Origin: Candidatus Binataceae bacterium | Lineage (GTDB): Bacteria; Desulfobacterota; Binatia; Binatales; Binataceae | Assembly: GCA_035308025.1 (NCBI GenBank) | Contig: DATGHL010000030.1 | Location: 52,946 to 116,945, forward strand | DNA length: 64,000 nucleotides | Reading direction: 5' to 3' | Shown here: piece after piece, positions 1-64,000 of the stretch | Numbering within the stretch: the stretch's first letter is position 1 | Layout: each line of letters starts with the position of its first letter | The notes under the pieces: model-generated | What the model was told of the DNA's origin: nothing | What the model saw: the letters and a program-made list of their open reading frames with translations, nothing else | Database searches by the model: none | Translations under genes and position numbers: made by a program

Positions 1-2
1 AC

Positions 3-290
3 ACAAACACCTACGCTCCGTTGGCCCAGGACCTCTACGACAATCAGCTCAATTTCGCCAAGATCATCGTCGAAAGTCTGACGCCCGCAATGCTCCCGCC
101 CTATGGGATGCAGTCGTGGGCGGGCGGCGGGATGGTGCAAATCTGGGACGTGACGACGAATCACGCGGCGTTCGGCTTCACCGCCGGCCCCAACCATCGC
201 AGCTGGACCGTCGATGCGGCGGTGAAGCCGCAGTACAACAATATCAAGGAGTATCAAAATCCGGGCGCAATCATGAACATGATGCGTTAG
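3..290 (+). CDS. C-terminal fragment of an unknown protein; the ORF is open to the window edge
   Basis: The frame stays open from nt 3 with no upstream stop, and the first Met is at 21. I do not recognise a motif. Confidence 0.3.
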   Translation, partial: TNTYAPLAQDLYDNQLNFAKIIVESLTPAMLPPYGMQSWAGGGMVQIWDVTTNHAAFGFTAGPNHRSWTVDAAVKPQYNNIKEYQNPGAIMNMMR

Positions 291-364
291 ACACTAGGCG
301 GAGCCTTAGCGGAGCCGCGCAGGCGAGTCCGCGAGCTGCGTCAGGATAAGGAGTCGGAATTTAA

Positions 365-3201
<2,837 letters not shown>

Positions 3202-3237
3202 TTCTGCGGGCTGTGCGGAGGCCGTGGCAACGCTCAG

Positions 3238-3942
3238 TCAGGCTTCGAAATACAGAATTCGCTGACAGTTCGGGCAGTAGTTCACCTGCAGATGCTTCTG
3301 CAGTTCGTTGTACAACTGCGGCGGCAGGCGCATCCGGCATCCTTGGCACGTGCCGCCTTTGGCTTCCGTGACCGCGACCCCGCCGCGGCGGCTGAAAATC
3401 ATCTCGTAGCGTTGCAGCAGGCTGCTCTCCATCCCGCGCGCCATCAGATCGCGATCGACGCGCTGCTTGCTGATCGAGACCTTCAGATCTTCGACCTGGG
3501 CGGCGATTTCCTTTTCGGCGGCGAGCAGCTCCTTGCGTTTAGCGGCGACCAGCTCCGTCAGCTCCGCGATCCGCGGGGAGCGGCGCTCGGCTCCTTCCAT
3601 CAACGCCAGCGCTTCAGCTTCGAGCCGCTGATTGGTTTCCTTTTGGGCCTCGACTTCGTGTGTCAGGGCCTGCATCTCTTTGTCGTTGCGCACCTGATTC
3701 AGCCGCATCCGTTTGTTGCGGATGCGCGCCTCACCCTCCGCGAGCTCCTTTTCGAGCGACCGCCGAGTGGTCGAGCTTTTCTGTTCTTCTTCGGTGAGGC
3801 GGCTGAGTTCCGCCTGATGCAGTTCGGATTCGGCTCGGAGTTGTTCGACGCGGCCGGCAACGGATGAGAGGGATTGTTCGAGCTCGTGCAATTCGCGGTC
3901 GATCGCCTGCAAACTCATGAGGCGGGTTATTTCTTCACGCAA
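3238..3942 (-). CDS. Coiled-coil protein with a C-terminal C4 zinc-ribbon (COG1579/DUF164-like)
   Basis: 234 aa. Long coiled-coil followed by CQGC...CPNCQRILY at the C-terminus. Confidence 0.65.
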   Translation of the reverse strand: MREEITRLMSLQAIDRELHELEQSLSSVAGRVEQLRAESELHQAELSRLTEEEQKSSTTRRSLEKELAEGEARIRNKRMRLNQVRNDKEMQALTHEVEAQKETNQRLEAEALALMEGAERRSPRIAELTELVAAKRKELLAAEKEIAAQVEDLKVSISKQRVDRDLMARGMESSLLQRYEMIFSRRGGVAVTEAKGGTCQGCRMRLPPQLYNELQKHLQVNYCPNCQRILYFEA

Positions 3943-4054
3943 TGCGTCCTCCGGAATGGCCCGGGACTGCGGCAGCGCAGCAGTTCAATGCGCGTGCTGC
4001 AGGCTCTCGCCCGGACTCGGTTAAGGATCTTTGAGTGGACACTCTTGGATTGGA

Positions 4055-4129
4055 TGGGCCCACCAGGATTTGAACCTGGGACCAGCCGGTTATGAGCCGG
4101 CAGCTCTGACCAGGCTGAGCTATGGGCCC
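4055..4129 (-). tRNA. tRNA with anticodon CAT (elongator Met, or Ile2 if lysidinylated)
   Basis: The reverse complement folds as a cloverleaf. Acceptor stem GGGCCCA/TGGGCCC; U8 A9; D-stem GCTC/GAGC. Anticodon stem GCCGG/CCGGC with loop CTCATAA. T-arm CCAGG-TTCAAAT-CCTGG; discriminator A. CCA is not encoded. The anticodon stem lacks the three consecutive G-C pairs of initiator tRNA. Confidence 0.8.
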
Positions 4130-4278
4130 CAGTAAATGCATTTCGGGTGGCAAGGCAGGAATGATTCTAGCGTTTTCGCGGGCGCAAATTAAGCCATGCT
4201 GACTGGGAGTCCCATTGCCATTTTCTACGCTAACGGAATTCGCTCGCCGATCAGTTTCCCTCGGTCCTACAGAAGTCG

Positions 4279-6087
4279 TTATTGGACTCCGCGCATCGTG
4301 GCCCTTTTCTTCAATTCCTGAGGGTCAGACTCCTTCAAGATTCTCAGGAAACCAGCCAATATTTTACGCACCAGCGCTAATTCGCGGGCTCTCGCGCTTG
4401 GTCCCTCTTTTTCATAGAGCCCGCCGAAAAATTCTTTAAAAATCTCGTTGGTAGGAGGTTGCTGCCCAGCCGTGACTGGTTTTTTTGCTTCCGCTACGAT
4501 GTCGTCTAGATCTTTTTCTTGCTTTGCGATCCACTCCTTTTGAACTTGAGAGAGTCGTTCTGTTAGAACGCCTCCCAACTCCGGCGGTTCAGACATGGAT
4601 TCGAGCAAAAACTGAAGGAGATCAGCGAGCGCCTTATTCCTATAGTGTCTGAAAGGCTGTTCGGAAAAAATTTCGGCGCGCAATTCCGGATAAACATGGG
4701 CTATGGCGATGAGGCCCAGTTCGGCCTTCGCGACCCGATCGAGCGGTTCTGCGATGATTGCTCTCGGCGCTGGCACCGACGACCTCCCGCGCATTGCTAA
4801 GTTTCGCAGGACTTGTTCCTCGGCGGTGCCGAAACCCACGAGACTAACGGCCCTGCGCAGGAGCACATTAAACTGAACCTCGTCCGAGATAAGTCTTAAC
4901 TTTTCCCCTACACTTTGAAGTACGTTCTGATGCAATTCGGGCGAGCTTTCTGGCCCGGACGCCTTACCGCTCATTTCTCGGAAAAAATAGTCAACCAGCA
5001 GCTCGGCAGAATCGATCACTTCGCCGAAGGCCTGCGCCCCGCGCTCGCGCACGAGCGTGTCGGGATCATAACCGGGCGGCACGAAAGCCCCGCGCCCAAG
5101 CAGTCCGGCCTCAAGAAAAACTTCGAGCGCGCGCATGGAGGCCTTGCGGCCGGCGCCGTCGCCGTCGAAGCAGGCAATCAGATTACGCGTATAGCGTGAC
5201 AGCAGGCGGAGCTGATCGGCCGTCAACGCGGTCCCGAGGCTGGCGACGATCTCCTTGAAGCCAGCCTGCCAGAGCGCGATCGCATCGATATTGCCTTCGA
5301 CAACAATCGCGCGGTCGGCCTTGACGATCGCCTGCCGCGCCTCGTAGAGCCCGTAAACCATCCGCGCTTTGGAATAGAGCGGAGACTCGGGGGAATTGAT
5401 GTACTTCGGCAAACGGGCGTCGAGCACGCGGCCGCCGAAGGCGAGCGCGCGGCCTTGAGCGTCGCGAATCGGGAACATGAGCCGCGCGCGGAACATATCG
5501 TAAAGCGCGCCGCGCTCGTCGCGCTTGATCAGGCCCAGCTTGAGCGCGGCCTCAGTCAGCCCGCGCTTGTGCAGGGTCGCGGCCAGATTGGCGGCGCGAG
5601 CGGGCGCGAAGCCGAGCATAAAGGCTTGCGCGGTCTCGACCGTAATGGCGCGCGACTTGATGTATTCACGGGCCGGCGCACCGTCCGGAGTTTTCCAGAG
5701 CACGTGCGCATAAAATTCCGCCGCGGTCTGATTGGCGCTGAACAAGGCTTCGCGTTCGCCGACCGGGGGGCCGGCGCCGCCGGCGTCGAGCTGCGGCAGC
5801 GCGACGCCAAACCGCCGCGCGAGCGATTGCAGCGCCTCGGGGAAACTCAGCGCCTCGACCCGCATCACGAAATCGAAAACCGTACCGCCCGCGCCGCAAC
5901 CGAAACAATGGAAGAAGCCGCGCTCGGCGCTGACGCTGAACGACGGCGTCTTTTCATTATGGAACGGACACAGCCCGACGTGGTTACGGCCGGCGCGACG
6001 CAGCCGCACGTGCGCGCCGATGACCTCGACGATGTCCGCGCGGGTGCGAACCTCCTCGATCTTGTCCTGGCCGTAGCGCGCCATCAC
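4279..6087 (-). CDS. dnaG: DNA primase
   Basis: 602 aa. N-terminal zinc-binding motif CPFHNEKTPSF...FHCFGCG, a TOPRIM core, and a C-terminal helicase-interaction region. Confidence 0.92.
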   Translation of the reverse strand: MMARYGQDKIEEVRTRADIVEVIGAHVRLRRAGRNHVGLCPFHNEKTPSFSVSAERGFFHCFGCGAGGTVFDFVMRVEALSFPEALQSLARRFGVALPQLDAGGAGPPVGEREALFSANQTAAEFYAHVLWKTPDGAPAREYIKSRAITVETAQAFMLGFAPARAANLAATLHKRGLTEAALKLGLIKRDERGALYDMFRARLMFPIRDAQGRALAFGGRVLDARLPKYINSPESPLYSKARMVYGLYEARQAIVKADRAIVVEGNIDAIALWQAGFKEIVASLGTALTADQLRLLSRYTRNLIACFDGDGAGRKASMRALEVFLEAGLLGRGAFVPPGYDPDTLVRERGAQAFGEVIDSAELLVDYFFREMSGKASGPESSPELHQNVLQSVGEKLRLISDEVQFNVLLRRAVSLVGFGTAEEQVLRNLAMRGRSSVPAPRAIIAEPLDRVAKAELGLIAIAHVYPELRAEIFSEQPFRHYRNKALADLLQFLLESMSEPPELGGVLTERLSQVQKEWIAKQEKDLDDIVAEAKKPVTAGQQPPTNEIFKEFFGGLYEKEGPSARARELALVRKILAGFLRILKESDPQELKKRATMRGVQ

Positions 6088-6105
6088 GACTCCATCACGA
6101 CTCCG

Positions 6106-6825
6106 TCACGACTGCATCACGGCGCGCAGGCGCGCGGGATGATTCGTCATGATGCCGTCGACGCCGGCGCTGATCAGTTTCCTCATCACGTCAGGATCAT
6201 CCACTGTCCACGGGTAGATCGCGAGTCCGTGCAGATGCGCGCGGGCACAGAAATCGGCGCTCGCCAACTCGAAGGCGGGATTAATCGCCGCCGCCTTGAG
6301 CTGAAGCGCGCGCGCGAGCGATCGCGCGGGCATCCTGCTGGTCAGCAAACCGACACGAATCTCGGGGGCGAGCGCTCGCACTTCAGCCAACGCGTTAGCG
6401 TCGAAGCTCGAGACCAGAGTCGATTCCTCGACGCGCGCCCCGCGGATCATCGTGCAAACCTGCTTAGTTAAGCCCGCCGCCTTCAATTCAATATTCAGCG
6501 CGCAGCGCCCGTGCACCAGCTCAAGCACCTCGCGCAGCAGCGGAATGCGTTCAGCCGCAAAGGCCGTGGAGAACCATCCGCCCGCGCTGAATTTTCTTAA
6601 CTGGGCGAACGTCAGCTCCGCAACCTTTCCGCGGCCGTCGCTGGTGCGATCAAGCGTATCATCATGAATTACGACAATTTCGCCGTCGGCGGTGCGATGC
6701 ACGTCCAGTTCGCACACGCCGGCGCCCGCCGCGATCGCGCCCGCGAACGCCGCCAAGGTATTTTCGGGGAAATCCGCGCTGGCGCCGCGATGCGCTATGT
6801 TCAACATCTTGGGTTCTCTGCTCAT
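6106..6825 (-). CDS. Glycerophosphodiester phosphodiesterase (GDPD family)
   Basis: 239 aa. Motifs HRG...ENT, ELDVH and the GDPD signature IVVIHDDTLDRT. Confidence 0.85.
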   Translation of the reverse strand: MSREPKMLNIAHRGASADFPENTLAAFAGAIAAGAGVCELDVHRTADGEIVVIHDDTLDRTSDGRGKVAELTFAQLRKFSAGGWFSTAFAAERIPLLREVLELVHGRCALNIELKAAGLTKQVCTMIRGARVEESTLVSSFDANALAEVRALAPEIRVGLLTSRMPARSLARALQLKAAAINPAFELASADFCARAHLHGLAIYPWTVDDPDVMRKLISAGVDGIMTNHPARLRAVMQS

Positions 6826-6949
6826 CAGACAACCACGCGCGCCGAAGGCCTCGCAACTGACTGGGCGCGGAATCTCAACAGGGTCTTACGCGCTGGCGTG
6901 GGTTCGCCTATCCTCTCCTCGAACTGATGTCGCACCGGATCGACACGCC

Positions 6950-7831
6950 ATGCGGCGCCAAAAGCCACGCGCCTACATTTCTCTGATGATCGAAACGCCG
7001 GCGGCGTTGCAGGACGAGACGGCCGGAATCCTCGCGGGCTATGGCGCCCTTGGATGTGAAATCCGGGGATTTGCGCGCGGGCGTCGCGACGGCTCATCGG
7101 TGCGGGTCGTCGGCTATTTCACCCGCCTCGACGCGGCTGCGCTGCGCCGGCTGTCGACGATGTTGAGCAAGGCCGGGATGCTGACGCCGGGTTCGAGGCC
7201 GGCCGTCATGCGCGTCGAAGATCCCGGCTGGGCGACGATGTGGCAGAAGCGCTTCGAGCCGTTTCCGGTGGGCGCGCGCCTGCTCGTCGTACCGCCGTGG
7301 AACCGCGCCGGCGCCGATGAGCGGATCGCGATTGTGATTCGGCCCGGCCAGGCCTTCGGCACTGGCCATCACGCGTCGACCTTTGGAACGCTATCCCTGG
7401 TGGAGCAGGTTTTCGACGGCGGACGCTGTGAACGGGCGCTCGACGTCGGCACGGGTTCTGGCATCCTGGCGATCGCGATGAGCAAACTCGGTGCGAAGCA
7501 GGTGGTCGCGATCGACTTCGATCCCATCGCGCTCGACAACGCCCGGGAAAACGCCAAACTCAATGACGTCGAGACGAATCTTCGTCTCAGCGTCGCGCCT
7601 CTGAGTTCGATTCGTGGACGCTTCGACATCATCACAGCCAACATCTTGAGCTCGGTGCTGATCGAGATGGCGCCGCAGCTCAAAGCGCGGCTCCGGCCGG
7701 GCGGTCACCTGATCCTCGCCGGCATCCTCGCGCGCGAAGCTGACGCCGTGATGAAGGTCTATAACACGGACCTCAGACGGCTGCGCACGCGCGCCGACGG
7801 CGCGTGGTGCGCCTTGGATTACCAGGGATGA
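6950..7831 (+). CDS. prmA: Ribosomal protein L11 methyltransferase
   Basis: The SAM-binding motif LDVGTGSGILAIA and the PrmA core are present. The ORF runs 5' to 6692, but the PrmA-like part begins at the ATG at 6950. Confidence 0.82.
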   Translation: MRRQKPRAYISLMIETPAALQDETAGILAGYGALGCEIRGFARGRRDGSSVRVVGYFTRLDAAALRRLSTMLSKAGMLTPGSRPAVMRVEDPGWATMWQKRFEPFPVGARLLVVPPWNRAGADERIAIVIRPGQAFGTGHHASTFGTLSLVEQVFDGGRCERALDVGTGSGILAIAMSKLGAKQVVAIDFDPIALDNARENAKLNDVETNLRLSVAPLSSIRGRFDIITANILSSVLIEMAPQLKARLRPGGHLILAGILAREADAVMKVYNTDLRRLRTRADGAWCALDYQG

Positions 7832-8565
7832 GCCGTCCGCCGCGTTTTGCGATCACCCGCAGCATGATCGCGTCGGGCGCCGTGCGGTTGGCCGGTCCCG
7901 AGTTGCATCATCTGCGCGACGTGATGCGGCTCCATGCGGGTGCGGACATCGCCTTGATCGATGAAACCAACATCGAATACGTCGGACGAATCGAACGCCT
8001 CGAACCTCATCAGGCGATCATCGCGCTCTCCGATTCGGTGCCGCGCGCCGCGCCCACGACCGGCGAGTTGATCCTTGCAGCCGGGTTGATCAAGGGGCCG
8101 CGGATGGACTTCCTCGTCGAGAAGGCGGCGGAGCTGGGCGCGTCGCAATTGATCACGCTGCTGTGCGCGCGCTCGGTGGTTCGCGGCCCGGGCGCGCAAC
8201 GGGTCGAGCGCTGGCGGCGGCTGGCGACGGCCGCGGCCAAGCAATCGCTGGCGCCGCAGCGGATGGCGCTCGCGCCGCCGATGACGGTTGCAGAACTCGT
8301 TCGCGCCGTGCCACAAGAGACCTTTGCCGTGGTATGCGTAAGCGATGGGCCGCCGCTCAGTGCGATCCTCCGCAAGGCGGCGCCGCGCGGGCTACTGCTC
8401 GCATGCGGGGCGGAGGGCGGTTTCGATCCGGTGGAGTTGGCGCTGATGCGTGATGCAGGCTATTGCGCGGCGTCGCTGGGGCCGAACCGGCTGCGCGCGG
8501 AAACCGCGGCGCTCGTCGCACTGAGTATCGCGGCGGCGGAAATCCACGAACGCTCCGGGAGATAA
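7828..8565 (+). CDS. rsmE: 16S rRNA (uracil1498-N3)-methyltransferase
   Basis: RsmE-like N-terminus (PRFAI...) and a C-terminal SPOUT domain (GAEGGF...E). An alternative start at 7804 is possible. Confidence 0.8.
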   Translation: MSRPPRFAITRSMIASGAVRLAGPELHHLRDVMRLHAGADIALIDETNIEYVGRIERLEPHQAIIALSDSVPRAAPTTGELILAAGLIKGPRMDFLVEKAAELGASQLITLLCARSVVRGPGAQRVERWRRLATAAAKQSLAPQRMALAPPMTVAELVRAVPQETFAVVCVSDGPPLSAILRKAAPRGLLLACGAEGGFDPVELALMRDAGYCAASLGPNRLRAETAALVALSIAAAEIHERSGR

Positions 8566-8567
8566 GC

Positions 8568-9527
8568 GTGGCTTACAAGTTTGCCTTCGTGATGGATCCG
8601 CTCGATACCGTGCTGCCTGACAAGGACACGACCTTCGTCTTCATGCTCGAGGCGCTCGCGCGCGGCCACGAGATTTTTTTTCTCGGCCTGAAGGATCTCT
8701 ACAGCCGCGGCCATCAGGGCTTGGCGCGCGCCCGCCGCTGCGAAGTGATGCGCTCGGCTCCATATCACCGCTTGCTCGACGATGGCGCGGAATATCCGCT
8801 CGAGCATTTTGATGCGATCTTCATGCGCAAGGATCCGCCGGCTGACGCCAACTATCTCTTCGCGACGATGTTGCTCAGCCTCGCCGACAACCGCCGCACA
8901 TTCGTGCTCAATCATCCGGCGGGATTGCGCGAAGCCAACGAGAAGCTCTACGCGCTGAATTTTCCGGGCGCAATTCCGCCCACGCTCGTCACCTACGAAA
9001 TTCCGCGCCTCAAGCGCTTCATGGAGGAACAGGGCGGTGAGATGATCGTCAAGCCGCTCGACGGTCACGGGGGCGAAGGCGTCTTCCACGCCCACGCCCG
9101 CGATCGCAACCTCAACGCGATCCTCGAAGCGGTCACCCGCTTCGAGACCCGTCCGATCATGGCTCAGCGCTATATTCCCGAGGTCCGCAACGGCGACAAA
9201 CGCCTGATCGTACTCGACGGCCAACCCCTGGGCGGGACGTTGCGAGTGCCACGCGACGATGAGCATCGTGGCAATATCCACGTCGGCGGCAACTGCGTCA
9301 AAGCACCGATTACCGCTCGCGATCGCGAAATCTGCCGGATGCTGCGTCCGCGCTTGGAACGCGACGGGCTCTACTTCGTCGGGCTCGACATCATCGGCGA
9401 CTATCTGACCGAAGTGAACGTCACGAGCCCGACCGGCGTGCAGGAGGTTGACCGCCTCGACGGGGTCAACCTCGAAGCGCAGGTCATCGATTTCGTGGAG
9501 TCCCGCGTCGCCGGCTTGAATCGATAG
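8568..9527 (+). CDS. gshB: Glutathione synthetase (ATP-grasp)
   Basis: GTG start 3 nt after the rsmE stop. GshB N-domain (FVMDP...KDTT) and ATP-grasp C-domain (IVKPLDGHGGEGVF). Confidence 0.85.
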   Translation: MAYKFAFVMDPLDTVLPDKDTTFVFMLEALARGHEIFFLGLKDLYSRGHQGLARARRCEVMRSAPYHRLLDDGAEYPLEHFDAIFMRKDPPADANYLFATMLLSLADNRRTFVLNHPAGLREANEKLYALNFPGAIPPTLVTYEIPRLKRFMEEQGGEMIVKPLDGHGGEGVFHAHARDRNLNAILEAVTRFETRPIMAQRYIPEVRNGDKRLIVLDGQPLGGTLRVPRDDEHRGNIHVGGNCVKAPITARDREICRMLRPRLERDGLYFVGLDIIGDYLTEVNVTSPTGVQEVDRLDGVNLEAQVIDFVESRVAGLNR

Positions 9528-9529
9528 CT

Positions 9530-10393
9530 TTAAGCAAACTTGCGGATCAGCGAGGCATAGCGCTCTAAGACCGGCCACTGCTTGTCCGGCTTGGCGACGG
9601 GTATGAGAAATCCGACGCGATTGAATCCCAGTTTCAGAAGTTCCTGAATCCGCCCTTCGAGCCCGCCCGCCGGCGCCATCTCGAAGCCGGTAAGCACGCT
9701 GAGATCGAACGCCTCTTTGGGCCGCCCCAGCCGCGCGGCTTCTGTGCGCATCGCTTCGAGGCCGCCGGCCAAATCGGCTCCCACGTCCAACGGAATCCAG
9801 CCGTCGCAGTATTCGGCGACGCGCTTGGGCGCCCACTTCGACCACGCGCCGAGGATAACCGGCGGCCCACCGGCCTGGACCGGCTTCGGCCAGCACCAAA
9901 GCGGGTCGAAATTGACGAACTTGCCGTGATACTCAGCGACGTCCTTGCTCCAGATTTCCCGCATCGCGAGGATCCGCTCGCGCGTGATCTTCCAGCGATC
10001 TTTGAATTCGGCGCCGTGGTCCGCCATCTCCTCGGCGTTCCAGCCGGCGCCGATCCCGAAGAGCAATCTGCCGTTCGACACGTGGTCGAGACATGCGACC
10101 ATCTTCGCCAGATTCATCGTGTTGTGCTCGGGCACCAGGCAAACCGATGTTCCGACTTTGATTTTCGTCGTGACGGCAGCCGCGGCGCTCAACCCGATGA
10201 AGGGATCGAAGAATTCCTTGTAGTAGACCGGTAGTTCGCCGCCCAACGGGAACGGGGTCTTGCGGCTGGTCGGAATATGCGAGTGTTCACCGAACCACAG
10301 CGATTCGAAGCCCTGCGCCTCCGCCCAGCGCGCGAGTTCTGCGGGTTGAATCGTGTAGTGCGTCGGAATTGCGATTAAACCAAAGTCCGGCAT
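9530..10393 (-). CDS. LLM-class (luciferase-like) F420-dependent oxidoreductase
   Basis: 287 aa TIM-barrel LLM family. It is convergent with gshB across a 2-bp gap. Confidence 0.8.
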   Translation of the reverse strand: MPDFGLIAIPTHYTIQPAELARWAEAQGFESLWFGEHSHIPTSRKTPFPLGGELPVYYKEFFDPFIGLSAAAAVTTKIKVGTSVCLVPEHNTMNLAKMVACLDHVSNGRLLFGIGAGWNAEEMADHGAEFKDRWKITRERILAMREIWSKDVAEYHGKFVNFDPLWCWPKPVQAGGPPVILGAWSKWAPKRVAEYCDGWIPLDVGADLAGGLEAMRTEAARLGRPKEAFDLSVLTGFEMAPAGGLEGRIQELLKLGFNRVGFLIPVAKPDKQWPVLERYASLIRKFA

Positions 10394-10431
10394 GGCTTAT
10401 TCCTCCGGGCGCTTTCTTTCCTTCGTGCGCC

Positions 10432-10859
10432 TTACTGCGGTTTGAATTTCGGGATCGAGATTTCTTCGGTCCAGTCCTCGAACGTCACCGCGACGGCCAT
10501 CCCCATCGTGACCTGCTCGGGCGGGCAGCCGACGATATTGGTCATCATCGTGGGACCCTCATCGAGGGTCACCAGCGCGACGACATAGGGCACGTCGTCG
10601 GCGAAGGCCGGAGAGACCGGCCGGCGGACGATCGTGAAGGTCGTCACTTTCGCGCGGCCCGAAGCGCGCACCCATTCAACCCGATCGCTGGAGCATTTCG
10701 CGCAGTAGAGGCGCGGATAGAATTGATGCACGCCGCAGGCCGCGCATCTCTGGATCAGCAATTCATGTCGTTTGCAGCCTTCCCAGTAGGGTGCGGTTTC
10801 AAGCGTCACGACCGGAAGTGGTTTGGGGACCCGCGCCTTGGATGCCTGCGCCGCCATCA
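10432..10859 (-). CDS. DUF35 OB-fold/Zn-ribbon protein (thiolase-associated scaffold)
   Basis: Four-Cys rubredoxin-like zinc ribbon (C..C...C..C) plus an OB fold. Its start overlaps the upstream thiolase stop. Confidence 0.75.
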
Positions 10860-11966
10860 GATTTGCTCCGCTCCGAAGATTCCCGTGCAATGCGTCGAGA
10901 GGATACCGCCCTGGGCGTGCACCAGCGCAATTTTCGCGTTGGCAACCTGGCGCGGACCGCATTCACCGCGCAACTGGCGAACCGCCTCGGTCACCGAGAA
11001 GATCGACCCCGGATGGCCCGGATGGCAATGCGAAAGCAGCCCGCCATGCGTGTTGACCGGCAGCTCGCCGCCCAACTCGATACGGCCCCCTTCGACGAAG
11101 CGACCGCCCTCGCCTTTCGGGCAGAAACCGAGATCCTCGAGTTCGATAATCACGACCGGCGTGAAGCAGTCATAGAGCTCCGCGACGTCGATATCCTTCG
11201 GCTGCAGTCCCGCCATCGCGTAGGCGCGCTCGCCGGCCTCCTTGGCGGCCGACGCGACGAAGCTGTGGGCTTGGCTGATATGTTCGTGCGAGTGGCCCTC
11301 GCCGATGCCGAGCAGGTAAACCGGCTTTTGCTTGAAATCGCGCGCGCGCTCCGCCGAGGTCATGATAATCGCGCCGCCGCCATCGCTCACCAGCGAGCAG
11401 TCCAGCAGGTGGAGCGGGTCGGCGATCAGCCGCGAATTCAGGACATCATCGATCGTGATCGGATCACGCATCTGCGCCGCCGGATTCATCGAGGCGTGCT
11501 TGCGGCACACGACCGCGACGGCCGCGCGCTGCTCGTCAGTCGTGCCGTAGGCGTGCTGATGAGCCCGCGCGACGAGCGCATAAAAGGCCGGAATCGGCGC
11601 GCCATAAGGACGCTCGAATTGCGGATGACCGGCGCCGGCCATCGCCTCGATCGCCTTCGCGCGCGAGAGCCCGGTGACCTGGCTGTCGGCCATCGTGATC
11701 AGCACCGTCTTGCACATGCCGGTCAGAATCGCCGAGGCGGCGTGATGCATAATCGCCAGCGTCGTGCCTCCGCCGGAGGGCGCGGTGATGCAATAGCGCG
11801 GGAAAATCTGCATGTACTCGGCGATCATCTCGGCGTGGTAGAGGAAGGGCTCGACGAAGGAGACGCAGGTGATCAGGCCGTCGATGTCGTCCTTGGTCAG
11901 GCCGGCGTCATCGAGCGCGCGGCGCGCCGCCTGCACGTAAAGCTGCGTCGCGCTCATCCCGCGCAC
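10857..11966 (-). CDS. Thiolase-like protein (SCP-x/lipid-transfer-type, DUF35 partner)
   Basis: 369 aa thiolase fold. The catalytic Cys region and the C-terminal GGG..HC.G.PGS motif are present. Confidence 0.8.
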   Translation of the reverse strand: MRGMSATQLYVQAARRALDDAGLTKDDIDGLITCVSFVEPFLYHAEMIAEYMQIFPRYCITAPSGGGTTLAIMHHAASAILTGMCKTVLITMADSQVTGLSRAKAIEAMAGAGHPQFERPYGAPIPAFYALVARAHQHAYGTTDEQRAAVAVVCRKHASMNPAAQMRDPITIDDVLNSRLIADPLHLLDCSLVSDGGGAIIMTSAERARDFKQKPVYLLGIGEGHSHEHISQAHSFVASAAKEAGERAYAMAGLQPKDIDVAELYDCFTPVVIIELEDLGFCPKGEGGRFVEGGRIELGGELPVNTHGGLLSHCHPGHPGSIFSVTEAVRQLRGECGPRQVANAKIALVHAQGGILSTHCTGIFGAEQI

Positions 11967-12037
11967 GACGCCGACGGCGGTGTCGCCGACGCCGACGATC
12001 GCAACTTTGTTCTTGAGTGATTCCGTAGGCGACGCTC

Positions 12038-13165
12038 CTAATTCATCGGGAACCCGAAGACCCGGCCGACGTTGTCATGCACCATCTTGCGCGTATCCGC
12101 CGCAGGAATATCGGCGAAGTTCGACGCGACCTTCCTGCGCGAAAAGGGCCAGACGCCTTCGGTATGCGGATAGTCGGAACCCCACATAAGATTGTCGACG
12201 CCAATCATTTCACGTGTCAGCACGCCCGCGCGATCATCCTCGAAGGTGGCGAAAAATTGCCGATGAAAATAGTAGCTCGGAGTCTCGACCAGCTTCGGCT
12301 GCATCCAGCCCTTGTGGTCATCCCACCAGTGGTCCATGAAACTCAGCACTGAGGCGATCCAGCCGATGCCGCCTTCGACCATCGACCATTTCAACCTCGG
12401 GAAGCGCATCGGCGCGCCGCCCCAGATGAGCCGCATGATTGTGTCTGACATCCCGAATTTCACGACGCCGACGTTGATTCCGCCCGCGCCGGGACCGTGC
12501 GCGATTCCGTAAGGCTCGCGCCCGCTGAGATGGAGTCCGGCGATCATGTTCAAATCCTGCAACGCTGCCCAGAGTTCGTCCCACTCGGGCAGGTTGTAAG
12601 CGCGATCATCGACCCAGGCCGGCAGCATGATCGTCACCAAACCGAGTTTCGCCGCGCGCTGCGCTTCCTTCACTGCCCATTCGACCGGACCGCGATTGGG
12701 CAGCATCGCCGCGCCCTTCAACCGATTCGGATGGACCGCGCAATACTCGGCGAGCCAGTCGTTGTAAGCGCGGCACGACGCATAGATGTATTCGGCGTCA
12801 GGCGAGCGAATGATGTGCAGGCCGACGCCGGGATAGATCACCTCGCCGGAGACGCCATCGAGATCCTGATCCTTGAGGCGGGCGTTCGGCTCCCACGAGC
12901 CTTCGCGATTTTGCTCGTAGCGATAGCCCTTGGGCACCGGGATTTCGATCCCCTGCGCCTTCAGGTCCGCCATCGGCCCCTCGAAAGCCAACGGCCGCGG
13001 CCGGAGGCCCTCGATGACGATGTAGTCGCCGGACTCGTCGAGCGCGCGGATGCGCGGGGCTTTGTCGCGCCACTTGGCGTCCATCCGCGTCTCCCACAGA
13101 TCGCGCGGCTCCATGATATGGGAGTCGGCTGAGAGCAAACGTTCCGTGTATTGAGCCTCGGCCAT
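12038..13165 (-). CDS. Amidohydrolase-2 family protein (metal-dependent hydrolase/decarboxylase, PF04909-like)
   Basis: 375 aa. N-terminal SADSHIMEP and C-terminal GSDYPH motifs. Confidence 0.78.
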   Translation of the reverse strand: MAEAQYTERLLSADSHIMEPRDLWETRMDAKWRDKAPRIRALDESGDYIVIEGLRPRPLAFEGPMADLKAQGIEIPVPKGYRYEQNREGSWEPNARLKDQDLDGVSGEVIYPGVGLHIIRSPDAEYIYASCRAYNDWLAEYCAVHPNRLKGAAMLPNRGPVEWAVKEAQRAAKLGLVTIMLPAWVDDRAYNLPEWDELWAALQDLNMIAGLHLSGREPYGIAHGPGAGGINVGVVKFGMSDTIMRLIWGGAPMRFPRLKWSMVEGGIGWIASVLSFMDHWWDDHKGWMQPKLVETPSYYFHRQFFATFEDDRAGVLTREMIGVDNLMWGSDYPHTEGVWPFSRRKVASNFADIPAADTRKMVHDNVGRVFGFPMN

Positions 13166-13351
13166 GAAATCCTCCGCCGGGTCGAGCGCAGCTCTGCCCG
13201 CCTCATCACTCTTACCGCGTCACGGGCGTTGCCGCCAAGCCTGACGGTCGATTTCGTCAGCACTCGCATTCTGAAGCGGTCGTTACGGTTTGTCTGGCGT
13301 GCCGCTTATCCTGATAATCAACCCCATCGCATGTGCGGATGGGGAAAGCTA

Positions 13352-14029
13352 ATGGCGGCCGACAAAGTGGTCTTTCTGTTCGACGTTGATAACACCCTGC
13401 TCGACAACGATCGCGTCGTCGCCGACCTGATGCGCCATCTCGAGCGCGAAATCGGTCCCGAGCGGCAGCAGCGCTACTGGGAGATTTTCGAGGAGCTGCG
13501 CGGCCAGCTCGGCTATGCTGATTATCTCGGCGCGTTGCAGCGTTACCGCGTCGAGCATCCGCGGGACTCGAACATTCTCGCGGTCTCGCGTTTCCTGATG
13601 CATTATCCTTTTGCGACGCGGCTCTTCCCGAATGCGATCGACGCCATCGACCATTGCAGTCAGTTCGGCAAGTGCGTGATTCTGACCGATGGCGACGTGG
13701 TTTTTCAGCCGCTCAAAATCGATCGCTCCGGCGTCGGCGAAGCCGTCGGCGGCGAGGTCCTGATCTACATTCACAAGGAACTTGAACTGGACGACATCGC
13801 CGCGCGTTGTCCAGCCGATCATTACGTGCTGATCGACGACAAGGTGCGTATTCTCGCGGCGGTCAAGCGCGTTTGGGGGACTAGTTTGACGACCGTGTTT
13901 CCCCGTCAGGGCCATTACGCCCTCGACCAGAAGGAAGTCTCGAAGTACCCGCTTCCCGACCTCACGCTCGAGCGTATCGGCGCGCTGCCGGATTACGATC
14001 TGGCCGCGATGCTCGCCGCAGCCGGGTGA
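13352..14029 (+). CDS. HAD-superfamily hydrolase
   Basis: Motif I FLFDVDNTLLD at the N-terminus and the HAD core. Confidence 0.65.
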   Translation: MAADKVVFLFDVDNTLLDNDRVVADLMRHLEREIGPERQQRYWEIFEELRGQLGYADYLGALQRYRVEHPRDSNILAVSRFLMHYPFATRLFPNAIDAIDHCSQFGKCVILTDGDVVFQPLKIDRSGVGEAVGGEVLIYIHKELELDDIAARCPADHYVLIDDKVRILAAVKRVWGTSLTTVFPRQGHYALDQKEVSKYPLPDLTLERIGALPDYDLAAMLAAAG

Positions 14030-14073
14030 ATCGCGATCGTCGATCGGTTCGCGCGGATAGACGCTACTGCCGT

Positions 14074-14931
14074 TTATTGCGCCTTCCAGATCGAGAGATC
14101 GCGGCCGAGCAAAGTTTCCAGCTCCTCAATGTCCGATGCGCAACGCTCGCGCAGGCGCCTCGCCAACTCCGCGTCGAGCGGCGGAAACTCCGCGCCGCCG
14201 TCCATGCAGGCTTCGAGCAGCGGCTCGATTCGATTCAGCGTCCGCAGCCAGCCGCGCACCTCCAGCGCATCCTTGAGTTGGCGCGCGCGCCGCGCCAGAT
14301 GGCGATAGCGGGGGGCGCGCTCGAAGTGCGCGACCATCCGCCGATCGGCGGGGATCGTATCCAGATTCAATGGCGGTACGCCGATAAACTCGCAGATGCG
14401 ATCGATGTAGCCCTGCCGATCGCGGCGGCTCTCCTCGTAGATCAGGATCAGTACGTTCTCGCGACCGAACCGCTCCTGCCATGCGCGGACGTGCGGCGCG
14501 TAGTTGATGCGCGCGGCGAGCGCGGAATTGCCTTCCAGTTCAGCGGCAAAGGCGCCCTTGACGATCTCGAGCTTGCGCCACAGCTTATAGTGCGAATAAA
14601 TCCGCTCCACCGGCTCGCGCAGCGTGCAGATGATTTTGCATCGCGGGATATGCTCGGCGATGTGTGTGCGGGCGCCGTCATCGTAGAAATAGGTCGGTGC
14701 AAATTCACCCGCGACCGGCTGACTGCAATCGCGAAAATGACGCGCGTACCACTCGATTCCCAACGCATAGCGCCAGCCGAAGAATTGCGTCTCCTTGATT
14801 CGCGCCGGCAGCCCAACGCGCCCGCGGAACAAGCCATCGAGCCAGGTCGTGCCGGTGCGCACCGGACCGATCGCAATAAAATCCGGTAATCGCAAACTTC
14901 TCTCTTTGCTCACGCGCTGAACAGTTCCCAC
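14074..14931 (-). CDS. Sulfotransferase family protein
   Basis: PAPS-binding 5'-PSB-like loop (GPVRTGTTWL) and the sulfotransferase fold. Confidence 0.72.
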   Translation of the reverse strand: MGTVQRVSKERSLRLPDFIAIGPVRTGTTWLDGLFRGRVGLPARIKETQFFGWRYALGIEWYARHFRDCSQPVAGEFAPTYFYDDGARTHIAEHIPRCKIICTLREPVERIYSHYKLWRKLEIVKGAFAAELEGNSALAARINYAPHVRAWQERFGRENVLILIYEESRRDRQGYIDRICEFIGVPPLNLDTIPADRRMVAHFERAPRYRHLARRARQLKDALEVRGWLRTLNRIEPLLEACMDGGAEFPPLDAELARRLRERCASDIEELETLLGRDLSIWKAQ

Positions 14932-14988
14932 TCGCGGCCCGCGGCTTCGTCGAAATCGTCCGTGGCTTGCTATTATTTCTCCCTACCG

Positions 14989-15933
14989 ATGCCGCAATTT
15001 TCCGTCATCATACCCGCGTTCAACGCGGCCGCCACCATCGCACGCACCGTCGAGTGCGTACTGGCACAAACCTCCAGTGACTTCGAGATCATCGTCGTCG
15101 ACGACGGCTCAACCGACTCGACGCGCGAGGTGCTCGAGCGTTATGCGGCACAGATTAGAATCGTCAGCCAGGCGAATCGCGGCCTCTCGGCGGCGCGCAA
15201 TGCGGGCGCAAGCTTGGCGCGCGCGCGATGGCTCGCCCTGCTCGACGCCGACGATACCTGGACGGCAGACAAGCTCGAGGAAATCGCGCGGGCTCTCCCC
15301 CTCTATCCCGACGCCGTGATGTTGTTCTCGGACGCGATTTGCTTCGACCTGAGCGGGACGATCGCGCACGGCCCCTTCATGCCGCCGCAGCTCGCGCACG
15401 CGCCTTCGCGTGAGGAAATGATGGCCGGGCGCTTCCAGATTCTGCCGAGTTCGGCGGTAATTCGGCGCGACACCTGGGAGCGCGCCGGCGGCTTTTCGGA
15501 GGAGTTTCACGGCGCTTCGGGGTTCGAAGACGCCTGGTTCTGGCTGCTCCTCCGAGAGCAGGGACCCTTCGCCTACCTGCCCGCGCGCTTGGTCAACTAT
15601 CGGGTCGCCCCGCTAATCACTCGACTCGAACGCTACCGGCCCGGCTTCGCGATCTTCACGCGCCTCGTGCGTGAGCGTTACGGCGTCGCCGGGGAGCCAC
15701 TGATCCGGGCGCGGCGCGACGCACGGGTGAGCCTCTGGGCGCGCGCTGGTCTCATCGCGCTGGCTGAAGGGCGCGCAGCCGAGGCGCGCTACGCCTTTCG
15801 CAATGCGCTCCGCGAAAATCCGCAGCGCCTGAAAAATCTGCTGCGGCTCTGCCGAACTTACCTGCCGACAGCGCTCGCGCGCGCACTGACGAAATCAGCT
15901 CGTGACCGGGCCTCGACGGACGAGCCGGAGTGA
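14989..15933 (+). CDS. Glycosyltransferase family 2
   Basis: FSVIIPAFN...VVDDGSTD, with DAD/DXD motifs. Confidence 0.8.
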   Translation: MPQFSVIIPAFNAAATIARTVECVLAQTSSDFEIIVVDDGSTDSTREVLERYAAQIRIVSQANRGLSAARNAGASLARARWLALLDADDTWTADKLEEIARALPLYPDAVMLFSDAICFDLSGTIAHGPFMPPQLAHAPSREEMMAGRFQILPSSAVIRRDTWERAGGFSEEFHGASGFEDAWFWLLLREQGPFAYLPARLVNYRVAPLITRLERYRPGFAIFTRLVRERYGVAGEPLIRARRDARVSLWARAGLIALAEGRAAEARYAFRNALRENPQRLKNLLRLCRTYLPTALARALTKSARDRASTDEPE

Positions 15934-16193
15934 AATACCACATCGCCCGACCTGTCTTGAGGCAGCCGCACCACTGGCGAGGACAGCGCCATCGGACGGT
16001 CCGCTTGCCATCGGGCGCGAGAAGCAGCTAGGGTGATATGGACTGATCGTTCAAACTTACTTTGACAAACATTCATAAAGAGTAATCCATGTCGACACTG
16101 TATGGCGTTCCAGCTTTCCCCTTTGGGAGGCTGATGCGGCCCGGCCGCGTCGAATAGTCGAGCCTAGCGCGCCGTCTCATCGGAGGAGTTCGC

Positions 16194-16847
16194 TTGACCC
16201 CAACGGAAGAGGCTATGGGCAATGCCATTAGATCGAATGATGGGAGCTCGCGGCGGACGCGCCGCGAGGTGCTCAAAGCTGCGGCGGGGCTGTCGGCCGC
16301 ATTTGGTCTCGAGCTTATCCTAGGTGGCTGGACGCGCGCGGCCGTCGCCGCCGACCTCGCGAAAGTCAAGCTGATCGATTTTTCTGACGCCGGCGAGAAC
16401 CGCGGGCAGGTGTCACTGGACAAATTCGTCTTGAGCGACGCGCAATGGCGTCAGCGGCTGACGCCTGAGCAGTATGAGATCACGCGTGAGGCGGGGACCG
16501 AGCCGCCCTTCCACAACAAATACGACGAGTGGCACGAGGCCGGTATCTATCGCTGCATCGGTTGCCGCACGGCGCTCTTCAATTCGGCGGCAAAATTTGA
16601 TTCCGGCACCGGCTGGCCGAGTTTCTGGTCGCCGATTGCCCCTGAAAATATCGCCACGCGGAGCGATCATTCGTTCCTGATGGCCCGCACCGAGGTTCTC
16701 TGCCGCCGCTGCGACAGCCATCTGGGCCACGTCTTCGACGACGGTCCGCCGCCAACCGGACTGCGCTACTGCATGAACTCGGCGGCGCTGACTTTCGTGC
16801 CCTTCGCGCGTCCCGCGCTTGCGCGAGCCTCGGGAGCAACCGGATGA
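16194..16847 (+). CDS. msrB: Peptide-methionine (R)-S-oxide reductase MsrB with a Tat signal peptide
   Basis: SelR domain with two CxxC pairs (CIGC...CRRC) and the RYCMNSAAL motif. The N-terminus carries a twin-arginine motif (TRREVLK), a hydrophobic stretch and an AxA site. Confidence 0.85.
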
Positions 16848-17497
16848 AAGTGCGCGCGCCGCGCCGTGAGCAGCCGCTCGCGATTCGCGTCGCGCACTGG
16901 TGCAATGCGCTGTTTCTGGTCCTGATGGCCGGCAGCGGCCTGCAGATTTTCGCCGCCTATCCCTCGCTGGGCCCGCAGGGCGATGAATATTCGTGGTATC
17001 CCTTTCAGGACACGCCGCCGCCACACTGGCTGACCATCGGCCGATGGCTTGGAGGCGGCAGGCACTGGCATTTCGCGATCGCGTGGTTTTTCATCCTCAA
17101 CGGTCTGTTTTACCTCGGCTACTTTTTTCTGAGTGGCGAATGGCGGCGGCGGCTCTTCCTGCCGGGCCGCGATGTGGTCAATGCGCTCCGGCAATTCGGT
17201 TACTATCTACGATTGCGCAAAACTCCGCCGCCGCCGGATTTTTACAACGGCCTGCAGCGCCTCGCTTATACGTCGGTAATTCTCTTCGGGGCCGTGATGG
17301 TCGTCTCAGGTCTCGCGATCTACAAGCCGGTGCAATTGCACTTTCTGACGATGTTGTTCGGCGGCTACGACGGCGCGCGCGTCGTGCATCTCGCGGGTCT
17401 CTGTTTGTTTGCCCTGTTTGTCGTGACCCATCTGATCCTGGTCGCGAGCCATCCGCGTGAGATCGTCAAGATGTTCACGGGAGGCGAACGTGGCTAG
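16844..17497 (+). CDS. Membrane b-type cytochrome (cytochrome b561/hydrogenase cyt-b-like)
   Basis: 217 aa with about 4-5 TM helices and conserved His residues in the TM segments (RVAHW, GRHWHF, VTHLIL). Its start overlaps the msrB stop. Confidence 0.65.
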
Positions 17498-18182
17498 CCT
17501 GATTGCGCGCCGCAAGTTCCTCGCGGGCGCGGCCGCGCTAACGCTGCTGGCCGGATGCGAAAGCCGGCCGGCTAACGCGTTTCTCGAGCTGATGCGGGGA
17601 TGGAACGAAAAGGCCGAGGGCTGGATGTTCTCGCCGACGCGCCTGGCGCCGGAGCTGCCCGAGGACGACGAGACCGACGAAGAGGATTTCCCGAAATATT
17701 TCATCTCGTCCACGACGCCGATCGCGCCCGCGAACTGGACGCTCAAAATCGGCGGCCTTGTGCAGAATCCGATGATCCTGACACTCGCCCAGTTGCAGGC
17801 GCTGCCGCCGACCGCGATGCGCGTGCGGCATCACTGCGTCGAAGGTTGGTCAGCGGTAGCCGCGTGGCGTGGCGTGCGATTGAACGAGATTGCGCGGCTC
17901 GCGGAAGTCGATCCGCGAGTGCGCTATGTCGAGTTCCGCTCCTTCGACAAGAACTACTATTCGGGATGGGATCTCGCCAGCGCGATGCATCCGCAGACCC
18001 TGCTGGCCTACGGGATGAACGGTCACACGCTCGGTCCTGATCATGGCGCGCCACTGCGGCTATATTCGGCAGTCAAGCTCGGCTACAAGATGGTCAAGTA
18101 CTTGACCGAAGTTAATTTCCTTCCGCACAAGGTAGGCGGCTACTGGGAAGATCAGGGTTACGAGTGGTTCGGCGGCGTCTGA
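17457..18182 (+). CDS. Molybdopterin-dependent oxidoreductase (sulfite oxidase/YedY-MsrP family), Tat-exported
   Basis: Tat motif RRKFLAGAAALTL and the Moco-binding core (HHCVEGWS...YGMNG...PLRL). Confidence 0.8.
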   Translation: MRSSRCSREANVASLIARRKFLAGAAALTLLAGCESRPANAFLELMRGWNEKAEGWMFSPTRLAPELPEDDETDEEDFPKYFISSTTPIAPANWTLKIGGLVQNPMILTLAQLQALPPTAMRVRHHCVEGWSAVAAWRGVRLNEIARLAEVDPRVRYVEFRSFDKNYYSGWDLASAMHPQTLLAYGMNGHTLGPDHGAPLRLYSAVKLGYKMVKYLTEVNFLPHKVGGYWEDQGYEWFGGV

Positions 18183-18267
18183 AGGCGGCACCATAGCCAA
18201 GCGCGCCCTGGAAACCCGGGGGAAAGCAGACGACGGTTCGATTACCCAACCGTGCTTTTATCGTAAA

Positions 18268-18310
18268 CAGCCGCTGCGACGTTCAGGCTAGGTGAACGTC
18301 GGAGCGGCTG
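18268..18310 (+). terminator. 17-bp stem-loop downstream of the Mo-oxidoreductase gene
   Basis: cagccgctgcgacgttc / gaacgtcggagcggctg with a single mismatch. The following T-tract is weak. Confidence 0.3.
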
Positions 18311-18497
18311 ACTCAGGGGTTTGGTGATATTTTCCGCGCCGGTCGCTAAGAAATGGTGCGAAGGAGATGACGTTGTTGGCAAACAGATCATAGGTCGAAA
18401 GTAGGGTGTTGGAGCCCGCTCCGATCGTTGCCATCCCCGGTCCACCTGCGCCGCACAAGTCGAGAAAGACATCACAACGCAGTTCCTGCGGATTTTT

Positions 18498-19037
18498 TTA
18501 AATCGCTCGCTGGTTTGTTACGGATTGTCGTTTCGTTCGAAGATCCCAGATCCTTGAAAATCCATTGAAGAACACAAGCAGTCTGCCTTTTATTTGATGG
18601 GTGAAGATGATTTTTAGAATTGCCCAAGCGAGATAAGAAAGCCAACTAGCAATCGCCACGGCCATTATAGCCAAGAACAGTTTGTCCTCGATTGTGAACC
18701 ATGGACCGGCGCGAACTGGACCCGCTGCCTCGTAATGGAAGACAGGAGCCATCCATTCGGCTTTGATTTCGAGAAGACCTATGATTGGCCCGTATACGAA
18801 AAAAATAATTATTCCGGTGAACAAAAATAAATAGAATGCCGACAAAAACAAATTAATCGCAAACAGCCCTGCTAAAGAAAGCGTGCTTCTAGTTGCCTTC
18901 TCAAGTCGCTGTACATTCTCTCCTAGTCGCTTCCGATACTCCCAGTCGAAATCGGCGCTAGTCATCTCCAACTGGAAGGTTTCTGCCGCGAGCGCGGATG
19001 CTACATGGCTTCTCCATCGCTTAAGTATCCCACTCAC
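18498..19037 (-). CDS. Hypothetical membrane protein in a low-GC islet
   Basis: 179 aa with 3-4 predicted TM helices. Gene GC is roughly 42% against a roughly 67% background. Confidence 0.5.
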   Translation of the reverse strand: MSGILKRWRSHVASALAAETFQLEMTSADFDWEYRKRLGENVQRLEKATRSTLSLAGLFAINLFLSAFYLFLFTGIIIFFVYGPIIGLLEIKAEWMAPVFHYEAAGPVRAGPWFTIEDKLFLAIMAVAIASWLSYLAWAILKIIFTHQIKGRLLVFFNGFSRIWDLRTKRQSVTNQRAI

Positions 19038-19415
19038 AAGTCGCCCGAAGATAATGCCGCGGTTTTACTTTGAGGGGTCGCCGAATTCATTGCGTGAGCG
19101 AGGTTTCCATAGGTTTCAATTCCGTTCCAGACCGTCGAGCTAAATCCCCAACTGCGCCTGAACAAACTGTTCCAGCGCTTTGACCCCCCCGGTCGGTTTG
19201 ATGCGGCAATTCTCCTCTCGATTGCCTTTTACAACAAGTGCTTTTTCTGTCTGAATAGCCCGAGAAATTGAGAGCGCTGCGTCATTGAAAGCAACGCGTT
19301 ACCGGAGTCGCGGCGCGCGGCCCGAGGACGCGCAGGAGGGTAATTCGGCGCCTGATCCTGCAAGAGCGCGACAACGGAGCGCGAACCTCCTAGCGGTGAA
19401 AAAAGCGGTGAGAAA

Positions 19416-20603
19416 ATGGATTTCAAATTCAGCGAAGCTGACGAGGCCTTTCGCCTGGAACTCCGCAACTGGCTCGAGCACAACGTGCCGCGCGACTGGC
19501 GCGACGACGGCGAACTGAGCGACCCGGAAACCAAGACCGAATTTGAGCGGCGCCGCGCGTGGCATCGGAAACTCTACGACGCCGGCTGGATGTGTATCCA
19601 TTGGCCGAAGGAATATGGCGGCCGCGGCGCAACCTTCCTGCAGCAGATCATCTACAACCAGGAGCTCGATCGCGCCAAGGCCCCGCCGGTCGTCAATTTT
19701 CAGGGCATCGCGCGGGTCGGTCCCACCCTGATGCAGTGGGGCACGCCCGAGCAGAAGCAACGCTACATCCCGCGCATTCCCTGCGCCGAGGAGATTTGGT
19801 GCCAGGGACTTTCCGAGCCGAATCACGGCTCCGACCTCGCCGCGGTCGAGACCCGCGCCGTTGATGAGGGTGATCACTTCGTGGTCAACGGCGCGAAGGT
19901 CTGGACCTCGAACGCCCATCACGCAGATTTCTCGACGCTGCTCTGCCGCACCGATCCGACGCTGCCCAAGCACAAGGGACTCAGCTACCTGCTGGTGGAT
20001 ATGAAGAGCCCCGGGATCACGGTGCGCCCGCTGATTCAGATCACCGGCGAGCACGGCTTCAACCAGGTTTTCTATGAGGATGTGCATGTGCCCAAGGGGA
20101 ACCTGGTGGGGCAGAAAAATCAGGGTTGGATGGTCGCGATGACCAACATGATGTTCGAGCGCACGATCCACGGCGGCCGCACCGACATGATGGTCGAAGT
20201 GCGGCAGCTCGCCGATCTCGCCCGCACGATGCAGCGCAATGGCCGCCCGGCGTGGGAGGACGAATACGTCCGTCAGCGGATCGCGCGCTTCGCCACCGAG
20301 GCCGAGGGGCTCAAATATACCAGCTATCGCCAGCTCACGCGGCAAATTCGCGGCCTGCCGCCGGGTCCCGAGGGTTCGGTAATGAAGCTCGGGATTAGCG
20401 AGCTCAACCTGCGGATGCAGGCGTTCGCGATGGAACTGCTGGGACCTTACAGCCAGTTCGAGTATCGCGCGGAAGGCGCAGTCGATCGCGGCAAGTGGTC
20501 GCATCGGATGCTGGCGGCGCGGCGCGGGACGATCGCAGCCGGCTCGAACGAAATCCAGCACAACATTATCGGTGAGCGCGTGCTCGGCCTGCCGAAGGGC
20601 TGA
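19416..20603 (+). CDS. Acyl-CoA dehydrogenase family protein
   Basis: 395 aa with the ACAD N, M and C domains and a C-terminal [14 protein letters not shown] motif. Confidence 0.9.
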
Positions 20604-20620
20604 GCGGCGAGAGGACGGCG

Positions 20621-21406
20621 ATGAGCAAGTTCGAGGATTACGCCGGCAAATACGAATTCATCAAGATGGAGCGCGACGACGGTATCCTGCAGATGACCCT
20701 GCATAGTAAGGGCGGCGAGCTGCTATGGGGCGGGCGTCCGCATGAAGAGCTGTCGTATGCCTTCGGTGAAGTCGCGCGCGATCGTGAGAACCGCGTGGTG
20801 ATCGTCACCGGCAGCGGCGACAACTTTTGCGCCGACATCATCTGGGGCAAAGCGAGCGCCAAGGCCGGCCCGACCAAGGTGCGGCCGCTCTCGATGGACC
20901 ATACCCTCTCGGACGCCTACTACCTGATCATGAATCATCTCAATATCGCCGTGCCGATGATCGCCGCGGTAAACGGCCCGGCGCTGATTCATTCCGAGCT
21001 GGCGCTGCTGTGCGACATCGTGCTGGCGTCGGAGAACGCCGAGTTTCAGGACTTGCCCCATTTTCCCATGGGCCTCGTGCCGGGCGACGGCGTCCACGCG
21101 GTCTATCCGCTGCTGCTCGGGCTTAATCGCGGACGCTATTTTCTGTTGACCGGTCAGAAAATCCCGGCGCTCGAGGCGCGCGAGATCGGGCTCGTCGCCG
21201 AAGTGCTGCCACGCGATCAATTATTGCCGCGCGCGTGGGAACTCGCGCGCAAAATCGCCAGCAAGCCGCCCCTCACGCTACGCTACGCGCGCGCTTTGCT
21301 GAGCCGGCAACTGAAACGCCTGATGATCGACAATCTCGAGCTGGGACTGGCGCTCGAGGGTCTAGGCTCGGCGGATTACTGGCCCGCGCCTAACCTCAAG
21401 AAATAG
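20621..21406 (+). CDS. Enoyl-CoA hydratase/isomerase (crotonase) family protein
   Basis: 261 aa crotonase fold. First of a tandem paralog pair. Confidence 0.85.
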
Positions 21407-21442
21407 CCGCCGCGCAAGCGGCCAGCGTCGCGAGAAATTCAT

Positions 21443-22207
21443 ATGAGCAAATTCGACGATTACGCGAACAAGTTCGAGCACATCCGGATGGAGCGCCGCG
21501 ACGGCATCCTGCAATTTACGCTGCATCGTAATGGCGGCTCGGTGATTTGGGATTTCGCGGCGCACAGCGACACTGCGCACGCACTCGGCGAAGTCGCGCG
21601 CGATCGCGAGAATCGTGCGGTGATCCTCACCGGCGCGGGCGACGACTTTATCGCTGATCACGAATTCGGCGACGCCAACAAGATTCCCGCGGCGTCCTGG
21701 GACCAGGTCATCACCGACGCCAAGTACCTGATCATGAACCACCTCGACATCGAGGTCCCGATGATCGCCGCGGTCAATGGTCCGGCGCTAATCCATGCGG
21801 AACTCGCGCTGATGTGTGACATCGTGCTGGCCGCAGAGACTGCGGTGTTTCAGGATTTGCCGCACTTCACCAGCGGACTGGTGCCGGGCGACGGCGTCCA
21901 CGTGATCTTTCCGCTCTTGTTGGGCTTCAATCGCGGCCGCTATTTCCTGTTGACGGGCGAGAAGATTCCCGCGCGCGAGGCCAAAACTTTGGGCATGGTC
22001 GGCGAGGTGCTGCCGCGCGAGCAACTGCTACCGCGCGCCTGGGAGCTGGCCCGCCAGATCATCGCGAAGCCGCCGCTGACCGTGCGCTACGCCCGCCAGT
22101 TGCTCACCCGCGAACTCAAACGCGCGATGATCGACAACCTCGGTCTGGGACTGGCGCTCGAGGGTTTAGCCGCCGGCGAATTTTTCATCAGCGACCCGAA
22201 GAAGTAG
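21443..22207 (+). CDS. Enoyl-CoA hydratase/isomerase (crotonase) family protein, tandem paralog
   Basis: 254 aa, collinear with and about 55-60% identical to the preceding crotonase by eye. Confidence 0.85.
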
Positions 22208-22523
22208 CGGTGGGTACGATCGGCGAGCTCGCGCTGGGTGGCCCAAGCCAGGCGGGATTGACGCGCAGCTCGAGCAGGTTCTGATCGCTCACCGTGATCA
22301 GACCGCGTGTCGGGCGGTCGAGATCGATAATCACGAGAATCACCAGGGAAATCACCGTCACCGTGATCGTGATGGCGCGGAGGTCTCGACGGCCGGCGAA
22401 GCCGTAGCCATAGCCGACCAGCCCCATCGTTAGAATGGCGACCAGAAACAGCAGACCATGGCCGCTCTGCAGTGCAACAATCAGATACTCGTCGCGCTGA
22501 TACAGCAGCTCGGACGGCATCAC
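22188..22523 (-). CDS. Possible small membrane protein
   Basis: 111-aa ORF 10 bp downstream of the GST gene, with hydrophobic segments. Weak support. Confidence 0.3.
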
Positions 22524-22532
22524 GGACGCGGG

Positions 22533-23225
22533 CTACGCGTGTTTCTCGAACTGCTTCTTGCCGTACAGAATCGAGCGTTCCTCGTCAGTCAAAGGCGCCT
22601 GCGGGATGTCCGCCATCACGGCGAGGCCGCGCTTGACCGCGGGCCGCCCGCCGAGCGCGGCGAGCCAGCGCCGCAGATGAGGCAGCGGCTCGAGTTGTTC
22701 CGGCTCGCGCTCTGCGATCCGCACCCACGGATAGTTCGCGATGTCGGCGATTGAGTAGTCGCCGGCGAGATATTCGTTGGCGGCGAGCTGCTTGTCCATC
22801 ACGCCGAATAGCCGGCGTGACTCGTTGGTATAGCGTTCGATCGCGTACGGGATCTTCTCGGGCGCTGCGTTTTTGAAATGGCCCGCCTGCCCCATCATCG
22901 GGCCGATCCCCGCCATCTGGAACATCAGCCACTGCACGACGTTGTACCGCGCGCGCATCTCGGTGGGCATCAGCTTGCCGGTCTTCTCGGCCAGATAAAG
23001 CAGGATCGCGCCAGACTCGAACAGCGCCAGCGGCTTCTTGCCGGGCCCGTCGTGATCAACGATCGCCGGCATCCGGTTGTTCGGGCTGATCGCGAGAAAG
23101 CTCGGCTCGAACTGTTCGCCCTTGCGAATGTTGATTGGGACGATCTTGTATTCGAGGCCGATCTCTTCGAGAAAAATTGTAATTTTATGTCCGTTCGGAG
23201 TTGGCCAGTAATAGACGTCGATCAT
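22533..23225 (-). CDS. Glutathione S-transferase (nu/YfcG-YghU-like)
   Basis: N-terminal thioredoxin-like GST domain (YYWPTPNGHK...ESGAILLYL) and a C-terminal helical domain. Confidence 0.85.
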   Translation of the reverse strand: MIDVYYWPTPNGHKITIFLEEIGLEYKIVPINIRKGEQFEPSFLAISPNNRMPAIVDHDGPGKKPLALFESGAILLYLAEKTGKLMPTEMRARYNVVQWLMFQMAGIGPMMGQAGHFKNAAPEKIPYAIERYTNESRRLFGVMDKQLAANEYLAGDYSIADIANYPWVRIAEREPEQLEPLPHLRRWLAALGGRPAVKRGLAVMADIPQAPLTDEERSILYGKKQFEKHA

Positions 23226-23354
23226 AACTCACCTCGACCAATGATATCGGCCAGCTTCGCCTTACACAGCTTTGCGGTCAAGGGTACGCAACTGGAAAAC
23301 GCGCCAACGGAGCGGTTAAGAAGACGCGCCGGTATTATCGAAAGTCGCCGCACG

Positions 23355-23777
23355 CTAGGCTTTTGCTATGGCGTCAAGCGCGGCCTGCGCGCACTCGATA
23401 TCCTGATCGACGCTGCCGCCACTGACGCCGATTCCGCCCACGACGACATCATCGATCCGGATCGGCAAGCCGCCGCCGAAAGTCACGATGCGCGGAATGT
23501 GCGGCACGCCGGCCAGCAGCGACGGGTTGTCCTTGATCCGATTGAAGAAGTCCTGCGAGGGCGCACCCAGCAACGCGGTATAGGCCTTGTTTTGCGCGAC
23601 CTCGATACTAATCAATGGTGCGCCGTCCATTCTATGGAAGGCTTTGAGCAGACCGCTTTCGTCGAGAATCGCGACGATCTGTGGAACGCCGATCGCCTTG
23701 GCCTTGGCTGCGGCCGCCTCGACCATGCGAGCGGCAAGCTCGGCCGTGATACTGCGTTTGACGTAAGTCTTTTCCAT
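23355..23777 (-). CDS. GlcG/HbpS-like heme-binding protein (DUF336)
   Basis: 140 aa. DUF336 motifs, including the GGGLPI segment. Confidence 0.78.
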   Translation of the reverse strand: MEKTYVKRSITAELAARMVEAAAAKAKAIGVPQIVAILDESGLLKAFHRMDGAPLISIEVAQNKAYTALLGAPSQDFFNRIKDNPSLLAGVPHIPRIVTFGGGLPIRIDDVVVGGIGVSGGSVDQDIECAQAALDAIAKA

Positions 23778-23961
23778 TTTGACACTCCTCTTTCCGCGGT
23801 AAGCGCATGTCCCCGCGCGCCGGCCTTTCGATTAGCACATCAGGCGAGCCGCGCTCTATCCCGCAGTCATGGTTGCTTCTATTGCGATCGCGGAGGCATC
23901 TGGCGGATCATCGCCTCGAACTTGGCCTCGGATTTGATCTCGACCCTGGAGGGCTATCACG

Positions 23962-25425
23962 ATGCGAGTCGCGATCGGCGGATTTCTGGCCGCAGTAAAT
24001 ACGTTTGCCACGCAGCGCATGGGGCTCGAGCGTTTCCAACGCGCGATGATGCGCGAAGACGCGGTGCTCAAGCTCGCGCGCGGTGAGAGCGCGTTCGGCG
24101 GTTTTGCGCAGACCGCGCGCCAGCAGAACTGGGAGGTCATCCCGCTGCCGTTTGTCTTTCCGGGGATCGCCGGAAAGATCACCGACGAAGCCTACGCCTG
24201 GACGCGCGAGGAGTTCGTCAAGTCGATTCGCGCGGCCGGGCGGTTCGACGGCGTCTTTCTCCAGATGCACGGCACGGCCGCGAGCGACAGTCTCGAGGAT
24301 TGCGAGGGGGACCTGCTGGAAACGGTGCGCGGCGCGCTTGGCGCGCAGACGCCAATCATTGTTTCGCTCGACGGTCACGCCAACGTCACGCCGAAAATGG
24401 CCGCGCAGGCGAGCATGCTGATCGGCGTAAAGACCAACCCGCACTACGACTTCGCCGCGACCGGACGGCTCGCGGCCCGCGTGATGGCCGGGATGTTCGA
24501 CCGCTCGCTGTCACCGGCGAGTGCGTGGGCGCAGCCCGCGATGGCGCCGGCGCTGCAGAAGCTCTACATCGCCCCGGGCTGGCCGATGGAGCATCTGATG
24601 CGCCTGGCGCGCAACCGTCAGGCGAGCGACCCGCAAGTGCTCGACATATCGCTCCTCTGCGGCTTCTTCGTCTCCGAACGGCGCGAAACCGGAATCAGCG
24701 TGGTCGTGACCTGCGATCGCGAACCGGCGCTCGCGCGCGAGATCGCCGAAGAGCTGAGCCAGGCCTGCTTCAACGCTCGCGGCGCCTTTCACACCGATAT
24801 GGTTGGGGTGGCGGACGCCGTCAGCGAAGCGATCGCGACCGATGAAAATCCGGTCATTCTCGGCGACCTCGCCGACAGTGGCGGCGCGGGAACTCCGGGC
24901 GACGGCACGGCGATCCTCGCCGAACTGCTCAAGCAAAACGCACGCGGCGCCGTGATCGGCAATCTCGCCGATCCTGCGGCGGTGCGGGCGGCGACCGCGG
25001 CTGGCGTCGGCAAGAATATAACGCTCTCTGTCGGCGGCAAGGTTGATCAGTTTCACGGCGCGCCGGTGCAGATCACCGGGCGCGTGCGCACCCTCCACGA
25101 TGGCGTCTTCACCGCCAGCACCCAGTTCAATGCCGGCACGGTTCATCGCGGACCGACGGCGGTGATCGATTGCGGCGGCGTCGAGGTGATTCTGACCTCG
25201 CGCCCGGTGCTGGTGTTCGAGCCGAATCACTTCAGGAGTCTGGGGATCGAGCCTACGGCGCGCAAAATGCTGGTCTGCAAGGCCGAGATGCAGCATCGCG
25301 CGGGCTTCGCCGGCGCGGCGCGGACCTTTATCGACGTCGACGCGCCCGGCCTCGCGACGCAGGCGCCTTCGCGACTGCCCTACAGCAAAATCCGCCGCCC
25401 GGTCTTCCCGCTCGACAATATTTGA
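23962..25425 (+). CDS. M81 family metallopeptidase (MlrC/microcystinase-like; DUF1485+DUF1446)
   Basis: 487 aa. The N-domain (AIGGF..NTF...DGV.L.MHG) and C-domain (GD.ADSGGAG) match the MlrC architecture. Confidence 0.78.
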   Translation: MRVAIGGFLAAVNTFATQRMGLERFQRAMMREDAVLKLARGESAFGGFAQTARQQNWEVIPLPFVFPGIAGKITDEAYAWTREEFVKSIRAAGRFDGVFLQMHGTAASDSLEDCEGDLLETVRGALGAQTPIIVSLDGHANVTPKMAAQASMLIGVKTNPHYDFAATGRLAARVMAGMFDRSLSPASAWAQPAMAPALQKLYIAPGWPMEHLMRLARNRQASDPQVLDISLLCGFFVSERRETGISVVVTCDREPALAREIAEELSQACFNARGAFHTDMVGVADAVSEAIATDENPVILGDLADSGGAGTPGDGTAILAELLKQNARGAVIGNLADPAAVRAATAAGVGKNITLSVGGKVDQFHGAPVQITGRVRTLHDGVFTASTQFNAGTVHRGPTAVIDCGGVEVILTSRPVLVFEPNHFRSLGIEPTARKMLVCKAEMQHRAGFAGAARTFIDVDAPGLATQAPSRLPYSKIRRPVFPLDNI

Positions 25426-25498
25426 CGCCTGTCGCGGATAACTTAGAATCAAGGACCTCAGGGATTTGTTGATTGCACAGACGCGATGAGGTGATGGC

Positions 25499-25729
25499 GT
25501 GCCGCAGTTCCAGTACACCGCAGTTTTCGAGCCGGCTCCGGAGGGCGGCTTCACCGTAACCGTGCCGGCTCTTGCAGGGCTTGTGACCGAAGGCGATACG
25601 CTCGAGGAAGCTCGCGAGATGGTGAAGGACGCGATTCGCGGGTATCTGGAAAGCCTGCTCGCGCATGGCGAGGAGATTCCGATTGAACCTGGCCTCGCGA
25701 GCGTCGAGCGCGTCGCGGTAACGATTTAG
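25499..25729 (+). CDS. hicB: HicB-like antitoxin (UPF0150 domain only)
   Basis: 76 aa. RNase-H-like HicB N-domain (YTAVFEPAPEGGFTVTVPALAGLVTEGDTLEEA). No DNA-binding extension. Confidence 0.78.
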   Translation: MPQFQYTAVFEPAPEGGFTVTVPALAGLVTEGDTLEEAREMVKDAIRGYLESLLAHGEEIPIEPGLASVERVAVTI

Positions 25730-25734
25730 ACCAA

Positions 25735-25959
25735 ATGCCCCGCTTGCCCGTCTGTACGTCCGTCGATCTTATCCGGGCGCTGCAACGGGCAGGTTTTTTT
25801 CTGGATCACAGCACGGGTTCGCATCGGTTTTTTCGGCACCCTTCCCGCCGGGGCCTTGTGACTGTTCCGTTCCATCGCAAAGATCTCAAGCGCGGGACCC
25901 TCAAAAGCATCCTCGATCAGGCCGGGCTCTCCGTCACGGAGTTCATCGAGCTCCTATGA
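25735..25959 (+). CDS. hicA: HicA mRNA interferase toxin
   Basis: 74 aa. YcfA/HicA fold motifs (SGSH.FF.HP...GLVTVP.H.KDL..GTLKSIL.QAGL). Confidence 0.8.
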   Translation: MPRLPVCTSVDLIRALQRAGFFLDHSTGSHRFFRHPSRRGLVTVPFHRKDLKRGTLKSILDQAGLSVTEFIELL

Positions 25960-26720
25960 ACTGCTCCAGCGACGTGGAGAAAGAAAGAATTGCGAAATTC
26001 CTGGCGCGGGCGGGCGTGGCCTCGCGCCGCGACGCCGAGCGGATGATCGAAGCGGGCCGCGTCGCACTCAATGGCGCCATCGTCAGCCACCCAGCGACGA
26101 TGGTCGGCGCGGGCGACAAGGTCGCCGTCGATGGCAAAGCGATCGCGGCCCAGGAACCGACTCGGCTCTGGCGCTACTACAAACCGGCCGGATTGGTGAC
26201 GACCGCGCGCGACCCCGAAGGCCGCCCGACGGTCTTCGCCAAACTACCGCAAGGCCTGCCGCGCGTGGTCTCTGTCGGCCGCCTCGACATCAATACGGAA
26301 GGGCTCCTGCTCCTCACGAATGACGGCGGGCTGGCGCGATACCTCGAGCATCCGGCGCAACTCTTTCCACGCACCTACCGGATTCGCGCGCACGGCCACG
26401 CGGAGACGTCAGTTGTCGCGCGATTGGCCCGCGGCCTCACGGTCGACGGCATCTACTATCGTCCGATTCAGGCGACGCTCGATCGCAATCAGGGCGGCAA
26501 CTGCTGGATGACGATGACACTAAACGAGGGCAAAAATCGCGAGATCAAGACTATCTTGGAACACCTCGGGCTCCAAGTCGCGCGTCTGATCCGGATTGGC
26601 TATGGTCCCTTCGAGCTCGGCCCGCTGCCGCCCAACGAGGTTGAGGAGGTGGCATCGGAGCGCCTCGCCAAGCTGCTCCCCGGCCATTTCGCGTCACGGG
26701 AATCAGAGACTCGCCAATAA
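25956..26720 (+). CDS. rRNA pseudouridine synthase (RsuA/RluB family)
   Basis: S4 domain followed by the catalytic VGRLD.NTEGLLLLTNDG motif. The ATGA overlaps the hicA stop. Confidence 0.85.
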   Translation: MNCSSDVEKERIAKFLARAGVASRRDAERMIEAGRVALNGAIVSHPATMVGAGDKVAVDGKAIAAQEPTRLWRYYKPAGLVTTARDPEGRPTVFAKLPQGLPRVVSVGRLDINTEGLLLLTNDGGLARYLEHPAQLFPRTYRIRAHGHAETSVVARLARGLTVDGIYYRPIQATLDRNQGGNCWMTMTLNEGKNREIKTILEHLGLQVARLIRIGYGPFELGPLPPNEVEEVASERLAKLLPGHFASRESETRQ

Positions 26721-26722
26721 GT

Positions 26723-27487
26723 TCACTGCGCCATGTAGCCGCCATCAACCGGCATCGGCAGACCGGTCACGTATGACGCGCGATCCGAGCAGAGCCAGGC
26801 CACCGCCTCGGCGACCTCCTCGGGCTGGCCGATGCGCTTCATCGGCTCTGAGCGGGCATAGCGCGCCTCCATATCGGGCCGCTTCTCAAATGCGCTCATC
26901 AGCAACGGCGTGTAGATCGGCGCCGGACAGACAGCATTGATCCGGATTCCGTGACGGGCATATTCAAGCGCCGCCGCCTTGGTCAGTCCGGCCACGCCGT
27001 GCTTGGCGGCGGTATAGGCAGGCACGCGTATCGCGCCGGTCAGACCCATAATCGACGAAGTGTTGACGATGACGCCGCTGCCCTGCTTGAGCATCTGGGC
27101 GATCTCCGCCCTCATGCAGAGCCACACTCCGGTCAGATTCGTCGTGATGACGCGATTCCATTCGGTGAGCGTGTACTCGTGCGTCAGCCGCCCGGCACCG
27201 CCGATGCCGGCGTTGTTAAAGGCGCAATCGAGCCGGCCATAGCTGGAGACCGCGCTGGCGATCAGGGCTTCGACGTCGGCCTCGCTTGCGACGTCAGCCT
27301 TGACGAAGATGCCCTCGGCGCCGGTCTGCTGCTTGATCATTGCTAGCGTTTCGAGACCGCCCGCTTCGACCACGTCGGCGAGGACAAGCCGGGCACCCTC
27401 GCGTGCGAAAATCCGCGCGGTCGCGCGGCCAATACCGGAGCCGGCGCCGGTGATCAGCGCGACTTTACCCTCAAGCATTGCAGTCAT
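26723..27487 (-). CDS. SDR family oxidoreductase
   Basis: TGAGSGIGRA Rossmann motif, the NAG motif and a YxxxK catalytic pair. Confidence 0.85.
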   Translation of the reverse strand: MTAMLEGKVALITGAGSGIGRATARIFAREGARLVLADVVEAGGLETLAMIKQQTGAEGIFVKADVASEADVEALIASAVSSYGRLDCAFNNAGIGGAGRLTHEYTLTEWNRVITTNLTGVWLCMRAEIAQMLKQGSGVIVNTSSIMGLTGAIRVPAYTAAKHGVAGLTKAAALEYARHGIRINAVCPAPIYTPLLMSAFEKRPDMEARYARSEPMKRIGQPEEVAEAVAWLCSDRASYVTGLPMPVDGGYMAQ

Positions 27488-27945
27488 CTGGCTTTCTCCC
27501 TTAAAGCACGACGCTCGCCGCATATCATCCCACTAGGGGGAATAGATCAATGTCCGAGGGCTTCGCAGGAGAGCGGCCCAAAATTTCGGCGGCGGGAATT
27601 GTTCTTGTTCAGGGCGATTCGGCTCTCCCCCGCCAGCAGCGGTGCAGCGAGGCGTTTGTAGCGGTTTGGTGAAAGCCTAGGCCCTCAACGCTGTCGCGAG
27701 CCTCCGGAAATGCGACATTATTCATTCTCGAGTAAACGTCCCGATGGCTCACCAAGCGCCTCCAATTGCTTCCGACAAGATAAATATTCTTTACGACTGC
27801 TCGAATCCGGTCTAAACTGCTAAAAACATCTAGTTAATGAAAAACAGGTGAATTTAGATGCTGAAAGAAGCTTCTACCTGCTTTGAAGGAATTTATTATA
27901 CATGATGTGCTAGATCATCTTTATCAATGTGTTAACACGTAAGAC

Positions 27946-29595
27946 ATGCTGTACGAACCGAATAACAGCCTCGCAAACTATGATTACATCATAGTTGGGG
28001 CCGGTTCGGCCGGCTGCGTGCTCGCGAACCGCCTGTCGTCCGACCCGGACGTGCGTGTGCTGCTAGTCGAGGCTGGGCGCTCTGATCGCAATCCGTTGAT
28101 TCATATTCCGGCGGGCGCGCTGCCGATGAAGCTCTATGGGTTGAATTCCTGGACTTACTTCACCGAGCCGCAACAGCATCTGAAGAGTCGCAAGTTGCAT
28201 TGGCCGCGTGGCAAAGTATTGGGCGGTTCGAGCGCGATCAATGCGATGGTATATATGCGCGGGAATGCCAGCGATTACGATCGTTGGCGGAATCTCGGCA
28301 ACGTCGGTTGGTCGTATAATGACGTGCTGCCCTACTTCATCCGCTCCGAGGACTTTGCTGCCGGTGCCGACGAATACCATGGCACTGGCGGGCCGATTAA
28401 GGTGACGGTCAACGCTGCCATAAATCCGATCACAGAGGCCTTCCTGAACGCTGCGCAGGCGGCAGGCTATCCGTATAACCCTGACGTCAACGGCGGCACG
28501 CAAGAGGGCTTCGGCCCGCTCTACTCGACGATCTGCGCGGACGGGCGGCGTCAAAGCACGGCGGTTGCCTACCTGCGTCCGGCGCTGGGCCGCACCAATT
28601 TGAGCGTCGTCACGAAAGCGCGGACGCGGCGGCTTCTGTTCGAGGGGACGCGAGCGGTCGGGCTGGAGTATCTGACTGGGCGGCGGACCCATGAGGTGCG
28701 GGCGGCGCGCGAAGTGATCCTTTGCGCGGGCGCGATCAACTCGCCGCAAATCCTGATGCTCTCCGGGGTCGGTGATGCCGCACAATTGCGCCGCTTGGGG
28801 ATCGCGCCCGTGATCGATCTCAAGGGCGTCGGGCAAAATCTGCAGGATCATCTGGCGGTTGACCTGCAGGTGAGCTGTCCGTTGCCGGTCTCGCTGTATC
28901 GGGAGTTGGCGCCCCATCGGATGGCGTGGTCGCTCGTGCGCTATCTGATATACGGGACCGGGCCGCTGGCGAGCGTAGGGCTCGAAGCCTCGGGGTTTAT
29001 CAAGACGCAGGCAGGAGAATGCGCGGCGGATACCCAGTATCATTTTAGCTCGGGGCTGGTTTATCGCGGGGTCAGCACCGGTCCGGTGCGCCGCCACGGT
29101 TTCTATGTCCGCAACTGCCAGTGCCGGCCGCGCAGCCGCGGTTATATTGCGCTGCGCTCGGCCGATCCATTGGCCGATCCGATTATCGAACCCAACTATC
29201 TGGAAGCCGAGTCCGACCGCCGCTTGCTGCGCGAGGGCTTCAAGGTCAGCCGCGAGATCGTCGCGCAGGCCGCGATGAGCGCCTTTCGTGGCGCCGAACT
29301 ATGGCCCGGACCCGAGGTGCGCAGCGACGCGCAAATCGACGACTGGATCGGCGACGCGGGCGTGACGTCGTTTCATCCGGCGGGCACCTGCAAGATGGGT
29401 CATGACGAGCTCGCGGTGGTTGACGATCAATTGCGCGTGCATGGCCTCGAGGGGTTGCGCGTCGTGGATACCTCGATCATGCCCCGGCTGGTGAGCGGCA
29501 ATACGAATATGCCGACCATCATGATCGCCGAGAAAGCCGCGGATCTGATCCGCGGCCGCGCCGCGGTTCTGTTGGCCTCGGCGGCCAACCAATAG
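27946..29595 (+). CDS. GMC family oxidoreductase (choline dehydrogenase-like)
   Basis: 549 aa. N-terminal FAD motif YDYIIVGAGSAGCVLANRLS and the C-terminal GMC signature with the His pair. Confidence 0.88.
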   Translation: MLYEPNNSLANYDYIIVGAGSAGCVLANRLSSDPDVRVLLVEAGRSDRNPLIHIPAGALPMKLYGLNSWTYFTEPQQHLKSRKLHWPRGKVLGGSSAINAMVYMRGNASDYDRWRNLGNVGWSYNDVLPYFIRSEDFAAGADEYHGTGGPIKVTVNAAINPITEAFLNAAQAAGYPYNPDVNGGTQEGFGPLYSTICADGRRQSTAVAYLRPALGRTNLSVVTKARTRRLLFEGTRAVGLEYLTGRRTHEVRAAREVILCAGAINSPQILMLSGVGDAAQLRRLGIAPVIDLKGVGQNLQDHLAVDLQVSCPLPVSLYRELAPHRMAWSLVRYLIYGTGPLASVGLEASGFIKTQAGECAADTQYHFSSGLVYRGVSTGPVRRHGFYVRNCQCRPRSRGYIALRSADPLADPIIEPNYLEAESDRRLLREGFKVSREIVAQAAMSAFRGAELWPGPEVRSDAQIDDWIGDAGVTSFHPAGTCKMGHDELAVVDDQLRVHGLEGLRVVDTSIMPRLVSGNTNMPTIMIAEKAADLIRGRAAVLLASAANQ

Positions 29596-29600
29596 TCGCG

Positions 29601-30620
29601 TCATCGCGCCGGCAATGCGAACGCCTGCGCGAGTAATTCGTAGGAACGCAGGCGCGCCTGATGGTCATGTACGATCGTCACGACCATCAGCTCATCTACT
29701 CGCAGCTCATCGGCCATCAGCGTCAACTGATCGCGCACCCGCTCCGGCGCGCCGACGACGTAGCGGGGATACTCGCCGGTCTGCTCATGCGCGATTGGCG
29801 CGGCGTCGGGACCAAGTTCGCGCAGGGCCTCCGCGACGGTCGGGATGGGCCGCACGTCACCCTGACGGATGCGGCGGCGGAAGAGACGGGCACTCGCGAG
29901 CAGCCGCTGGGCCTCGGCGTCAGTCTCGGCGCAGACCACGCCCAACGCCAGTATCGCATGCGGGGCCCGCAGGCCAGATTTGGCCGCGGCAAAGTTCGCG
30001 CGATAGTGTGAGATCGCCGCCTGCACCGGTCCGGGCTCGATAAAATGCGCGAAGGCGTAAGGCAAACCGAGCTGCGCCGCCGCCGAAGCGCTCCACATGC
30101 TCGAACCGAGCAGCCAGACCTCGGGCCCCCCCGGCATCTCGGGCGAAACCTTGATCTGGCTGAACGGATGTTTGGGCGGAAAATCATGATTGAGAAAAGC
30201 TATCAGCTCGACCATCTGCTGGCCGAAATCATCCGGCGGCGGATAGTGCGCGCGATCGCGCCAGAGCGCGAAGGAATCGAGCGGCGTGCCGCCCGGAGCG
30301 CGTCCAATCCCGAGATCGATCCGGTTGGGATAGAGCGCGTGGAGCAGGCGAAAGTTCTCGACCACCTTGAACGGACTGTAATGCGGCAGCATCACGCCGC
30401 CCGAGCCAACGCGGATGGTGGAGGTCTCGGCGGCGACTCGCGCAATCAGAATCTCCGGCGCTGGGCTGGCCAGGGCCGGGATCGCGTGATGCTCGGCAAT
30501 CCAGTAGCGCGCGTAGCCAAGCCGATCGGCAAGGCGCGCCAGTTCTATCGTATTGTGCAAGGCGTCGGCGGGCGTGCAGCCCTCCGGCACCGGCGATTGA
30601 TCGATAACTGAAAGCTTCAC
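29601..30620 (-). CDS. LLM-class flavin-dependent oxidoreductase (luciferase-like)
   Basis: 339 aa LLM TIM-barrel (YhbW-like). Confidence 0.85.
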   Translation of the reverse strand: MKLSVIDQSPVPEGCTPADALHNTIELARLADRLGYARYWIAEHHAIPALASPAPEILIARVAAETSTIRVGSGGVMLPHYSPFKVVENFRLLHALYPNRIDLGIGRAPGGTPLDSFALWRDRAHYPPPDDFGQQMVELIAFLNHDFPPKHPFSQIKVSPEMPGGPEVWLLGSSMWSASAAAQLGLPYAFAHFIEPGPVQAAISHYRANFAAAKSGLRAPHAILALGVVCAETDAEAQRLLASARLFRRRIRQGDVRPIPTVAEALRELGPDAAPIAHEQTGEYPRYVVGAPERVRDQLTLMADELRVDELMVVTIVHDHQARLRSYELLAQAFALPAR

Positions 30621-30635
30621 CGATTGAATCTTACG

Positions 30636-32195
30636 CTACTTGCCGGAGAGCTGCGCGAAGCGCTCCGGATGCGCGGCGCGGGCTTGCTGCTCGAGCGCGT
30701 CGAGGCGTCCGGCCAGCGCATCGATTTGCGCGTCCTTCTGCTTCAGCACGGACACCTCATGCTGGAGCGTGGCGATTTGCGCATCCTTGTGCGCGAGCTG
30801 GCTAACCTGCTGCTGCAGCGACTGATTCTCCCGTTTCAACTTCTGCATCTCGTTGAGCAGCATCGCTGGGAGGACGTGATAGGCGACCGTCTCATGCTTG
30901 CCGTCGGTGCCGTTGACCACCAGCTCGGGATAGACCTTCGCGACCTCTTCGGCGATCAAGCCGTACTGCTGAGTCCCGGTCGGGTCGGCTTTGTAGCGAA
31001 AGGCCACCGGCCGTAAGCGCATCAGGTTGTCGCTGGCGTCGCCCATGTCGCGGACGTCGCGCTTGTAGCGCGCTGAGGAGGATACGACCCCGAGCTGTCC
31101 GTCCGAATTGACCACGACGGCGGCTCCCCCCGAAACGCCAGTATCGCTAATGCCGGCGATAAACGTTGCGGTCTGGGTGCCCGTGGTGCCGATCCTGATC
31201 GTGTTCGATTCCCCCGCGACACCGGCATCGTATATATCGATGTTGCTGCTGCCGGTAGTGAGATTGCTGCCAGCACTTTCGCCGATCGCAATATTGCTGC
31301 CGCCTGTGCTGTTGTTTACGAGCGCGTTTGCTCCAGCGGCCGTATTGCCGGTACCAATGGTATTATCGTTTAGGGCACTTGCACCGCTAGCGGTATTGTT
31401 GCTGCCAGTTGTGGTGTTACTGAGGGCACTCGCGCCACTGGCGGCGTTACTGGTGCCCGTGGTGTTGCTGAACAAGGCTAAGGCGCCGAAGGCCGCGTTG
31501 GCTGCGCCGGAGGTATTGTTGTTGAGGGCGCTCAGGCCGCTGGCCGTGTTTTGGGCCCCGGTGGTGTTCTGGGTGAGGGCACCGTAGCCGGTAGCTGTGT
31601 TGTTGCTGCCGACGGTGTTGAAATAAAGAGCGCTCACGCCGATGGCGGTGTTGCCGGTGCCCGTGGTGTTGCTGAGTAGCGCGTTGAGTCCATCGGCCGT
31701 GTTTAAATCTCCTGTAGTGTTGCTCAGCAGGGCATAGTCGCCGGTAGCCGTATTGTTGACACCCGCGGTGTTGTTCTCGAGCGCTTCGAAGCCGGTGGCC
31801 GTATCGCCGCTGCCGGTGGTGTTGTTGAGCAATGTGTCGAGGCCGACCGCCGTGTTGGCGAAACCCGTGGTGACGTTGACTCCTGGTCCAGCGGGACCGG
31901 CGGGTCCCTCTGGTCCTGACGGTCCGGCTGCGCCCGCCGCTCCAGCAGGCCCGGTGGGTCCGGCTGGCCCAGTTGGCCCGGCCGGACCCGTCGCACCCAA
32001 CGTGTCCGCCGTCTGTTTCGACGTACAGCCTTGCCCACTTTTGACAAAAGTGGGTTTCCCGGTCTTGTCGTTTACGCACACGGTGATGGCTGTCTGTGCT
32101 GCGGCGACTCCGCCTGCAGCTACCGTGACAATCATTACAAGCGCCGCTAGATAATTCCGTCGCAGCGCCGAACCAGCTTGCCCTGCCCGTGCCAT
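30636..32195 (-). CDS. Secreted collagen-like/tail-fibre-domain protein with 17-residue repeats and a C-terminal peptidase S74 intramolecular-chaperone domain
   Basis: 519 aa. N-terminal signal peptide, about 13 Gly-X-Y triplets (GPAGPTGPAG...), and eleven 17-aa repeats of the form NT[AT]xG..AL..NTTG... The C-terminus carries the intramolecular-chaperone motif RYKRDVRDM...LRPVAFRYK...GLIAEEV..V.PELV followed by a coiled-coil. The underlying 51-nt DNA repeats create spurious overlapping ORFs. Confidence 0.8.
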   Translation of the reverse strand: MARAGQAGSALRRNYLAALVMIVTVAAGGVAAAQTAITVCVNDKTGKPTFVKSGQGCTSKQTADTLGATGPAGPTGPAGPTGPAGAAGAAGPSGPEGPAGPAGPGVNVTTGFANTAVGLDTLLNNTTGSGDTATGFEALENNTAGVNNTATGDYALLSNTTGDLNTADGLNALLSNTTGTGNTAIGVSALYFNTVGSNNTATGYGALTQNTTGAQNTASGLSALNNNTSGAANAAFGALALFSNTTGTSNAASGASALSNTTTGSNNTASGASALNDNTIGTGNTAAGANALVNNSTGGSNIAIGESAGSNLTTGSSNIDIYDAGVAGESNTIRIGTTGTQTATFIAGISDTGVSGGAAVVVNSDGQLGVVSSSARYKRDVRDMGDASDNLMRLRPVAFRYKADPTGTQQYGLIAEEVAKVYPELVVNGTDGKHETVAYHVLPAMLLNEMQKLKRENQSLQQQVSQLAHKDAQIATLQHEVSVLKQKDAQIDALAGRLDALEQQARAAHPERFAQLSGK

Positions 32196-32382
32196 AGATC
32201 GTTCCTCCGCTGGCGAATCGCCAACCGAGGGAGCCTAACAGAGCTTCGATGCGAGTGTCACCGCGTCACCGTGCAACTTGAAGCGCGGCGGCGAAGTGCG
32301 CTAAGCAATCATCAGGCGGAAGCGTGACGGCACATCGGGCCGTATGCGCGATATCAGCTCCGCCGTTCGTCAGGAGGCTTCA

Positions 32383-33498
32383 ATGCACGTCGGTTATGGT
32401 GCGGTGTTTCAGAATCCCGGCAATGCTCTTTCGGATACTGAGGTTTGGCGGCACGAGGTGCGGCTGGCCGAGATGGCCGAGCCGCTCGGCTTTGATTCGG
32501 TCTGGTCGATCGAGCATCACTTCGACGACTACACGATGTGCCCCGATCCGCTGCAATTTCTCACCTACATGGCCGGCGCGACGAAGAAAGTGAAGCTCGG
32601 CTCGATGGTCGTGGTGTTGCCGTGGCACGATCCAATTCGCGTCGCCGAGCAGGTTTCAGTGCTCGACCACCTGTCGAACGGCCGCTTCATCCTCGGGATC
32701 GGCCGCGGGCTGGCGCGGATCGAATACGAGGGCTTCCGGCTCGATCAGAACGAAGGTCGCGCGCTCTTCGTCGAGTACGCCGAATTGATTTTGAACGCGC
32801 TGGAGAAGGGCTATATGGAGGGCGGCGCGATGACCAAGCAGCCGCGCCGCGATATCCGCCCCTTCCCGGCGCGATCGTTCCGCGGACGCACCTATGCCGC
32901 CGCGGTCTCGCCGGAATCGATGCCGATCATGGCCAAGCTCGGAGTCGGCGTGCTGGTCATCCCGCAGAAGCCGTGGGATGCGGTCAAGCAGGACTTCGCG
33001 GTCTATCACAAAGTGTGGCGCGAGGTGAACGGCACCGAGCCGCCTCATCCGTTGAGCGGCGGCTTCATCTTCGTCGACGAGGACAAGTCGCGCGCGCAGG
33101 AGTTGGGGATGAAGTACATCACCGACTACTACCACACGGCAATGCGCCACTACGAAATGACGGCGGAAAAATTTGGCTCGCACAAGAGCTACGAATTCTA
33201 CAGCCACGTCGGCAAATATATCGCCAAGCACGGCATGGACGAGGCGGCGAAAGATTTTGCCGAGCTGATGCCCTTCGGGACGCCCGCGCAGGTGCTCGAA
33301 AAGCTACGCTTCATGCAGGAAACCATCAACATGGACGGGGTGATGGGCAACTTCGCCTATGCCGGAATGCCCTTCGACGAAGCCGAACGCAACCTCAAGT
33401 GCTTCGCAACCAAGGTGATGCCGGAGTTGAAAAAGTGGCAGGCGACGCCACTCAAGGAAGGCGCTGCGCTCAAAGGAATCGGCGCGCAAGCCGCCTGA
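32383..33498 (+). CDS. LLM-class flavin-dependent oxidoreductase
   Basis: Luciferase-like monooxygenase fold. Confidence 0.85.
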   Translation: MHVGYGAVFQNPGNALSDTEVWRHEVRLAEMAEPLGFDSVWSIEHHFDDYTMCPDPLQFLTYMAGATKKVKLGSMVVVLPWHDPIRVAEQVSVLDHLSNGRFILGIGRGLARIEYEGFRLDQNEGRALFVEYAELILNALEKGYMEGGAMTKQPRRDIRPFPARSFRGRTYAAAVSPESMPIMAKLGVGVLVIPQKPWDAVKQDFAVYHKVWREVNGTEPPHPLSGGFIFVDEDKSRAQELGMKYITDYYHTAMRHYEMTAEKFGSHKSYEFYSHVGKYIAKHGMDEAAKDFAELMPFGTPAQVLEKLRFMQETINMDGVMGNFAYAGMPFDEAERNLKCFATKVMPELKKWQATPLKEGAALKGIGAQAA

Positions 33499-33663
33499 GT
33501 AATTAACCCGGTACGGAGTTAGAATGGGGCCTTCATCCAGGCGGATGGGGCCCCGTTATTTTTGTCCTGATGCAGCGTATGCGGGAGGCTGCGGCAGAAA
33601 ACCGGTACCGGCTTCGCTGACGCGAAGCTGTCCGAGATCCTTCGACTCCGTTCGCGTCGCTCA

Positions 33664-33687
33664 CTTCGCTCAGGATGACAATAAACG
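33664..33687. repeat. Copy of the short repeat core TTCGCTCAGRATGACAAWAAA (same family as 42731-42830)
   Basis: cttcgctcaggatgacaataaacg matches the arms of the palindrome at 42741-42765. It is intergenic between convergent genes. Confidence 0.4.
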
Positions 33688-33746
33688 CTGCCCGGGTGGT
33701 GAATGCCGACCACTTTTGCAAACACTTCTAACTCATGGCGCTCGCG

Positions 33747-34571
33747 TCAGGCCACCTTTGAGATGAACGTCTCGGCCTGCGTCGCGAACTCGTTCGCACT
33801 CGCATAGCGGCCCAAATCGAGAATGAAATAGGTCGCGCCGGCTTCGCGTTCAGCCTCGACTCGCGCCCGTGCCGCACCGAGGTCGTCAAACTTCATCCCG
33901 CGACGCACGACGATTTCGAGATCGTCCGTGCGGCCTTGCGTGCGCATCTGACTCTTCAGCGACGTAACGGCCGGGGCAAGTTTGTCGGCCGCGAGCATCG
34001 GATGCCATCCCGCGCCGAACTCGAGGACACGTCGCACGGCGGCGTCACCGTTGCCGCCGATCCAGATCGGCGGGGCTTGCGGGCGCGGTGAAAAGACGAA
34101 GGGCGGAAAGCTGACGAGATTCCCGCAGTAGGCTTCAGCGTCGCGCGTGAACAAATGTCTGATGACGCGCAGGGTTTCGTCGCTGAGCCGGCCGCGCATC
34201 CGCTTGTCGACGCCGAGCGCGGCGAATTCAGGCTTCATCCAGCCGACGCCGACCCCGAGGATCATCCGTCCGCCCGAGAGCTCCTGGATGGTGGCGACCT
34301 GCTTGGCGGTCAGCACCGCAGGCCGATACGGCAGCACGAGCACCGAAATGCCGAGACGAATCCGTTCGGTCGCGCCGGCGAGGTAGGCGAGCGTCGCGAG
34401 AACGTCGAGGTAACGGCCCCCGGAACCTTCAGTCTCGTCCGGCGGGATGCAGAGGTGGTCAGAGACGAAGACCGCGTCGAAGCCGAGTGACTCGGCAGCG
34501 GCTACGCAGGCGCGAATCGTCGCGGTCGTCGATTGCGGCCCCATGTTGCGCACGGCGATGCCATATTTCAT
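33747..34571 (-). CDS. LLM-class F420-dependent oxidoreductase
   Basis: TIGR03619-like N-terminus (MKYGIAVRNMGP) and the LLM core. Confidence 0.85.
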   Translation of the reverse strand: MKYGIAVRNMGPQSTTATIRACVAAAESLGFDAVFVSDHLCIPPDETEGSGGRYLDVLATLAYLAGATERIRLGISVLVLPYRPAVLTAKQVATIQELSGGRMILGVGVGWMKPEFAALGVDKRMRGRLSDETLRVIRHLFTRDAEAYCGNLVSFPPFVFSPRPQAPPIWIGGNGDAAVRRVLEFGAGWHPMLAADKLAPAVTSLKSQMRTQGRTDDLEIVVRRGMKFDDLGAARARVEAEREAGATYFILDLGRYASANEFATQAETFISKVA

Positions 34572-34614
34572 TGCTGCGCCTCCGCGGTCCCCCTCTGTAA
34601 TCACGCTGTTACTT

Positions 34615-35223
34615 TCAACGGCGCAGGCCCATCGCGTCGAGTTTCTTGACGATCCACGCAATCCGATCGTTGCCCCAGAATGGCTCGCCCGCGACGATCA
34701 GCATCGGCACGCCGAAAACATGATCGCGCTCGCCCTGCGCCAGCGCGTCGGCGAGCGCCGCCGGCCCATCGCGGTTGACGAAGCGGCGAAACTCGGCGGC
34801 GTCGAGACCAATTTCACTGATCACCGCGGCGAGCGCATCGACGCTTTCGAGATCGATCTCGCGCGCGAAAAACCGCGCGAAGACCAGCCGCGAGTATTCG
34901 CGAAAGCGTCCGTTGCGCTCGGCGAAGATTCCGCTGGTGAGCGCGAGGCGGCTGTCGAAAAGCCTCTGCGGCCCGCGAATGATAATCCCGCGGTCGCGAG
35001 CGAAACGGCGGGCGTCCTCGTAGAGGTAGCGGACTTTGAACCAATCGCGTTCCGTCCGCTGCGGCAAATCGCCGCCAAAAGCCCGAAAATCGAAGCCGTG
35101 CGGCGTGAAGACGATTTGCACGCGATGACTTCGCTCAAGGTCGAGCGCCGGCTCAAAGGCCAGCCAGGTGAAAGGACTCTTGTAGTCGTAGTAGAACCTG
35201 ACGGTTTCGAGTACTTCGGCCAT
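34615..35223 (-). CDS. DsbA-like thioredoxin-fold protein (2-hydroxychromene-2-carboxylate isomerase family)
   Basis: 202 aa. HCCA isomerase/GST-kappa-like motifs, with the N-terminus YYDYKSPFTWL. Confidence 0.72.
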   Translation of the reverse strand: MAEVLETVRFYYDYKSPFTWLAFEPALDLERSHRVQIVFTPHGFDFRAFGGDLPQRTERDWFKVRYLYEDARRFARDRGIIIRGPQRLFDSRLALTSGIFAERNGRFREYSRLVFARFFAREIDLESVDALAAVISEIGLDAAEFRRFVNRDGPAALADALAQGERDHVFGVPMLIVAGEPFWGNDRIAWIVKKLDAMGLRR

Positions 35224-35376
35224 GGCTTATCGTGATAGCCGAATTTCCTTCGTCAGACAAAAGGGCGGTCACGCACCCATCGCGAAAAAGCATGATGGGC
35301 ATGATGGCTATCCACTCTCGCGACAATTCGTTAGCATCGCGCCGATGCGCGAATCTGCCGTGCGCGGCGCCAATCG

Positions 35377-36351
35377 ATGAAGCTCCGTCCGCTCGACCCG
35401 TCCCGCGCGACGACCCGCAAACTCGCGACCCTCTCGCGCAAAGTCGCGCGCAACCAGTTCGCCAAGCCGCTCTCCGCGGGCGCCGCGGTCGCCGATTTTC
35501 TCGACGCGCTGCCGGATGTCCTCGCCGCTCGCGACTTGCGCGAGCTCGCGCGCCGCGTCGCCGCGGCCCATCGCTCCCGCCGGATGGTCCTGCTCCAGAT
35601 GGGTGCGCATCCGATCAAAGTCGGACTCGGCCCGATCATCTGCGATTTGATTCGCGATGGCATCATCACCGGCTTCGCCGGCAACGGCGCGACGATGATC
35701 CACGACTTCGAACTGGCCTACGCCGGCCGCACCTCCGAGGACGTCGGCGCCGGGCTGACCGACGGCAGCTTCGGGATGGCCGAAGAGACCGGCGCGATCC
35801 TCAACGAGTTTGCCAAGATCGCGATGGACGAGGGTCGCGGTTACGGCGAGATCGTCGGTCGCGAGATATTAAAGCGACACTTCAAGTTTTGCGACAGCAG
35901 CATCTTTGCCACCGCCTACGATAAGGGCGTGCCCGCGACGATTCATGTTGCGCTCGGCTCGGACATCGTACACATGCATCCGGCGGCCGACGGCGCCGCG
36001 ATCGGCGCAGCGACGATGGCGGACTTCCATCGACTCGCCGCGACGGTCGGCGAACTCTCGCGCGGCGTCGTCATCAATCTGGGCTCCGCGGTGCTGATGC
36101 CCGAGGTCTTTATGAAGGCGCTCAACCTCGCGCGCAACCTCGGCCGCACAGTCGAGGCCTTTACCGCGGCTGACATGGATTTTCTCCGTCAGTACCGGCC
36201 GCGTATGAATGTTGTCGAGCGTCCGACTCAAGGTGGGGGCCGCGGTCTGATGCTGACCGGGCATCACGAGCTGATGTTCCCCCTGCTCGTCGCTGCGATC
36301 CGCGAGGAACTCGCGCGTCCCCCGAGCCGAGTCCGCAAGAAGCTTGGCTGA
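35377..36351 (+). CDS. Deoxyhypusine synthase-like family protein
   Basis: 324 aa. A TDGSFG motif and a C-terminal LMFPLLVAAI motif resemble DHS TDGSLG and LVFPLLVAETF. Overall DHS/homospermidine-synthase-like. Confidence 0.6.
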   Translation: MKLRPLDPSRATTRKLATLSRKVARNQFAKPLSAGAAVADFLDALPDVLAARDLRELARRVAAAHRSRRMVLLQMGAHPIKVGLGPIICDLIRDGIITGFAGNGATMIHDFELAYAGRTSEDVGAGLTDGSFGMAEETGAILNEFAKIAMDEGRGYGEIVGREILKRHFKFCDSSIFATAYDKGVPATIHVALGSDIVHMHPAADGAAIGAATMADFHRLAATVGELSRGVVINLGSAVLMPEVFMKALNLARNLGRTVEAFTAADMDFLRQYRPRMNVVERPTQGGGRGLMLTGHHELMFPLLVAAIREELARPPSRVRKKLG

Positions 36352-36443
36352 TCGGCAGACCTTGAACCGCCGCGGTTACTTAAGGGTCTGAGACCTGACC
36401 GGCAAAACTTGCGGGTCGCGTCGGTCTTACCTATAATCTTACA

Positions 36444-36695
36444 ATGACTTATCGCACGCGACTGTCGAGCAAGGGACAGATCGTTTTGCCGAAACCGCTG
36501 CGTGTTGCCCGTCGATGGAGTCCCGGGACGGAATTCCTCCTCGAAGAACACGGCGCCGGCCTTTTGCTCAAGCCCGGCGTCTCAGGCTCATCCGATTGGG
36601 CGTCGCTGATCGGCGCCGCCGACTATCGCGGACCGCGCAAAAGCCTCAAGGAGATGACCGAGGCGATTAACGTCGAAGCGCGCAAACACCGGTGA
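36444..36695 (+). CDS. vapB: AbrB/MazE-fold antitoxin (VapB-like)
   Basis: 83 aa with the SpoVT/AbrB swapped-hairpin motif SSKGQIVLPKPLR. Confidence 0.75.
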   Translation: MTYRTRLSSKGQIVLPKPLRVARRWSPGTEFLLEEHGAGLLLKPGVSGSSDWASLIGAADYRGPRKSLKEMTEAINVEARKHR

Positions 36696-37084
36696 TTGCC
36701 GTCGATACTAATGTCCTGGTGCGCATCATCGTCAACGATGAACCATCGCAAGCGGCGCGCGCCGCGGTCTTCCTGCGTGCTCAGGAGCGCGTCTTTATAG
36801 CCAAAACCGTCATGCTCGAACTTGAATGGGTGCTGCGCGGCGCGTACCGCCTCGCCCGCGGGACTATCGCGGCCGCGCTCCGGCGGGTGCTTGAGTTTCC
36901 GAACGTAGAAGCCGAGGATCCCGCGGCCGTGACAGCGGCGCTGCGCTGGTACGACCAGGGACTGGATTTCGCCGACAGCCTGCACGTTGCCTCCGCCGGA
37001 CATGGATGTAAGTTCGCAACCTTTGACGGCGCCTTGCGGCGGCGCGCCCGCCGCTTGCGCGCTATTACGCTGGCGGATCTTTGA
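36692..37084 (+). CDS. vapC: PIN-domain toxin VapC
   Basis: 130 aa. N-terminal IAVDTNVLV and downstream acidic PIN residues. It overlaps vapB by 4 nt. Confidence 0.85.
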   Translation: MIAVDTNVLVRIIVNDEPSQAARAAVFLRAQERVFIAKTVMLELEWVLRGAYRLARGTIAAALRRVLEFPNVEAEDPAAVTAALRWYDQGLDFADSLHVASAGHGCKFATFDGALRRRARRLRAITLADL

Positions 37085-37186
37085 AGCGCTCGGCGATCCC
37101 GAGGGTTGCGGCGCCTGCGTTTCGCCGAAATAATCCGCAAGCTGTCCTCGTGCTTCCAGAAGCGCTCAAGGAATTGAAGCCACGCG

Positions 37187-37666
37187 ATGACTATTACACG
37201 ACCATCCTGGGATCAATACTTCATGACGATTACGCGGCAGGTGGCCGAGCGCTCGACCTGCACGCGGGCGAAGGTCGGCGCGGTGATCGTGCGCGACCGC
37301 AGCATCCTCGCAACCGGCTACAATGGCGCGCCTGCCGGGCTGCCGCACTGCCTCGACGTCGGCTGCCTGATCTACGAATCGCGCACGCCCGACGGCGAGA
37401 TTGAGCAGAACTGCTTCCGCACCATCCATGCCGAGATCAACGCGATCACGCAGGCGGCCCGCAATGGCGTCGCGATTCGCGACGCCGATATCTACGTCAC
37501 TCACACCCCGTGCATCCATTGCCTGAAAGTTCTGATCAACACCGGCATCCGCAGCGTCTTTTACGAGAAGCCCTACAAGCTGCACACGATCGAGGAGTTG
37601 CTGACCCACGCGCGTATCAAGCTGATCAGTGTTCAGCCGGAGCCACCGCCCGATGCCCCAGCCTGA
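37187..37666 (+). CDS. dCMP deaminase (ComEB/cytidine-deoxycytidylate deaminase family)
   Basis: Zinc motifs HAE...PCxxC ([20 protein letters not shown]). Confidence 0.85.
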
Positions 37667-38132
37667 GGGCGCCGCCCGCCCCTGCGGCATCTGCGCGATC
37701 ATCGATCGGCTGCGCGCCGGCAGCTTTCCCGATCTCGTCGCCGAGCTGCCGAGGAGCTGGATGATCCTGGGAGACGCGCAGTTCTATCGCGGCTATTGCG
37801 TGCTCTTCGCCAAGCGCCACGTCGTCGAGCCTCATCTGATGCCGCGCGGCGAGGCCCACGAGCTGCTCGACGAGATGCTTGCGGCAGGCAAAGCAATCAA
37901 CGCGGTCACGTCGCCCATCAAGCTCAATTACGAATGCCTCGGCAATCAGGAGCCGCACGTGCACTGGCACATTTTTCCGCGTTCCTCCGCCGATCCGATG
38001 CGGCTGCAACCGGTCTGGCTGCGCCCTGAGAGTGAACGTAAAGTAACACTTGAAGAATCGGATCGACGCTCGCTGATTGCCGAATTGCGCTTGGAACTCG
38101 GCCGTCTGCTGCCGGCAGCGCGATGGGGTTGA
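37653..38132 (+). CDS. HIT family protein
   Basis: Histidine-triad motif HVHWHIFPR. An alternative start at 37629 is possible. Confidence 0.75.
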
Positions 38133-38453
38133 GTGCTCCGATCGTCGCCGTCCTGTCGAATGAATCTTCGCCAGTGGCTCAAGCGTGGGCTGACCCTCCT
38201 CGCCACAGCACTCGCGCTATTCGGATGTACCCGGTCGCTGCCCGAGGCCGGCAGTGCCGTCGAACAGCTATACGTCGCACGCTGCGGCGGCTGCCATCAG
38301 GCGTACGATCCGCGGTCGCTGACCGCCTCGATGTGGGAGTTGCAAATGCTCGCGATGCGCTCGAAAATCGCCGAGGCTGGACAGGCGCCGCCGACGCCCG
38401 CGGAGCAGCGCGCCATCCTCGCGTACCTCCAGCGCAACGCCGGCCAGCAATAG
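38133..38453 (+). CDS. Small lipoprotein with a CxxCH motif (putative mono-heme c-type cytochrome-like)
   Basis: 106 aa. Signal plus lipobox-like LALFGC, and a single CGGCH heme-c motif. Confidence 0.45.
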   Translation: MLRSSPSCRMNLRQWLKRGLTLLATALALFGCTRSLPEAGSAVEQLYVARCGGCHQAYDPRSLTASMWELQMLAMRSKIAEAGQAPPTPAEQRAILAYLQRNAGQQ

Positions 38454-38507
38454 TTCGAGCGATTTGATAAATATTGAAGAGCGCGCAGTCGTCCGGCGCA
38501 TCAATCG

Positions 38508-39632
38508 ATGTCAGAAGCAACCGCCAAACTTTCCGCCATCCGCGACGAACTCAATCAGTTTTTTCTCGAGCGCGCCGAATTGATCGACGGAGCATTGTGC
38601 GCGCTGCTCGCAACTCATCACGTCTTGCTGATCGGGCCGCCCGGTACGGCCAAATCGATGCTCGCGGACGAACTCTGCCGCCGTATCGAGGGCGCCAATT
38701 ATTTTCAATGGCTGTTGACGAAATTCAGCACGCCGGAAGAGATTTTCGGCGCGGTCAGCCTCAAAAGCCTCGAGCAGGACGACTACCGCCGCGTCACCGA
38801 TCACAAACTGCCTGAGGCGCACATCGCCTTCCTCGATGAGATCTTCAAGGCCAACTCCTCGATCCTCAACGCCCTGCTGGCCGTAATCAACGAACGCATT
38901 TTTCACAACGGCCGCGAAAGAGTTGTCGTCCCCCTTGTAACGATGTTCGGGGCGTCGAACGAGCTGCCCGACGAGGAAGAGCTGACGGCGCTCTTCGATC
39001 GCTTCATGATGCGCTTTACGGTCGATTACATCGTCGAGGATTTCCGTTTTCTGAAGATGCTCGAAGGAACAGGTCCGGCGCGCCGGACGATCCTCACCTT
39101 CGAGGAGCTGAACGAACTGCGCGCGGACGTTGCTGCGGTGCAGATCCCCGGTGGGATCCTGCGCGCGCTGGCGGAGCTGCGCCGGATCCTCGCGACGAGC
39201 CAGATCGTCGCCTCCGACCGGCGCTGGCGTAACACGCTCGCGATCATGCGCGCGCACGCGCTGCTGCTGAGCCGCACCCAGGTGAGCGACGACGATCTCG
39301 CCTTTCTCGAGCACGTGTTGTGGAAGGATCCCGAAGAGATTCCCAAGGTCCGCGACGCGATCCGCCGCCTCGTCAAGGGCTTCGAGGATGAGGCCCGCGA
39401 ACTGCTGATCCAGGGTCAGGAGTTGCGCGAATATGCCGCGCGGGCGTGGGAGAGCGATGAGCTGCGCAAGCGCGCGGTAATCGAGGCGCACAGCAAACTC
39501 GCCAACATCCTCGTCAAATTCGAAAACCTGATCCGCGACGCTGCCGAGGGCGGACGCACCACGGAAAGCCTCGAAGCGATGCGGGCGACGGTCAAGGGCA
39601 TCCAGCAATCGATGCTGCGAGCGGCGGTCTAG
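38508..39632 (+). CDS. MoxR-family AAA+ ATPase, RavA-like
   Basis: Walker A GPPGTAKS and Walker B AFLDEIF. The segment KFSTPEEIFG...LPEAHIAFLDEIFKANSSILNALLAVINER closely parallels RavA. Confidence 0.78.
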   Translation: MSEATAKLSAIRDELNQFFLERAELIDGALCALLATHHVLLIGPPGTAKSMLADELCRRIEGANYFQWLLTKFSTPEEIFGAVSLKSLEQDDYRRVTDHKLPEAHIAFLDEIFKANSSILNALLAVINERIFHNGRERVVVPLVTMFGASNELPDEEELTALFDRFMMRFTVDYIVEDFRFLKMLEGTGPARRTILTFEELNELRADVAAVQIPGGILRALAELRRILATSQIVASDRRWRNTLAIMRAHALLLSRTQVSDDDLAFLEHVLWKDPEEIPKVRDAIRRLVKGFEDEARELLIQGQELREYAARAWESDELRKRAVIEAHSKLANILVKFENLIRDAAEGGRTTESLEAMRATVKGIQQSMLRAAV

Positions 39633-39645
39633 CTGCTTCACCGCC

Positions 39646-40401
39646 ATGCCGGCCGAAGAATCCAGTCCTGCGATCGTGCTGCGCGCGCGCGACTACTCGG
39701 AATCCGATCGCATCGTGACGTTGCTGACGCGGGACTTCGGCAAACTCGGCGGCATCGCGAAGGGCGCGAAGGCCTCGCGCCGCCGCTTCGAGCGTAAACT
39801 CGAGCCTTTTTCGTGCGTGACGCTGTTCTTTCGGCGTCGCCCCCTCGGCCAACTGGTCTTTATCACCCGCGCGGAGCCCGGACCGATGCCGCAGCCGGTC
39901 CTCGAGGACGATCTCAGAAAAATCGCGCTTGGCAGCTACATGGTTGAACTTGCCGACGCGCTGACGCGCGAGGAAGCCGACGCCGCGGCGGCATACAACG
40001 TCCTCGCGGCGGGCCTCGCGGTCCTCGGACGTGGACCGGCGACGGCCGCGCTGCGCTCAGCTTATGACATGAAGATGCTGCGTGCGGCGGGGTTCGGCCT
40101 CGAATTCGACAATTGCCGCATCTGCCGAAGCCGCGTCGGTATCGACGCTGCCGCGGCGTATTTCGTCATCTCGCGCGGCGGCATCGTCTGTATGCGATGC
40201 CGTTCGGAAGCGCCCCAGGGCGCCGTCCGACTCGATGCGTCTGGGGTCTTGGCCTTGTCGAAGCTCGGCGGCGTCGAACTCGGCGAGGCGGCTGACCTCC
40301 CCTCGGCCGGCGCCGCGGCGGGCCGCGTGCTCACGCAGTTCCTGGGCGACCTGCTCGATCGCAAGCTGCGCTCGGTGGAGTTTCTCGATTCGGTCCTTTA
40401 G
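39646..40401 (+). CDS. recO: DNA repair protein RecO
   Basis: OB-fold N-terminus and a C-terminal zinc motif (CRIC...CMRC). Confidence 0.88.
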   Translation: MPAEESSPAIVLRARDYSESDRIVTLLTRDFGKLGGIAKGAKASRRRFERKLEPFSCVTLFFRRRPLGQLVFITRAEPGPMPQPVLEDDLRKIALGSYMVELADALTREEADAAAAYNVLAAGLAVLGRGPATAALRSAYDMKMLRAAGFGLEFDNCRICRSRVGIDAAAAYFVISRGGIVCMRCRSEAPQGAVRLDASGVLALSKLGGVELGEAADLPSAGAAAGRVLTQFLGDLLDRKLRSVEFLDSVL

Positions 40402-40633
40402 TCATTACTCAGTCACTACTGGTCTTAAAGTCTTCGTAATTTGCGGCTATAACTATTTACCAATACTCAGCCGGAAGCTATATTTTTTCGACGGGAATAG
40501 CAGATTCAACAATCTTAGCTTATCACGAGCATCTATTTGATTGAATTAGGGCGTGGGTACGATAAATGCTGCGCCAGCCTTCAGCGATTATCTAATAAAA
40601 TAGAGGTTCGTCGCCAAGGAGGAGTTCTTCAGT

Positions 40634-41491
40634 ATGTATAAAACCCAATTACTTCGCTGCCTGATCCTCGGATCATTTTTTGTCATCAGTGGCGCGATGC
40701 TCGCGCGCTCGGCCTCGGCTCAGAGCAGCCTCGATCCGGGGCTGGCATTCGCCGCGGTCTCAGATTCGCAGGTGAAGTTGGACAAGAATGCTTCCATCGG
40801 GGGCGCCACCGGTGCGCTCGGCGACCTGATTCTGGGCGAGAGCGCGAGCGTCAGCGGCAACGGCACCTCTCTCGGTAACAAGATCAAGCTTTCCAGGCTC
40901 GCCGTCGTCAGCGGCATCTGTGAGACGACCGGAGGCAAAGTAACGCTTGGCAAAAACGCGACGTGCACCGGTGGTGTTGATACTGCCGGAATCAATCCCG
41001 CGATTGTCCCATTACAAACCTTCTCCACCAGCGGAGCGAAGGCCTGTCCGCCTGGTGGCGTCAGCGAAGGAGCGTTGACTCTCGACAGAAACGGCGCCGC
41101 CACGCTGACCGCGGTGAGCGGTTTCAACGAGTTTGATTACACGAACATCACGCTGAAAAAGAATGCTTTTCTAACCGTTTCCGGCCCCGCGGATGCGTTA
41201 GTGGTAATCAAGGATTCAGGCTCGCTGACTTTGGACAAAGGCGCGGCGATAGCAGTAGGTTCCGGCGGCTTAACGCCGTCGAACCTTCTCATTCTGGTGA
41301 ACACGGCGAAATCCTCCGCCAATAGCATCGTCAGCGGGTCTCTGGTTTCCGCAGGCGTCTGCAATCTCAAGGGTAACTCGTTCATCAACGGCCAGCTAGT
41401 TTGTGGGGGCAAAGTGACACTTGGCGCCAAGGGGAACGTGAGCGGTGGCAAGTTAAATGAGCAAGTGGCGACGGATGTTACCTGCCCATAA
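40634..41491 (+). CDS. Secreted Gly/Ser/Thr-rich beta-solenoid-like protein (hypothetical)
   Basis: Signal peptide, strong SD (aaggagg), and repetitive GxxxLG..A.VSG segments. It is preceded by a 230-bp AT-rich region. Confidence 0.55.
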   Translation: MYKTQLLRCLILGSFFVISGAMLARSASAQSSLDPGLAFAAVSDSQVKLDKNASIGGATGALGDLILGESASVSGNGTSLGNKIKLSRLAVVSGICETTGGKVTLGKNATCTGGVDTAGINPAIVPLQTFSTSGAKACPPGGVSEGALTLDRNGAATLTAVSGFNEFDYTNITLKKNAFLTVSGPADALVVIKDSGSLTLDKGAAIAVGSGGLTPSNLLILVNTAKSSANSIVSGSLVSAGVCNLKGNSFINGQLVCGGKVTLGAKGNVSGGKLNEQVATDVTCP

Positions 41492-41529
41492 CCCTGTACG
41501 CCCCTCGCCGCTGTGGCTAAAATTGCTCT

Positions 41530-42711
41530 ATGGACTTCAACTACAGCGCCGAGGATGAAACTTTCCGAGCCGAGTTTCGCGCCTGGCTCGCAGTCAACCG
41601 GGAATATGCGACGCCGGCGCGCGAGCCGCTGGCCGACGAACTCGAGGGCGACTGGGACGCGCGCGTAAGCTGGCATCGCCGGCTCCATCAGGGCGGCTGG
41701 ATGGGAATCCATTGGCCGCGGGAATACGGCGGACGCGGCGCGACTCTCTTGCAAAATGTCATTTACCAACAGGAGCTGGAGCGAGCCGGCGCGGCGATGC
41801 CCTTCACCGGCTTCGGCATCTCACTGCTTGGACCGACCCTGATTCACTGGGGCACCGACGAGCAGAAACGCCGTCATCTGCCGAAAATCCTCGGCGGCGA
41901 GGAATTCTGGTGCCAAGGTTACTCGGAACCCAACTCGGGCTCTGACTTGGCGTCGCTGCAAACCCGCGCGGTCGAGGACGGCGATTATTTCGTGGTCAAC
42001 GGCGCAAAAATCTGGACCTCGGCGGCACAGCACGCCGATTGGATTTTTCTGCTCGTCCGCACCGATCCGGCCGCGCCCAAGCACAAGGGGATAAGCTATC
42101 TGCTGGTCGATATGAAGACACCCGGCATCGTCGTGCGGCCACTCGTGCAGATGACCGGAGCGCGCGGTTTCAACCAGGTCTTTTTCGAAGATGTGCGCGT
42201 GCCGCGCAAGAACCTCGTGGGCGAAAAAAATCAGGGATGGCAGGTGGCCATCACCACTCTGATGTTCGAGCGATCGATGGGCCATGATCGCGGCCTGCTG
42301 CAACAGATTCGCGAACTCGCGACGCTCGCGCAGGGGATTCCGCGCAACGGCGCGTCGGCGTGGGACGACGCCGAGGTGCGCCAGCGCCTCGCGAAACTCG
42401 AAGCCGAGGGCGAGGCGATCAAGTACACGGGCTTCAGGCAGTTGACGCGCCAGCTCAAGGGACTGCCGCCGGGCGCGGAGAGCTCGATGCTCAAGTTGTG
42501 CGGGACCGAGTTGGCGTTGAAAATCGCGCTATTCGCGATGGAGTTGCTGGGTCCGTATAGCCAGCTCGAGCCGAACTCCGCCCATGCGCTTGATGCGGGC
42601 AAATGGTCGCAGCGGATGCTCGCCGCGCGCGGCCCGACAATCTATACCGGGACCAACCAGATTCAGCGCAATATCATCGGCGAACGCGTTCTCGGCCTGC
42701 CCAAAGGTTAA
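41530..42711 (+). CDS. Acyl-CoA dehydrogenase family protein (paralog of 19416-20603)
   Basis: 393 aa, collinear with and about 65% identical by eye to the first ACAD. Confidence 0.9.
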   Translation: MDFNYSAEDETFRAEFRAWLAVNREYATPAREPLADELEGDWDARVSWHRRLHQGGWMGIHWPREYGGRGATLLQNVIYQQELERAGAAMPFTGFGISLLGPTLIHWGTDEQKRRHLPKILGGEEFWCQGYSEPNSGSDLASLQTRAVEDGDYFVVNGAKIWTSAAQHADWIFLLVRTDPAAPKHKGISYLLVDMKTPGIVVRPLVQMTGARGFNQVFFEDVRVPRKNLVGEKNQGWQVAITTLMFERSMGHDRGLLQQIRELATLAQGIPRNGASAWDDAEVRQRLAKLEAEGEAIKYTGFRQLTRQLKGLPPGAESSMLKLCGTELALKIALFAMELLGPYSQLEPNSAHALDAGKWSQRMLAARGPTIYTGTNQIQRNIIGERVLGLPKG

Positions 42712-42730
42712 ACGAGTCCCGGGTGGAAAT

Positions 42731-42830
42731 CCGGGATTCTTCGCTTCGCTCAGAATGACAAAAATGGCTTAGTTTTAGTGAAAGTTGCTATGTCATTCTG
42801 AGCGAAGGCTGCCGGAGCGAAGAATCCCGG
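42731..42830. repeat. Imperfect palindromic repeat element (two 15-bp arm pairs around a 30-nt loop)
   Basis: ccgggattcttcgct...tcgctcagaatgaca // tgtcattctgagcga...agcgaagaatcccgg. It lies between the convergent ACAD and NUDIX genes and may act as a bidirectional terminator. Confidence 0.6.
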
Positions 42831-42905
42831 ATTACATACCGGGCTGACTCCGTTCAGGACGAAAAACTCCGCTGGTACGAAGGTTTCCGGTCAGGCGCCG
42901 GAGGC

Positions 42906-43430
42906 TCAGTTCCGCGCGGCGCGCGGGCTCGGCGCAGGTAGCAGGATTTTTTTTGCCTTCGCGATCAGGTTGCGTTCGCTCTTGTGACTGGCGCGGCTGA
43001 ACGCGGCGTCGATGGGCCGCCAGACGACTTCTTCGATTTCGTGGTCATGCGCCGACGGATCGCCGCCAACGGGTCGCATCAGGTAGAAGTGCACGCGCTT
43101 GAAGATGCGCACGGCGCGATCCGACGGATGGGTCCGCCATGAATAGAGGTAGGCGACCTGACCGAGGGGTCCATCGGCAACGACCTTGAGCCCAGTCTCT
43201 TCGTTGGCTTCGCGCAGCGCTGCATCCAGCAGTGTCTCCCCGGCTTCGACGTGGCCCTTGGGCAGCACCCAGGTTCCTTTGCCGGCCGGGCGGACTAACA
43301 CCACCTCGACCGTACCGTCGTCGGCGCGCCGCCAGATGAGCCCGCCCGCTGACAGCTCGCGCCGCACCTCAAGCGGTTGCTTGCTTTTGACGGGCGTCGG
43401 GGTGCGGGCCTTCTTGCAAGTTGGTGGCAT
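42906..43430 (-). CDS. NUDIX hydrolase
   Basis: Nudix box GHVEAGETLLDAALREANEETG. The ORF extends 5' into recG, but the start at 43430 avoids the overlap. Confidence 0.8.
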   Translation of the reverse strand: MPPTCKKARTPTPVKSKQPLEVRRELSAGGLIWRRADDGTVEVVLVRPAGKGTWVLPKGHVEAGETLLDAALREANEETGLKVVADGPLGQVAYLYSWRTHPSDRAVRIFKRVHFYLMRPVGGDPSAHDHEIEEVVWRPIDAAFSRASHKSERNLIAKAKKILLPAPSPRAARN

Positions 43431-45594
43431 CGGTGAACGCGTGCGATCGTCTCGCTCTAGCCTATATCGGCGAAGCTCACGCCCAAAGCGAGCAGTTCGT
43501 TGATCGCCGCGACGGCACGAGCTGAAGCCGCGGTTGTCAAGGCCGGGTCGCGTCGCAGCCATTCCTCGGCGAGGTCGCCAGCGCGCTCGATGAGACGCAG
43601 ATCGCGAATAAAGCGGCCGAACCTGAGCGGCAGGACGCCGGTCTGCCGCAGGCCAAACAGATCGCCCGGGCCGCGCAGGCGCAAATCCAGCTCGGCGACT
43701 TCGTCGCCGCTGGAACTTTGCGTCAAGGCCGCGAGGCGCTCCCGGGCCGGCCCGCGCGCGCCGCGCGAGAGGATCAGGCAGCATCGCGAGGCAACCGCGC
43801 CCCGCCCGACCCGGCCGCGCAACTGATGGAGCTGCGCGAGACCGTAGCGCTCAGCCGCCGCGATGACGATGATCGTGGCTGCGGGAACATCGACTCCGAC
43901 CTCGACCACCGTGGTCGCCACCAGCACGTTGATTTCGCCGTCGCGGAACTGGCGCATCACGCGATCCTTTTCCGCCGGACGCATCCGTCCGTGCATCACG
44001 CCGATTCCGAACTTGCCAAAGCGCCCGGCCAACCGCTTTGCTGCCGTCGCTACGGACGTGGCGTCATCGTCTTCCTCATCATCGTCGATCAGCGGAAATA
44101 CATAGTAGGCGCGCCGGCCCTGTTCAAGTTCCACGCGCACCAGACGATCAACCTCGGCGCTCTCGTCCTCGGTAAATATGGTAGTCGCAACCGGCACGCG
44201 GCCCGCCGGCAATTCGTCGAGGCGCGATACTTCGAGACTGCGCAAGAGCGCCAGCGCGAGGCTGCGCGGAATCGGCGTCGCGGTCATCAGCAGGACGTTG
44301 GCCTCGGCGCCCAGCGCCAGCAGCCGCGCGCGATCGAGCACGCCGAACCGATGCTGCTCATCGATGATCGCGAGGCCCAGCCGCCCGATTCGCACATTCT
44401 CCTGAAACAGCGCGTGGGTGCCGAACGCCACTGCGATGTCGCCGCGGCCGAGAGCGCGGAGGATTCGCGCCCTCTCGGCGCCGCTCAGCCGGCTCGTCAC
44501 CAGTACGCTGCTGACGCCGAGCGCGCCGCAGAGCGCTGTGAAATTGCGAAAATGTTGTTCGGCGAGCAGCTCCGTCGGGGCCATCATGACGGCTTGCCAG
44601 CCGGATTCGGTCGCACGCAGCATCGCGTGAAAGGCGACGAGAGTTTTACCGCTGCCGACATCGCCGATCAGCACGCGGTTCATTTGCGCGGGTCCCGCGA
44701 GGTCCGCGCTGATTTCAGCAATCGCCCCCCGTTGCGCATTCGTGAGCGAAAAAGGCAACGAGGCGATCAGCGCCCCACTCTGCTGGGGCTCGCCGTCGAG
44801 CGGCGCGCCGGCCCGCCGCAGACTGCGCGCGCGATCGCGAGTGAGCGCGAGCTGGAATGCGAACATCTCGTCGAGCGCAAGCGCCTGATGCGCGGGCGTC
44901 GCCGCGCCCTCAAGCACAGCCAGGTCGGCGTCGGGCGGCGGCTGATGGAGATACTTGAGCGCCTCGATTACACGCGGGAGCCCCGTCGTCGACGCTACAT
45001 CGGCCGGGATCGCGTCGAGCTGCGCGCGTTCCGCTTGCGCCAGGCCTTGCGCAACAATCGATGAGAACAGGCGCTGCGGGATCTCCGGCGGGAGGCTGTA
45101 CGCCGGACGAATCGCAGGCGGCGGCGAGGACTTGAGTCGATAGACTTCCGGATGAAGGATTTCGAGCGCCCCGCGCGATGCCGTCGTGACCCGTCCGCAA
45201 ATCAGCACTGTTTCACCGAGCGGCATCCGGCCGTCACCGTGGAGATTGAACCAGGCAACGGCCAGCGTTGCGCCTTCGGCGTCCTTGAGCGTCGCCGTCG
45301 TCAAGCGCCGCCAGCGCATCCCGCGCATCGGCCGGGTTTGCAGCTTATCGAGCGTGCCTTCGACAATTGCAGTTACGCCCGCACGCAGATCCGCGATGCG
45401 ATCGCGCCTGCGCAGATCGTCGTAGCGGCGCGGCAGATGATACAGGGCGTCGAGGAATGTACTGAGACCGCGCGCTTGCAGAATGGCGAGGCGCTTGGGG
45501 CCGACGCCGGCAACTTCGACCAGACTTGCCGCGAGCGCCGCGGACGGCTCGATGCCCGGTGCAGATTTCCCGCGTTCCGGATGGGCCGACTCGC

Positions 45595-48801
<3,207 letters not shown>

Positions 48802-48802
48802 G

Positions 48803-49993
48803 TCAGCCCGATACCGCCTCTGCGGCTGCGACGTGATCGAGCGCTTCGGCGCCGAAGCGCGGAAACGCCTCCACCAGGCGCCGGAAGCGCGCAAACAGGT
48901 GCGCCGAGTCGTGCGGCCCCGGCGAGGCTTCGGGATGATACTGCACGGAGAAAAATGGCGCCCCGATACCGCGCAAGCCCTCAACCGTGCGATCATTGAG
49001 ATTGAGATGCGAAAGCTCGGCGCGGCCGGCGACCGACTCGGCGTCGACGACGAAGCCGTGATTTTGTGACGTGATCTCGACGCGCCGCCTCCGCAAATCC
49101 ATCACCGGATGATTGGCGCCGTGATGGCCGAAGCCGAGCTTGTAGGTTTTGCCGCCGAGCGCCAGCCCGAGCAGCTGATGGCCCAGGCAGATGCCAAAGA
49201 TCGGCCGTTTACCAAGTACTCCTCGAATCGCCTCACAGGCATAGGGCACCGCCGCCGGATCGGCTGGCCCGTTCGACAGAAAAATTCCGTCAGGATTCGG
49301 CGCAAGAATCTCCTCCGCCGTTGCGGAAGCCGGCAGCACTTTCACACGAAAGCCGCTCGCGACCAGCCGCCGCAGGATGTTCCGCTTGATTCCGTAATCG
49401 AGGGCGACGACCAGCGGTGCGTCATCCTGCGCCGTTTGCGCAGACGCAGGATAGCCACGTCCCAGCTCCCAATCCCCAATCTCCCAGGAATAGGATTCGC
49501 TGCAAGTAACTTCCTTGACAAGGTCGCGGCCGATCAGGCCCGGCGACGCCTTCGCCCGTGCTACGAGCTCATCCGCATCAAGATTGACGCTTGAGATGAC
49601 CGCTTCCTGCGCCCCCGCGACGCGAATGTGGCGCACCAGTGCGCGCGTGTCGATCCCGTAGATCCCGACGACTCCCGCTCGTTCGAGATGTTCACCCAGC
49701 GCGCTCTCGGAACGCCAGTTCGACGGTCGATCGATATACTCTCGCACCACGAAGCCCTCGACGAAAACCCGTCGCGATTCGTCGTCTTCAGCGTTGATTC
49801 CGACATTGCCGATCTCAGGGTACGTCATGCAGACGATCTGGCCCTTGTAAGACGGATCGGTCAGTACTTCCTGGTAACCGGTCATCGCGGTGTTGAAGAC
49901 CACCTCGCCGACGGTCTCGCCGATCGCGCCAAAGGCGCGGCCGCGAAACACCCGGCCATCCGCAAGCGCCAAAATCGCCTCGCGCGCGCTCAT
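48803..49993 (-). CDS. carA: Carbamoyl-phosphate synthase small subunit (glutamine amidotransferase)
   Basis: 396 aa. CPSase small-chain N-domain plus a class-I GATase (GICLGHQ). Confidence 0.93.
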
Positions 49994-51363
49994 CAGTGCA
50001 GCCTTCCCACGCGGGCGTCATAGACGATTTTGCCTTCGACGATGGACAGCATCGCCCTTCCCTTGAGCTCCCTTCCAGCAAACGGGGTGTTCCGACTGAG
50101 CGAGAGAAATTTACTCGGATCGACGATCCACGGGTAATTCGGATCGATTACAGTAACGTCACTGCGAGCGCCAGCCGTCAGCCTGCCCGCGCCCTCGAGG
50201 CGAAGCAAGCGCGCGGGATTCAGCGACATCATCTCGACCATCCGCTGCGGCGTGATTAAGCCTTCGTGGACCATCGCGAGCGCAAGCCCGAGCGCGGTTT
50301 CGAGACCGACCACGCCATTTGCAGCAGCCGCCAGGGCTTGCGCTTCATCGGACGACAACCGCCCCCCCCGACGGCTTGCACCAAAGAGCGGCCCCAAAAG
50401 ATTCAACCCCTTCGACATAGAATCGTGTGGCGCGTGATCAGTTGCGATCATGTCGATCGTGCCGTCCGCGATCGCCGCGCGTATCGCGTCACGATCGCGC
50501 CGGCTTCTGAGCGGGGGCGACATGCGCGCGTTTGCGCCGCACTCCAGCACCGCGTCGTCCTCTAGCATGAAATGATGCGGCGTGGCCTCGCAGGTCACGG
50601 CGAGGCCGCGTTGTCGCGCCTCGCGCACCGCCCGTACAGCCTCCGCGGTCGAAATGTGCGCGACATGAACCGGCGCTCTTGCACCCAGCGCGATCTCCAG
50701 ATCTCGCTCCACGCGCGCACTCTCGGCGCCAGACGGGATACCGCGGACACCGAGCCGACGGGCCGTCGCGCCCTCGTTCATGGCGCCATTCGCGGTCAGC
50801 GCGCGGTCTTCCTCGTGCAATGAGATCACAAAGCCCGATGCGGTGACGCTGCGCAGCGCGGTCGCCAGCAGCGCGGCATCGTCGATCGGGATGCCATCGT
50901 CCGAAAACAGCCGGGCGCCCGCCGCGGCCATCGCCGCGACGTCGATCAGTTCGCGTCCTGCGAGTCCCTTGGTCACCGCCGCGACCGGTACGAGGTGCGC
51001 CCCGCCCGCCTGCGCAGCGCGTTCGATCATGTAATGCGTAATTTCCGGGGTATCGTTGACCGGGGCCGTATTCGCCATCGCGGCGACGGTCGTAAAGCCG
51101 CCGGCCGCGGCGGCGCGCAAGCCGCTGAAAATTGTCTCCTTCTCCGGATTACCCGGATCGCGCAGATGAACATGCGGATCAATCAGACCCGGCACGACCC
51201 AACACCCCGCACACTCGATCGTCGTTACGGGTTCCTGCCCCGGCCATCGCGCGATCACTTCCGCAGATGCGATTCGACCGTCGAGCAACAGAAGATCGGC
51301 GACGCCGTCGAAACCACCTGCAGGATCAATAACCCGCCCGCCCTTGAGGAAAATTCCGCTCAT
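49993..51363 (-). CDS. pyrC: Dihydroorotase (amidohydrolase, type I-like)
   Basis: 456 aa. [14 protein letters not shown] metal-binding motif. Confidence 0.88.
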
Positions 51364-53300
51364 CGCACCGCGCGCGCCTCAGTAAAAGGCTCGACCATCG
51401 AGTAAATCACCACGCGATCGGCGAGTTTGCGGCCGTCAGCGCCCGCGGCTTTAAGGCGCACCTGGACGCGCTCGGTCTGCGCAGTCGGGATACTTTTGCC
51501 GATATAATTCGGCCGGATCGGCACTGCGCGATGGCCCCGATCGATCAGCACCGCGAGCTGCACCGACGCCGGACGCCCGTGCCGCCATAACGCCGTCATC
51601 GCGCGTTGCACGGTCCAGCCGCTGTTAATCACGTCGTCAACCAGGACGATCGCGCGGCCATCGACGATAAACCTCCCCCCGCTATCCTCGATTCGGCGCA
51701 AACCGGCGTCGCTCGCATAGACGTCCACCGCGGCGCAGGCCGGGCGCACGCCGGTGCGGGCTTGCACGAGCTCCCGCAATCTCATCGCAAGAATTGCCCC
51801 GCGGCTGATCACGCCGACGATCGCGAGCTGCGCCGGGTCCGCCACGCCGGCCACGATCTGATCCGCCATGGTCTGACAGGCTTGTTCGATTTCGGCCGCG
51901 TTCATCAGCTCGCGCTGCGGGCCTCGCTTGTAAGGCTCGTAGCCTCGCTCCTCCGCCTCTTTAACGGTCTCGAAAACCGCCAGGGAGCCCTCTGCGATCC
52001 ACTGCTGCACGTAGCCGTAGAGATTCTCGTCAAAATGATAGTACCGATGCGCCGTGGCATGGCCGACGTACTCGGCGCGCAGCTCGCGTTCGCAGAGGTC
52101 GCAGCGGATCGCCAATACCGAACGATCAGCCGCTCGCGCCAGTCGGAAGCGCGGAGAAAGATAAGCGGGTTCGTGCCGCGAAATGCAGCCGGCGTTAACG
52201 CAGCGCGGCGCCGCTTCGTGCTTGAACGCGATCAAGGTTTCACGCGCCGCCGGCGGGCGCTCGCGTTGCGCGGTCTCGAGCATCCAGACGATCAGCGCCA
52301 TCCGCACCGGAACCCCGGCCGCAGCCTGCTCGAAATAAATTGCGCGCGGATCCTTGTCGAACTCATAGGCGAGTTCGTCGGTCCGCGGCAGCGGATGCAG
52401 CACGACGGCCTCCTGCGCACGGCTGCTCCGCAGCGCCCGCGCGTCGAAGTGTACGTAAGCTCCCGCAGCGTCGTCCTTGTCCGCGAAACGCTCGCGCTGG
52501 AGCCGCGTGACGTAAAAGGCGTCGAGCGCTGTCGGCGCCGCTACGGAAACTTTCACCAACAGGTCGTCACCGGTAAACAACGCCATCTGATGAGGCCCGC
52601 TGGGTGTGAGGTACAGGGCGTCGAGCGCCCCGGATTTAGAGCGGAGCTCGTCGAACGTGATCGAAGAGGGTGCGTAATCGTGCTCCGCCGCGATCCGTTC
52701 CAGCACGTATTCCGGCACCCCCATCCCGCCGTAAGGCACCGTCACGATATTCGCGCCGAAGCGGGCGAGTGCATAAATCAACGAGTGGACGGTGCGGCCG
52801 AATTTCAGGTCACCGCAAATCGCGACGGTCAGTCCTTTGAGGCGGCCCTTTTTGCGCCGCAGGATATAGAGATCGCACAGCGTCTGCGTCGGATGCTCGC
52901 GGCTGCCGTCGCCCGCGTTAATCACCGGCGCCGCAGCGTATTCCGCCGCCACTCGCGCCGCGCCGTCATTCGGATGGCGCACCACCAACAGGTCGGCGTA
53001 CGCCGACACGACGCGCACCGTGTCCGCGAGGCTCTCGCCCTTCGCCGCCGACGACGCGTGCATATCCGCCGAACTGATTACCGCGCCGCCCAGGCGATGC
53101 ATCGCGGACTCGAAGCTCAGGCGCGTGCGCGTTGACGGCTCATAAAACAGCGTCGCCATGACCAGACCGCTGGCTAGCGTCAGGTTTTGCCCGCGTTCGA
53201 GCGCCGCGGCAAACGTATCCGCGAGTGTGAAGATGCGCTCGATCTCGCCGATCGAAAGATCTTCAATCGAGACCAGATCGTATTTCGGGATACGCGGCAT
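51360..53300 (-). CDS. pyrB: Aspartate carbamoyltransferase catalytic chain fused to a PyrI-type zinc domain and a PyrR-like phosphoribosyltransferase domain
   Basis: 646 aa in one frame. Residues 1-~345 carry the ATCase motifs STRTR, HPTQ and HPLP. Residues ~350-~460 carry CVNAGCISRHEP...RCDLCERE, matching the PyrI zinc domain. Residues ~465-646 form a PRTase domain (VLVDDVINSGWT...LAVLIDRGHRAVPIRPNYIGK) about 40% identical to the adjacent PyrR. Confidence 0.8.
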   Translation of the reverse strand: MPRIPKYDLVSIEDLSIGEIERIFTLADTFAAALERGQNLTLASGLVMATLFYEPSTRTRLSFESAMHRLGGAVISSADMHASSAAKGESLADTVRVVSAYADLLVVRHPNDGAARVAAEYAAAPVINAGDGSREHPTQTLCDLYILRRKKGRLKGLTVAICGDLKFGRTVHSLIYALARFGANIVTVPYGGMGVPEYVLERIAAEHDYAPSSITFDELRSKSGALDALYLTPSGPHQMALFTGDDLLVKVSVAAPTALDAFYVTRLQRERFADKDDAAGAYVHFDARALRSSRAQEAVVLHPLPRTDELAYEFDKDPRAIYFEQAAAGVPVRMALIVWMLETAQRERPPAARETLIAFKHEAAPRCVNAGCISRHEPAYLSPRFRLARAADRSVLAIRCDLCERELRAEYVGHATAHRYYHFDENLYGYVQQWIAEGSLAVFETVKEAEERGYEPYKRGPQRELMNAAEIEQACQTMADQIVAGVADPAQLAIVGVISRGAILAMRLRELVQARTGVRPACAAVDVYASDAGLRRIEDSGGRFIVDGRAIVLVDDVINSGWTVQRAMTALWRHGRPASVQLAVLIDRGHRAVPIRPNYIGKSIPTAQTERVQVRLKAAGADGRKLADRVVIYSMVEPFTEARAVR

Positions 53301-53303
53301 CGA

Positions 53304-53852
53304 CTAAGCCGCCTTCCGTCCGCCGATCACGACCGCGTCCACGCCGTCAATTTCATTCAGCCGGACGTACACGCGCTGACCCTGCGGCGCCGCGATATTC
53401 TTGCCGACGTAGTCCGCGCGAATCGGCACTTCGTGTTCACCGCGATCGATTAGAACCGCGAGCTCGATCGCTTCCGGGCGTCCCAAGTCAGCCAGCGCCG
53501 TCAGCGCCGCGCGCACCGTTCGCCCGGTATACAGCACGTCATCGACCAGGATCACGCGCCGCCCTTCGAGTTGAAACGGCACGTCGCGCCCGATCAATCG
53601 TGGATCGCCCGCAGCGCCGCGACCGTCGTCGCGATAGGATGAAATGTCGAGAGTGCCGACCGGAATTCGCCCCGCCCCGATCTGCGCGAGCGCCTCGGCG
53701 ATCCGGCCCGCCAGCTTGGCGCCCCGCCGCACTATTCCGACGAGTACGATCCGCTCCTGCGCAGTGTTGCGCTCCGCGATTTCGTGCGCGATCCGCCGCA
53801 CCGCGCGCGCGACCGCCTCGCCGTCCATCGCCGTAGCCGCGAAGGCGCTCAC
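53304..53852 (-). CDS. pyrR: Bifunctional pyrimidine operon regulator/uracil phosphoribosyltransferase PyrR
   Basis: 182 aa. VILVDDVLYTGRTVRAAL...LAVLIDRGEHEVPIRADYVGKN. Confidence 0.9.
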   Translation of the reverse strand: MSAFAATAMDGEAVARAVRRIAHEIAERNTAQERIVLVGIVRRGAKLAGRIAEALAQIGAGRIPVGTLDISSYRDDGRGAAGDPRLIGRDVPFQLEGRRVILVDDVLYTGRTVRAALTALADLGRPEAIELAVLIDRGEHEVPIRADYVGKNIAAPQGQRVYVRLNEIDGVDAVVIGGRKAA

Positions 53853-53888
53853 GCGCGACTCCCGGCTTCGGCCCTCGAGGGCTTCTTC

Positions 53889-53922
53889 AGAAAAACGACC
53901 GGCGCGCGTTTGCGGCCGGTCG
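53889..53922 (-). terminator. Intrinsic terminator/attenuator hairpin in the pyrR leader
   Basis: Minus-strand transcript: cgaccggc-cgcaaacgcgc-gccggtcg followed by ttttt. An 8-bp GC-rich stem plus U-tract, about 70-100 nt upstream of the pyrR start. Confidence 0.55.
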
Positions 53923-53953
53923 CTGCTGAATACAACTTCATCTTTTTCCCTTG

Positions 53954-53968
53954 CCGCCCTCGCAGGAG
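53954..53968 (-). promoter_or_regulatory. Candidate PyrR-binding loop (UCCNGNGAGG-like) upstream of the attenuator
   Basis: The minus-strand RNA reads cgcUCCUGCGAGGGcgg, matching the PyrR box core UCC-N-G-N-GAGG. Confidence 0.35.
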
Positions 53969-54085
53969 CGGCTTAAAAGGCTACGAAGATTTTACCGCGC
54001 GTAGCGGTTCAGTCAATTCATGATTTCTGCGCCGCCGCGAGGTTATTCACAACAGCACTTTGCCGCTGTACGGTGCAGGACTTCG

Positions 54086-54790
54086 CTAGCGCGTCGCGGT
54101 GCGCCGTTCGAGTTTGCGCAGGCGCTGATCCTGATCCCGCGTCTGCACCGTCAGGCGATCGTCGAAACGCTCGAATTTGCGGGTCAGACTGACCAGCGCC
54201 TTGTTGGTCTGCTTGAGCTCGCTGTCAATCTTCTTGACGAGGGCGCTGGACGACGCGGAAATTTCCTCGCGCACGCCCTCCGCGACTGCCGGCAATTCGC
54301 GGGCGAAATCTTTGCGCGCGGAGATCAGCTCTTTACGCAACGTTTCACCCGCCGCAGTTATCTCGCTCTTGAGTTGCGAGCTGGCAGCAGCCGCTCCCGC
54401 CGCGAACTCTTCGGCTACACGCTCGCGGATGCGCACCGCCGAGGTCTCCGCAGTCTCCGTCAGTCCCTGGCGCAGCGCGCCGAGCTGCTCGCGAAACTCA
54501 ACCCGCGTGGCGCCGAGCATCTCGCCGAGCCTGACCATCTCGGCGCCCAGATCGGCGCGAGTCAGCGCGTTAGCTTCGCGATTCTCGGCGATCCGATCGG
54601 AGATAAACCGCACCTGGCGGCCAACCTCGGCAAACTGGCCGACCATTTCACCGCGCACGGCGTCGAGCTTACCGCCGAAGCCGGTCACCGCCTCCAGCAC
54701 AATCTCGAAGCGCGCGCTGAGTTGTTCGAGTAGCACTCCAATGCGGTTAGCCACGTCCTCGCCCACCCGAATCTCCCCTTCCATGTTCAA
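54086..54790 (-). CDS. Coiled-coil hypothetical protein
   Basis: 234 aa, highly helical with heptad-like repeats. Downstream of lepB in the same orientation. Confidence 0.5.
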   Translation of the reverse strand: MNMEGEIRVGEDVANRIGVLLEQLSARFEIVLEAVTGFGGKLDAVRGEMVGQFAEVGRQVRFISDRIAENREANALTRADLGAEMVRLGEMLGATRVEFREQLGALRQGLTETAETSAVRIRERVAEEFAAGAAAASSQLKSEITAAGETLRKELISARKDFARELPAVAEGVREEISASSSALVKKIDSELKQTNKALVSLTRKFERFDDRLTVQTRDQDQRLRKLERRTATR

Positions 54791-54841
54791 CTGGATACCC
54801 TATCTTCCGGGATGGAACAACTATCTTATGGGATGAATCAA

Positions 54842-55546
54842 CTATCGTATGGGATGGAACAACCGGGACCAGCGGACGTCATAGAAACAGGTGAGCGGCG
54901 AGCTGTCGTCGGCGCACGACCAGTAGATAAACATCGCACGTCCCTCGATAGCGTCGCGCGAGACCGGGCCCCAGAAACGGCTGTCGTAGCTGCGGTCGCG
55001 ATTATCCCCCATCATGAAATACTGACCGGGCTGAATCCTGACCGCCTCAAGCGTATCGCGCGGCGAAGTCGAGCGCTCGTTGGGCCCGACCTCGAAGTGC
55101 GTGTAAGGCGCGTCAACCTGAACGCCGTTCAGAATCAGCATCCCGTTCTTGATTTCGACGACATCACCCGGAATCGCGACGACGCGTTTGATGAAATCCT
55201 TGGTCTGATCTTCGGGATAGACGAAGACCACAACATCGCCGCGATGGACCCGCTCGAGCTGGAACAAATATTTGCCGTAGGGGATCTCGCCGGCAAACGG
55301 GGTCAGGCCGAAAATCGAATCCGGCATGCGCAGGCCAAAGACCAGCTTGTTGACGATTATATGATCGCCGATGAGCAGCGTCCGCTCCATCGAGCCCGAG
55401 GGAATCTTGTAGGCCTGGATCAGAAAAGTGCGCAGGACGATCGCTAGCGCCAGCGCGACGGCGAAGGCCTCGCCATACTCGCGCAGGGCGGATTTGCGCG
55501 ATTCCGTGACAGGCGGCGCGGGCCATTTGCGGGCCGGTTCACTCAT
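54842..55546 (-). CDS. lepB: Signal peptidase I
   Basis: Catalytic Ser motif IPSGSMERTL and Lys box GDNRDRSYDSRFWG. Confidence 0.9.
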   Translation of the reverse strand: MSEPARKWPAPPVTESRKSALREYGEAFAVALALAIVLRTFLIQAYKIPSGSMERTLLIGDHIIVNKLVFGLRMPDSIFGLTPFAGEIPYGKYLFQLERVHRGDVVVFVYPEDQTKDFIKRVVAIPGDVVEIKNGMLILNGVQVDAPYTHFEVGPNERSTSPRDTLEAVRIQPGQYFMMGDNRDRSYDSRFWGPVSRDAIEGRAMFIYWSCADDSSPLTCFYDVRWSRLFHPIR

Positions 55547-55553
55547 AGCCCGC

Positions 55554-57356
<1,803 letters not shown>

Positions 57357-57401
57357 CAAAGAGTCGGCACTCCGCCGAAGCGCGAGCATAGCACGCCGAA
57401 A

Positions 57402-58340
57402 TTATCGGCGCTGGGCGAAGCGATCTTTGAAAAAAGCGAACGTTCGTCCGAGGCCGTCACCGAGCGCAACCTGCGGCGCCCACTTGAGTTCGCGCGCAGC
57501 CCGCGCCGGTGAAATCACCGAGCGGCGCTGCTCGCCTGCCCGCGCTGGGCCGAACTCCGGCGCAGGACGCACGCCCGCGGCCGCGGCCAGCGCGCCGTAC
57601 AACTGTTTCACGTCGGTCTCGACGCCGGTGCCGATATTGAACGCGCCCGAGACCGGACTGTTGATCGCCGCGAGGTTGGCGCGGACGACGTCGCCGACAT
57701 AGACGTAATCGCGGGTCTGGCCGCCGTCGCCGAAGATCGTGCAGGGCTTCCCTTCGAGCATCCGGCCGCAGAAGATCGCTACCACTCCGGCCTCGCCATG
57801 CGGATCCTGACGCGGTCCGTAAACGTTGCCGTAGCGTAGCGCGACGTAATCGATTCCGTACTGCGTCTTGTAGAAAAAAAGATAAGCCTCGGTCGCGAAC
57901 TTGGCGACGCCGTAGGGGCTGACCGGCCGGCGGGGATGATCTTCATCGCAGGGAAAGACGTCCTGCTCGCCATAGATCGCGCCGCCGGTCGAGGAAAAAA
58001 TCACGCGCTTGAGCCCATGCTCGCGCGCTGCCTCGAGCAAATTCAAAAAGCCGACGAGATTGACCTGGGCGTCGAAGGCCGGGTCGGCGACCGAACGGCG
58101 GACATCCATTTGCGCGGCTAGATGGACAATAACCTCGGGCCGCTCCTGTTCGATGACGGCACGGACTGCGGCGGCGTCGCGCAGGTCAGTGTGATGAAAG
58201 CTCGCGGCGGGATTGACCTGTTCGCGCTTGCCCGCCGAAAGATCGTCGAGAATCGCGACCTGATGGGCGCCGGTCGCAACCAGCGCATCCACCGTATGCG
58301 AGCCGATAAACCCGGCCCCGCCTGTCACCAATATCTTCAT
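57402..58340 (-). CDS. NAD-dependent epimerase/dehydratase (UDP-glucose 4-epimerase-like)
   Basis: GGAGFIGSH Rossmann motif and a YxxxK catalytic pair (SPYGVAK). Confidence 0.85.
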   Translation of the reverse strand: MKILVTGGAGFIGSHTVDALVATGAHQVAILDDLSAGKREQVNPAASFHHTDLRDAAAVRAVIEQERPEVIVHLAAQMDVRRSVADPAFDAQVNLVGFLNLLEAAREHGLKRVIFSSTGGAIYGEQDVFPCDEDHPRRPVSPYGVAKFATEAYLFFYKTQYGIDYVALRYGNVYGPRQDPHGEAGVVAIFCGRMLEGKPCTIFGDGGQTRDYVYVGDVVRANLAAINSPVSGAFNIGTGVETDVKQLYGALAAAAGVRPAPEFGPARAGEQRRSVISPARAARELKWAPQVALGDGLGRTFAFFKDRFAQRR

Positions 58341-58400
58341 TAACTCCAGCGCGGCGCCTGCGTCACGCGTGCGCCGCTGCCCCCTTCAAGATTTGAACAA

Positions 58401-59708
58401 CTAGACTGCTTTGCGGCCGATCGAGTAGTAGCTGAACTCGAGCGCCTTCATCAGTTGCGGATCGTAGAGGTTGCGGCCATCGAAGATCACCGGATTACGC
58501 AACTCCGACTTGATCCGCTGAAAGTTGGGATGGCGGAATTCATTCCACTCGGTGAGGATCATCAGAGCGTCGGCGCCGCGCAGGGCTTCGTAGTTGGTCG
58601 CGTAGTAGCTTATCCGATCGCCGAAGATGTGGCGCGCATTTTTCAACGCTTCGGGATCGTGCGCCTGGATGCGCGCGCCGGCCGCCAGCAGCTCCTCGAT
58701 CACGACCAGCGAGGGAGCCTCGCGCATATCGTCGGTGCGCGGCTTGAAAGCCAGTCCCCACAGCGCAAAGACTTTGTCTTTGAGATTACCCCCAAAATGA
58801 CCTTTGGCCCGTTCGAACATGAGGCGTTTCTGCGCGTCGTTAACTTTGTCGGCAGCGCGCAGAATCGAAAAATCGATATTCTGCGCCCCCGCGCTATGAA
58901 TCAGCGCCTGCACATCCTTGGGAAAGCACGAGCCGCCGTAACCCACGCCGGGGAAAAGAAACTGCGAGCCAATGCGCCGATCCGTCCCCATCCCGCGCCG
59001 CACATCGTTAATCTCCGCGCCCACCGCCTCGCACAGATTGGCCATCTGGTTGATGAACGAGATGCGCAACGCGAGCATCGCATTGGACGCATACTTCGTG
59101 AGCTCGGCCGAGCGCGGATCCATTACGAGGATGGGGTTGTCGGTGCGGACAAAGGGGCTGTGAATCTCGCGCAGAATCGCCGTCGCCTGCTCGCTGGTGG
59201 AGCCGATCACGACGCGATCGGGCCGCATGAAATCCTCGATCGCGGAACCTTCCTTGAGAAATTCCGGCAGCGAGCAGACGTCGATACGGCCACCCGCGTC
59301 GCGCTCGACGATCGCGCGCACGCGATCATTGGTGCCGACGGGGACCGTGCTCTTGATCGCGATTATGTGGTAACTGTTCGCACTTTTGGCGACTTGCGAG
59401 GCGACCTCGGTAATCTGCGATAGATCGGCGGCGCCGTCGGCACCCATCGGCGTGCCGACCGCCAAAAGCGAGACCATCGAGTCGCGCACCGCCTCGGCGA
59501 GGTTGATGCTGAAGCGCAAGCGCCCATCCTTGACGTTGCGGCGCACCAGCTCCTCGAGCCCGGGCTCGTAAATCGGCACCTCGCCGGCCTTGAGCTGATC
59601 GATCCGCGGACGATTGATATCAACGCAGATGACTTCGTTGCCGCTCTCCGCCAGGCACGTGCCGCTAACAAGGCCGACGTAGCCCGTACCGATGACTGCG
59701 ATATTCAT
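58401..59708 (-). CDS. ugd: UDP-glucose 6-dehydrogenase family protein
   Basis: N-terminal IAVIGTGYVGLV and the catalytic Cys region (GGSCFPKD). Confidence 0.9.
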   Translation of the reverse strand: MNIAVIGTGYVGLVSGTCLAESGNEVICVDINRPRIDQLKAGEVPIYEPGLEELVRRNVKDGRLRFSINLAEAVRDSMVSLLAVGTPMGADGAADLSQITEVASQVAKSANSYHIIAIKSTVPVGTNDRVRAIVERDAGGRIDVCSLPEFLKEGSAIEDFMRPDRVVIGSTSEQATAILREIHSPFVRTDNPILVMDPRSAELTKYASNAMLALRISFINQMANLCEAVGAEINDVRRGMGTDRRIGSQFLFPGVGYGGSCFPKDVQALIHSAGAQNIDFSILRAADKVNDAQKRLMFERAKGHFGGNLKDKVFALWGLAFKPRTDDMREAPSLVVIEELLAAGARIQAHDPEALKNARHIFGDRISYYATNYEALRGADALMILTEWNEFRHPNFQRIKSELRNPVIFDGRNLYDPQLMKALEFSYYSIGRKAV

Positions 59709-59729
59709 GCCTTTATATTCATCCCGGTT

Positions 59730-60668
59730 TTAGAATTCCTCTTTGATTATGTAAACCGGCTTGCCCTGCGATTCGTGATAGGTCCGCGCGAGCATCTCGC
59801 CGATCAGGCCGAGGCTCACCAGTTGCACGCCGACGACGACCAGCAAGACCGCGAGCCACAGCGCCGGGCGGCTGCCGAGCTGATGGCCCAGCACCACCTT
59901 CTCGAATACCAGTATAGCCGTCCAGGCCGTACCGAGCGCACCGATAATTAGACCGATCAGGCCGAAAAACTGGATCGGACGGGTCGAGTAGCCGGAGAGA
60001 AACCGCACCGTCATTAGATCGAGGAGCGTGCGCACGATTCGTCCGGGCCCGTAGTTGGAACGCCCGGCGCGGCGCGGACGAAAATTCACCGCGACCTCCG
60101 CGATCCGTGCGCCCTGCTCCGCGGCGATCGCGGGCACGAAACGATGCATCTCGCCGTAAAGCATCAGTTGTTGTGCGAGCCCGCGCCGATAGGCTTTCAG
60201 CGTGCAACCGTAATCGTGCAGCGCGACGCCGGTAATCCACGAAATCAGCGCGTTGGCCGCTTGCGACGGGAGCCGCCGCGTCAACCGTGACGCGCGCCAG
60301 CGATCGATCCGCCAGCCGCTGACGAGGTCGAAGCCGTCGTCCAGCCTGGCCAGCAGCGCGGGAATGTCGGCAGGATCATTCTCGCCGTCAGCGTCGATCG
60401 CGACCACGATCTCACCGTTCGCGTGATGAAGCCCGCAGGCCAGCGCCGCGGTCTGGCCGGAGTTGCGCGCGAGCCGGATGACACGCACGTGCTCGTCGCG
60501 CGAGCGCAGGTCGCGCAGCAGCTCGGCGCCACCGTCGATGCTGCCGTCGTCAACAAAAATAATCTCATAGCTGCGGCCGAGCCCGCGCAGCACTTGATCG
60601 AGTTCGCGATACAGCGGCGTCAGGTTCTCCCGCTCATTGAAGAGCGGAACAACTACTGAGACATCCAT
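59730..60668 (-). CDS. Glycosyltransferase family 2, polyprenyl-phosphate sugar transferase type (ArnC/GtrB-like)
   Basis: SVVVPLFNE...DDGS.D, with the DAD motif and two C-terminal TM helices. Confidence 0.85.
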   Translation of the reverse strand: MDVSVVVPLFNERENLTPLYRELDQVLRGLGRSYEIIFVDDGSIDGGAELLRDLRSRDEHVRVIRLARNSGQTAALACGLHHANGEIVVAIDADGENDPADIPALLARLDDGFDLVSGWRIDRWRASRLTRRLPSQAANALISWITGVALHDYGCTLKAYRRGLAQQLMLYGEMHRFVPAIAAEQGARIAEVAVNFRPRRAGRSNYGPGRIVRTLLDLMTVRFLSGYSTRPIQFFGLIGLIIGALGTAWTAILVFEKVVLGHQLGSRPALWLAVLLVVVGVQLVSLGLIGEMLARTYHESQGKPVYIIKEEF

Positions 60669-61576
60669 CGCGAATGATGCGAATCGGTCAACTCGATAAA
60701 GGCCCGATAGCGCTCTTCGATATCTTCCCAGGCCAGCGTGGCGAGCCGCTCGACCGCGAACTTCTCGACCGTGAACGAAGCCAGCACGCTGCCGTAGACG
60801 ATTCCGGTGCGCAGAATCGATTCGGTAAGGCGGCCGGTGCGCGCCAGCCAGCCCATCAAGGCACCCGCGAAAGTGTCGCCGGCGCCGGTCGGATCGATGA
60901 CCTCTTCGAGCGGCCAGGCGGGCGTCGCGAACATCGAGTCGCCGCCGAATTTGAGGACGCCGTATTCGCCGCGCTTCACCAGCACCGTCTTCGGGCCCAG
61001 CTTGAGGATCGCACGGCCGGCGCGGATGAGGTTGGCTTCGCCGGTCAACATCCGTGCTTCTTCGTCGTTAAGAGTCAGGATATCCACCCGCGGCAACAGC
61101 TTGAGCAGCGCCGGACGCGCATTTTCGATCCAGTGATTCATCGTGTCGGCCGCGACCAGCTTCGGGCTCGCGACCTGCGACAGCACGTGGAGCTGAAGCT
61201 CGGGCGAGATGTTGCTGAGGAAGACGTAGTCGGCGCGCTGCTGATCGGGCAGCAGATCGGGCTTGAAGCCCTCGAAGACGTTGAGCGCGAGGCTGACCGT
61301 ATCGCGGACGTTCATATCTTCGTGGTAGCGGCCGTGCCAGCGAAAGGTGGGGCCCTCGATCTGCGCCATCCCGCGCAGATCGATACTGCGCTCGCGAAAC
61401 AGCCGCCAATGCTCCTCGCGGAAGTCGCTGCCGACCGCGGCGACGATACTGACCGGCGCAAAGAAGCGCGCAGCCAGCGCGAAAAAACTCGCTGACCCGC
61501 CGAGCGCCTCGCTGACGCCGCCGTGAGTGGTGTCGATCGTGTCGTAACCGATCGTGCCGACTACCACTATACTCAT
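60653..61576 (-). CDS. PfkB-family carbohydrate kinase
   Basis: Ribokinase-like fold with a C-terminal DPTGAGDTF anion-hole motif. Confidence 0.85.
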   Translation of the reverse strand: MSIVVVGTIGYDTIDTTHGGVSEALGGSASFFALAARFFAPVSIVAAVGSDFREEHWRLFRERSIDLRGMAQIEGPTFRWHGRYHEDMNVRDTVSLALNVFEGFKPDLLPDQQRADYVFLSNISPELQLHVLSQVASPKLVAADTMNHWIENARPALLKLLPRVDILTLNDEEARMLTGEANLIRAGRAILKLGPKTVLVKRGEYGVLKFGGDSMFATPAWPLEEVIDPTGAGDTFAGALMGWLARTGRLTESILRTGIVYGSVLASFTVEKFAVERLATLAWEDIEERYRAFIELTDSHHSRWMSQ

Positions 61577-61624
61577 ACGAAAACTTCTCTCACTTGCGCC
61601 TCTCGTTGATTGCGGGCATCTGCC

Positions 61625-62488
61625 CTACAGATATTTTCCGATGATCGGCCGCAGATCTTCGGCGACAGCGGCTGGAATCGCTTTGCGATCGGTAATGATC
61701 GCGTCCTTGAGCGCCGCGCCGCAGGCACATGAGCGCCGCCGCCCGGCTAATGCAGTAGTCAGATTCGCGATCGCGCGCTGCGCCTTCTCGACGTTGGCGC
61801 GCATCACGCGCAGGATCTCGCCGATATCCACCGGGCCGGCGCTCTGATGCCAGCAGTCGTAGTCGGTCACCAAGGTCAGCGTCGCGTAGCAGAGCTCGGC
61901 CTCGCGGGCGAGCCGCGCTTCCTGCATCGCCGTCATGCTGATTACGTCAACGCCCCAGGTGCGATAGAGATTTGATTCGGCGCGCGTCGAGAATTGCGGC
62001 CCCTCGATACAGAGATAGGTTCCGCCGTCGTGGACCTTCGCGTCGCCCGCGCGCCCAGCCTCGACCAGAGTGCGGTTCAAGTCTGTGCACACCGGGTCGG
62101 CGAGCGAGACATGCGCGACGATCCCGTCGCCAAAAAAGGTTGAACGGCGCTGATAGGTATGATCGATAAATTGATCCACCACCACAAGGTCGCCGGGCGC
62201 GATCGCCTCCTTCATGCTGCCCGCGGTGCTGACCGAGACCAGTCGCTGCACCCCAAGCAACTTCATGCCGTAGACGTTCGCGCGATAATTGAGTTCGCTC
62301 GGCAGAAGCCGATGGCCGCGGCCGTGACGGGCGAGAAAGACCACTTCGGTTTCGCCTATCCGGCCGCGATAATAGGCGTCGGAGGGCGCGCCGAACGGGG
62401 TCGTCAGCTCGATCTGCTCGACCAGCTCCAGCCCCGGCATCTGGTAAAAACCGCTACCGCCGATTACGCCAAGTATCGTCCCCGCCAT
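61625..62488 (-). CDS. mtnP: S-methyl-5'-thioadenosine phosphorylase
   Basis: PNP/MTAP family (GVIGGSG...ARHGRGH...SMT). Confidence 0.88.
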   Translation of the reverse strand: MAGTILGVIGGSGFYQMPGLELVEQIELTTPFGAPSDAYYRGRIGETEVVFLARHGRGHRLLPSELNYRANVYGMKLLGVQRLVSVSTAGSMKEAIAPGDLVVVDQFIDHTYQRRSTFFGDGIVAHVSLADPVCTDLNRTLVEAGRAGDAKVHDGGTYLCIEGPQFSTRAESNLYRTWGVDVISMTAMQEARLAREAELCYATLTLVTDYDCWHQSAGPVDIGEILRVMRANVEKAQRAIANLTTALAGRRRSCACGAALKDAIITDRKAIPAAVAEDLRPIIGKYL

Positions 62489-62513
62489 GCTCTTCCTTGC
62501 TCAACTCGCCCGC

Positions 62514-63635
62514 TCAACTCGCTGCTTGATCTGCGTACAACTGGCCGCAGGCGGCCGCGATATCCTGTCCGCGGCTCTCGCGAATCGTCGCGGTCAAGTT
62601 ACCCTGTTGCAGAATCGCTTGAAAGGCTTCGACTCGCGATCGCGGACTCGGCATGTAGCTCGCGCCCGCGAACGGATTGAAGAAGATCAGGTTCATCTTA
62701 GCGCGGATCGGCGCGAGCATCCGCACCAGCCGCCGCGCATCCTCTGCCGAATCGTTGACGCCATCGAGCATCACATACTCGAAGGTGATTCGGCGGCGGC
62801 GCTGAATCGGCAGCTCGCCGCAGGCGGCCAGCAGAACCTTCAGCGGATAGCGCCGATTGATCGGTGCGAGGCGATCGCGGATCTCGTCGGTCGTCGCGTG
62901 GAGCGAAACCGCCAGATTCACCTGAAAGTCGCCGAGCAGCCGTTCCATCATAGGGACGAGCCCGACCGTCGAGACCGTGATTCGCCGGGGCGAGATGCCC
63001 ATGCCCCACTCCGCGGTCATGGTCGCGAGCGTCCGGCTCAGACGCGGATAGTTGGCGAGCGGCTCGCCCATCCCCATGAAAACGAAATTGGTCAGCGCCT
63101 CATCCGCCTCGAGTTCGCGGCGCGCTGCTATCACCTGGCCGAGGATTTCGGCAGCGCTGAGATTTCGCCGCAAGCCCATCAGCGCCGTCGCGCAGAAACT
63201 GCACCCCATCGCGCAGCCCGCCTGACTCGAGATGCACAGCGTCACCCGTCCCGCGCCAGGGATAATCACGCTCTCGATCCGCTCGCCGTCGGCCAGGCGG
63301 AGCAGCAGCTTGCGGGTGCCGTCGGCGGCGCGATCGCAATGCGCGACCGCCAGCGCTTCAATCTTAAACTGTTGCTTTAATGATTCCCGCAGTGCGGCCG
63401 GCAACTCGATCATCTCGTCGAACGCTTCCGCGTCGCGCCGCCAGAGTCTCTGCGCAATCTGGCGGGCACGAAACGAGCGCTCGCCGGCGACGACGATCAT
63501 CTGTTCGAGTTCCTCGAACGGCAGATCCCGAATCTCCCGCCTGATGCCGCCGACTGCGCCGATCGCGATGCCCTGCTCTGCGTCCACCGCGTGATTGTAA
63601 CTGAAACCAGTCAGGCCTACAGACACACCTATCAC
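62514..63635 (-). CDS. rlmN: 23S rRNA (adenine2503-C2)-methyltransferase, radical SAM
   Basis: Radical-SAM Cys triad SSQAGCAMGCSFCAT and the RlmN/Cfr-family C-terminal Cys. Confidence 0.88.
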   Translation of the reverse strand: MIGVSVGLTGFSYNHAVDAEQGIAIGAVGGIRREIRDLPFEELEQMIVVAGERSFRARQIAQRLWRRDAEAFDEMIELPAALRESLKQQFKIEALAVAHCDRAADGTRKLLLRLADGERIESVIIPGAGRVTLCISSQAGCAMGCSFCATALMGLRRNLSAAEILGQVIAARRELEADEALTNFVFMGMGEPLANYPRLSRTLATMTAEWGMGISPRRITVSTVGLVPMMERLLGDFQVNLAVSLHATTDEIRDRLAPINRRYPLKVLLAACGELPIQRRRRITFEYVMLDGVNDSAEDARRLVRMLAPIRAKMNLIFFNPFAGASYMPSPRSRVEAFQAILQQGNLTATIRESRGQDIAAACGQLYADQAAS

Positions 63636-64000
63636 CGCATCTTGAGCTTATCCTCCTGCGCCCAGCCCTCTTTGAGCGGCACCATGAAGTACGGGAGCAG
63701 GCTCATCTTCTTGAACTTCCACTCGCCGTTGCGCTTGACGTAGTCGTCGTTGAAGCGCGCCGCGACCAGAAAGGCCTCGCCGCCGTAAATCGGCTTGGCC
63801 TCGAGATAGGAGACGCCGTGACCGTGATCGCCGTGCAGCTCGATCATGTGATTATGGATGAACTGCTTCACCCAACTGATGCGCGGGCGGTTCTGATCCC
63901 GCACCGGACCGTCACCGACGATGCCGCCGTAGAATTTGGCGATTTCGGCGTGTCCCTTGGCTTTTCCCAGATGCGCGAAGTCGAGCTCGCCATCCTCCAC
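63632..64000 (-). CDS. Hypothetical protein (NTF2-like?), N-terminus may lie beyond the window
   Basis: 122-aa ORF reaching the window edge. I do not recognise a motif. Confidence 0.3.
   Translation of the reverse strand: MEDGELDFAHLGKAKGHAEIAKFYGGIVGDGPVRDQNRPRISWVKQFIHNHMIELHGDHGHGVSYLEAKPIYGGEAFLVAARFNDDYVKRNGEWKFKKMSLLPYFMVPLKEGWAQEDKLKMR

Follow-up and report, generated by a model that had tools for sequence, protein, structure and literature searches.

The 1233-nucleotide (nt) gap between a Mo-oxidoreductase gene and an acyl-CoA dehydrogenase (ACAD) gene in a metagenome-assembled genome (MAG) of Candidatus Binataceae is a real compositional anomaly that holds a strict ORFan at a rearrangement junction, as is usual for the flexible part of a bacterial genome. 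The ORFan, a minus-strand open reading frame (ORF) of 179 amino acids (aa), hereafter referred to as ORF179, is probably a genuine gene or was one until recently; the likeliest reading is an unremarkable orphan gene confined to its lineage, and a toxin or defence role is without evidence. From its composition we infer a foreign origin, and the reading that we favour, with a confidence close to evenly balanced, is that of a recently acquired orphan accessory gene, derived from an unsampled lower-GC source and encoding a small inner-membrane protein.

The window analysed here is a 64-kb stretch of a short-read MAG contig. The gap, or islet (positions 18183 to 19415), extends from the stop codon of the Mo-oxidoreductase gene to the ATG of the ACAD gene. 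To its left lies a co-oriented operon encoding MsrB with a twin-arginine signal (16194–16847), cytochrome b561 (16844–17497) and an MsrP/YedY-like molybdopterin oxidoreductase (17457–18182; hereafter referred to as moco). To its right are the pimC-like ACAD (19416–20603) and two enoyl-CoA hydratases, followed by a GST gene on the opposite strand. An earlier, sequence-only reading of this DNA had placed the islet between housekeeping operons, which is roughly right, given the msrB/cytochrome b561/MsrP-like operon on one side and the cluster of ACAD and two enoyl-CoA hydratases on the other. The genome is compact, with 88% coding sequence and a median intergenic gap of 75 nt among the 44 gaps of the window. 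At 1233 nt, the islet is the longest of these gaps (the runner-up has 745 nt) and 16 times the median, and a gap of this length would thus be exceptional if it were empty.

The GC content of the whole gap is 51.7%, compared with a mean of 62.7–63% in the window and 61–66% in the flanking genes. The lowest 540-nt GC content in the window (0.457, starting at position 18441) lies here, about 4.8 s.d. from the mean (0.628, s.d. 0.035), and the lowest 300-nt segment has a GC content of 44%. At a resolution of 100 nt, low GC is limited to about 18480–19100, where two troughs of approximately 150 nt, at 18500–18650 (0.38–0.44) and 18750–18850 (0.34–0.36), are separated by DNA of approximately 0.55. 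ORF179 itself has a GC content of 46.1%, and the gap outside it has 55–57%, near the normal intergenic value of the genome (58.5%), indicating that the compositional islet is essentially ORF179 itself. The shift in GC is gradual at both edges of the gap. The dip reported by the sequence-only reading is therefore real, correctly located and the lowest in the window, but the 40–45% GC that it ascribed to the full 1.2 kb is reached only by ORF179 and the troughs, and its background of above 65% was overestimated.

The codon usage of ORF179 departs from that of its surroundings in the same direction. Among the 173 ORFs of at least 100 aa in the window, it is the only one with a GC content below 57%, and its third-position GC content (GC3) is 0.48, compared with 0.71–0.82 in native genes (at least 0.71 in 59 of 59 likely native genes). 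The native membrane protein cytochrome b has a GC3 of 0.75, and hydrophobicity alone thus fails to account for the low value of ORF179. Isoleucine is encoded by ATA at 5 of 17 positions (1% in native genes), arginine by CGA or AGA at 9 of 12 (7%) and leucine by CTT at 7 of 22 (3%). The GC content, GC3 and codon usage of ORF179 all lie outside the host distribution, as is characteristic of horizontally acquired DNA. Such strongly non-native codon usage, together with the normal GC3 of native membrane proteins, suggests that this DNA is either foreign or young.

We compared the islet with 160 related loci, 80 around moco orthologues in species-representative genomes and 80 around ACAD orthologues in metagenomes. 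Nothing like ORF179 is encoded in any of them; orthologues in conserved synteny, singled out by the sequence-only reading as the observation that would speak for an ancestral gene, were found neither at these loci nor elsewhere in the searches described below. The DNA homology to every related locus stops at the moco stop codon (18182) and restarts at the ACAD ATG (19416). In the nearest relatives, moco is 88% and 81% and ACAD at most 92% identical at the amino acid level, and their DNA is unalignable with the window outside the coding sequences. The absence of ORF179 from the 160 loci thus refers to sites that are themselves rearranged, next to flanking genes that share 81–91% of their amino acids in the nearest relatives. 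Because these relatives are distant and the junction is rearranged, neither an empty site nor a non-coding precursor is demonstrable.

The adjacency of moco and ACAD is not conserved among the relatives. An 8.1-kb block (19416–27565), comprising ACAD, two enoyl-CoA hydratases, GST, an HbpS-like protein, MlrC, a pseudouridine synthase and an SDR, aligns in blastn with the related locus L002 from position 20294 down to 11590 (74–78% identity). The block is collinear with L002 but inverted, and the islet thus represents the left breakpoint of an 8-kb inversion. At three further loci (L008, L095 and L097), moco and the ACAD orthologue again converge, and this gene order suggests that the arrangement in the window is the derived one. 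The homology to L002 ends at 27565, and the other breakpoint (27566–27945) is an AT-rich spacer upstream of a GMC oxidoreductase gene, with no substantial ORF; the GC content is 0.48 in the spacer at 27524–27945 and 0.34–0.39 in 27800–27999. The two breakpoints have no sequence in common. Furthermore, the gene upstream of the ACAD orthologue and its orientation vary between genomes (median gap, 126 nt), and one relative carries a DUF4238 gene and a 74-aa orphan at this position. Elsewhere along this conserved block, the junctions are occupied by PIN/RHH, HTH or HicB-type genes, which differ by genome. These variable neighbours indicate that the islet occupies a flexible block boundary.

ORF179 occupies positions 18498 to 19037 on the minus strand and is the single 179-aa ORF that had been described there. 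The longest version starts with GTG at 19037, and alternative starts are present at TTG 18971 and ATG 18965, so that the product comprises 155–179 residues depending on the start. The NCBI annotation calls ORF179 as a gene (157 aa, from TTG 18971), whereas the IMG gene caller left it uncalled on an identical JGI contig, where it called only a 48-aa ORF near the hairpin described below; this disagreement between two pipelines is in itself a lesson for annotation. The frame is open for 188 codons, and the other five frames carry 5–15 stop codons in the same 594 nt. A frame of this length was rare in shuffled sequences, with p = 0.0012 when blocks of 60 nt were shuffled to keep the local composition, and p = 0.014 (whole gap) and p = 0.001 (core) in mononucleotide shuffles. 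The open frame is thus longer than expected by chance, as in a coding gene. Three other properties of coding genes, namely periodicity, a ribosome-binding site and conservation, are not seen in ORF179. The codon-position periodicity was not significant (p = 0.09) when the simulated sequences were also required to be open, and after this control we dropped codon-position composition as a coding signature. The Shine–Dalgarno duplexes of the three starts (−1.6 to −2.9 kcal/mol) were no stronger than those of random sites (median −2.6 kcal/mol; native median, −6.0 kcal/mol), and ORF179 is without homologues.

A tenable, if rather unlikely, alternative is that the islet contains no gene and consists of AT-rich non-coding DNA that the inversion left or reshaped at the junction, such as a promoter, curved DNA or a decayed foreign remnant, in which ORF179 is a chance frame whose T-rich strand gives a membrane-like translation. 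The tendency of T-rich DNA to yield hydrophobic translations by default has been pointed out for yeast non-genic DNA (PMC7005711). Such an origin would accord with the absence of a Shine–Dalgarno signal, a promoter match and significant periodicity, with the omission of ORF179 by IMG and with the lack of any homologue among 15 billion proteins. Moreover, the GC3 of ORF179 varies from one protein segment to the next with the GC content of the DNA there, a behaviour expected of sequence that is not under selection. The deepest AT trough contains three A-rich 12-mers (18799–18853; repeat family D1) spaced at 22 and 21 nt, a phasing like that of bent DNA. The minus strand of these repeats encodes the Phe/Ile/Leu-rich first hydrophobic stretch of ORF179, where the 100-nt GC content is 0.34–0.36. 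AT-rich spacers with equally low troughs and no ORFs are also present at the other breakpoint (27524–27945) and at 40402–40719. However, a 188-codon open frame is rare at the local composition, given the p values above and the stop codons in the other five frames; a 1.2-kb non-coding gap would be at odds with the density of this genome; and the segregation of charges around the hydrophobic segments, described next, is protein-like. These observations argue for a gene.

The translation of ORF179 contains two hydrophobic stretches of membrane-spanning length (residues 52–94 and 119–145), in keeping with the membrane-protein character noticed by the sequence-only reading. They are accompanied by a charged amphipathic N-terminal region, a loop with a net charge of −2 and a C-terminal tail with a net charge of +6, a pattern that follows the positive-inside rule for a plausible topology in which both termini are predicted to lie in the cytoplasm. 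The protein would thus begin with a cytoplasmic amphipathic helix of approximately 50 residues, followed by a long hydrophobic segment or hairpin (residues 52–94), a short acidic external loop, a second membrane helix (residues 119–145) and a strongly basic cytoplasmic tail. An AlphaFold2 prediction, run without an alignment, is all-helical with long continuous helices (pLDDT 70, pTM 0.33) and is too weak for a fold comparison.

Database searches revealed that ORF179 is a strict ORFan, matching only itself among 15 billion proteins; the sole match, 'hypothetical protein VKS22_09390', is the GenBank record of ORF179 itself, located on a contig of 169 kb. Both a word-indexed search of 5.8 billion clusters and an exhaustive phmmer search of 1.84 billion representatives returned ORF179 alone. 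Neither ORF179 nor the two smaller ORFs in the gap have a match in Pfam, NCBIfam, PADLOC or PHROGs, in agreement with the earlier statement that the 179-aa ORF has no recognisable domain. ORF179 has no match among PDB sequences at E values of up to 10, and a tblastn search against 50,697 phage and 72,556 plasmid records found nothing at E values of up to 1. Scans with the back-translated ORF179 were likewise negative in IMG/VR viral contigs and in JGI metagenome contigs, although the latter is a weak null, as the same collection also missed the JGI contig of the window itself in a scan for ACAD.

This absolute ORFan status also bears on a second alternative, which we regard as improbable, namely that ORF179 was born de novo when T-rich intergenic DNA at this site, which the inversion may have created or exposed, gained a frame encoding transmembrane segments. 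The site is a newly formed junction, and the GC3 of ORF179 mirrors the local composition, with no codon adaptation. Furthermore, the segments encoding the soluble parts have GC contents of 0.53–0.60, similar to the intergenic value of 0.585, and only those encoding the transmembrane helices are AT-rich (0.36 for residues 53–94). There is a precedent in yeast, in which thymine-rich non-genic sequences tend to encode transmembrane domains (PMC7005711, PMC10063215) and emerging genes arising from such DNA give transmembrane proteins (PMC7005711). ORF179 resembles these yeast de novo membrane ORFs (PMC7005711) in its T-rich coding strand, which gives the transmembrane segments, in its unadapted codons and in its lack of any relative, but it differs from them in its bacterial host and in being known from sequence alone, with no non-coding ancestor found. 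A syntenic non-coding precursor is not demonstrable across relatives this divergent and a junction this rearranged, and the observations listed here would agree no less well with an ORFan of phage origin or with a spurious ORF.

On the reading that we favour, the islet is a species-level, lineage-specific piece of atypical DNA with a core of approximately 0.6 kb (roughly 18480–19100), lying in a gap of unusual length where a block prone to rearrangement ends. It may have come from a phage or another mobile element, as a moron-like cargo gene or a remnant of one, and its arrival may date from around the time of the local inversion. The 'recent horizontal acquisition' proposed by the sequence-only reading is thus upheld in part: the DNA is lineage-specific and foreign in GC3 and codon choice, but the searches turned up no donor, and neither an integrase nor an adjacent tRNA or flanking repeat marks the islet. 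The terminal inverted or direct repeats are not convincing, the flanking ones being 15 nt at 80% identity and not collinear. The only tRNA gene in the window lies at 4055–4129; a low-GC spot near 4 kb was considered as a tRNA-linked island and rejected, as it consists of this tRNA-Met gene and the 3′ end of dnaG.

Among known systems, the islet resembles the ORFan accessory genes of flexible genome regions, which include phage-derived morons. Like these, it is a single short low-GC gene with non-host codons and no homologues, located at a junction of variable gene content, with a divergent spacer of its own on one side and a hairpin downstream. Residence in a prophage is what defines a moron. 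By contrast, the surroundings of the islet contain neither a prophage nor an integrase or attachment site, no homologue was found in phages, and ORF179 is a candidate gene only. The islet shares with classical genomic islands its compositional deviation and its absence from relatives, but it is only approximately 0.6–1.2 kb long, with one ORF and no tRNA target, integrase, direct repeats or mobility genes; its flanking genes are metabolic, and it does not qualify as a classical genomic island or integrative element.

The sequence-only reading had further suggested that small orphan membrane proteins of this kind may be abortive-infection or toxin-like factors, a suggestion that found no support. 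We consider it very improbable that ORF179 acts on its own as a membrane effector of the abortive-infection, toxin or holin-like type, killing or arresting the cell by disturbing its membrane. The features in its favour are generic: a small helical membrane protein with a tail of net charge +6, a foreign composition and a flexible junction, in a block that carries toxin–antitoxin-type accessory genes elsewhere in relatives. No family among the PADLOC-DB defence models matched ORF179 at E values of up to 1, and it thus cannot be assigned to a known defence or abortive-infection family; in PHROGs, the lone entry was phrog_969 (E = 0.13), a family of unknown function, with no stretch passing the threshold. 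Holins are small proteins with one to four transmembrane segments and a charged C terminus, and their genes adjoin that of the endolysin in the phage lysis cassette. ORF179 is like holins and small abortive-infection effectors in being small and helical, with two or three membrane segments and a highly basic C-terminal tail, but it has no endolysin or other phage gene nearby and no match to a known family of either kind. Neither a sensor nor an antitoxin gene is present in the gap, there is no prophage or mobile-element context, and a product of 155–179 residues exceeds type I toxins and most holins. For ORF179 as an acquired orphan, a membrane-perturbing or accessory role is a guess.

If transcribed, ORF179 would be read divergently from ACAD, out of the 378-nt spacer between them (19038–19415; GC content, 0.553), in which the promoters of both genes presumably lie. 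The spacer ends in a tandem 12-nt duplication (19392–19415; family D10) that carries the ACAD ribosome-binding site, with a Shine–Dalgarno duplex energy of −6.0 kcal/mol. The promoter-like stretch that had been proposed to lead into ACAD was not borne out: a sigma-70 consensus scan of 17800–19800 found no site (1.1 expected by chance), and the region upstream of ACAD is not kept at the orthologous loci, the spacer being unalignable with the corresponding regions of L002 and L008. At its other end, the ORF179 transcript may terminate at or before a stable hairpin (18268–18310) that it would share with the convergent molybdoenzyme operon. This 17-bp hairpin, noted by the sequence-only reading at the downstream flank of the ORF, is indeed very stable: its 18-nt arms (18268–18285 and 18293–18310) are 94% complementary and enclose a 7-nt loop, and it folds with −33.4 and −33.9 kcal/mol on the two strands (z = −4.6 and −4.9), with 0 of 200 shuffles folding as well. 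Intrinsic (Rho-independent) terminators consist of a G+C-rich stem-loop followed directly by a U-tract. Directly after the hairpin, the minus strand has only TTT and the plus strand no run of T residues, and a terminator pattern scan did not call it; it is a candidate bidirectional terminator without a U-tract. A weak 5-bp stem with a run of seven T residues (18478–18500, plus strand), which abuts the ORF179 stop codon, does fit the terminator pattern, but it folds no better than shuffles (z = −0.4) and is therefore probably not meaningful. No RNA family in Rfam matched positions 17500–20000 at E values of up to 1, and in the window as a whole only the tRNA-Met gene reaches the gathering score.

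If expressed, ORF179 would add one more lineage-specific small membrane protein to an uncultured soil phylum, an entry in the catalogue and not a surprise. The islet may serve as a case for studying the origin of orphan genes at rearrangement junctions, and, were the de novo explanation to prove true, it would provide a bacterial counterpart of the route from thymine-rich sequences to transmembrane proteins described in yeast. More generally, when an orphan ORF of membrane-like character lies in an AT-rich trough of a high-GC genome, evidence of expression is due before a toxin or defence role is proposed.

Finally, the islet recurs in a separate assembly. A search with the Mo-oxidoreductase led, at 100% identity, to JGI contig Ga0209167_10000042 (159,443 nt; soil sample 3300027867), which differs from the window at a single position in 20.7 kb (99.995% identity). 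This mismatch lies outside the 1233-nt gap, across which the JGI assembly (locus L081) is identical, and this contig, from the same population, is the only sequence closer than the next relatives. An assembly chimera, in which a low-GC fragment of another organism was joined into the MAG contig, is thus unlikely to the point of being hardly credible: the source is a short-read MAG, and the contig of the nearest relative (L001) breaks 160 nt past the moco stop codon, but the same 1233 nt and flanks are present in the JGI contig (an incompletely independent witness, as the two assemblies may share reads), the GC content changes gradually at both edges towards flanks of normal intergenic composition, and the neighbourhood is found once more on a contig of 168,792 nt.

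An eight-gene, 8.1-kb block (window 19416–27565), which begins with the acyl-CoA dehydrogenase (ACAD) gene, lies in reversed orientation relative to L002 11590–20294, a locus from a related Binataceae genome, and AT-rich spacers mark the breakpoints at both of its ends. Three further relatives (L008, L095 and L097) likewise have their ACAD orthologue in convergent orientation to the MsrP/YedY-like molybdopterin oxidoreductase (moco) gene, and therefore the orientation found in the window is probably the derived one. At the second breakpoint, upstream of a GMC oxidoreductase gene, there is a very AT-rich stretch of some 250 nt (27700–27945; GC 0.34–0.47), which does not resemble in sequence the islet at the moco/ACAD junction (18183–19415). 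A further AT-rich non-coding stretch, in a genome with a GC content of 63%, is the 318-nt spacer at 40402–40719, which is flanked by convergent genes; its GC is 0.44 and drops to 0.37 in the lowest 100-nt interval.

The window also contains a paralogous second ACAD gene (approximately 41695–42711), which shares about 67% DNA identity with the ACAD gene of L002. An ACAD paralogue resembling this second copy is located directly downstream of the moco gene, in convergent orientation, in several relatives.

Directly before the ACAD start codon, a 12-mer is tandemly duplicated in perfect register (19392–19415; AGCGGTGAAAAA / AGCGGTGAGAAA), doubling the likely ribosome-binding site of the gene; this duplication is not present in L002 or L008. 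In L001, the closest species-level relative (81% amino acid identity in the moco protein), the contig stops 160 nt past the moco stop codon (L001 4153–4313), and thus its assembly breaks at the same junction as that occupied by the islet. The JGI 3300047160 contig encoding protein P0124, from a relative whose ACAD is 89% identical, carries genes for a DUF4238 protein and a 74-residue ORF without a Pfam family (1303–2418) upstream of the ACAD gene, and is a further case of accessory content varying at the ACAD upstream boundary.

Other junctions of the 19416–27565 block carry PIN/RHH or HTH genes in relatives. Within the block, a HicB-like antitoxin gene encoding 76 residues (25499–25729, plus strand), called by IMG on the matching JGI contig L081 (18010–18240), has no obvious HicA partner and falls within a segment of unequal length (window 25415–25973 versus L002 13161–14555). 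An ORF of 111 residues (22188–22523, minus strand), also called by IMG, lies between the second enoyl-CoA hydratase and GST genes; it has hydrophobic segments, a normal GC content and no Pfam match.

Upstream of the islet (16194–18182, plus strand), msrB directly precedes and overlaps the cytochrome b561 and MsrP-like molybdoenzyme gene pair. The encoded MsrB has a twin-arginine-type signal at its N terminus, which, together with the operon arrangement, would place both types of methionine-sulfoxide reductase in the periplasm from one operon. The linkage of msrB to this pair is also found in L001 and in Anaeromyxobacter loci, with msrB on the opposite strand in the latter.

Follow-up and report, generated by a model that had tools for sequence, protein, structure and literature searches.

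A phage-tail-fibre homologue with a signal-peptide-like N-terminus and an S74 chaperone terminus in a Binataceae chromosome

Among chromosomal homologues of phage tail fibres, the MAT (mosaic adhesive trimer) proteins of Bdellovibrio bacteriovorus are the only case that has been studied experimentally, and those that were examined in tagged form localized to the cell surface (PMC10769870). The S74 subgroup of these proteins, e.g. Bd3182 (PMC10769870), is chromosomal, non-phage and signal-peptide-bearing, forms multi-copy families and carries a beta-helix before a C-terminal self-cleaving S74 domain. Related chaperones have been solved for K1F endosialidase (3gw6), the GA-1 neck appendage (3gud), S16 gp37 (6f45) and the MyRF ICA (7dc3), each of them C-terminal to a trimeric domain. 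In phages, the gene for the tail fibre gp52 of Pelagibacter phage HTVC111P belongs to the tail-gene region, where it lies 3' of the tape-measure gene and has a putative tail protein gene as its immediate predecessor. A further point of comparison is Bacillus BclA (1wck), in which a GPT/GPA-rich Gly-X-Y run lies beside a trimeric globular or beta domain.

Here, a gene that resembles each of these systems in part was analyzed in a 64-kb window (the whole stretch of DNA under study, 64,000 nt) of a 159-kb contig from a soil bacterium of the Binataceae (Binatota), whose LepA shares 83-89% identity with Binataceae/Binatus proteins. The gene is chromosomal, outside any prophage within the window, and probably encodes a fibre precursor, homologous to phage tail fibres, that is made and exported by the cell. 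Coordinates of its features in the window are as follows.

30636-32195, minus strand: complete coding sequence of the fibre precursor, 519 aa plus stop (ORF list)
32204-32208, minus strand: Shine-Dalgarno sequence GGAGG, 8 nt 5' of the ATG (read from the sequence)
32097-32195, minus strand: residues 1-33, signal-peptide-like N-terminus (sequence, hydrophobicity, AlphaFold helix)
31998-32096, minus strand: residues 34-66, short stretch of low pLDDT that contains the two cysteines C40 and C57
31881-31997, minus strand: residues 67-105, 13 collagen-like Gly-X-Y triplets (sequence, Pfam, PDB sequence match)
31245-31856, minus strand: residues 114-317, twelve 17-residue repeats NTAxGxxALxxNTTGxx, one predicted beta-helix coil each
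31080-31244, minus strand: residues 318-372, conserved module end NIDI..GESNTIRIGTxGTQTxTFIAGI..VVVxxxGQLG (alignments A1, A2)
31062-31079, minus strand: residues 373-378, S-S-A-R-Y-K, with predicted catalytic Ser373 and Lys378 and a cut predicted at S372|S373
30639-31079, minus strand: residues 373-519, Peptidase_S74 intramolecular chaperone fragment (PF13884, profile and Foldseek matches)
30672-30881, minus strand: residues 439-508, long C-terminal helix, coiled coil (AlphaFold pLDDT 92-98; weak coiled-coil Pfam matches)
29601-30620, minus strand: LLM oxidoreductase gene 3' of the fibre gene, GTG start 15 nt past the fibre stop

Architecture of the predicted fibre

The ORF at 30636-32195 is a genuine gene: as stated by a first-pass annotation of this DNA, it encodes a 519-aa product; it is intact and preceded by a GGAGG ribosome-binding site, and the same 519-aa gene was called by JGI on contig Ga0209167_10000042. 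An exact-sequence cluster look-up with the protein returned no entry, an NCBIfam search yielded weak coiled-coil noise only, and no paralogue was detected elsewhere in the 64-kb window by tblastn. No terminator was found between the fibre stop and the start of the downstream LLM oxidoreductase gene; the two genes are probably co-transcribed, which implies no functional link.

The N-terminus, previously described as a signal peptide, is signal-peptide-like by a simple hydrophobicity heuristic. It contains the basic residues R3, R12 and R13 and a hydrophobic stretch L16-A33 (best 12-residue Kyte-Doolittle mean 2.76), after which stands a signal-peptidase-type site, A31-A32-A33|Q34, where the chain would be cleaved. 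Export by the Tat route via R12-R13-N-Y-L seems unlikely, as the RR is missing from P0001, the closest relative (74% identity). A lipoprotein via C40 was rejected; 'ITVC' is located 7 residues beyond the hydrophobic stretch and is not a canonical lipobox. In a motif search of all fetched proteins, segment 34-66 was common only to the fibre and P0001.

The Gly-X-Y triplets at residues 67-105, estimated earlier at about 13, number exactly 13 and run without interruption. When the Pfam run named by the first-pass annotation was carried out, PF13884 scored above its cut-off and Collagen (PF01391) just below, with 26.8 bits against 27.2. A single-sequence query of PDB sequences matched only BclA and collagen peptides, BclA (1wck) being the best solved-structure sequence match (E=9e-7). 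A GPT/GPA-rich Gly-X-Y run is common to both proteins, and the collagen repeats drive this match; BclA has a C1q-like end and neither S74 nor beta-helix repeats. Within the collagen stretch, Tandem Repeats Finder reported an 18-nt repeat at 31948-31982.

Behind the collagen, 12 units in register follow the consensus NTAtGasALlnNTTGsg, and their 17-residue periodicity is far above chance (lag-17 identity 0.55 vs 0.13 +/- 0.024 in 2000 shuffles). Eleven near-perfect repeats had been reported; the twelve units found share a mean pairwise identity of only ~53% in protein and ~59% in DNA. Because of this low identity, the array is not obviously slippage-prone. The longest exact DNA repeat within it is 20 nt, and Tandem Repeats Finder found no 51-nt tandem array in the fibre gene, only short collagen-region repeats. 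A repeat-motif search gave 11 matches in the query and likewise 11 in P0001, so that the proposed tendency to vary in repeat number was not borne out. The repeat model superposes best on right-handed beta-helices, and the repeats are predicted to form such a helix; the AlphaFold models are monomers, in which an intertwined trimer and three side-by-side beta-helices look alike. Of the earlier likening of the array to a trimeric beta-helix or to Hep_Hag-like head repeats, the Hep_Hag part is not supported, as neither PF05658 nor the YadA anchor was matched at E<=1.

By sequence, motif and fold, the assignment of the C-terminus to S74 holds. A significant PF13884 match, whose absence had been set beforehand as a refutation, was found at residues 373-426 (E=3.7e-13, 50 bits vs a cut-off of 22, model positions 1-57/58), and the motifs quoted earlier are present. 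S373, S374 and K378 are invariant in alignments of 69 and 86 sequences, an SSxxxK motif is present in 117 of 120 relatives, and SSARYK fits the SDxxxK motif described for the start of the S74 domain (PMC10769870). Since the single-sequence search of the PDB was insufficient, S74 structures were reached with the family profile, which matched the S16 tail-fibre chaperone 6f45 (E=6.9e-6), MyRF 7dc3 and 8jov. With the C-terminal AlphaFold monomer model (pLDDT 86), Foldseek retrieved the MyRF ICA 7dc3 (E=7.8e-5, probability 1.00), 3gud (probability 0.99) and, more weakly, 3gw6. The solved chaperones share the Pfam family, the Ser/Lys motif and the fold with the fibre, but are only 11-21% identical to it in structural alignments, and the fibre helix, with ~70 residues, is much longer.

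The chaperone 373-519 is predicted to be released by self-cleavage. The coiled-coil end noted at first pass is present as a long helix, but not as a separate feature: it sits in the fragment that would be released, and its beginning could be aligned with the chaperone of a phage tail fibre. On the other side of the predicted cleavage site, and adjoining it, lies the module end 318-372, which in multi-module relatives is found again ahead of every collagen linker and has low pLDDT in monomer models; it would be the distal tip of the processed fibre.

Proposed assembly and comparison with MAT fibres

For this precursor we infer export, trimerisation, cleavage, location and adhesion along the following lines. 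The N-terminal signal peptide would guide the chain, still unfolded, through the inner membrane and be cut off after A33. The chaperone would align three chains, the long helix forming a coiled coil as expected from the family, and folding would proceed from the C- to the N-terminus, beginning with the 318-372 end, continuing with the 12-coil beta-helix and finishing with the 13-triplet collagen. Ser373, activated by Lys378, would cut between S372 and S373 and free the 147-residue chaperone, while the mature chain 34-372 (339 residues) would remain in a stable trimer with a length of ~17-20 nm, as estimated from standard collagen and beta-helix geometry. Outside the cytoplasm, the mature fibre would most likely be structural or adhesive.

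By analogy, the fibre may work like the S74-type MAT fibres of Bdellovibrio, which would make it a surface adhesin. Tested for MAT membership, the protein shows the S74 terminus with its catalytic motif but not the conserved ~130-aa beta-rich domain that directly follows the signal peptide in MAT proteins (PMC10769870); only 33 residues (34-66) precede its collagen. MAT proteins comprise ~1000 aa and no collagen has been reported for them, whereas the fibre has 519 aa and a collagen stretch. The MAT capping-loop motif V-G-G/N-x-x-x-P-x-x-x-L is impossible in the fibre because its residues 106-395 contain no proline, and no solved MAT chain was matched in sequence searches with the fibre or the family profile. 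Receptor-binding tips are usually variable. The region before the cleavage site, the would-be distal tip, is conserved across the family, which counts against reading the fibre as adhesive.

It is rather unlikely that the N-terminal helix stays uncleaved and anchors the fibre in the inner membrane, as a periplasmic structural element and not a surface adhesin. In line with such an anchor, residues 9-32 were modelled as a single helix by AlphaFold, and a fibre of ~17-20 nm would probably not clearly span the periplasm and the outer membrane. Likewise, Pfam and the flanks of related loci revealed neither an outer-membrane anchor or targeting feature nor a secretion partner nor a conserved neighbouring gene, and there was no secretion or anchoring partner among 1,288 clustered flank ORFs (related genome loci and the contig of the window). 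However, the AAA|Q site after the hydrophobic stretch and the surface location of the tagged Bdellovibrio proteins speak against retention at the inner membrane. Quite improbable, in our judgement, is a Thr/Asn-rich beta-helix that is itself the functional surface (e.g. ice-, mineral- or polysaccharide-binding) and not a passive shaft. T, N and A account for more than half of the residues in the repeat region, and the variable positions fall inside the repeats while the tip is conserved, but the very same repeats form the shafts of tail fibres in marine phages and coliphages.

Phage relatives and genomic setting

As judged by its alignments, the fibre is homologous to real phage tail fibres. 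PHROG virion and tail-spike families match at E=2.7e-49 (phrog_23837), 6.3e-42 and 1.6e-28 (phrog_4636, tail spike), and PHROGs 23837, 6002 and 4636 carry the repeats and the S74 module as in the fibre. HTVC111P gp52, which also has an S74 end, is 50% identical in its repeats, and IMG/VR contig 3300027857_000011 (35.8 kb, with a terminase) harbors two such fibre genes, the product of one sharing 46% identity over 258 aa. Shared with the phage fibres, at 46-50% identity in the aligned parts, is the succession of the 17-residue array, the '..NTIRIGT..IAGI..GQLG' end, S(S/D)xxxK, S74 and a helix. Unlike the protein described here, the phage fibres have no signal peptide but N-terminal virion-side domains, their genes lie amid tail, terminase and similar phage genes, and they extend ~40 residues less far beyond the catalytic Ser (median length of this tail 95 aa in viral contigs vs 136 aa in genomes; 147 aa here). 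Thus, of what marks a phage fibre, homology to virion families was found, whereas a phage-genome setting and an export-free virion-attachment N-terminus (N-terminus judged by heuristic) were not.

The genomic setting is in agreement with the first-pass annotation, which had described LLM oxidoreductase neighbours, an absence of phage or integration features nearby, and a gene that is not a phage remnant. The fibre gene has LLM oxidoreductase genes to its left and right. Pfam-labelled gene calls, which cover nearly the whole 64-kb window, comprise housekeeping and metabolic genes and no phage, integrase or transposase gene. The sole tRNA of the window (tRNA-Met, 4055-4129) is 26 kb away, the base composition and GC content of the fibre gene are those of its flanks, and the LLM-LLM-fibre order upstream is conserved in P0001. 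Among the 79 closest genome loci (MAGs throughout, mostly from soil or peat), there is no recurring phage gene family. A signal-peptide-like N-terminus was scored by the hydrophobicity heuristic in 78% of genome copies and 20% of viral copies, and in a nearest-neighbour test 111 of 113 genome copies and 65 of 75 viral copies segregated with their own kind. The strong homology to virion and tail-fibre families of phages would suit a tail-fibre leftover of a decayed prophage, or mobile-element cargo, with no function for the cell, but the neighbours, the composition, the conserved gene order, the intact ORF with its good ribosome-binding site, the N-terminus and the clustering of genome copies argue against this reading and make it very unlikely.

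Tailocins, contractile injection systems and gene transfer agents assemble in the cytoplasm. Because this conflicts with the N-terminal export signal (heuristic), we give very little credence to the idea that the gene encodes the fibre of such a cell-encoded particle, e.g. an extracellular contractile injection system, with its other genes elsewhere. The protein also has no baseplate-attachment domain in the short segment before the collagen, and the flanks of the 79 related loci show no recurring sheath, tube or baseplate family. On the other side, S74-ended, collagen-containing fibres have been reported for contractile injection systems (PMC12923769), and the part of the genome covered here is the 64-kb window. 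A further, highly improbable reading is that the genome-encoded, signal-peptide-bearing clade secretes mimics of the tail fibres with which phages of its own habitat are equipped; these would block phage adsorption by coating the surface receptors of the cell itself or competing for them, or would serve cell-cell recognition. Tandem paralogues could then track different targets, and the coil, longer by ~40 residues, could be adapted to trimer assembly after export. That the protein is a trimeric autotransporter adhesin, as JGI names several relatives and as its N-, T-, A- and G-rich, head-repeat-like units might suggest, is scarcely credible, and membership is refuted by the absence of the defining C-terminal anchor (no YadA anchor, PF03895, or Hep_Hag, PF05658, at E<=1, and a C-terminus made up of S74 and a helix) and opposed by the superposition on right-handed beta-helices, the head of YadA being a left-handed roll.

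The protein is not unusual: at E<=1e-10, its family numbers >32,000 clusters. Taken by itself, the gene adds a further member to this very large family, which has been annotated before, is for the most part unstudied and carries the NCBI label 'tail fiber domain-containing protein'. Homologues occur in Verrucomicrobiota, Acidobacteriota, Binatota and Planctomycetota; a literature search on the family in soil phyla returned nothing specific. Chromosomal phage-fibre homologues with signal-peptide-like N-termini are carried by many uncultured bacteria of the environment, mostly of soil and peat; they are often tandemly duplicated (30 of the 79 closest loci) and have a chaperone coil ~40 residues longer than in viral copies. 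If these are true surface fibres, they may be a main route of attachment to particles, polymers or other cells. Among the 1,288 clustered flank ORFs, the sole recurrent neighbour is a regulator with winged-helix and TPR domains.

Architecture of the fibre protein

The fibre gene has a GGAGG ribosome-binding site 8 nt 5' of its ATG, as found by sequence inspection, and an identical gene was called by JGI on the 159-kb metagenome contig Ga0209167_10000042. The following parts were distinguished.

Parts of the fibre gene and its product
30636-32195, minus strand: fibre coding sequence, 519 aa (ORF list)
Residues 1-33: signal-peptide-like, with 3 arginines, a 17-18-residue hydrophobic stretch and an AAA/Q site (hydrophobicity score 2.76)
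Residues 34-66: short segment with two cysteines, found otherwise only in the closest relative, P0001
Residues 67-105: collagen-like, 13 uninterrupted Gly-X-Y triplets (sequence)
Residues 114-317: twelve 17-residue repeats
Residues 318-372: segment conserved throughout the family
Residues 373-378: S-S-A-R-Y-K motif opening the S74 domain
Residues 373-519: Peptidase_S74 domain, then a helix of ~70 residues at the end (Pfam and AlphaFold)

Other ORFs overlap the gene (30624-31016, 31108-31587 and 31753-32154, all on the plus strand, and others in other frames or on the opposite strand). They have the appearance of shadow ORFs in a repetitive, GC-rich gene, and none is among the JGI gene calls.

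The signal peptide proposed in the first-pass annotation is retained as a signal-peptide-like N-terminus, graded by a simple hydrophobicity score, which is a heuristic, and by the AAA/Q site. The roughly 13 collagen triplets counted there were recovered, and the Pfam Collagen model scored 26.8 bits, just below its cut-off of 27.2. Identity at a lag of 17 residues was 0.55 compared with 0.13 ± 0.024 in shuffled sequences, a period far above chance expectation. Eleven near-perfect repeats had been reported; the 17-residue array was confirmed, but it counts twelve units with ~53% mutual identity as protein. At the DNA level the units are 59% identical, the longest exact repeat is 20 nt and Tandem Repeats Finder detected no 51-nt array in the fibre gene; the sequence therefore gives no reason to expect replication slippage or frequent changes in copy number. 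Searching for the repeat motif gave 11 matches in the fibre protein and 11 in P0001 (74% identical); the repeat-number variation that had been anticipated is not supported.

In the full-length monomer AlphaFold model (pLDDT 84-91 throughout the repeats) strands recur at an exact 17-residue spacing, and thus one coil is formed per repeat. All low-rmsd superpositions of the repeat model (2.5-3.1 Å, ~200 residues) were with right-handed beta-helices. A Pfam search of the fibre protein at E ≤ 1 gave no match to Hep_Hag or YadA-anchor, so that neither the suggested Hep_Hag-like repeats nor the label 'trimeric autotransporter adhesin', which JGI gives to relatives, is supported; a trimeric autotransporter identity was likewise rejected for the fibre protein itself. 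Residues 318-372 were of low confidence in both monomer models, as would be expected if this segment were intertwined within a trimer.

The fibre protein belongs to the Peptidase_S74 chaperone family by model score, motif and fold, as its C-terminus had been read. PF13884, a Pfam model that spans only the first ~58 residues of the domain, matched with E=3.7e-13 (50 bits, cut-off 22). S373, S374 and K378 are invariant in alignments of 69 and 86 relatives, and S373-K378 conforms to S-(D/S)-x-x-x-K, the motif that PMC10769870 describes for S74 chaperones. The family profile matched 6f45 (long tail fibre of phage S16, chaperone end, E=6.9e-6), 8jov (another tail fibre) and 7dc3 (MyRF ICA domain). 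When residues 318-519 were modelled with AlphaFold (pLDDT 86), the fold resembled the MyRF ICA domain best (E ~8e-5, probability 1.00), followed by GA-1 (3gud) and K1F (3gw6). Cleavage is predicted between S372 and S373, which would yield a mature chain of 339 aa (residues 34-372) and a released fragment of 147 aa. The C-terminal coiled coil described earlier corresponds to the ~70-residue helix, into the start of which the 6f45 alignment extends; it is part of the predicted released chaperone fragment and not a separate feature.

Phage relatives and chromosomal setting

The whole repeat and S74 unit matched PHROG virion and tail-spike families (E=2.7e-49, 6.3e-42 and 1.6e-28). Judged from sequence, the phage likeness covers this entire module, beyond the C-terminus alone, and the fibre protein is a homologue of phage tail fibres. 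In the cultured Pelagibacter phage HTVC111P, tail fibre gp52 shares the repeats at 50% identity and likewise ends in S74. It is encoded among the tail genes of that phage, immediately behind a gene for a putative tail protein and downstream of the gene for the tape-measure protein. At least 488 relatives were found in IMG/VR, many on viral contigs of ~30-40 kb. One of these contigs, from JGI sample 3300027857, close in number to that of the window (3300027867), carries a terminase, an Erf recombinase and two adjacent fibre genes with the repeat and S74 module, one of which was compared and is 46% identical over 258 aa. Both of these fibres are without a signal peptide, whereas the window fibre has a signal-peptide-like N-terminus.

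Genome and viral copies were picked by similarity to the family, and the figures are therefore indicative and no phylogeny: a signal-peptide-like N-terminus was present in 78% of genome versus 20% of viral copies, the median tail past the catalytic Ser was 136 aa versus 95 aa, and in a nearest-neighbour test of the S74 region the partner was a genome copy in 111 of 113 genome cases and a viral copy in 65 of 75 viral cases. The copies departing from this pattern sit on short fragments (7-16 kb) or on viral-labelled contigs measuring 83-582 kb. Family members were also seen on huge viral-labelled contigs of 374-582 kb (L086, L087, L110, L111, L113) and on giant-virus MAG (GVMAG) contigs in IMG/VR (L088, L104, L115, L116). 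In the same test most of them have a bacterial copy as nearest neighbour. They may represent cellular DNA assigned to viruses in error, or genuine genes of giant viruses or jumbo phages.

Nearly the whole window is covered by gene calls for which Pfam labels had been precomputed. These comprise housekeeping genes (DnaG, LepA, CarAB, pyrimidine synthesis, RecG, RecO, glutathione synthetase, signal peptidase) and metabolic genes (acyl-CoA dehydrogenases, four luciferase-like monooxygenase family (LLM) oxidoreductases, a GMC oxidoreductase), with no capsid, terminase, portal, tail, integrase or transposase gene among them. The sole tRNA lies 26 kb from the fibre gene, the GC of which (0.61-0.66) equals that of its flanks. 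LepA shares 83-89% identity with proteins that carry the name Candidatus Binataceae or Binatus, which places the host in the uncultured phylum Binatota. The gene content agrees with the earlier description of LLM neighbours and no phage hallmarks nearby; the fibre gene is neither a phage nor a prophage gene.

Neighbouring genes in the window
9530-10393, minus strand: LLM oxidoreductase (PF00296)
about 25499-25729: separate HicB-like antitoxin gene (converted from gene calls of locus L001)
27946-29595: GMC oxidoreductase (gene call)
29601-30590, or 29601-30620 with the GTG start, minus strand: LLM oxidoreductase, around the fibre gene
32383-33498, plus strand: LLM oxidoreductase, around the fibre gene
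33747-34571, minus strand: LLM oxidoreductase, around the fibre gene
34615-35223, minus strand: DsbA-family thioredoxin-fold gene, ~2.4 kb from the fibre gene
about 36444-37084: PIN-domain toxin gene and small upstream partner gene (converted from L001 gene calls)

The downstream LLM gene begins 15 nt past the fibre stop codon and no terminator was found in between, so the two genes are probably co-transcribed. P0001, on a different metagenome contig, keeps the order LLM(+)-LLM(-)-fibre(+) of the window, which speaks in favour of vertical descent, with a fixed position in the chromosome.

Directly upstream of P0001 its contig (JGI sample 3300050821; genes 3461-3898 and 4079-5737) carries an extra stand-alone Peptidase_S74 ORF of 145 aa; it may encode a free-standing chaperone or be the remnant of a gene. 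The window also holds several genes for acyl-CoA dehydrogenases and enoyl-CoA hydratases, and the PIN and HicB-like genes are small toxin-antitoxin modules amid housekeeping DNA. The DsbA-family gene is not far from that of a fibre whose mature N-terminus carries two cysteines, and locus L013 likewise has a DsbA-family gene (43% identical) in the vicinity of its family member; with two loci only, this proximity is probably coincidence.

Proposed assembly and possible location of the fibre

Chaperone-driven folding followed by cleavage has been shown for phage endosialidase and tail-fibre chaperones. For the fibre protein the sequence, motif, fold and context are established, and the following scheme, like the location and any binding function, is inferred as the most likely one. 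The chain would be exported via its N-terminal signal peptide, the C-terminal chaperone and coiled coil would put three chains in register, and folding would proceed from C to N, with the beta-helix first and the collagen helix after. Cleavage by Ser373 and Lys378 would then remove the chaperone; the product would be a stable trimeric fibre with a length of roughly 17-20 nm, as estimated from standard geometry (39 collagen residues at ~0.29 nm and 12-13 coils at ~0.48 nm). The tip preceding the cleavage site is conserved and variable positions lie inside the repeats, which suggests that any binding specificity would reside on the beta-helix surface rather than the tip.

Among the mosaic adhesive trimer (MAT) fibres of Bdellovibrio, self-cleavage was shown for the cellular S74-type protein Bd3182 and was blocked by replacing the Ser with Ala, and those MAT fibres that were tagged and tested could be detected at the cell surface (PMC10769870). 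By analogy the fibre protein would work like an S74-type MAT fibre, but it is no strict MAT protein because the defining N-terminal domain and capping-loop motif are absent. Since neither an outer-membrane anchor (Pfam on the protein) nor a secretion partner (flank ORFs of related loci) was found, a periplasmic or membrane-anchored fibre is a serious alternative to a surface position.

Family distribution and multi-module relatives

The first-pass annotation had correctly read an ordinary member of a large, annotated and experimentally almost untouched family, which comprises 71,393 clusters at 50% identity with E ≤ 1e-3, 32,496 with E ≤ 1e-10 and 9,967 with E ≤ 1e-30, with member lengths from about 400 to >5,000 aa. 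The value of follow-up lies in the wider genome-encoded clade with a signal-peptide-like N-terminus and an extended coil. The 79 best loci among species-representative genomes are all from MAGs, mostly of soil or peat, and belong mainly to Verrucomicrobiota, Acidobacteriota, Binataceae, Proteobacteria, Planctomycetota and Armatimonadota. Clustering of 1,288 flank ORFs identified 138 family members across these loci, 30 of which carry two to seven copies in tandem, and no phage gene family recurring in the flanks.

The sole recurrent neighbour, within 10 kb of a family member in 15 of the 79 loci and absent from the window, is a membrane-anchored regulator that combines TPR repeats and a transmembrane segment with a DNA-binding domain of the OmpR winged-helix type. 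One or more occur per locus: in L066 at 5596-9639, 11493-13244 and 15405-18053, and further in L011, L015, L021, L028, L032, L045, L053, L056, L063, L068, L072, L074 and L076. It could be a dedicated regulator of family members, or its proximity could merely mirror how common such regulators are in Verrucomicrobiota and Acidobacteriota.

Fusion of collagen to S74 has already been described for viral and injection-system fibres (PMC12923769 for injection systems). In multi-module relatives collagen runs lie between modules, immediately past the '..VVVDxxGQLGT' module end, and therefore collagen in this family would serve as a trimeric linker or stalk. Giant relatives (P0121-P0260) carry repeat-array modules in series, as in P0134 (5494 aa), P0123 (5301 aa) and P0127 (1545 aa); the three collagen runs of P0127, of 18-44 triplets each, all follow immediately after a '..GT.K/GxQxATYxAGI..G.LG' module end.

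Follow-up and report, generated by a model that had tools for sequence, protein, structure and literature searches.

A Binatota aspartate carbamoyltransferase fused to a PyrI-type zinc domain and a PyrR-like domain: a candidate regulatory arm in the pyrimidine operon

The pyrimidine operon of a Candidatus Binataceae bacterium encodes the enzyme for the first committed step of pyrimidine synthesis, aspartate carbamoyltransferase (ATCase), in a form that continues, in one reading frame, into a PyrI-type zinc domain and a PyrR-fold domain. The fusion occurs throughout the uncultured phylum Binatota and seems to represent a mode of ATCase regulation that has not been described before. We consider it somewhat more probable than all other readings together (roughly 0.58) that the gene is the housekeeping ATCase of the Binatota, equipped with a built-in PyrR-derived regulatory arm that is docked by the zinc domain and acts beside control at the RNA level.

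The analysed DNA (hereafter the window) is a stretch of 64,000 nt from contig DATGHL010000030.1, and all features described here lie on its minus strand. The ORF listing of the window contains the fused gene, pyrB*, as one ATG-started ORF of 646 aa (51360..53300) with uniform base composition along its length. The encoded protein begins with an ATCase catalytic module (aa 1–344; 52269..53300), followed by a variable linker of about 20 residues (aa 345–362; 52215..52268), a PyrI-type zinc domain (aa 363–412; 52065..52214), a 50-aa extension (aa 413–462; 51915..52064), a PyrR-fold domain (aa 463–620; 51441..51914) and a variable C-terminal tail (aa 621–646, with the stop codon; 51360..51440). 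The HMM searches suggested in a preliminary description of this DNA recovered all three expected families: Pfam domains OTCace_N (aa 8–148; 2e-45) and OTCace (aa 258–340; 6e-17) in the catalytic module, PyrI_C at aa 366–410 and Pribosyltran at aa 464–615 (3e-14). Every module is under purifying selection, with dN/dS values ranging from 0.06 to 0.35; the highest value belongs to the linker, which differs in both length and sequence across the family alignment, and the tail (0.30) was modelled with low pLDDT. The structure model of the fused protein as a single chain had a mean pLDDT of 81.9 and a pTM of 0.76.

The catalytic module passes the PyrB equivalog cutoffs (TIGR00670, 285.9 vs 236.95; NF002032, 271.5 vs 263), and S56–R60 (STRTR), K87, R108/H109, H136–Q139 (HPTQ), R169, R266/Q268 and H302–P305 (HPLP) are invariant in 150 sequences, in keeping with the complete catalytic chain first proposed. 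Residues were mapped to E. coli ATCase through the alignment with solved ATCases, and they cover the equivalents of the neighbouring-chain Lys, the Arg/His pair, R167 and R229/Q231 in E. coli numbering. Judged by its sequence, the module is an intact ATCase that retains the residues making up the active site, which in the trimer is shared between chains. Its nearest solved relatives are PyrI-partnered ATCases, and we therefore assign it to the class B lineage that includes the E. coli and archaeal PyrB6-PyrI6 enzymes; the Aquifex enzyme that complexes with DHOase (3d6n_B, 3e-21) is a distant relative. The aspartate domain carries an insertion (aa ~222–258; 52527..52637), recognised by alignment, conservation and structure modelling, in which about 51 residues occupy a position filled by about 16 in solved ATCases. 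These ~35 additional residues include the motif DA.YLTP..PHQ.ALFT, lie directly before the aspartate-binding motif TR.Q.ER and were modelled as an extra strand (227–233) and a helix (236–242) followed by a low-confidence loop. The motif is 80–100% conserved even in fusions that are only ~40% identical and, on this alignment, the insertion beside the Arg/Gln motif for aspartate binding marks the fused family as a whole. Both the insertion and the 50-aa extension are conserved family signatures that were absent from the preliminary description.

The zinc domain scores 23.1 bits against PyrI_C (PF02748) in the context of the whole protein, slightly below the cutoff of 23.4, and 26.7 bits when the segment is searched alone; the same model matched 28 of 28 family members tested. 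When the PDB was searched with a family profile, the twelve best matches were ATCase regulatory chains, which were also the only matches with E < 0.1, led by residues 104–150 of E. coli PyrI (E = 7e-6). All 150 sequences compared have the four cysteines (C367, C372, C400 and C403), and conservation of N369 and E377 is 96% or higher. E404 and R405, which we take to be the equivalents of the E. coli PyrI interface residues E142/K143, are conserved in the Binataceae and not in distant fused clades. The N-terminal allosteric (CTP/ATP-binding) domain of PyrI had no Pfam match at E ≤ 1 in the fused protein, and merely about 20 variable residues separate the end of the ATCase from the zinc domain; we therefore regard the allosteric domain as absent, as had been noted from the sequence at the outset. 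The PyrI-like segment had been put at roughly 100 aa, of which about 50 are indeed zinc domain, but the remaining ~50 form the extension, which has no PDB or Pfam match, PyrI included. The extension is nevertheless the most constrained non-catalytic module (dN = 0.13, dN/dS = 0.056), with constraint equal to that of the catalytic core and invariant G413, W434 and F443, and it was modelled as beta-beta-alpha-beta-alpha with block mean pLDDT values of 81–91.

The operon has the order promoter/PyrR leader-pyrR-pyrB*-pyrC-carA-carB. Directly 5′ of the leader lies a sigma-70-like promoter, TTGACT-16-TAAAAT (53989..54016), with 10 of 12 matches where 0.1 occurrences are expected in shuffled sequence. 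The predicted PyrR-binding leader RNA (53888..53983) comprises a binding loop, a GC-rich hairpin (GCGACCGGCCGC...GCGCCGGUCGU) and UUUUU, as seen in the centroid fold; it matched the full RF00515 model at 44 bits (gathering score 54; E = 0.0018). The same element was found directly 5′ of pyrR at loci L084 (54.6 bits, at the gathering score), L004 (45.3), L011 (38.2) and L001 (36.4), and none of the 11 Binataceae loci reached the gathering score. The stand-alone pyrR (53304..53852; 182 aa) scores 203.1 bits against the NF003549 equivalog (cutoff 138) and keeps its RNA-binding and catalytic motifs, so that its initial description as canonical stands; the 73 stand-alone PyrR orthologues retain R15, K18, R19 and R27 (B. 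subtilis numbering), YRDD and DDVLYTGRT. Tight coupling of the operon was likewise borne out, with a 3-nt gap between pyrR and pyrB*, a 4-nt overlap (ATGA) between pyrB* and pyrC (49993..51363; dihydroorotase of 456 aa with Amidohydro_1 and DHOase matches and a metal motif visible in the translation), and a 1-nt overlap between pyrC and carA (48803..49993; CPSase_sm_chain and GATase). The next gene is carB (45595..48801, start mapped only approximately), with CPSase large-chain domains. The positions of pyrR, pyrB*, pyrC and carA are identical in all 80 loci as far as the contigs reach; L081 and L083 have no stand-alone pyrR adjacent, and no PyrR-type leader was found at either. Since the leader lies 5′ of stand-alone pyrR and was not found where pyrR is not adjacent, we propose a division of labour in which the free PyrR acts on RNA.

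The C-terminal domain of the fused protein has the PyrR fold by both homology and fold comparison and is 38% identical to the adjacent free PyrR, which upholds the homology originally proposed. Its phosphoribosyl loop is VLVDDVINSGWT, and a further stretch reads LAVLIDRGHRAVPIR. D555, D556, G561, T563 and R591 are invariant across fused clades down to 38% identity. In the Binataceae clade the loop reads DDVINSGWT, against DDVLYTGRT in PyrR, keeping the DD...G.T core alone. The Arg-to-Trp change is fixed in the Binataceae and could modify nucleotide binding or even eliminate it. In this clade, variable sequence with a deletion of roughly seven residues takes the place of the YRDD flexible loop; the P0158 clade retains both YRDD and GRT and has lost DRGH. 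From these losses we conclude that catalysis is not under selection. Helix alpha-1 has net charges of -3.0, -2.2 and -0.6 in the three fused clades, compared with +1.6 in the 73 stand-alone PyrRs. The fused positions equivalent to B. subtilis R15, T18, R19, H22 and R27 are variable or acidic; these B. subtilis residues reportedly have a role in RNA binding. With the basic residues at positions 15, 18, 19, 22 and 27 lost in every fused clade and the helix acidic, RNA binding by the fused domain is unlikely.

A PyrR-type sensor serving as the regulatory module of ATCase is, as far as conservation patterns can indicate, the best-supported reading, because zinc ligands and phosphoribosyl loop do not vary, the helix for RNA binding and the catalytic loop have decayed, and the operon also encodes a separate PyrR competent for RNA binding. 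The zinc domain would hold the arm on the catalytic chain in the manner of its PyrI counterpart in E. coli ATCase. The domain derived from PyrR would have lost RNA binding and, in the Binataceae clade, also uracil phosphoribosyltransferase (UPRTase) catalysis, and would still bind a 5-phosphoribosyl ligand (UMP, UTP, GMP or PRPP) in the invariant loop. The extension, the zinc domain and the insertion beside the aspartate-binding Arg/Gln might then relay ligand occupancy to the active site. PyrR proteins self-associate as dimers, and paired PyrR-like domains could for this reason bridge two catalytic trimers in a particle of the form (c-Zn-PyrR)6, a counterpart of the c6r6 holoenzyme. In the Binataceae, such enzyme-level feedback would operate alongside RNA attenuation by the separate upstream PyrR with its own leader. 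The original proposal that a PyrR sensor has replaced the PyrI nucleotide domain therefore survives as a functional reading, but not as a like-for-like swap: the phosphoribosyltransferase (PRTase) domain follows the zinc domain instead of preceding it as the PyrI allosteric domain does, and the E. coli geometry is not simply transferable. The fixed Arg-to-Trp change and the lack of conservation of E404 and R405 in distant clades also count against this reading.

An alternative that we regard as unlikely is that the zinc-extension-PRTase arm helps a higher-order ATCase particle to assemble or to stay stable and senses no ligand, much as the Pseudomonas class A ATCase depends for its assembly on PyrC′, an inactive dihydroorotase-like protein. 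The clade-specific degradation of both catalytic and RNA-binding features of PyrR, the fixed Trp in the Binataceae phosphoribosyl loop and the placement of the strongest constraint in the extension, not in the PRTase, would all fit a purely structural arm; the invariance of the five residues of the type I PRTase ligand-binding core is hard to explain on the same terms. We give a still lower probability to a bifunctional enzyme in which the C-terminal domain is an active UPRTase, coupling salvage physically to de novo synthesis. PyrR proteins do have UPRTase activity, mirrored in the NCBIfam name 'bifunctional ... uracil phosphoribosyltransferase PyrR', the core of the PRPP loop is kept and the P0158 clade has both YRDD and GRT. 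However, the shortened loop of the Binataceae lacks YRDD, the clade that keeps YRDD lacks DRGH, and the invariant PyrI zinc domain would be left unexplained. In addition, the fused domain stays below the cutoff of every curated PyrR or UPRTase model, the best PyrR equivalog being NF003549 (131.2 bits vs 138) and other curated PyrR models scoring 121.6 vs 230, 110.8 vs 218, 94.8 vs 140 and 76.2 vs 268.

Two further possibilities involve the attenuator itself. The identity between the fused and free domains, their common fold and a self-association interface that may persist led us to propose, as a long shot, that the fused domain may pair with free PyrR as well as with itself, so that ATCase would titrate the attenuator and nucleotide status at the ATCase would set the amount of PyrR left to terminate transcription of their common operon; if true, this would be a direct protein-level link between the allosteric and transcriptional control of one pathway. 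Very improbable is a moonlighting attenuator, in which the fused domain would bind pyr leader RNA and ATCase would regulate its own operon: equivalents of R141, R146 and K152 are retained, and L081 and L083 have the fusion without an adjacent pyrR, but this reading has to contend with the acidic helix alpha-1, the RNA-competent PyrR and leader of the same operon, and the missing leader at those two loci.

A frameshift or chimeric contig that joins separate pyrB, pyrI-like and pyrR2 genes is ruled out by conservation across assemblies, since the ORF, although split in 5 of 78 species-level loci, is uninterrupted in the 73 others from independent assemblies. The frameshift named at the outset as a possible refutation is thus not borne out, and the single continuous ORF initially described is real. 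A database search for the domain order, also suggested at the outset, found the same length and domains in at least 230 protein clusters (clustered at 90% identity; NCBI, JGI, ENA and Logan) that share 38–84% identity, and an identical protein was already recorded on a 225-kb contig. Apparent stand-alone Zn-PRTase proteins were found to be truncated gene calls that start at an internal Met of the ATCase C-terminal helix. The fusion is accordingly not rare and was already present in public databases, where its names are inconsistent; the preliminary claim of novelty holds to the extent that no description of an ATCase-PyrI zinc-PyrR fusion was found in our literature search or in the Binatota genome paper.

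The closest known system is class B ATCase, in which residues 104–150 of PyrI are homologous to the Binatota zinc domain with all four cysteines kept. The fused enzyme is presumably regulated likewise, through a sensor tethered by the zinc domain. In class B the regulatory chain is separate and its sensor is N-terminal to the zinc domain, whereas the Binatota enzyme is fused, lacks the CTP/ATP-binding domain, has its PyrR-fold candidate sensor C-terminal to the zinc domain and adds the extension and the aspartate-domain insertion. Fused PyrB-PyrI (NF009916 / PRK13376) is a precedent for the covalent joining of ATCase and regulatory chain, but retains the PyrI allosteric domain in place of a PyrR-fold domain, and its model matches the window protein only at aa 11–204 (76.6 bits vs 800 cutoff). 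Compared with the attenuator/UPRTase PyrR, which is free and has a basic helix, YRDD and GRT, the fused domain sits on an enzyme and has an acidic helix, no YRDD and GWT. PRTase-fold sensors control DNA-binding domains in B. subtilis PurR and haloarchaeal GfcR; in the Binatota the sensor would presumably act on an enzyme. Class A ATCase has a degraded pyrimidine-pathway protein as obligatory partner (Pseudomonas PyrB with inactive PyrC′) and so shares this kind of recruitment, but that partner is unfused and of a different fold, and the pyrC of the window keeps its metal-binding motif.

ATCase is a textbook model of allostery that has been viewed for decades in terms of its known quaternary classes A, B and C. 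A form found across a phylum and under strong selection would add a regulatory class to these. It would keep the zinc anchor of PyrI and have the nucleotide domain replaced by one derived from the pathway's own RNA regulator, and would be a natural experiment in exchanging sensor modules while the docking domain stays the same. The predicted effectors differ accordingly, with UMP, UTP, GMP or PRPP in place of CTP and ATP. A PyrR duplicate would have passed from regulating RNA to regulating an enzyme, with the original copy still in the same operon. Binatota are abundant uncultured bacteria of soil and sediment, and the fusion bears on how their nucleotide metabolism is annotated.

The fused gene, pyrB* (51360..53300, minus strand), is a single ATG-started ORF of 646 aa in a pyrimidine operon lying wholly on that strand, where it is preceded by a stand-alone pyrR (53304..53852, a 182-aa ORF) and followed by pyrC (49993..51363), carA (48803..49993) and carB (45595..~48800). 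The tight coupling claimed in the preliminary description was evident at the junctions: pyrR and pyrB* are 3 nt apart, pyrB* and pyrC share 4 nt (ATGA), and pyrC and carA share 1 nt. The order pyrR, ATCase-zinc-PRTase fusion, pyrC, carA was found at every one of the 80 inspected loci as far as the contig extends. In Binataceae (the window and loci L001-L080) pyrC lies between the fused gene and carA; the other Binatia clade (L084, L085, L086) has no pyrC there, and pyrB* directly overlaps carA. In the window and also at L084-L086, carB is followed with a short overlap by recG (43457..45625, minus strand; RecG_wedge, DEAD, Helicase_C and RecG_dom3_C domains), so the pyr-car-recG block is conserved across Binatia. 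Weak matches to the Yersinia sRNA family Ysr141 (22 bits at 44464..44733, plus strand, in the window; 33.5 bits at 15257..15516, minus strand, in L084; gathering score 196) both fall inside the recG coding sequence and most likely reflect a conserved helicase coding segment rather than an RNA gene.

All of the modules originally read from the ORF were recovered by domain searches. Pfam placed OTCace_N at aa 8-148, OTCace in two stretches (the better at aa 258-340), PyrI_C at aa 366-410 and Pribosyltran at aa 464-615, an architecture covered by no curated NCBIfam model. The ATCase catalytic chain passed curated NCBIfam equivalog cutoffs, and among solved structures it is closest to PyrI-partnered ATCases (M. 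jannaschii, P. abyssi, E. coli; 4e-78 to 5e-67), compared with only 3e-33 for the unregulated B. subtilis type. The PyrI zinc domain was marginal on the whole fused protein (23.1 vs 23.4 bits), scored 26.7 bits on the segment alone and was matched in 28 of 28 family members tested. When a profile of this segment was run against the PDB, ATCase regulatory chains took the first 12 places, with nothing else below E = 0.1; the alignment covers residues 104-150 of E. coli PyrI (E = 7e-6). The allosteric domain of PyrI is indeed absent, with only ~20 variable residues between the ATCase C-terminal helix and the first zinc cysteine. The C-terminal domain aligned with PyrR over nearly its whole length (residues 5-170 of 181 in 1ufr, 1e-26), consistent with the proposed PyrR homology, and is 38% identical to the neighbouring stand-alone PyrR. 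A first AF2 model of the fused protein, built from an MSA of Binataceae sequences only, was of middling quality (pLDDT 67.7), and Foldseek on this model returned ATCases only.

Two further elements were missing from the preliminary description. An extension (aa ~413-462) separates the zinc domain from the PRTase and matched no Pfam family and no PDB chain. It is the most constrained part of the protein besides the catalytic core (dN = 0.13, equal to that of the ATCase domains; dN/dS ~0.06), with G413, W434 and F443 invariant. Its AVF.S.KEAEE.GYEPYK motif suggested a resemblance to the Ada N-terminal domain. An origin from an Ada-like domain was rejected, as hhalign gave a probability of 7.9% over 20 columns and the PDB profile search contained no Ada chain even at E <= 10; descent from the allosteric domain of PyrI was likewise rejected, since the profile meets PyrI at residues 104-150 only. 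The second element is an insertion in the aspartate domain (aa 222-258; 52527..52637, minus strand); directly before the TR.Q.ER aspartate-binding motif this domain has ~51 residues, vs ~16 in solved ATCases. Its motif DA.YLTP..PHQ.ALFT is 80-100% conserved, even among fusions that are ~40% identical. The string ALDALYLTP... in the insertion is followed ~32 residues on by ALDAFYVTRLQRER; the strand preceding the aspartate-binding motif seems to have been duplicated locally to give the insertion.

The PyrR-like domain was compared with PyrR in an alignment of 73 stand-alone PyrRs from the loci and 113 fused domains in B. subtilis numbering (the B. subtilis reference sequence is identical to 1a3c). 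Stand-alone PyrRs keep R15, K18, R19, R27 and the DDVLYTGRT loop, and their YRDD motif is invariant. In the fused domains positions 15, 18, 19 and 27 either vary or are acidic, YRDD has been lost along with ~7 deleted residues, and the loop reads DDVINSGWT. The net charge of helix alpha-1, +1.6 in stand-alone PyrR, was -3.0 in Binataceae fusions, -2.2 in other distant clades and -0.6 in the divergent P0158/P0291 clade (150 sequences). Motif decay differs by clade: the latter, which looks low in GC, has YRDD and GRT and lacks DRGH, and on these sequence grounds its PyrR-like domain may work in a different mode. D555, D556, G561, T563 and R591 are invariant in all fused clades (150 sequences). 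The DD...TG.T loop is the binding site for ribose 5-phosphate in type I phosphoribosyltransferases.

The most economical reading, to which we give a probability of a little under 60%, is that the fused protein is an ATCase with a built-in effector sensor derived from PyrR. An ATCase of the PyrI-partnered lineage would have shed the CTP/ATP-binding domain while retaining the zinc docking domain, and would have gained a duplicate of PyrR, which, freed of RNA binding and catalysis and retaining a pocket for a phosphoribosyl ligand, would act as the sensor. The signal could most naturally pass through the strongly constrained extension and the insertion beside the aspartate-binding residues. Since PyrR proteins self-associate (PyrR entries in the PDB have 2-6 chains), two trimers could be linked by pairs of PRTase domains, much as by PyrI dimers. 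A ligand-blind scaffold, a reading that sits poorly with the five invariant residues, we consider unlikely. That the domain is an active UPRTase would agree with the retained DD loop and, in the P0158 clade, with YRDD, and would have to accommodate the loss of that motif from the aligned fused domains; we regard it as quite improbable. Heterodimerisation between the fused protein and free PyrR falls within the probability remaining beside the readings considered here.

The fused domain might also moonlight in RNA binding, and here the leader bears on the argument. The pyr operon leader (53888..54016, minus strand) comprises a sigma-70-like promoter (TTGACT-16-TAAAAT, upstream of pyrR), a below-threshold binding loop of the PyrR-binding-site family RF00515 (44 bits with the full model, gathering 54, E = 0.0018) and a hairpin with a U-run. 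Direct folding gave a GC-rich hairpin and then U5 at the 3′ end; a terminator scan with an 8-nt loop limit did not call this hairpin, whose apparent loop is longer. A second pairing of the binding-loop segment CGAGGGC, with a GCCCUCG further downstream that immediately precedes the ribosome-binding site of pyrR, is present in both the MFE and the centroid fold, and this modelled pairing could be an alternative structure, either antiterminator or translational. Just upstream of the promoter, a 234-aa ORF (54086..54790, minus strand) is a candidate coding sequence, overlapped by a long ORF on the opposite strand; its sole similarity was a weak one, at 27 bits well short of the cutoff of 90, to helical repeats of the apolipoprotein type. 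Of five other loci, four have the PyrR-leader element immediately 5′ of pyrR, with a score that attains gathering in L084, and no PyrR leader was detected at L081 (7450-9438) or L083 (1344-3314), divergent fusions without an adjacent stand-alone pyrR. RNA binding was reportedly assigned by Savacool and Switzer in 2002 to PyrR T18, R19, H22, R27, R141, R146 and K152. Control at the RNA level probably lies with the stand-alone PyrR, and an RNA-binding role for the fused domain is very doubtful.

An artefactual fusion, through a frameshift or a chimeric contig, can safely be set aside, as ATCase and PRTase lie in one uninterrupted ORF at 73 of 78 loci and the databases list a protein identical to the window's on a 225-kb contig of a Candidatus Binataceae MAG. 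At L003, L020, L027, L040 and L057 the gene is split into two ORFs, probably by indel errors and not by real gene fission; several of these are 'MFD' assemblies with very long contigs. Searching with the window protein gave, at a clustering level of 90% identity, at least 120 clusters that are 69-100% identical to it and, one partial sequence excepted, almost always 644-662 aa long; all have ATCase and PRTase domains and most a PyrI_C call. A search with a divergent member added at least 119 clusters of 635-673 aa, whose identity to the window protein is 38-50%. All modules are under purifying selection (dN/dS 0.06-0.35, ratios that are approximate because dS is near saturation). Matches of 157-330 aa in the representative search, considered as stand-alone Zn-PRTase regulatory-chain genes, were truncated gene calls, most of which (P0121, P0126, P0145, P0212) begin at the Met inside the C-terminal helix of the ATCase (MAL[IL]...); P0260, at 514 aa, belongs to a cluster of 643-aa proteins and carries a frameshift. 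In plasmid records, tblastn found nothing beyond ordinary pyrR genes, matched through the PyrR part.

A species scan with one genome each yielded 142 candidate genomes, and the 80 inspected were almost throughout Binataceae, a family of the candidate phylum Binatota, or Binatus. Occurrence in a second phylum was suggested by L086 (GCA_035559995.1, DATMAM010000030.1), a 250-kb contig labelled Candidatus Acidoferrales (Acidobacteriota), and was not accepted: its order pyrR-pyrB*-carA-carB-recG-aminotransferase equals that of the Binatia loci L084 and L085, indicating either a wrong MAG label or binning or transfer of the whole block. Labels of 'Trinickia', 'Thermodesulfobacteriota' and 'Methylomirabilis' are MAG labels without confirmation, and we make no claim of spread beyond Binatota.

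Database names for the protein vary ('aspartate carbamoyltransferase catalytic subunit', 'phosphoribosyltransferase family protein', 'PyrR', 'hypothetical protein'), and neither full-text literature searches nor the Binatota genome paper yielded a description of the arrangement, in keeping with the initial impression of novelty. All of the parts are known already, as is the general idea that the PyrI zinc domain can tether a sensor to ATCase; what is new is the identity and position of the sensor, together with the extension and insertion that accompany it.

Follow-up and report, generated by a model that had tools for sequence, protein, structure and literature searches.

A PyrR-type leader with a terminator-spanning reading frame at the head of a pyrimidine operon in Candidatus Binataceae

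How is pyrimidine biosynthesis regulated in Candidatus Binataceae, a group that is uncultured and poorly studied? The question is raised by a 233-nt spacer within a 64,000-nt stretch of DNA from one of these bacteria (hereafter the window). On the minus strand the spacer separates an apolipoprotein-like gene (stop at 54086) from pyrR (GUG at 53852), which is followed by a PyrB fusion (646 aa, its C-terminal domain PyrR-like), pyrC, carA and carB; lepA and lepB are the upstream neighbours. The leader element examined here thus forms the 5' end of the mRNA of a pyrR-pyrB(fusion)-pyrC-carA-carB operon, in a genome that itself encodes PyrR. A first-pass annotation of the letters alone had noted a PyrR-box-like motif and an intrinsic terminator in the spacer, and had proposed that the operon is attenuated by PyrR through the anti-antiterminator arrangement familiar from Bacillus.

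The protein encoded by the first gene of the operon is a bona fide PyrR. The 182-aa sequence matches the PyrR equivalog NF003549 at 203 bits, against a cut-off of 138, and displays full-length homology to characterised PyrR proteins, namely 1A3C from B. subtilis (E = 5e-50), 1UFR from Thermus thermophilus (E = 3e-48) and 1W30 from M. tuberculosis (E = 2e-37). The R-I-A-H-E..E-R-N and P-I-R-A-D motifs are kept, as judged by eye from the alignment. The RNA-binding positions of the B. subtilis protein are taken to be T18, R19, H22, R27, R141 and R146; on that list, and again by eye, the equivalents of T18 and R141 are R and H in the present protein. The nearest genomes are Candidatus Binataceae metagenome-assembled genomes (MAGs), and their PyrR proteins are 72-73% identical to this one.

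The elements of the leader, in the order in which RNA polymerase would meet them, together with the gene that they precede, are as follows.

54011..54016, minus strand: -35 hexamer TTGACT of the pyr operon promoter, sigma-70-like.
53989..53994, minus strand: -10 hexamer TAAAAT of the same promoter, sigma-70-like.
53948..53980, minus strand: PyrR-type binding hairpin, sequence CCUUUUAAGCCGCUCCUGCGAGGGCGGCAAGGG, recognised by RF00515 alignment and covariation.
53948..53952, minus strand: AAGGG, a segment with two roles: 3' strand of the lower stem of the hairpin, and Shine-Dalgarno sequence for the leader ORF, whose AUG follows 7 nt later.
53849..53941, minus strand: leader ORF, AUG at 53941, 30 codons (MKLYSAATGRKRAPVVFLKKPSRAEAGSRA) and a stop codon.
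53896..53922, minus strand: intrinsic terminator stem-loop of 11 bp, with an AAAC tetraloop and one bulge.
53891..53895, minus strand: U-tract UUUUU, directly after the stem; the leader ORF reads it within Val-Phe codons.
53859..53863, minus strand: GGGAG, the Shine-Dalgarno sequence of pyrR itself (-6.9 kcal/mol), which many relatives lack.
53304..53852, minus strand: pyrR, 182 aa, GUG start, first gene of the operon and likely to encode a trans-acting RNA-binding regulator.

The promoter (TTGACT-16-TAAAAT, 54016-53989) has 10 of 12 consensus matches and was found once, against 0.2 occurrences expected from shuffles. Judged from promoter spacing, transcription would start at ~53982. An equivalent promoter is present in the relatives and, in 12 of the 14 checked, 7-9 nt separate the end of the -10 box from the binding loop, which puts the loop right at the start of the mRNA.

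The binding hairpin is built from a CCUUU/AAGGG lower stem, a 5' UAA internal loop, a 6-bp upper stem (CCGCUC/GGGCGG) and a CUGCGA hexaloop, with a folding energy of ~-14 kcal/mol. This is the geometry of RF00515, the PyrR binding site family (CCUU/AAGG, UAA, 6-bp upper stem, CNGNGA hexaloop), and so the assignment of the motif to the PyrR RNA-binding type is upheld. The core, UCCUGCGAGGG, occupies 53967-53957, 34 nt 5' of the terminator stem, close to the distance of ~30 nt originally given for it. The AAGG of the lower stem is invariant in the alignment of relatives' leaders. The hairpin already pairs this AAGG unaided, at ~-14 kcal/mol, an observation that would weigh against ribosome loading there.

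The core motif by itself carries little information. The 10-mer YCCNGNGAGR is not enriched in the 64-kb window (nine matches against 11.3 expected), and it was dropped as stand-alone evidence because it occurs at chance frequency. The copy at 53958-53967 is the only one set in a CCUUU...AAGG hairpin context, the other eight being without it.

The first-pass annotation had suggested a scan with RF00515, and the outcome was mixed. At the gathering threshold (54 bits) the model has no match anywhere in the window. A sensitive scan of 53750-54200 (451 nt) aligned it full length (model positions 1-115) to 53983-53888, with a score of 44 bits and E = 6.7e-5 for that search, or ~1e-2 when we scale it to the 64-kb window. 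The match therefore runs from end to end and stays below the Rfam gathering score. The shortfall is not decisive, since among 20 pyrR loci drawn from many phyla Bacillus badius alone passed the 54-bit threshold, which excluded an Enterococcus locus and 18 other non-Bacillus pyrR loci. One close relative of the present leader (L166) scored 42.8 bits.

Comparative data give a firmer footing. Leaders of relatives were collected from genome and metagenome collections by way of PyrR homologues of 67-89% identity, and 17 distinct Binatia-type leaders, including that of the window, made up the alignment set. These align near-gaplessly from the binding loop to the U-tract. The loop-plus-terminator structure pairs in 89.9% of cells, compared with 40-48% when the partners are slid by 1-3 columns, and nine pairs across the two helices show compensatory changes on both sides. 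For each of five covariation measures only 0-2 of 500 shuffles reached the observed value. Within the upper stem of the binding hairpin both sides have changed in four of the six pairs, and 96% of cells are paired. A covariance model built from the 17 related leaders (R1), the window sequence being among its training rows, matches the window at a single site (85 bits); it also recognises a site shortly before pyrR in the majority of 154 other pyrR loci from many phyla. R1 found no further PyrR site in the window, a result that applies to sites with both loop and terminator, as such a model would miss loop-only sites. Taken together, the whole element of loop and terminator is significant and the individual core motif is not.

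The terminator is where it had been described on the minus strand, as a GC-rich 8-bp hairpin followed by UUUUU some 40-70 nt upstream of the pyrR start. Its outer arms, CGACCGGC (53922-53915) and GCCGGUCG (53903-53896), pair with one another, and what had been read as an 11-nt loop contains three extra pairs (CGC/GCG), which extend the stem to 11 bp (ΔG ~-22.6 kcal/mol). The stem is situated 44-70 nt before the GUG of pyrR (53852) and within codons 7-16 of the leader ORF. Compensatory changes are found at 5 of its 11 pairs, and in every relative the U-run begins 82-86 nt from the start of the binding loop. A simple terminator scan returned no match because its loops were limited to ≤8 nt, and explicit folding was used in its place. 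Given the binding loop, the terminator, the position at the 5' end of the operon and a bona fide PyrR, attenuation by PyrR is a sensible reading of this leader. To that extent the original proposal stands; the Bacillus-type switch through which attenuation was thought to operate does not.

A switch of that kind calls for an antiterminator that overlaps the 5' arm of the terminator. The first-pass annotation had itself named mutually exclusive antiterminator and terminator folds as the thing to look for, and their absence as evidence against its proposal. No such alternative was found by folding or in the pairing probabilities. As the transcript was lengthened from 40 to 165 nt, the minimum-energy fold retained the binding loop throughout and then added the terminator. 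In a more direct test, leaders were truncated before the 3' arm of the terminator, and the probability was computed that the loop's 3' half is paired to the 5' arm of the terminator. For the window this probability is 0.00, with the binding loop kept; for the relatives it is 0.00-0.14 in 10 of the 11 that could be scored and 0.29 in the remaining one. Four further relatives (L001, L002, L171 and L175) went unscored, as the terminator or loop finder missed them. The loop's own pairs are retained at 0.6-0.9 in the window and the 11 scorable relatives, with one exception. In Bacilli controls, by comparison, the same pairing reaches 0.4-0.9 in most leaders and the loop's own pairs fall to 0-0.1, as the GAGAGG/CCUCUC antiterminator forms. 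Hence no antiterminator was detected in the window or in the 11 scorable relatives by a test that does detect one in Bacilli. The only complementarity apparent by eye is GCGGC/GCCGC (5 bp), which has negligible probability. Moreover, the gap between loop and terminator is 25 nt in the window and 23-36 nt overall (mostly 23-29 nt), compared with typically 41-62 nt in Bacilli. Minimum-energy folds of the window and of one relative (L002) also paired the loop, at long range, with the Shine-Dalgarno region of pyrR; this was rejected as not general, since L002 alone differs from shuffles (z = -3).

Where a Bacillus leader would have its antiterminator, the present leader has a short open reading frame. 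Its AUG lies 7 nt after the hairpin, and the frame runs across the terminator to close with a UGA (53851-53849) that shares nucleotides with the GUG of pyrR (53852-53850), giving GUGA. All 16 of the other distinct relatives' leaders keep this layout, with an AUG 5-9 nt after the loop and 21-41 codons spanning the terminator, and a stop/start overlap of the form NUGA (A/G/UUGA) is found in all 17 distinct Binatia-type leaders. The distance from the AUG to the pyrR start takes ten different lengths (62-122 nt) and is 2 mod 3 in 16 of 16 measured leaders; we estimate the chance of such a conserved frame at ~(1/3)^9. In addition, the first letter of the second pyrR codon is always A, whichever of S, T, I, M or N is encoded, and Ser is always specified by AGC or AGU, which indicates selection for the overlapping stop. 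The leader frame and its overlap with pyrR therefore appear, from these comparisons, to be under selection. The sequence of the leader peptide, on the other hand, is unconserved among the relatives save for the parts imposed by the terminator, such as the Phe-Phe encoded by the U-tract. An open frame of 30 codons is not rare in itself in DNA of 64% GC, and it is the comparative evidence that makes the case for this one. In public records the leader ORF is never annotated, and the pyrR gene as called sometimes reaches into the terminator.

The initiation signals and spacing of the leader ORF are similarly regular. The duplex of its ribosome-binding site with the anti-Shine-Dalgarno sequence is worth -7.0 kcal/mol for the window, with a range of -4.7 to -8.6 kcal/mol over all 16 leaders, the site reading AAGG(U/G). 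The first 24 nt of the frame are low in GC (0.44, the locus as a whole having 0.63; p = 2e-4), which fits an initiation region, and somewhat U-rich (0.28 versus 0.19). Across 15 leaders the AUG lies 17-23 nt from the start of the terminator stem and 42-49 nt from its end, both with a standard deviation of 1.7, while the distance from terminator to pyrR ranges from 17 to 79 nt (standard deviation 18). In seven relatives (L001, L081, L084, L171, L173, L174 and L175) pyrR essentially has no Shine-Dalgarno sequence (+1.5 to -2.5 kcal/mol), and its translation must therefore rely on coupling to the leader by termination-reinitiation. Coupling is less compelling in the window than in these relatives because pyrR here has its own GGGAG.

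Several explanations of this arrangement can be weighed against one another. Chance resemblance, with motif and hairpin unrelated to PyrR, might be argued from the frequency of the core 10-mer and from an RF00515 score under the gathering threshold, but it has practically nothing to recommend it in view of the full-length RF00515 alignment, the position between promoter and pyrR, the covariation in 17 leaders and the R1 matches upstream of most of the 154 other pyrR loci. The Bacillus-type switch has more in its favour at first sight: it is the best-known PyrR mechanism, and loop and terminator are present here in the order and consensus of RF00515. It would require an antiterminator helix between the 3' half of the loop and the 5' arm of the terminator to form without PyrR, and the PyrR-stabilised loop to serve as anti-antiterminator. 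This is hardly credible when minimum-energy folds contain no antiterminator at any length, when the critical pairing has a probability of 0.00 for the window and no more than 0.14 for 10 of the 11 scorable relatives, as opposed to 0.4-0.9 in most Bacilli, when the gap between loop and terminator (23-36 nt) is short of the 41-62 nt typical of Bacilli, and when the 5-bp GCGGC/GCCGC match seen by eye is of negligible probability. Such a switch would also leave the invariant leader ORF and its NUGA overlap unexplained.

The role of translation separates the other readings. If the leader were untranslated, PyrR bound at the 5' hairpin would have to promote termination directly, for example by blocking a non-canonical competing fold or slowing RNA polymerase, and the open frame would be a by-product of GC content. 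Open frames of 20-40 codons are indeed common at 60-65% GC, and the failure of gene callers to annotate this one in public records would fit; yet a by-product would hardly keep its frame over ten length classes, its AUG spacing, its Shine-Dalgarno sequence and the forced A after the pyrR start, nor would it account for the seven relatives whose pyrR has no Shine-Dalgarno sequence, and we consider this reading very unlikely. Control might instead be purely translational: in blocking the ribosome-binding site of the leader, PyrR would affect nothing but the translation of pyrR that is coupled to it, by a mechanism of the Mycobacterium type acting through an upstream ORF. The hairpin and U-tract would then stabilise the mRNA or serve as a leaky terminator that is constitutive, and would not respond to translation. 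The Shine-Dalgarno sequence inside the binding loop and the conserved NUGA coupling agree with such control, as do the 17 loci in other phyla whose loop sits directly on the ribosome-binding site of pyrR. Against it, the leader ORF always contains the terminator, at a constant spacing of 17-23 nt after the AUG, the terminator keeps its U-run and shows compensatory changes in its stem, and coupling to pyrR alone would leave pyrB, pyrC and carAB, which have their own starts, unregulated. Purely translational control is therefore unlikely, although it deserves to be taken seriously.

The reading that we favour, and consider probable on the strength of the sequence comparisons, is that PyrR controls attenuation in this leader and that a translating ribosome takes the part played elsewhere by the antiterminator. 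The sequences themselves show the individual parts, their conservation and covariation, the lack of an antiterminator and a gene for PyrR; we infer three further elements, namely PyrR binding, translation of the leader and the suppression of termination by that translation. The first RNA made, from the start at ~53982, would be the PyrR-binding hairpin (53980-53948). When pyrimidines are scarce PyrR would be off the RNA, and a ribosome could load at the AAGG of the lower stem and trail RNA polymerase. This ribosome would cover the 5' arm of the terminator, which begins 19 nt after the AUG (+20 to +30), at the time that polymerase reaches the U-tract (+47 to +51), so that the terminator hairpin would not form and transcription would read through into pyrR, pyrB(fusion), pyrC and carAB. 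On stopping at the GUGA the ribosome would re-initiate on pyrR. When UMP/UTP are plentiful PyrR would clamp the hairpin, so that neither the AAGG nor the region of the AUG would be accessible to the 30S subunit; left untranslated, the leader would then fold its terminator, and transcription would end at the U-tract. Any read-through RNA made in this PyrR-bound state would, in addition, lose its translational coupling to pyrR.

A bolder version of the attenuator can be imagined, in which the leader is a two-signal device. PyrR with UMP/UTP would act at the ribosome-binding site of the leader, and UTP-sensitive pausing like that of pyrBI, in the AU- and U-rich first 20 nt of the frame, would set the distance between ribosome and polymerase; leaders of this kind would then make up a distinct and widespread PyrR class (~seven phyla) that is uncaptured by the Firmicute-trained model of Rfam. 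We regard this as distinctly unlikely.

The distribution of leader types was surveyed roughly across 176 pyrR loci. A leader ORF of the present type was recognised at 38 loci, including all 22 Binatia-type loci together with MAGs of Zixibacteria, Bacteroidota, Roseiflexaceae and Marinimicrobia; a loop on the ribosome-binding site of pyrR (Mycobacterium-type, loop within 45 nt of pyrR) at 17; and the remaining class, which includes the Bacillus antiterminator type, at 78. The loop was missed by regular expression at 41 loci, among them one from Deinococcus (L027), and two loci had too little upstream sequence. These counts are rough lower bounds, since the regular-expression loop finders missed many loci.

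For the pyrimidine operon of Candidatus Binataceae, the practical consequence is that the textbook Bacillus model would mis-annotate its regulation. A similar caution applies to RF00515, whose gathering score misses non-Firmicute PyrR leaders. More broadly, the comparative data lend sequence-level support to a PyrR mechanism with the ribosome as antiterminator, a support that is drawn from the NUGA overlap, the frame kept over ten lengths, the fixed spacing between AUG and terminator and the loss of the pyrR Shine-Dalgarno sequence in relatives. The result opens no new biological question and will not surprise a specialist.

Finally, the leader can be set beside systems that are already known. 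With the pyr leaders of B. subtilis and RF00515 it shares the loop consensus CCUU..UAA..UCCNGNGAGG..AAGG, an intrinsic terminator downstream of it and a homologous PyrR; it differs from them in having no antiterminator, with the leader ORF in its place, and in having one site in the operon rather than three. In M. smegmatis the pyr operon is said to be under PyrR-dependent translational repression, with the ribosome-binding site in the binding loop being occluded. PyrR would likewise occlude a ribosome-binding site belonging to the binding loop here, but in M. smegmatis that site is the one of the first pyr gene and there is no terminator, whereas here it serves a leader ORF with a terminator. 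A stretch of 96 nt that includes the terminator separates the end of the binding loop from the pyrR GUG, which does not correspond to the Mycobacterium type. In E. coli pyrBI a leader ORF reportedly spans the terminator, and a ribosome following closely behind polymerase suppresses termination. A ribosome that suppresses a terminator inside the leader ORF would be a functional analogue of this, except that pyrBI involves no PyrR and UTP is sensed by polymerase pausing, whereas the signal here is presumably the occupancy of PyrR.

The closest likeness is to Thermus ZO5. A PyrR-type site is reported at the 5' end of its pyrR-first operon, together with a leader ORF that spans the terminator and overlaps pyrR; there is said to be no antiterminator, and the translating ribosome was reportedly proposed to prevent the terminator from forming. 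To our knowledge, a PyrR mechanism with the ribosome as antiterminator has been proposed for Thermus only. As in a Thermus-type leader, the ribosome-binding site here is in the binding loop, the ORF spans the terminator and GUGA stands at the pyrR start. The likeness, a leader ORF that is next to the PyrR site, runs across the terminator and overlaps pyrR, is judged from what is reported for Thermus ZO5 and from the locus of Deinococcus (L027), a member of the phylum of Thermus, where an ORF of 27 codons follows the PyrR box, passes through the terminator and ends in AUGA at pyrR. There are differences in the host, which belongs to another phylum (Candidatus Binataceae), in the length of the leader, which is shorter here at 30 codons (21-41 in the relatives), and in the distance from AUG to terminator, which is 17-23 nt in the window and its relatives compared with 34 nt in the Deinococcus locus. 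The leader element thus belongs to a known but under-described kind, found here in a little-studied phylum.

The gene that follows pyrR in the minus-strand operon encodes an unusual fusion protein.

Window 51360-53300, minus strand: PyrB fusion, 646 aa, in three parts.

ATCase catalytic domains make up one part, residues 366-410 are a PyrI_C-like zinc domain, and residues 462-619 form a PyrR-like C-terminal domain (NF003549, 131 bits) that shares 38% identity with the operon's own PyrR. Here CQTMADQIVAGV stands where PyrR has its basic N-terminal helix, VRRIAHEIAERN, so RNA binding has probably been lost. The domain may serve as a nucleotide-sensing regulatory domain of ATCase. Among the Binatia-type loci (those of the window and its Candidatus Binataceae relatives) every complete, uninterrupted copy of the gene encodes the fusion, at 644-650 aa.

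The predicted PyrR-binding hairpin at the 5' end of the pyr operon mRNA (the binding loop) is diverged at three pyrR loci of relatives.

L001:2877-2906, diverged binding loop.
L084:903-932, diverged binding loop.
L083:2849-2879, diverged binding loop.

In these, UCCUGCGAGGG is replaced by UCACGAGAUGG or UCACUGAGAGGA, and L001 and L084 show a 5-nt loop with a compensatory A-U pair closing it. Together, these changes suggest that PyrR specificity co-varies within the clade.

Between the binding loop and pyrR runs the leader ORF, which spans the terminator and whose UGA overlaps the pyrR start (NUGA).

Window 53871-53880, minus strand: palindromic CCCUCGAGGG, in the part of the leader ORF that follows the terminator.

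This palindrome can form a small hairpin or, in some folds, pair with the binding-loop core; the terminator-to-pyrR spacer that holds it is highly variable among relatives, both in length and in sequence. The leader ORF is annotated in none of the public records inspected. Public pyrR gene calls reach further upstream in L164-L166 (P0019, 207 aa) and L173 (P0093, 199 aa), where they begin at an in-frame start within the terminator region; homology and the NUGA overlap both support a later start, with which PyrR is 182-185 aa long.

Window 54086-57389, minus strand: upstream genes lepA, lepB and a gene for an apolipoprotein-like protein.

The order lepA, lepB, a 203-235-aa protein, pyrR, present in the window and in L161, L165 and L169-L176, is common to most Binatia-type loci. 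The 203-235-aa protein has weak apolipoprotein-like repeats and no NCBIfam match. Elsewhere in the window, a tRNA gene (4055-4129, minus strand, 69 bits) is the sole Rfam match at gathering score.

Across pyrR loci of many phyla (L003-L160), at least three PyrR leader architectures can be distinguished.

Architecture 1: leader ORF through the terminator, with NUGA overlap with pyrR.
Architecture 2: binding loop placed right at the ribosome-binding site of pyrR.
Architecture 3: Bacillus antiterminator.

Of these, RF00515, the Rfam model of the PyrR binding site, matches at gathering score the Bacillus type only.
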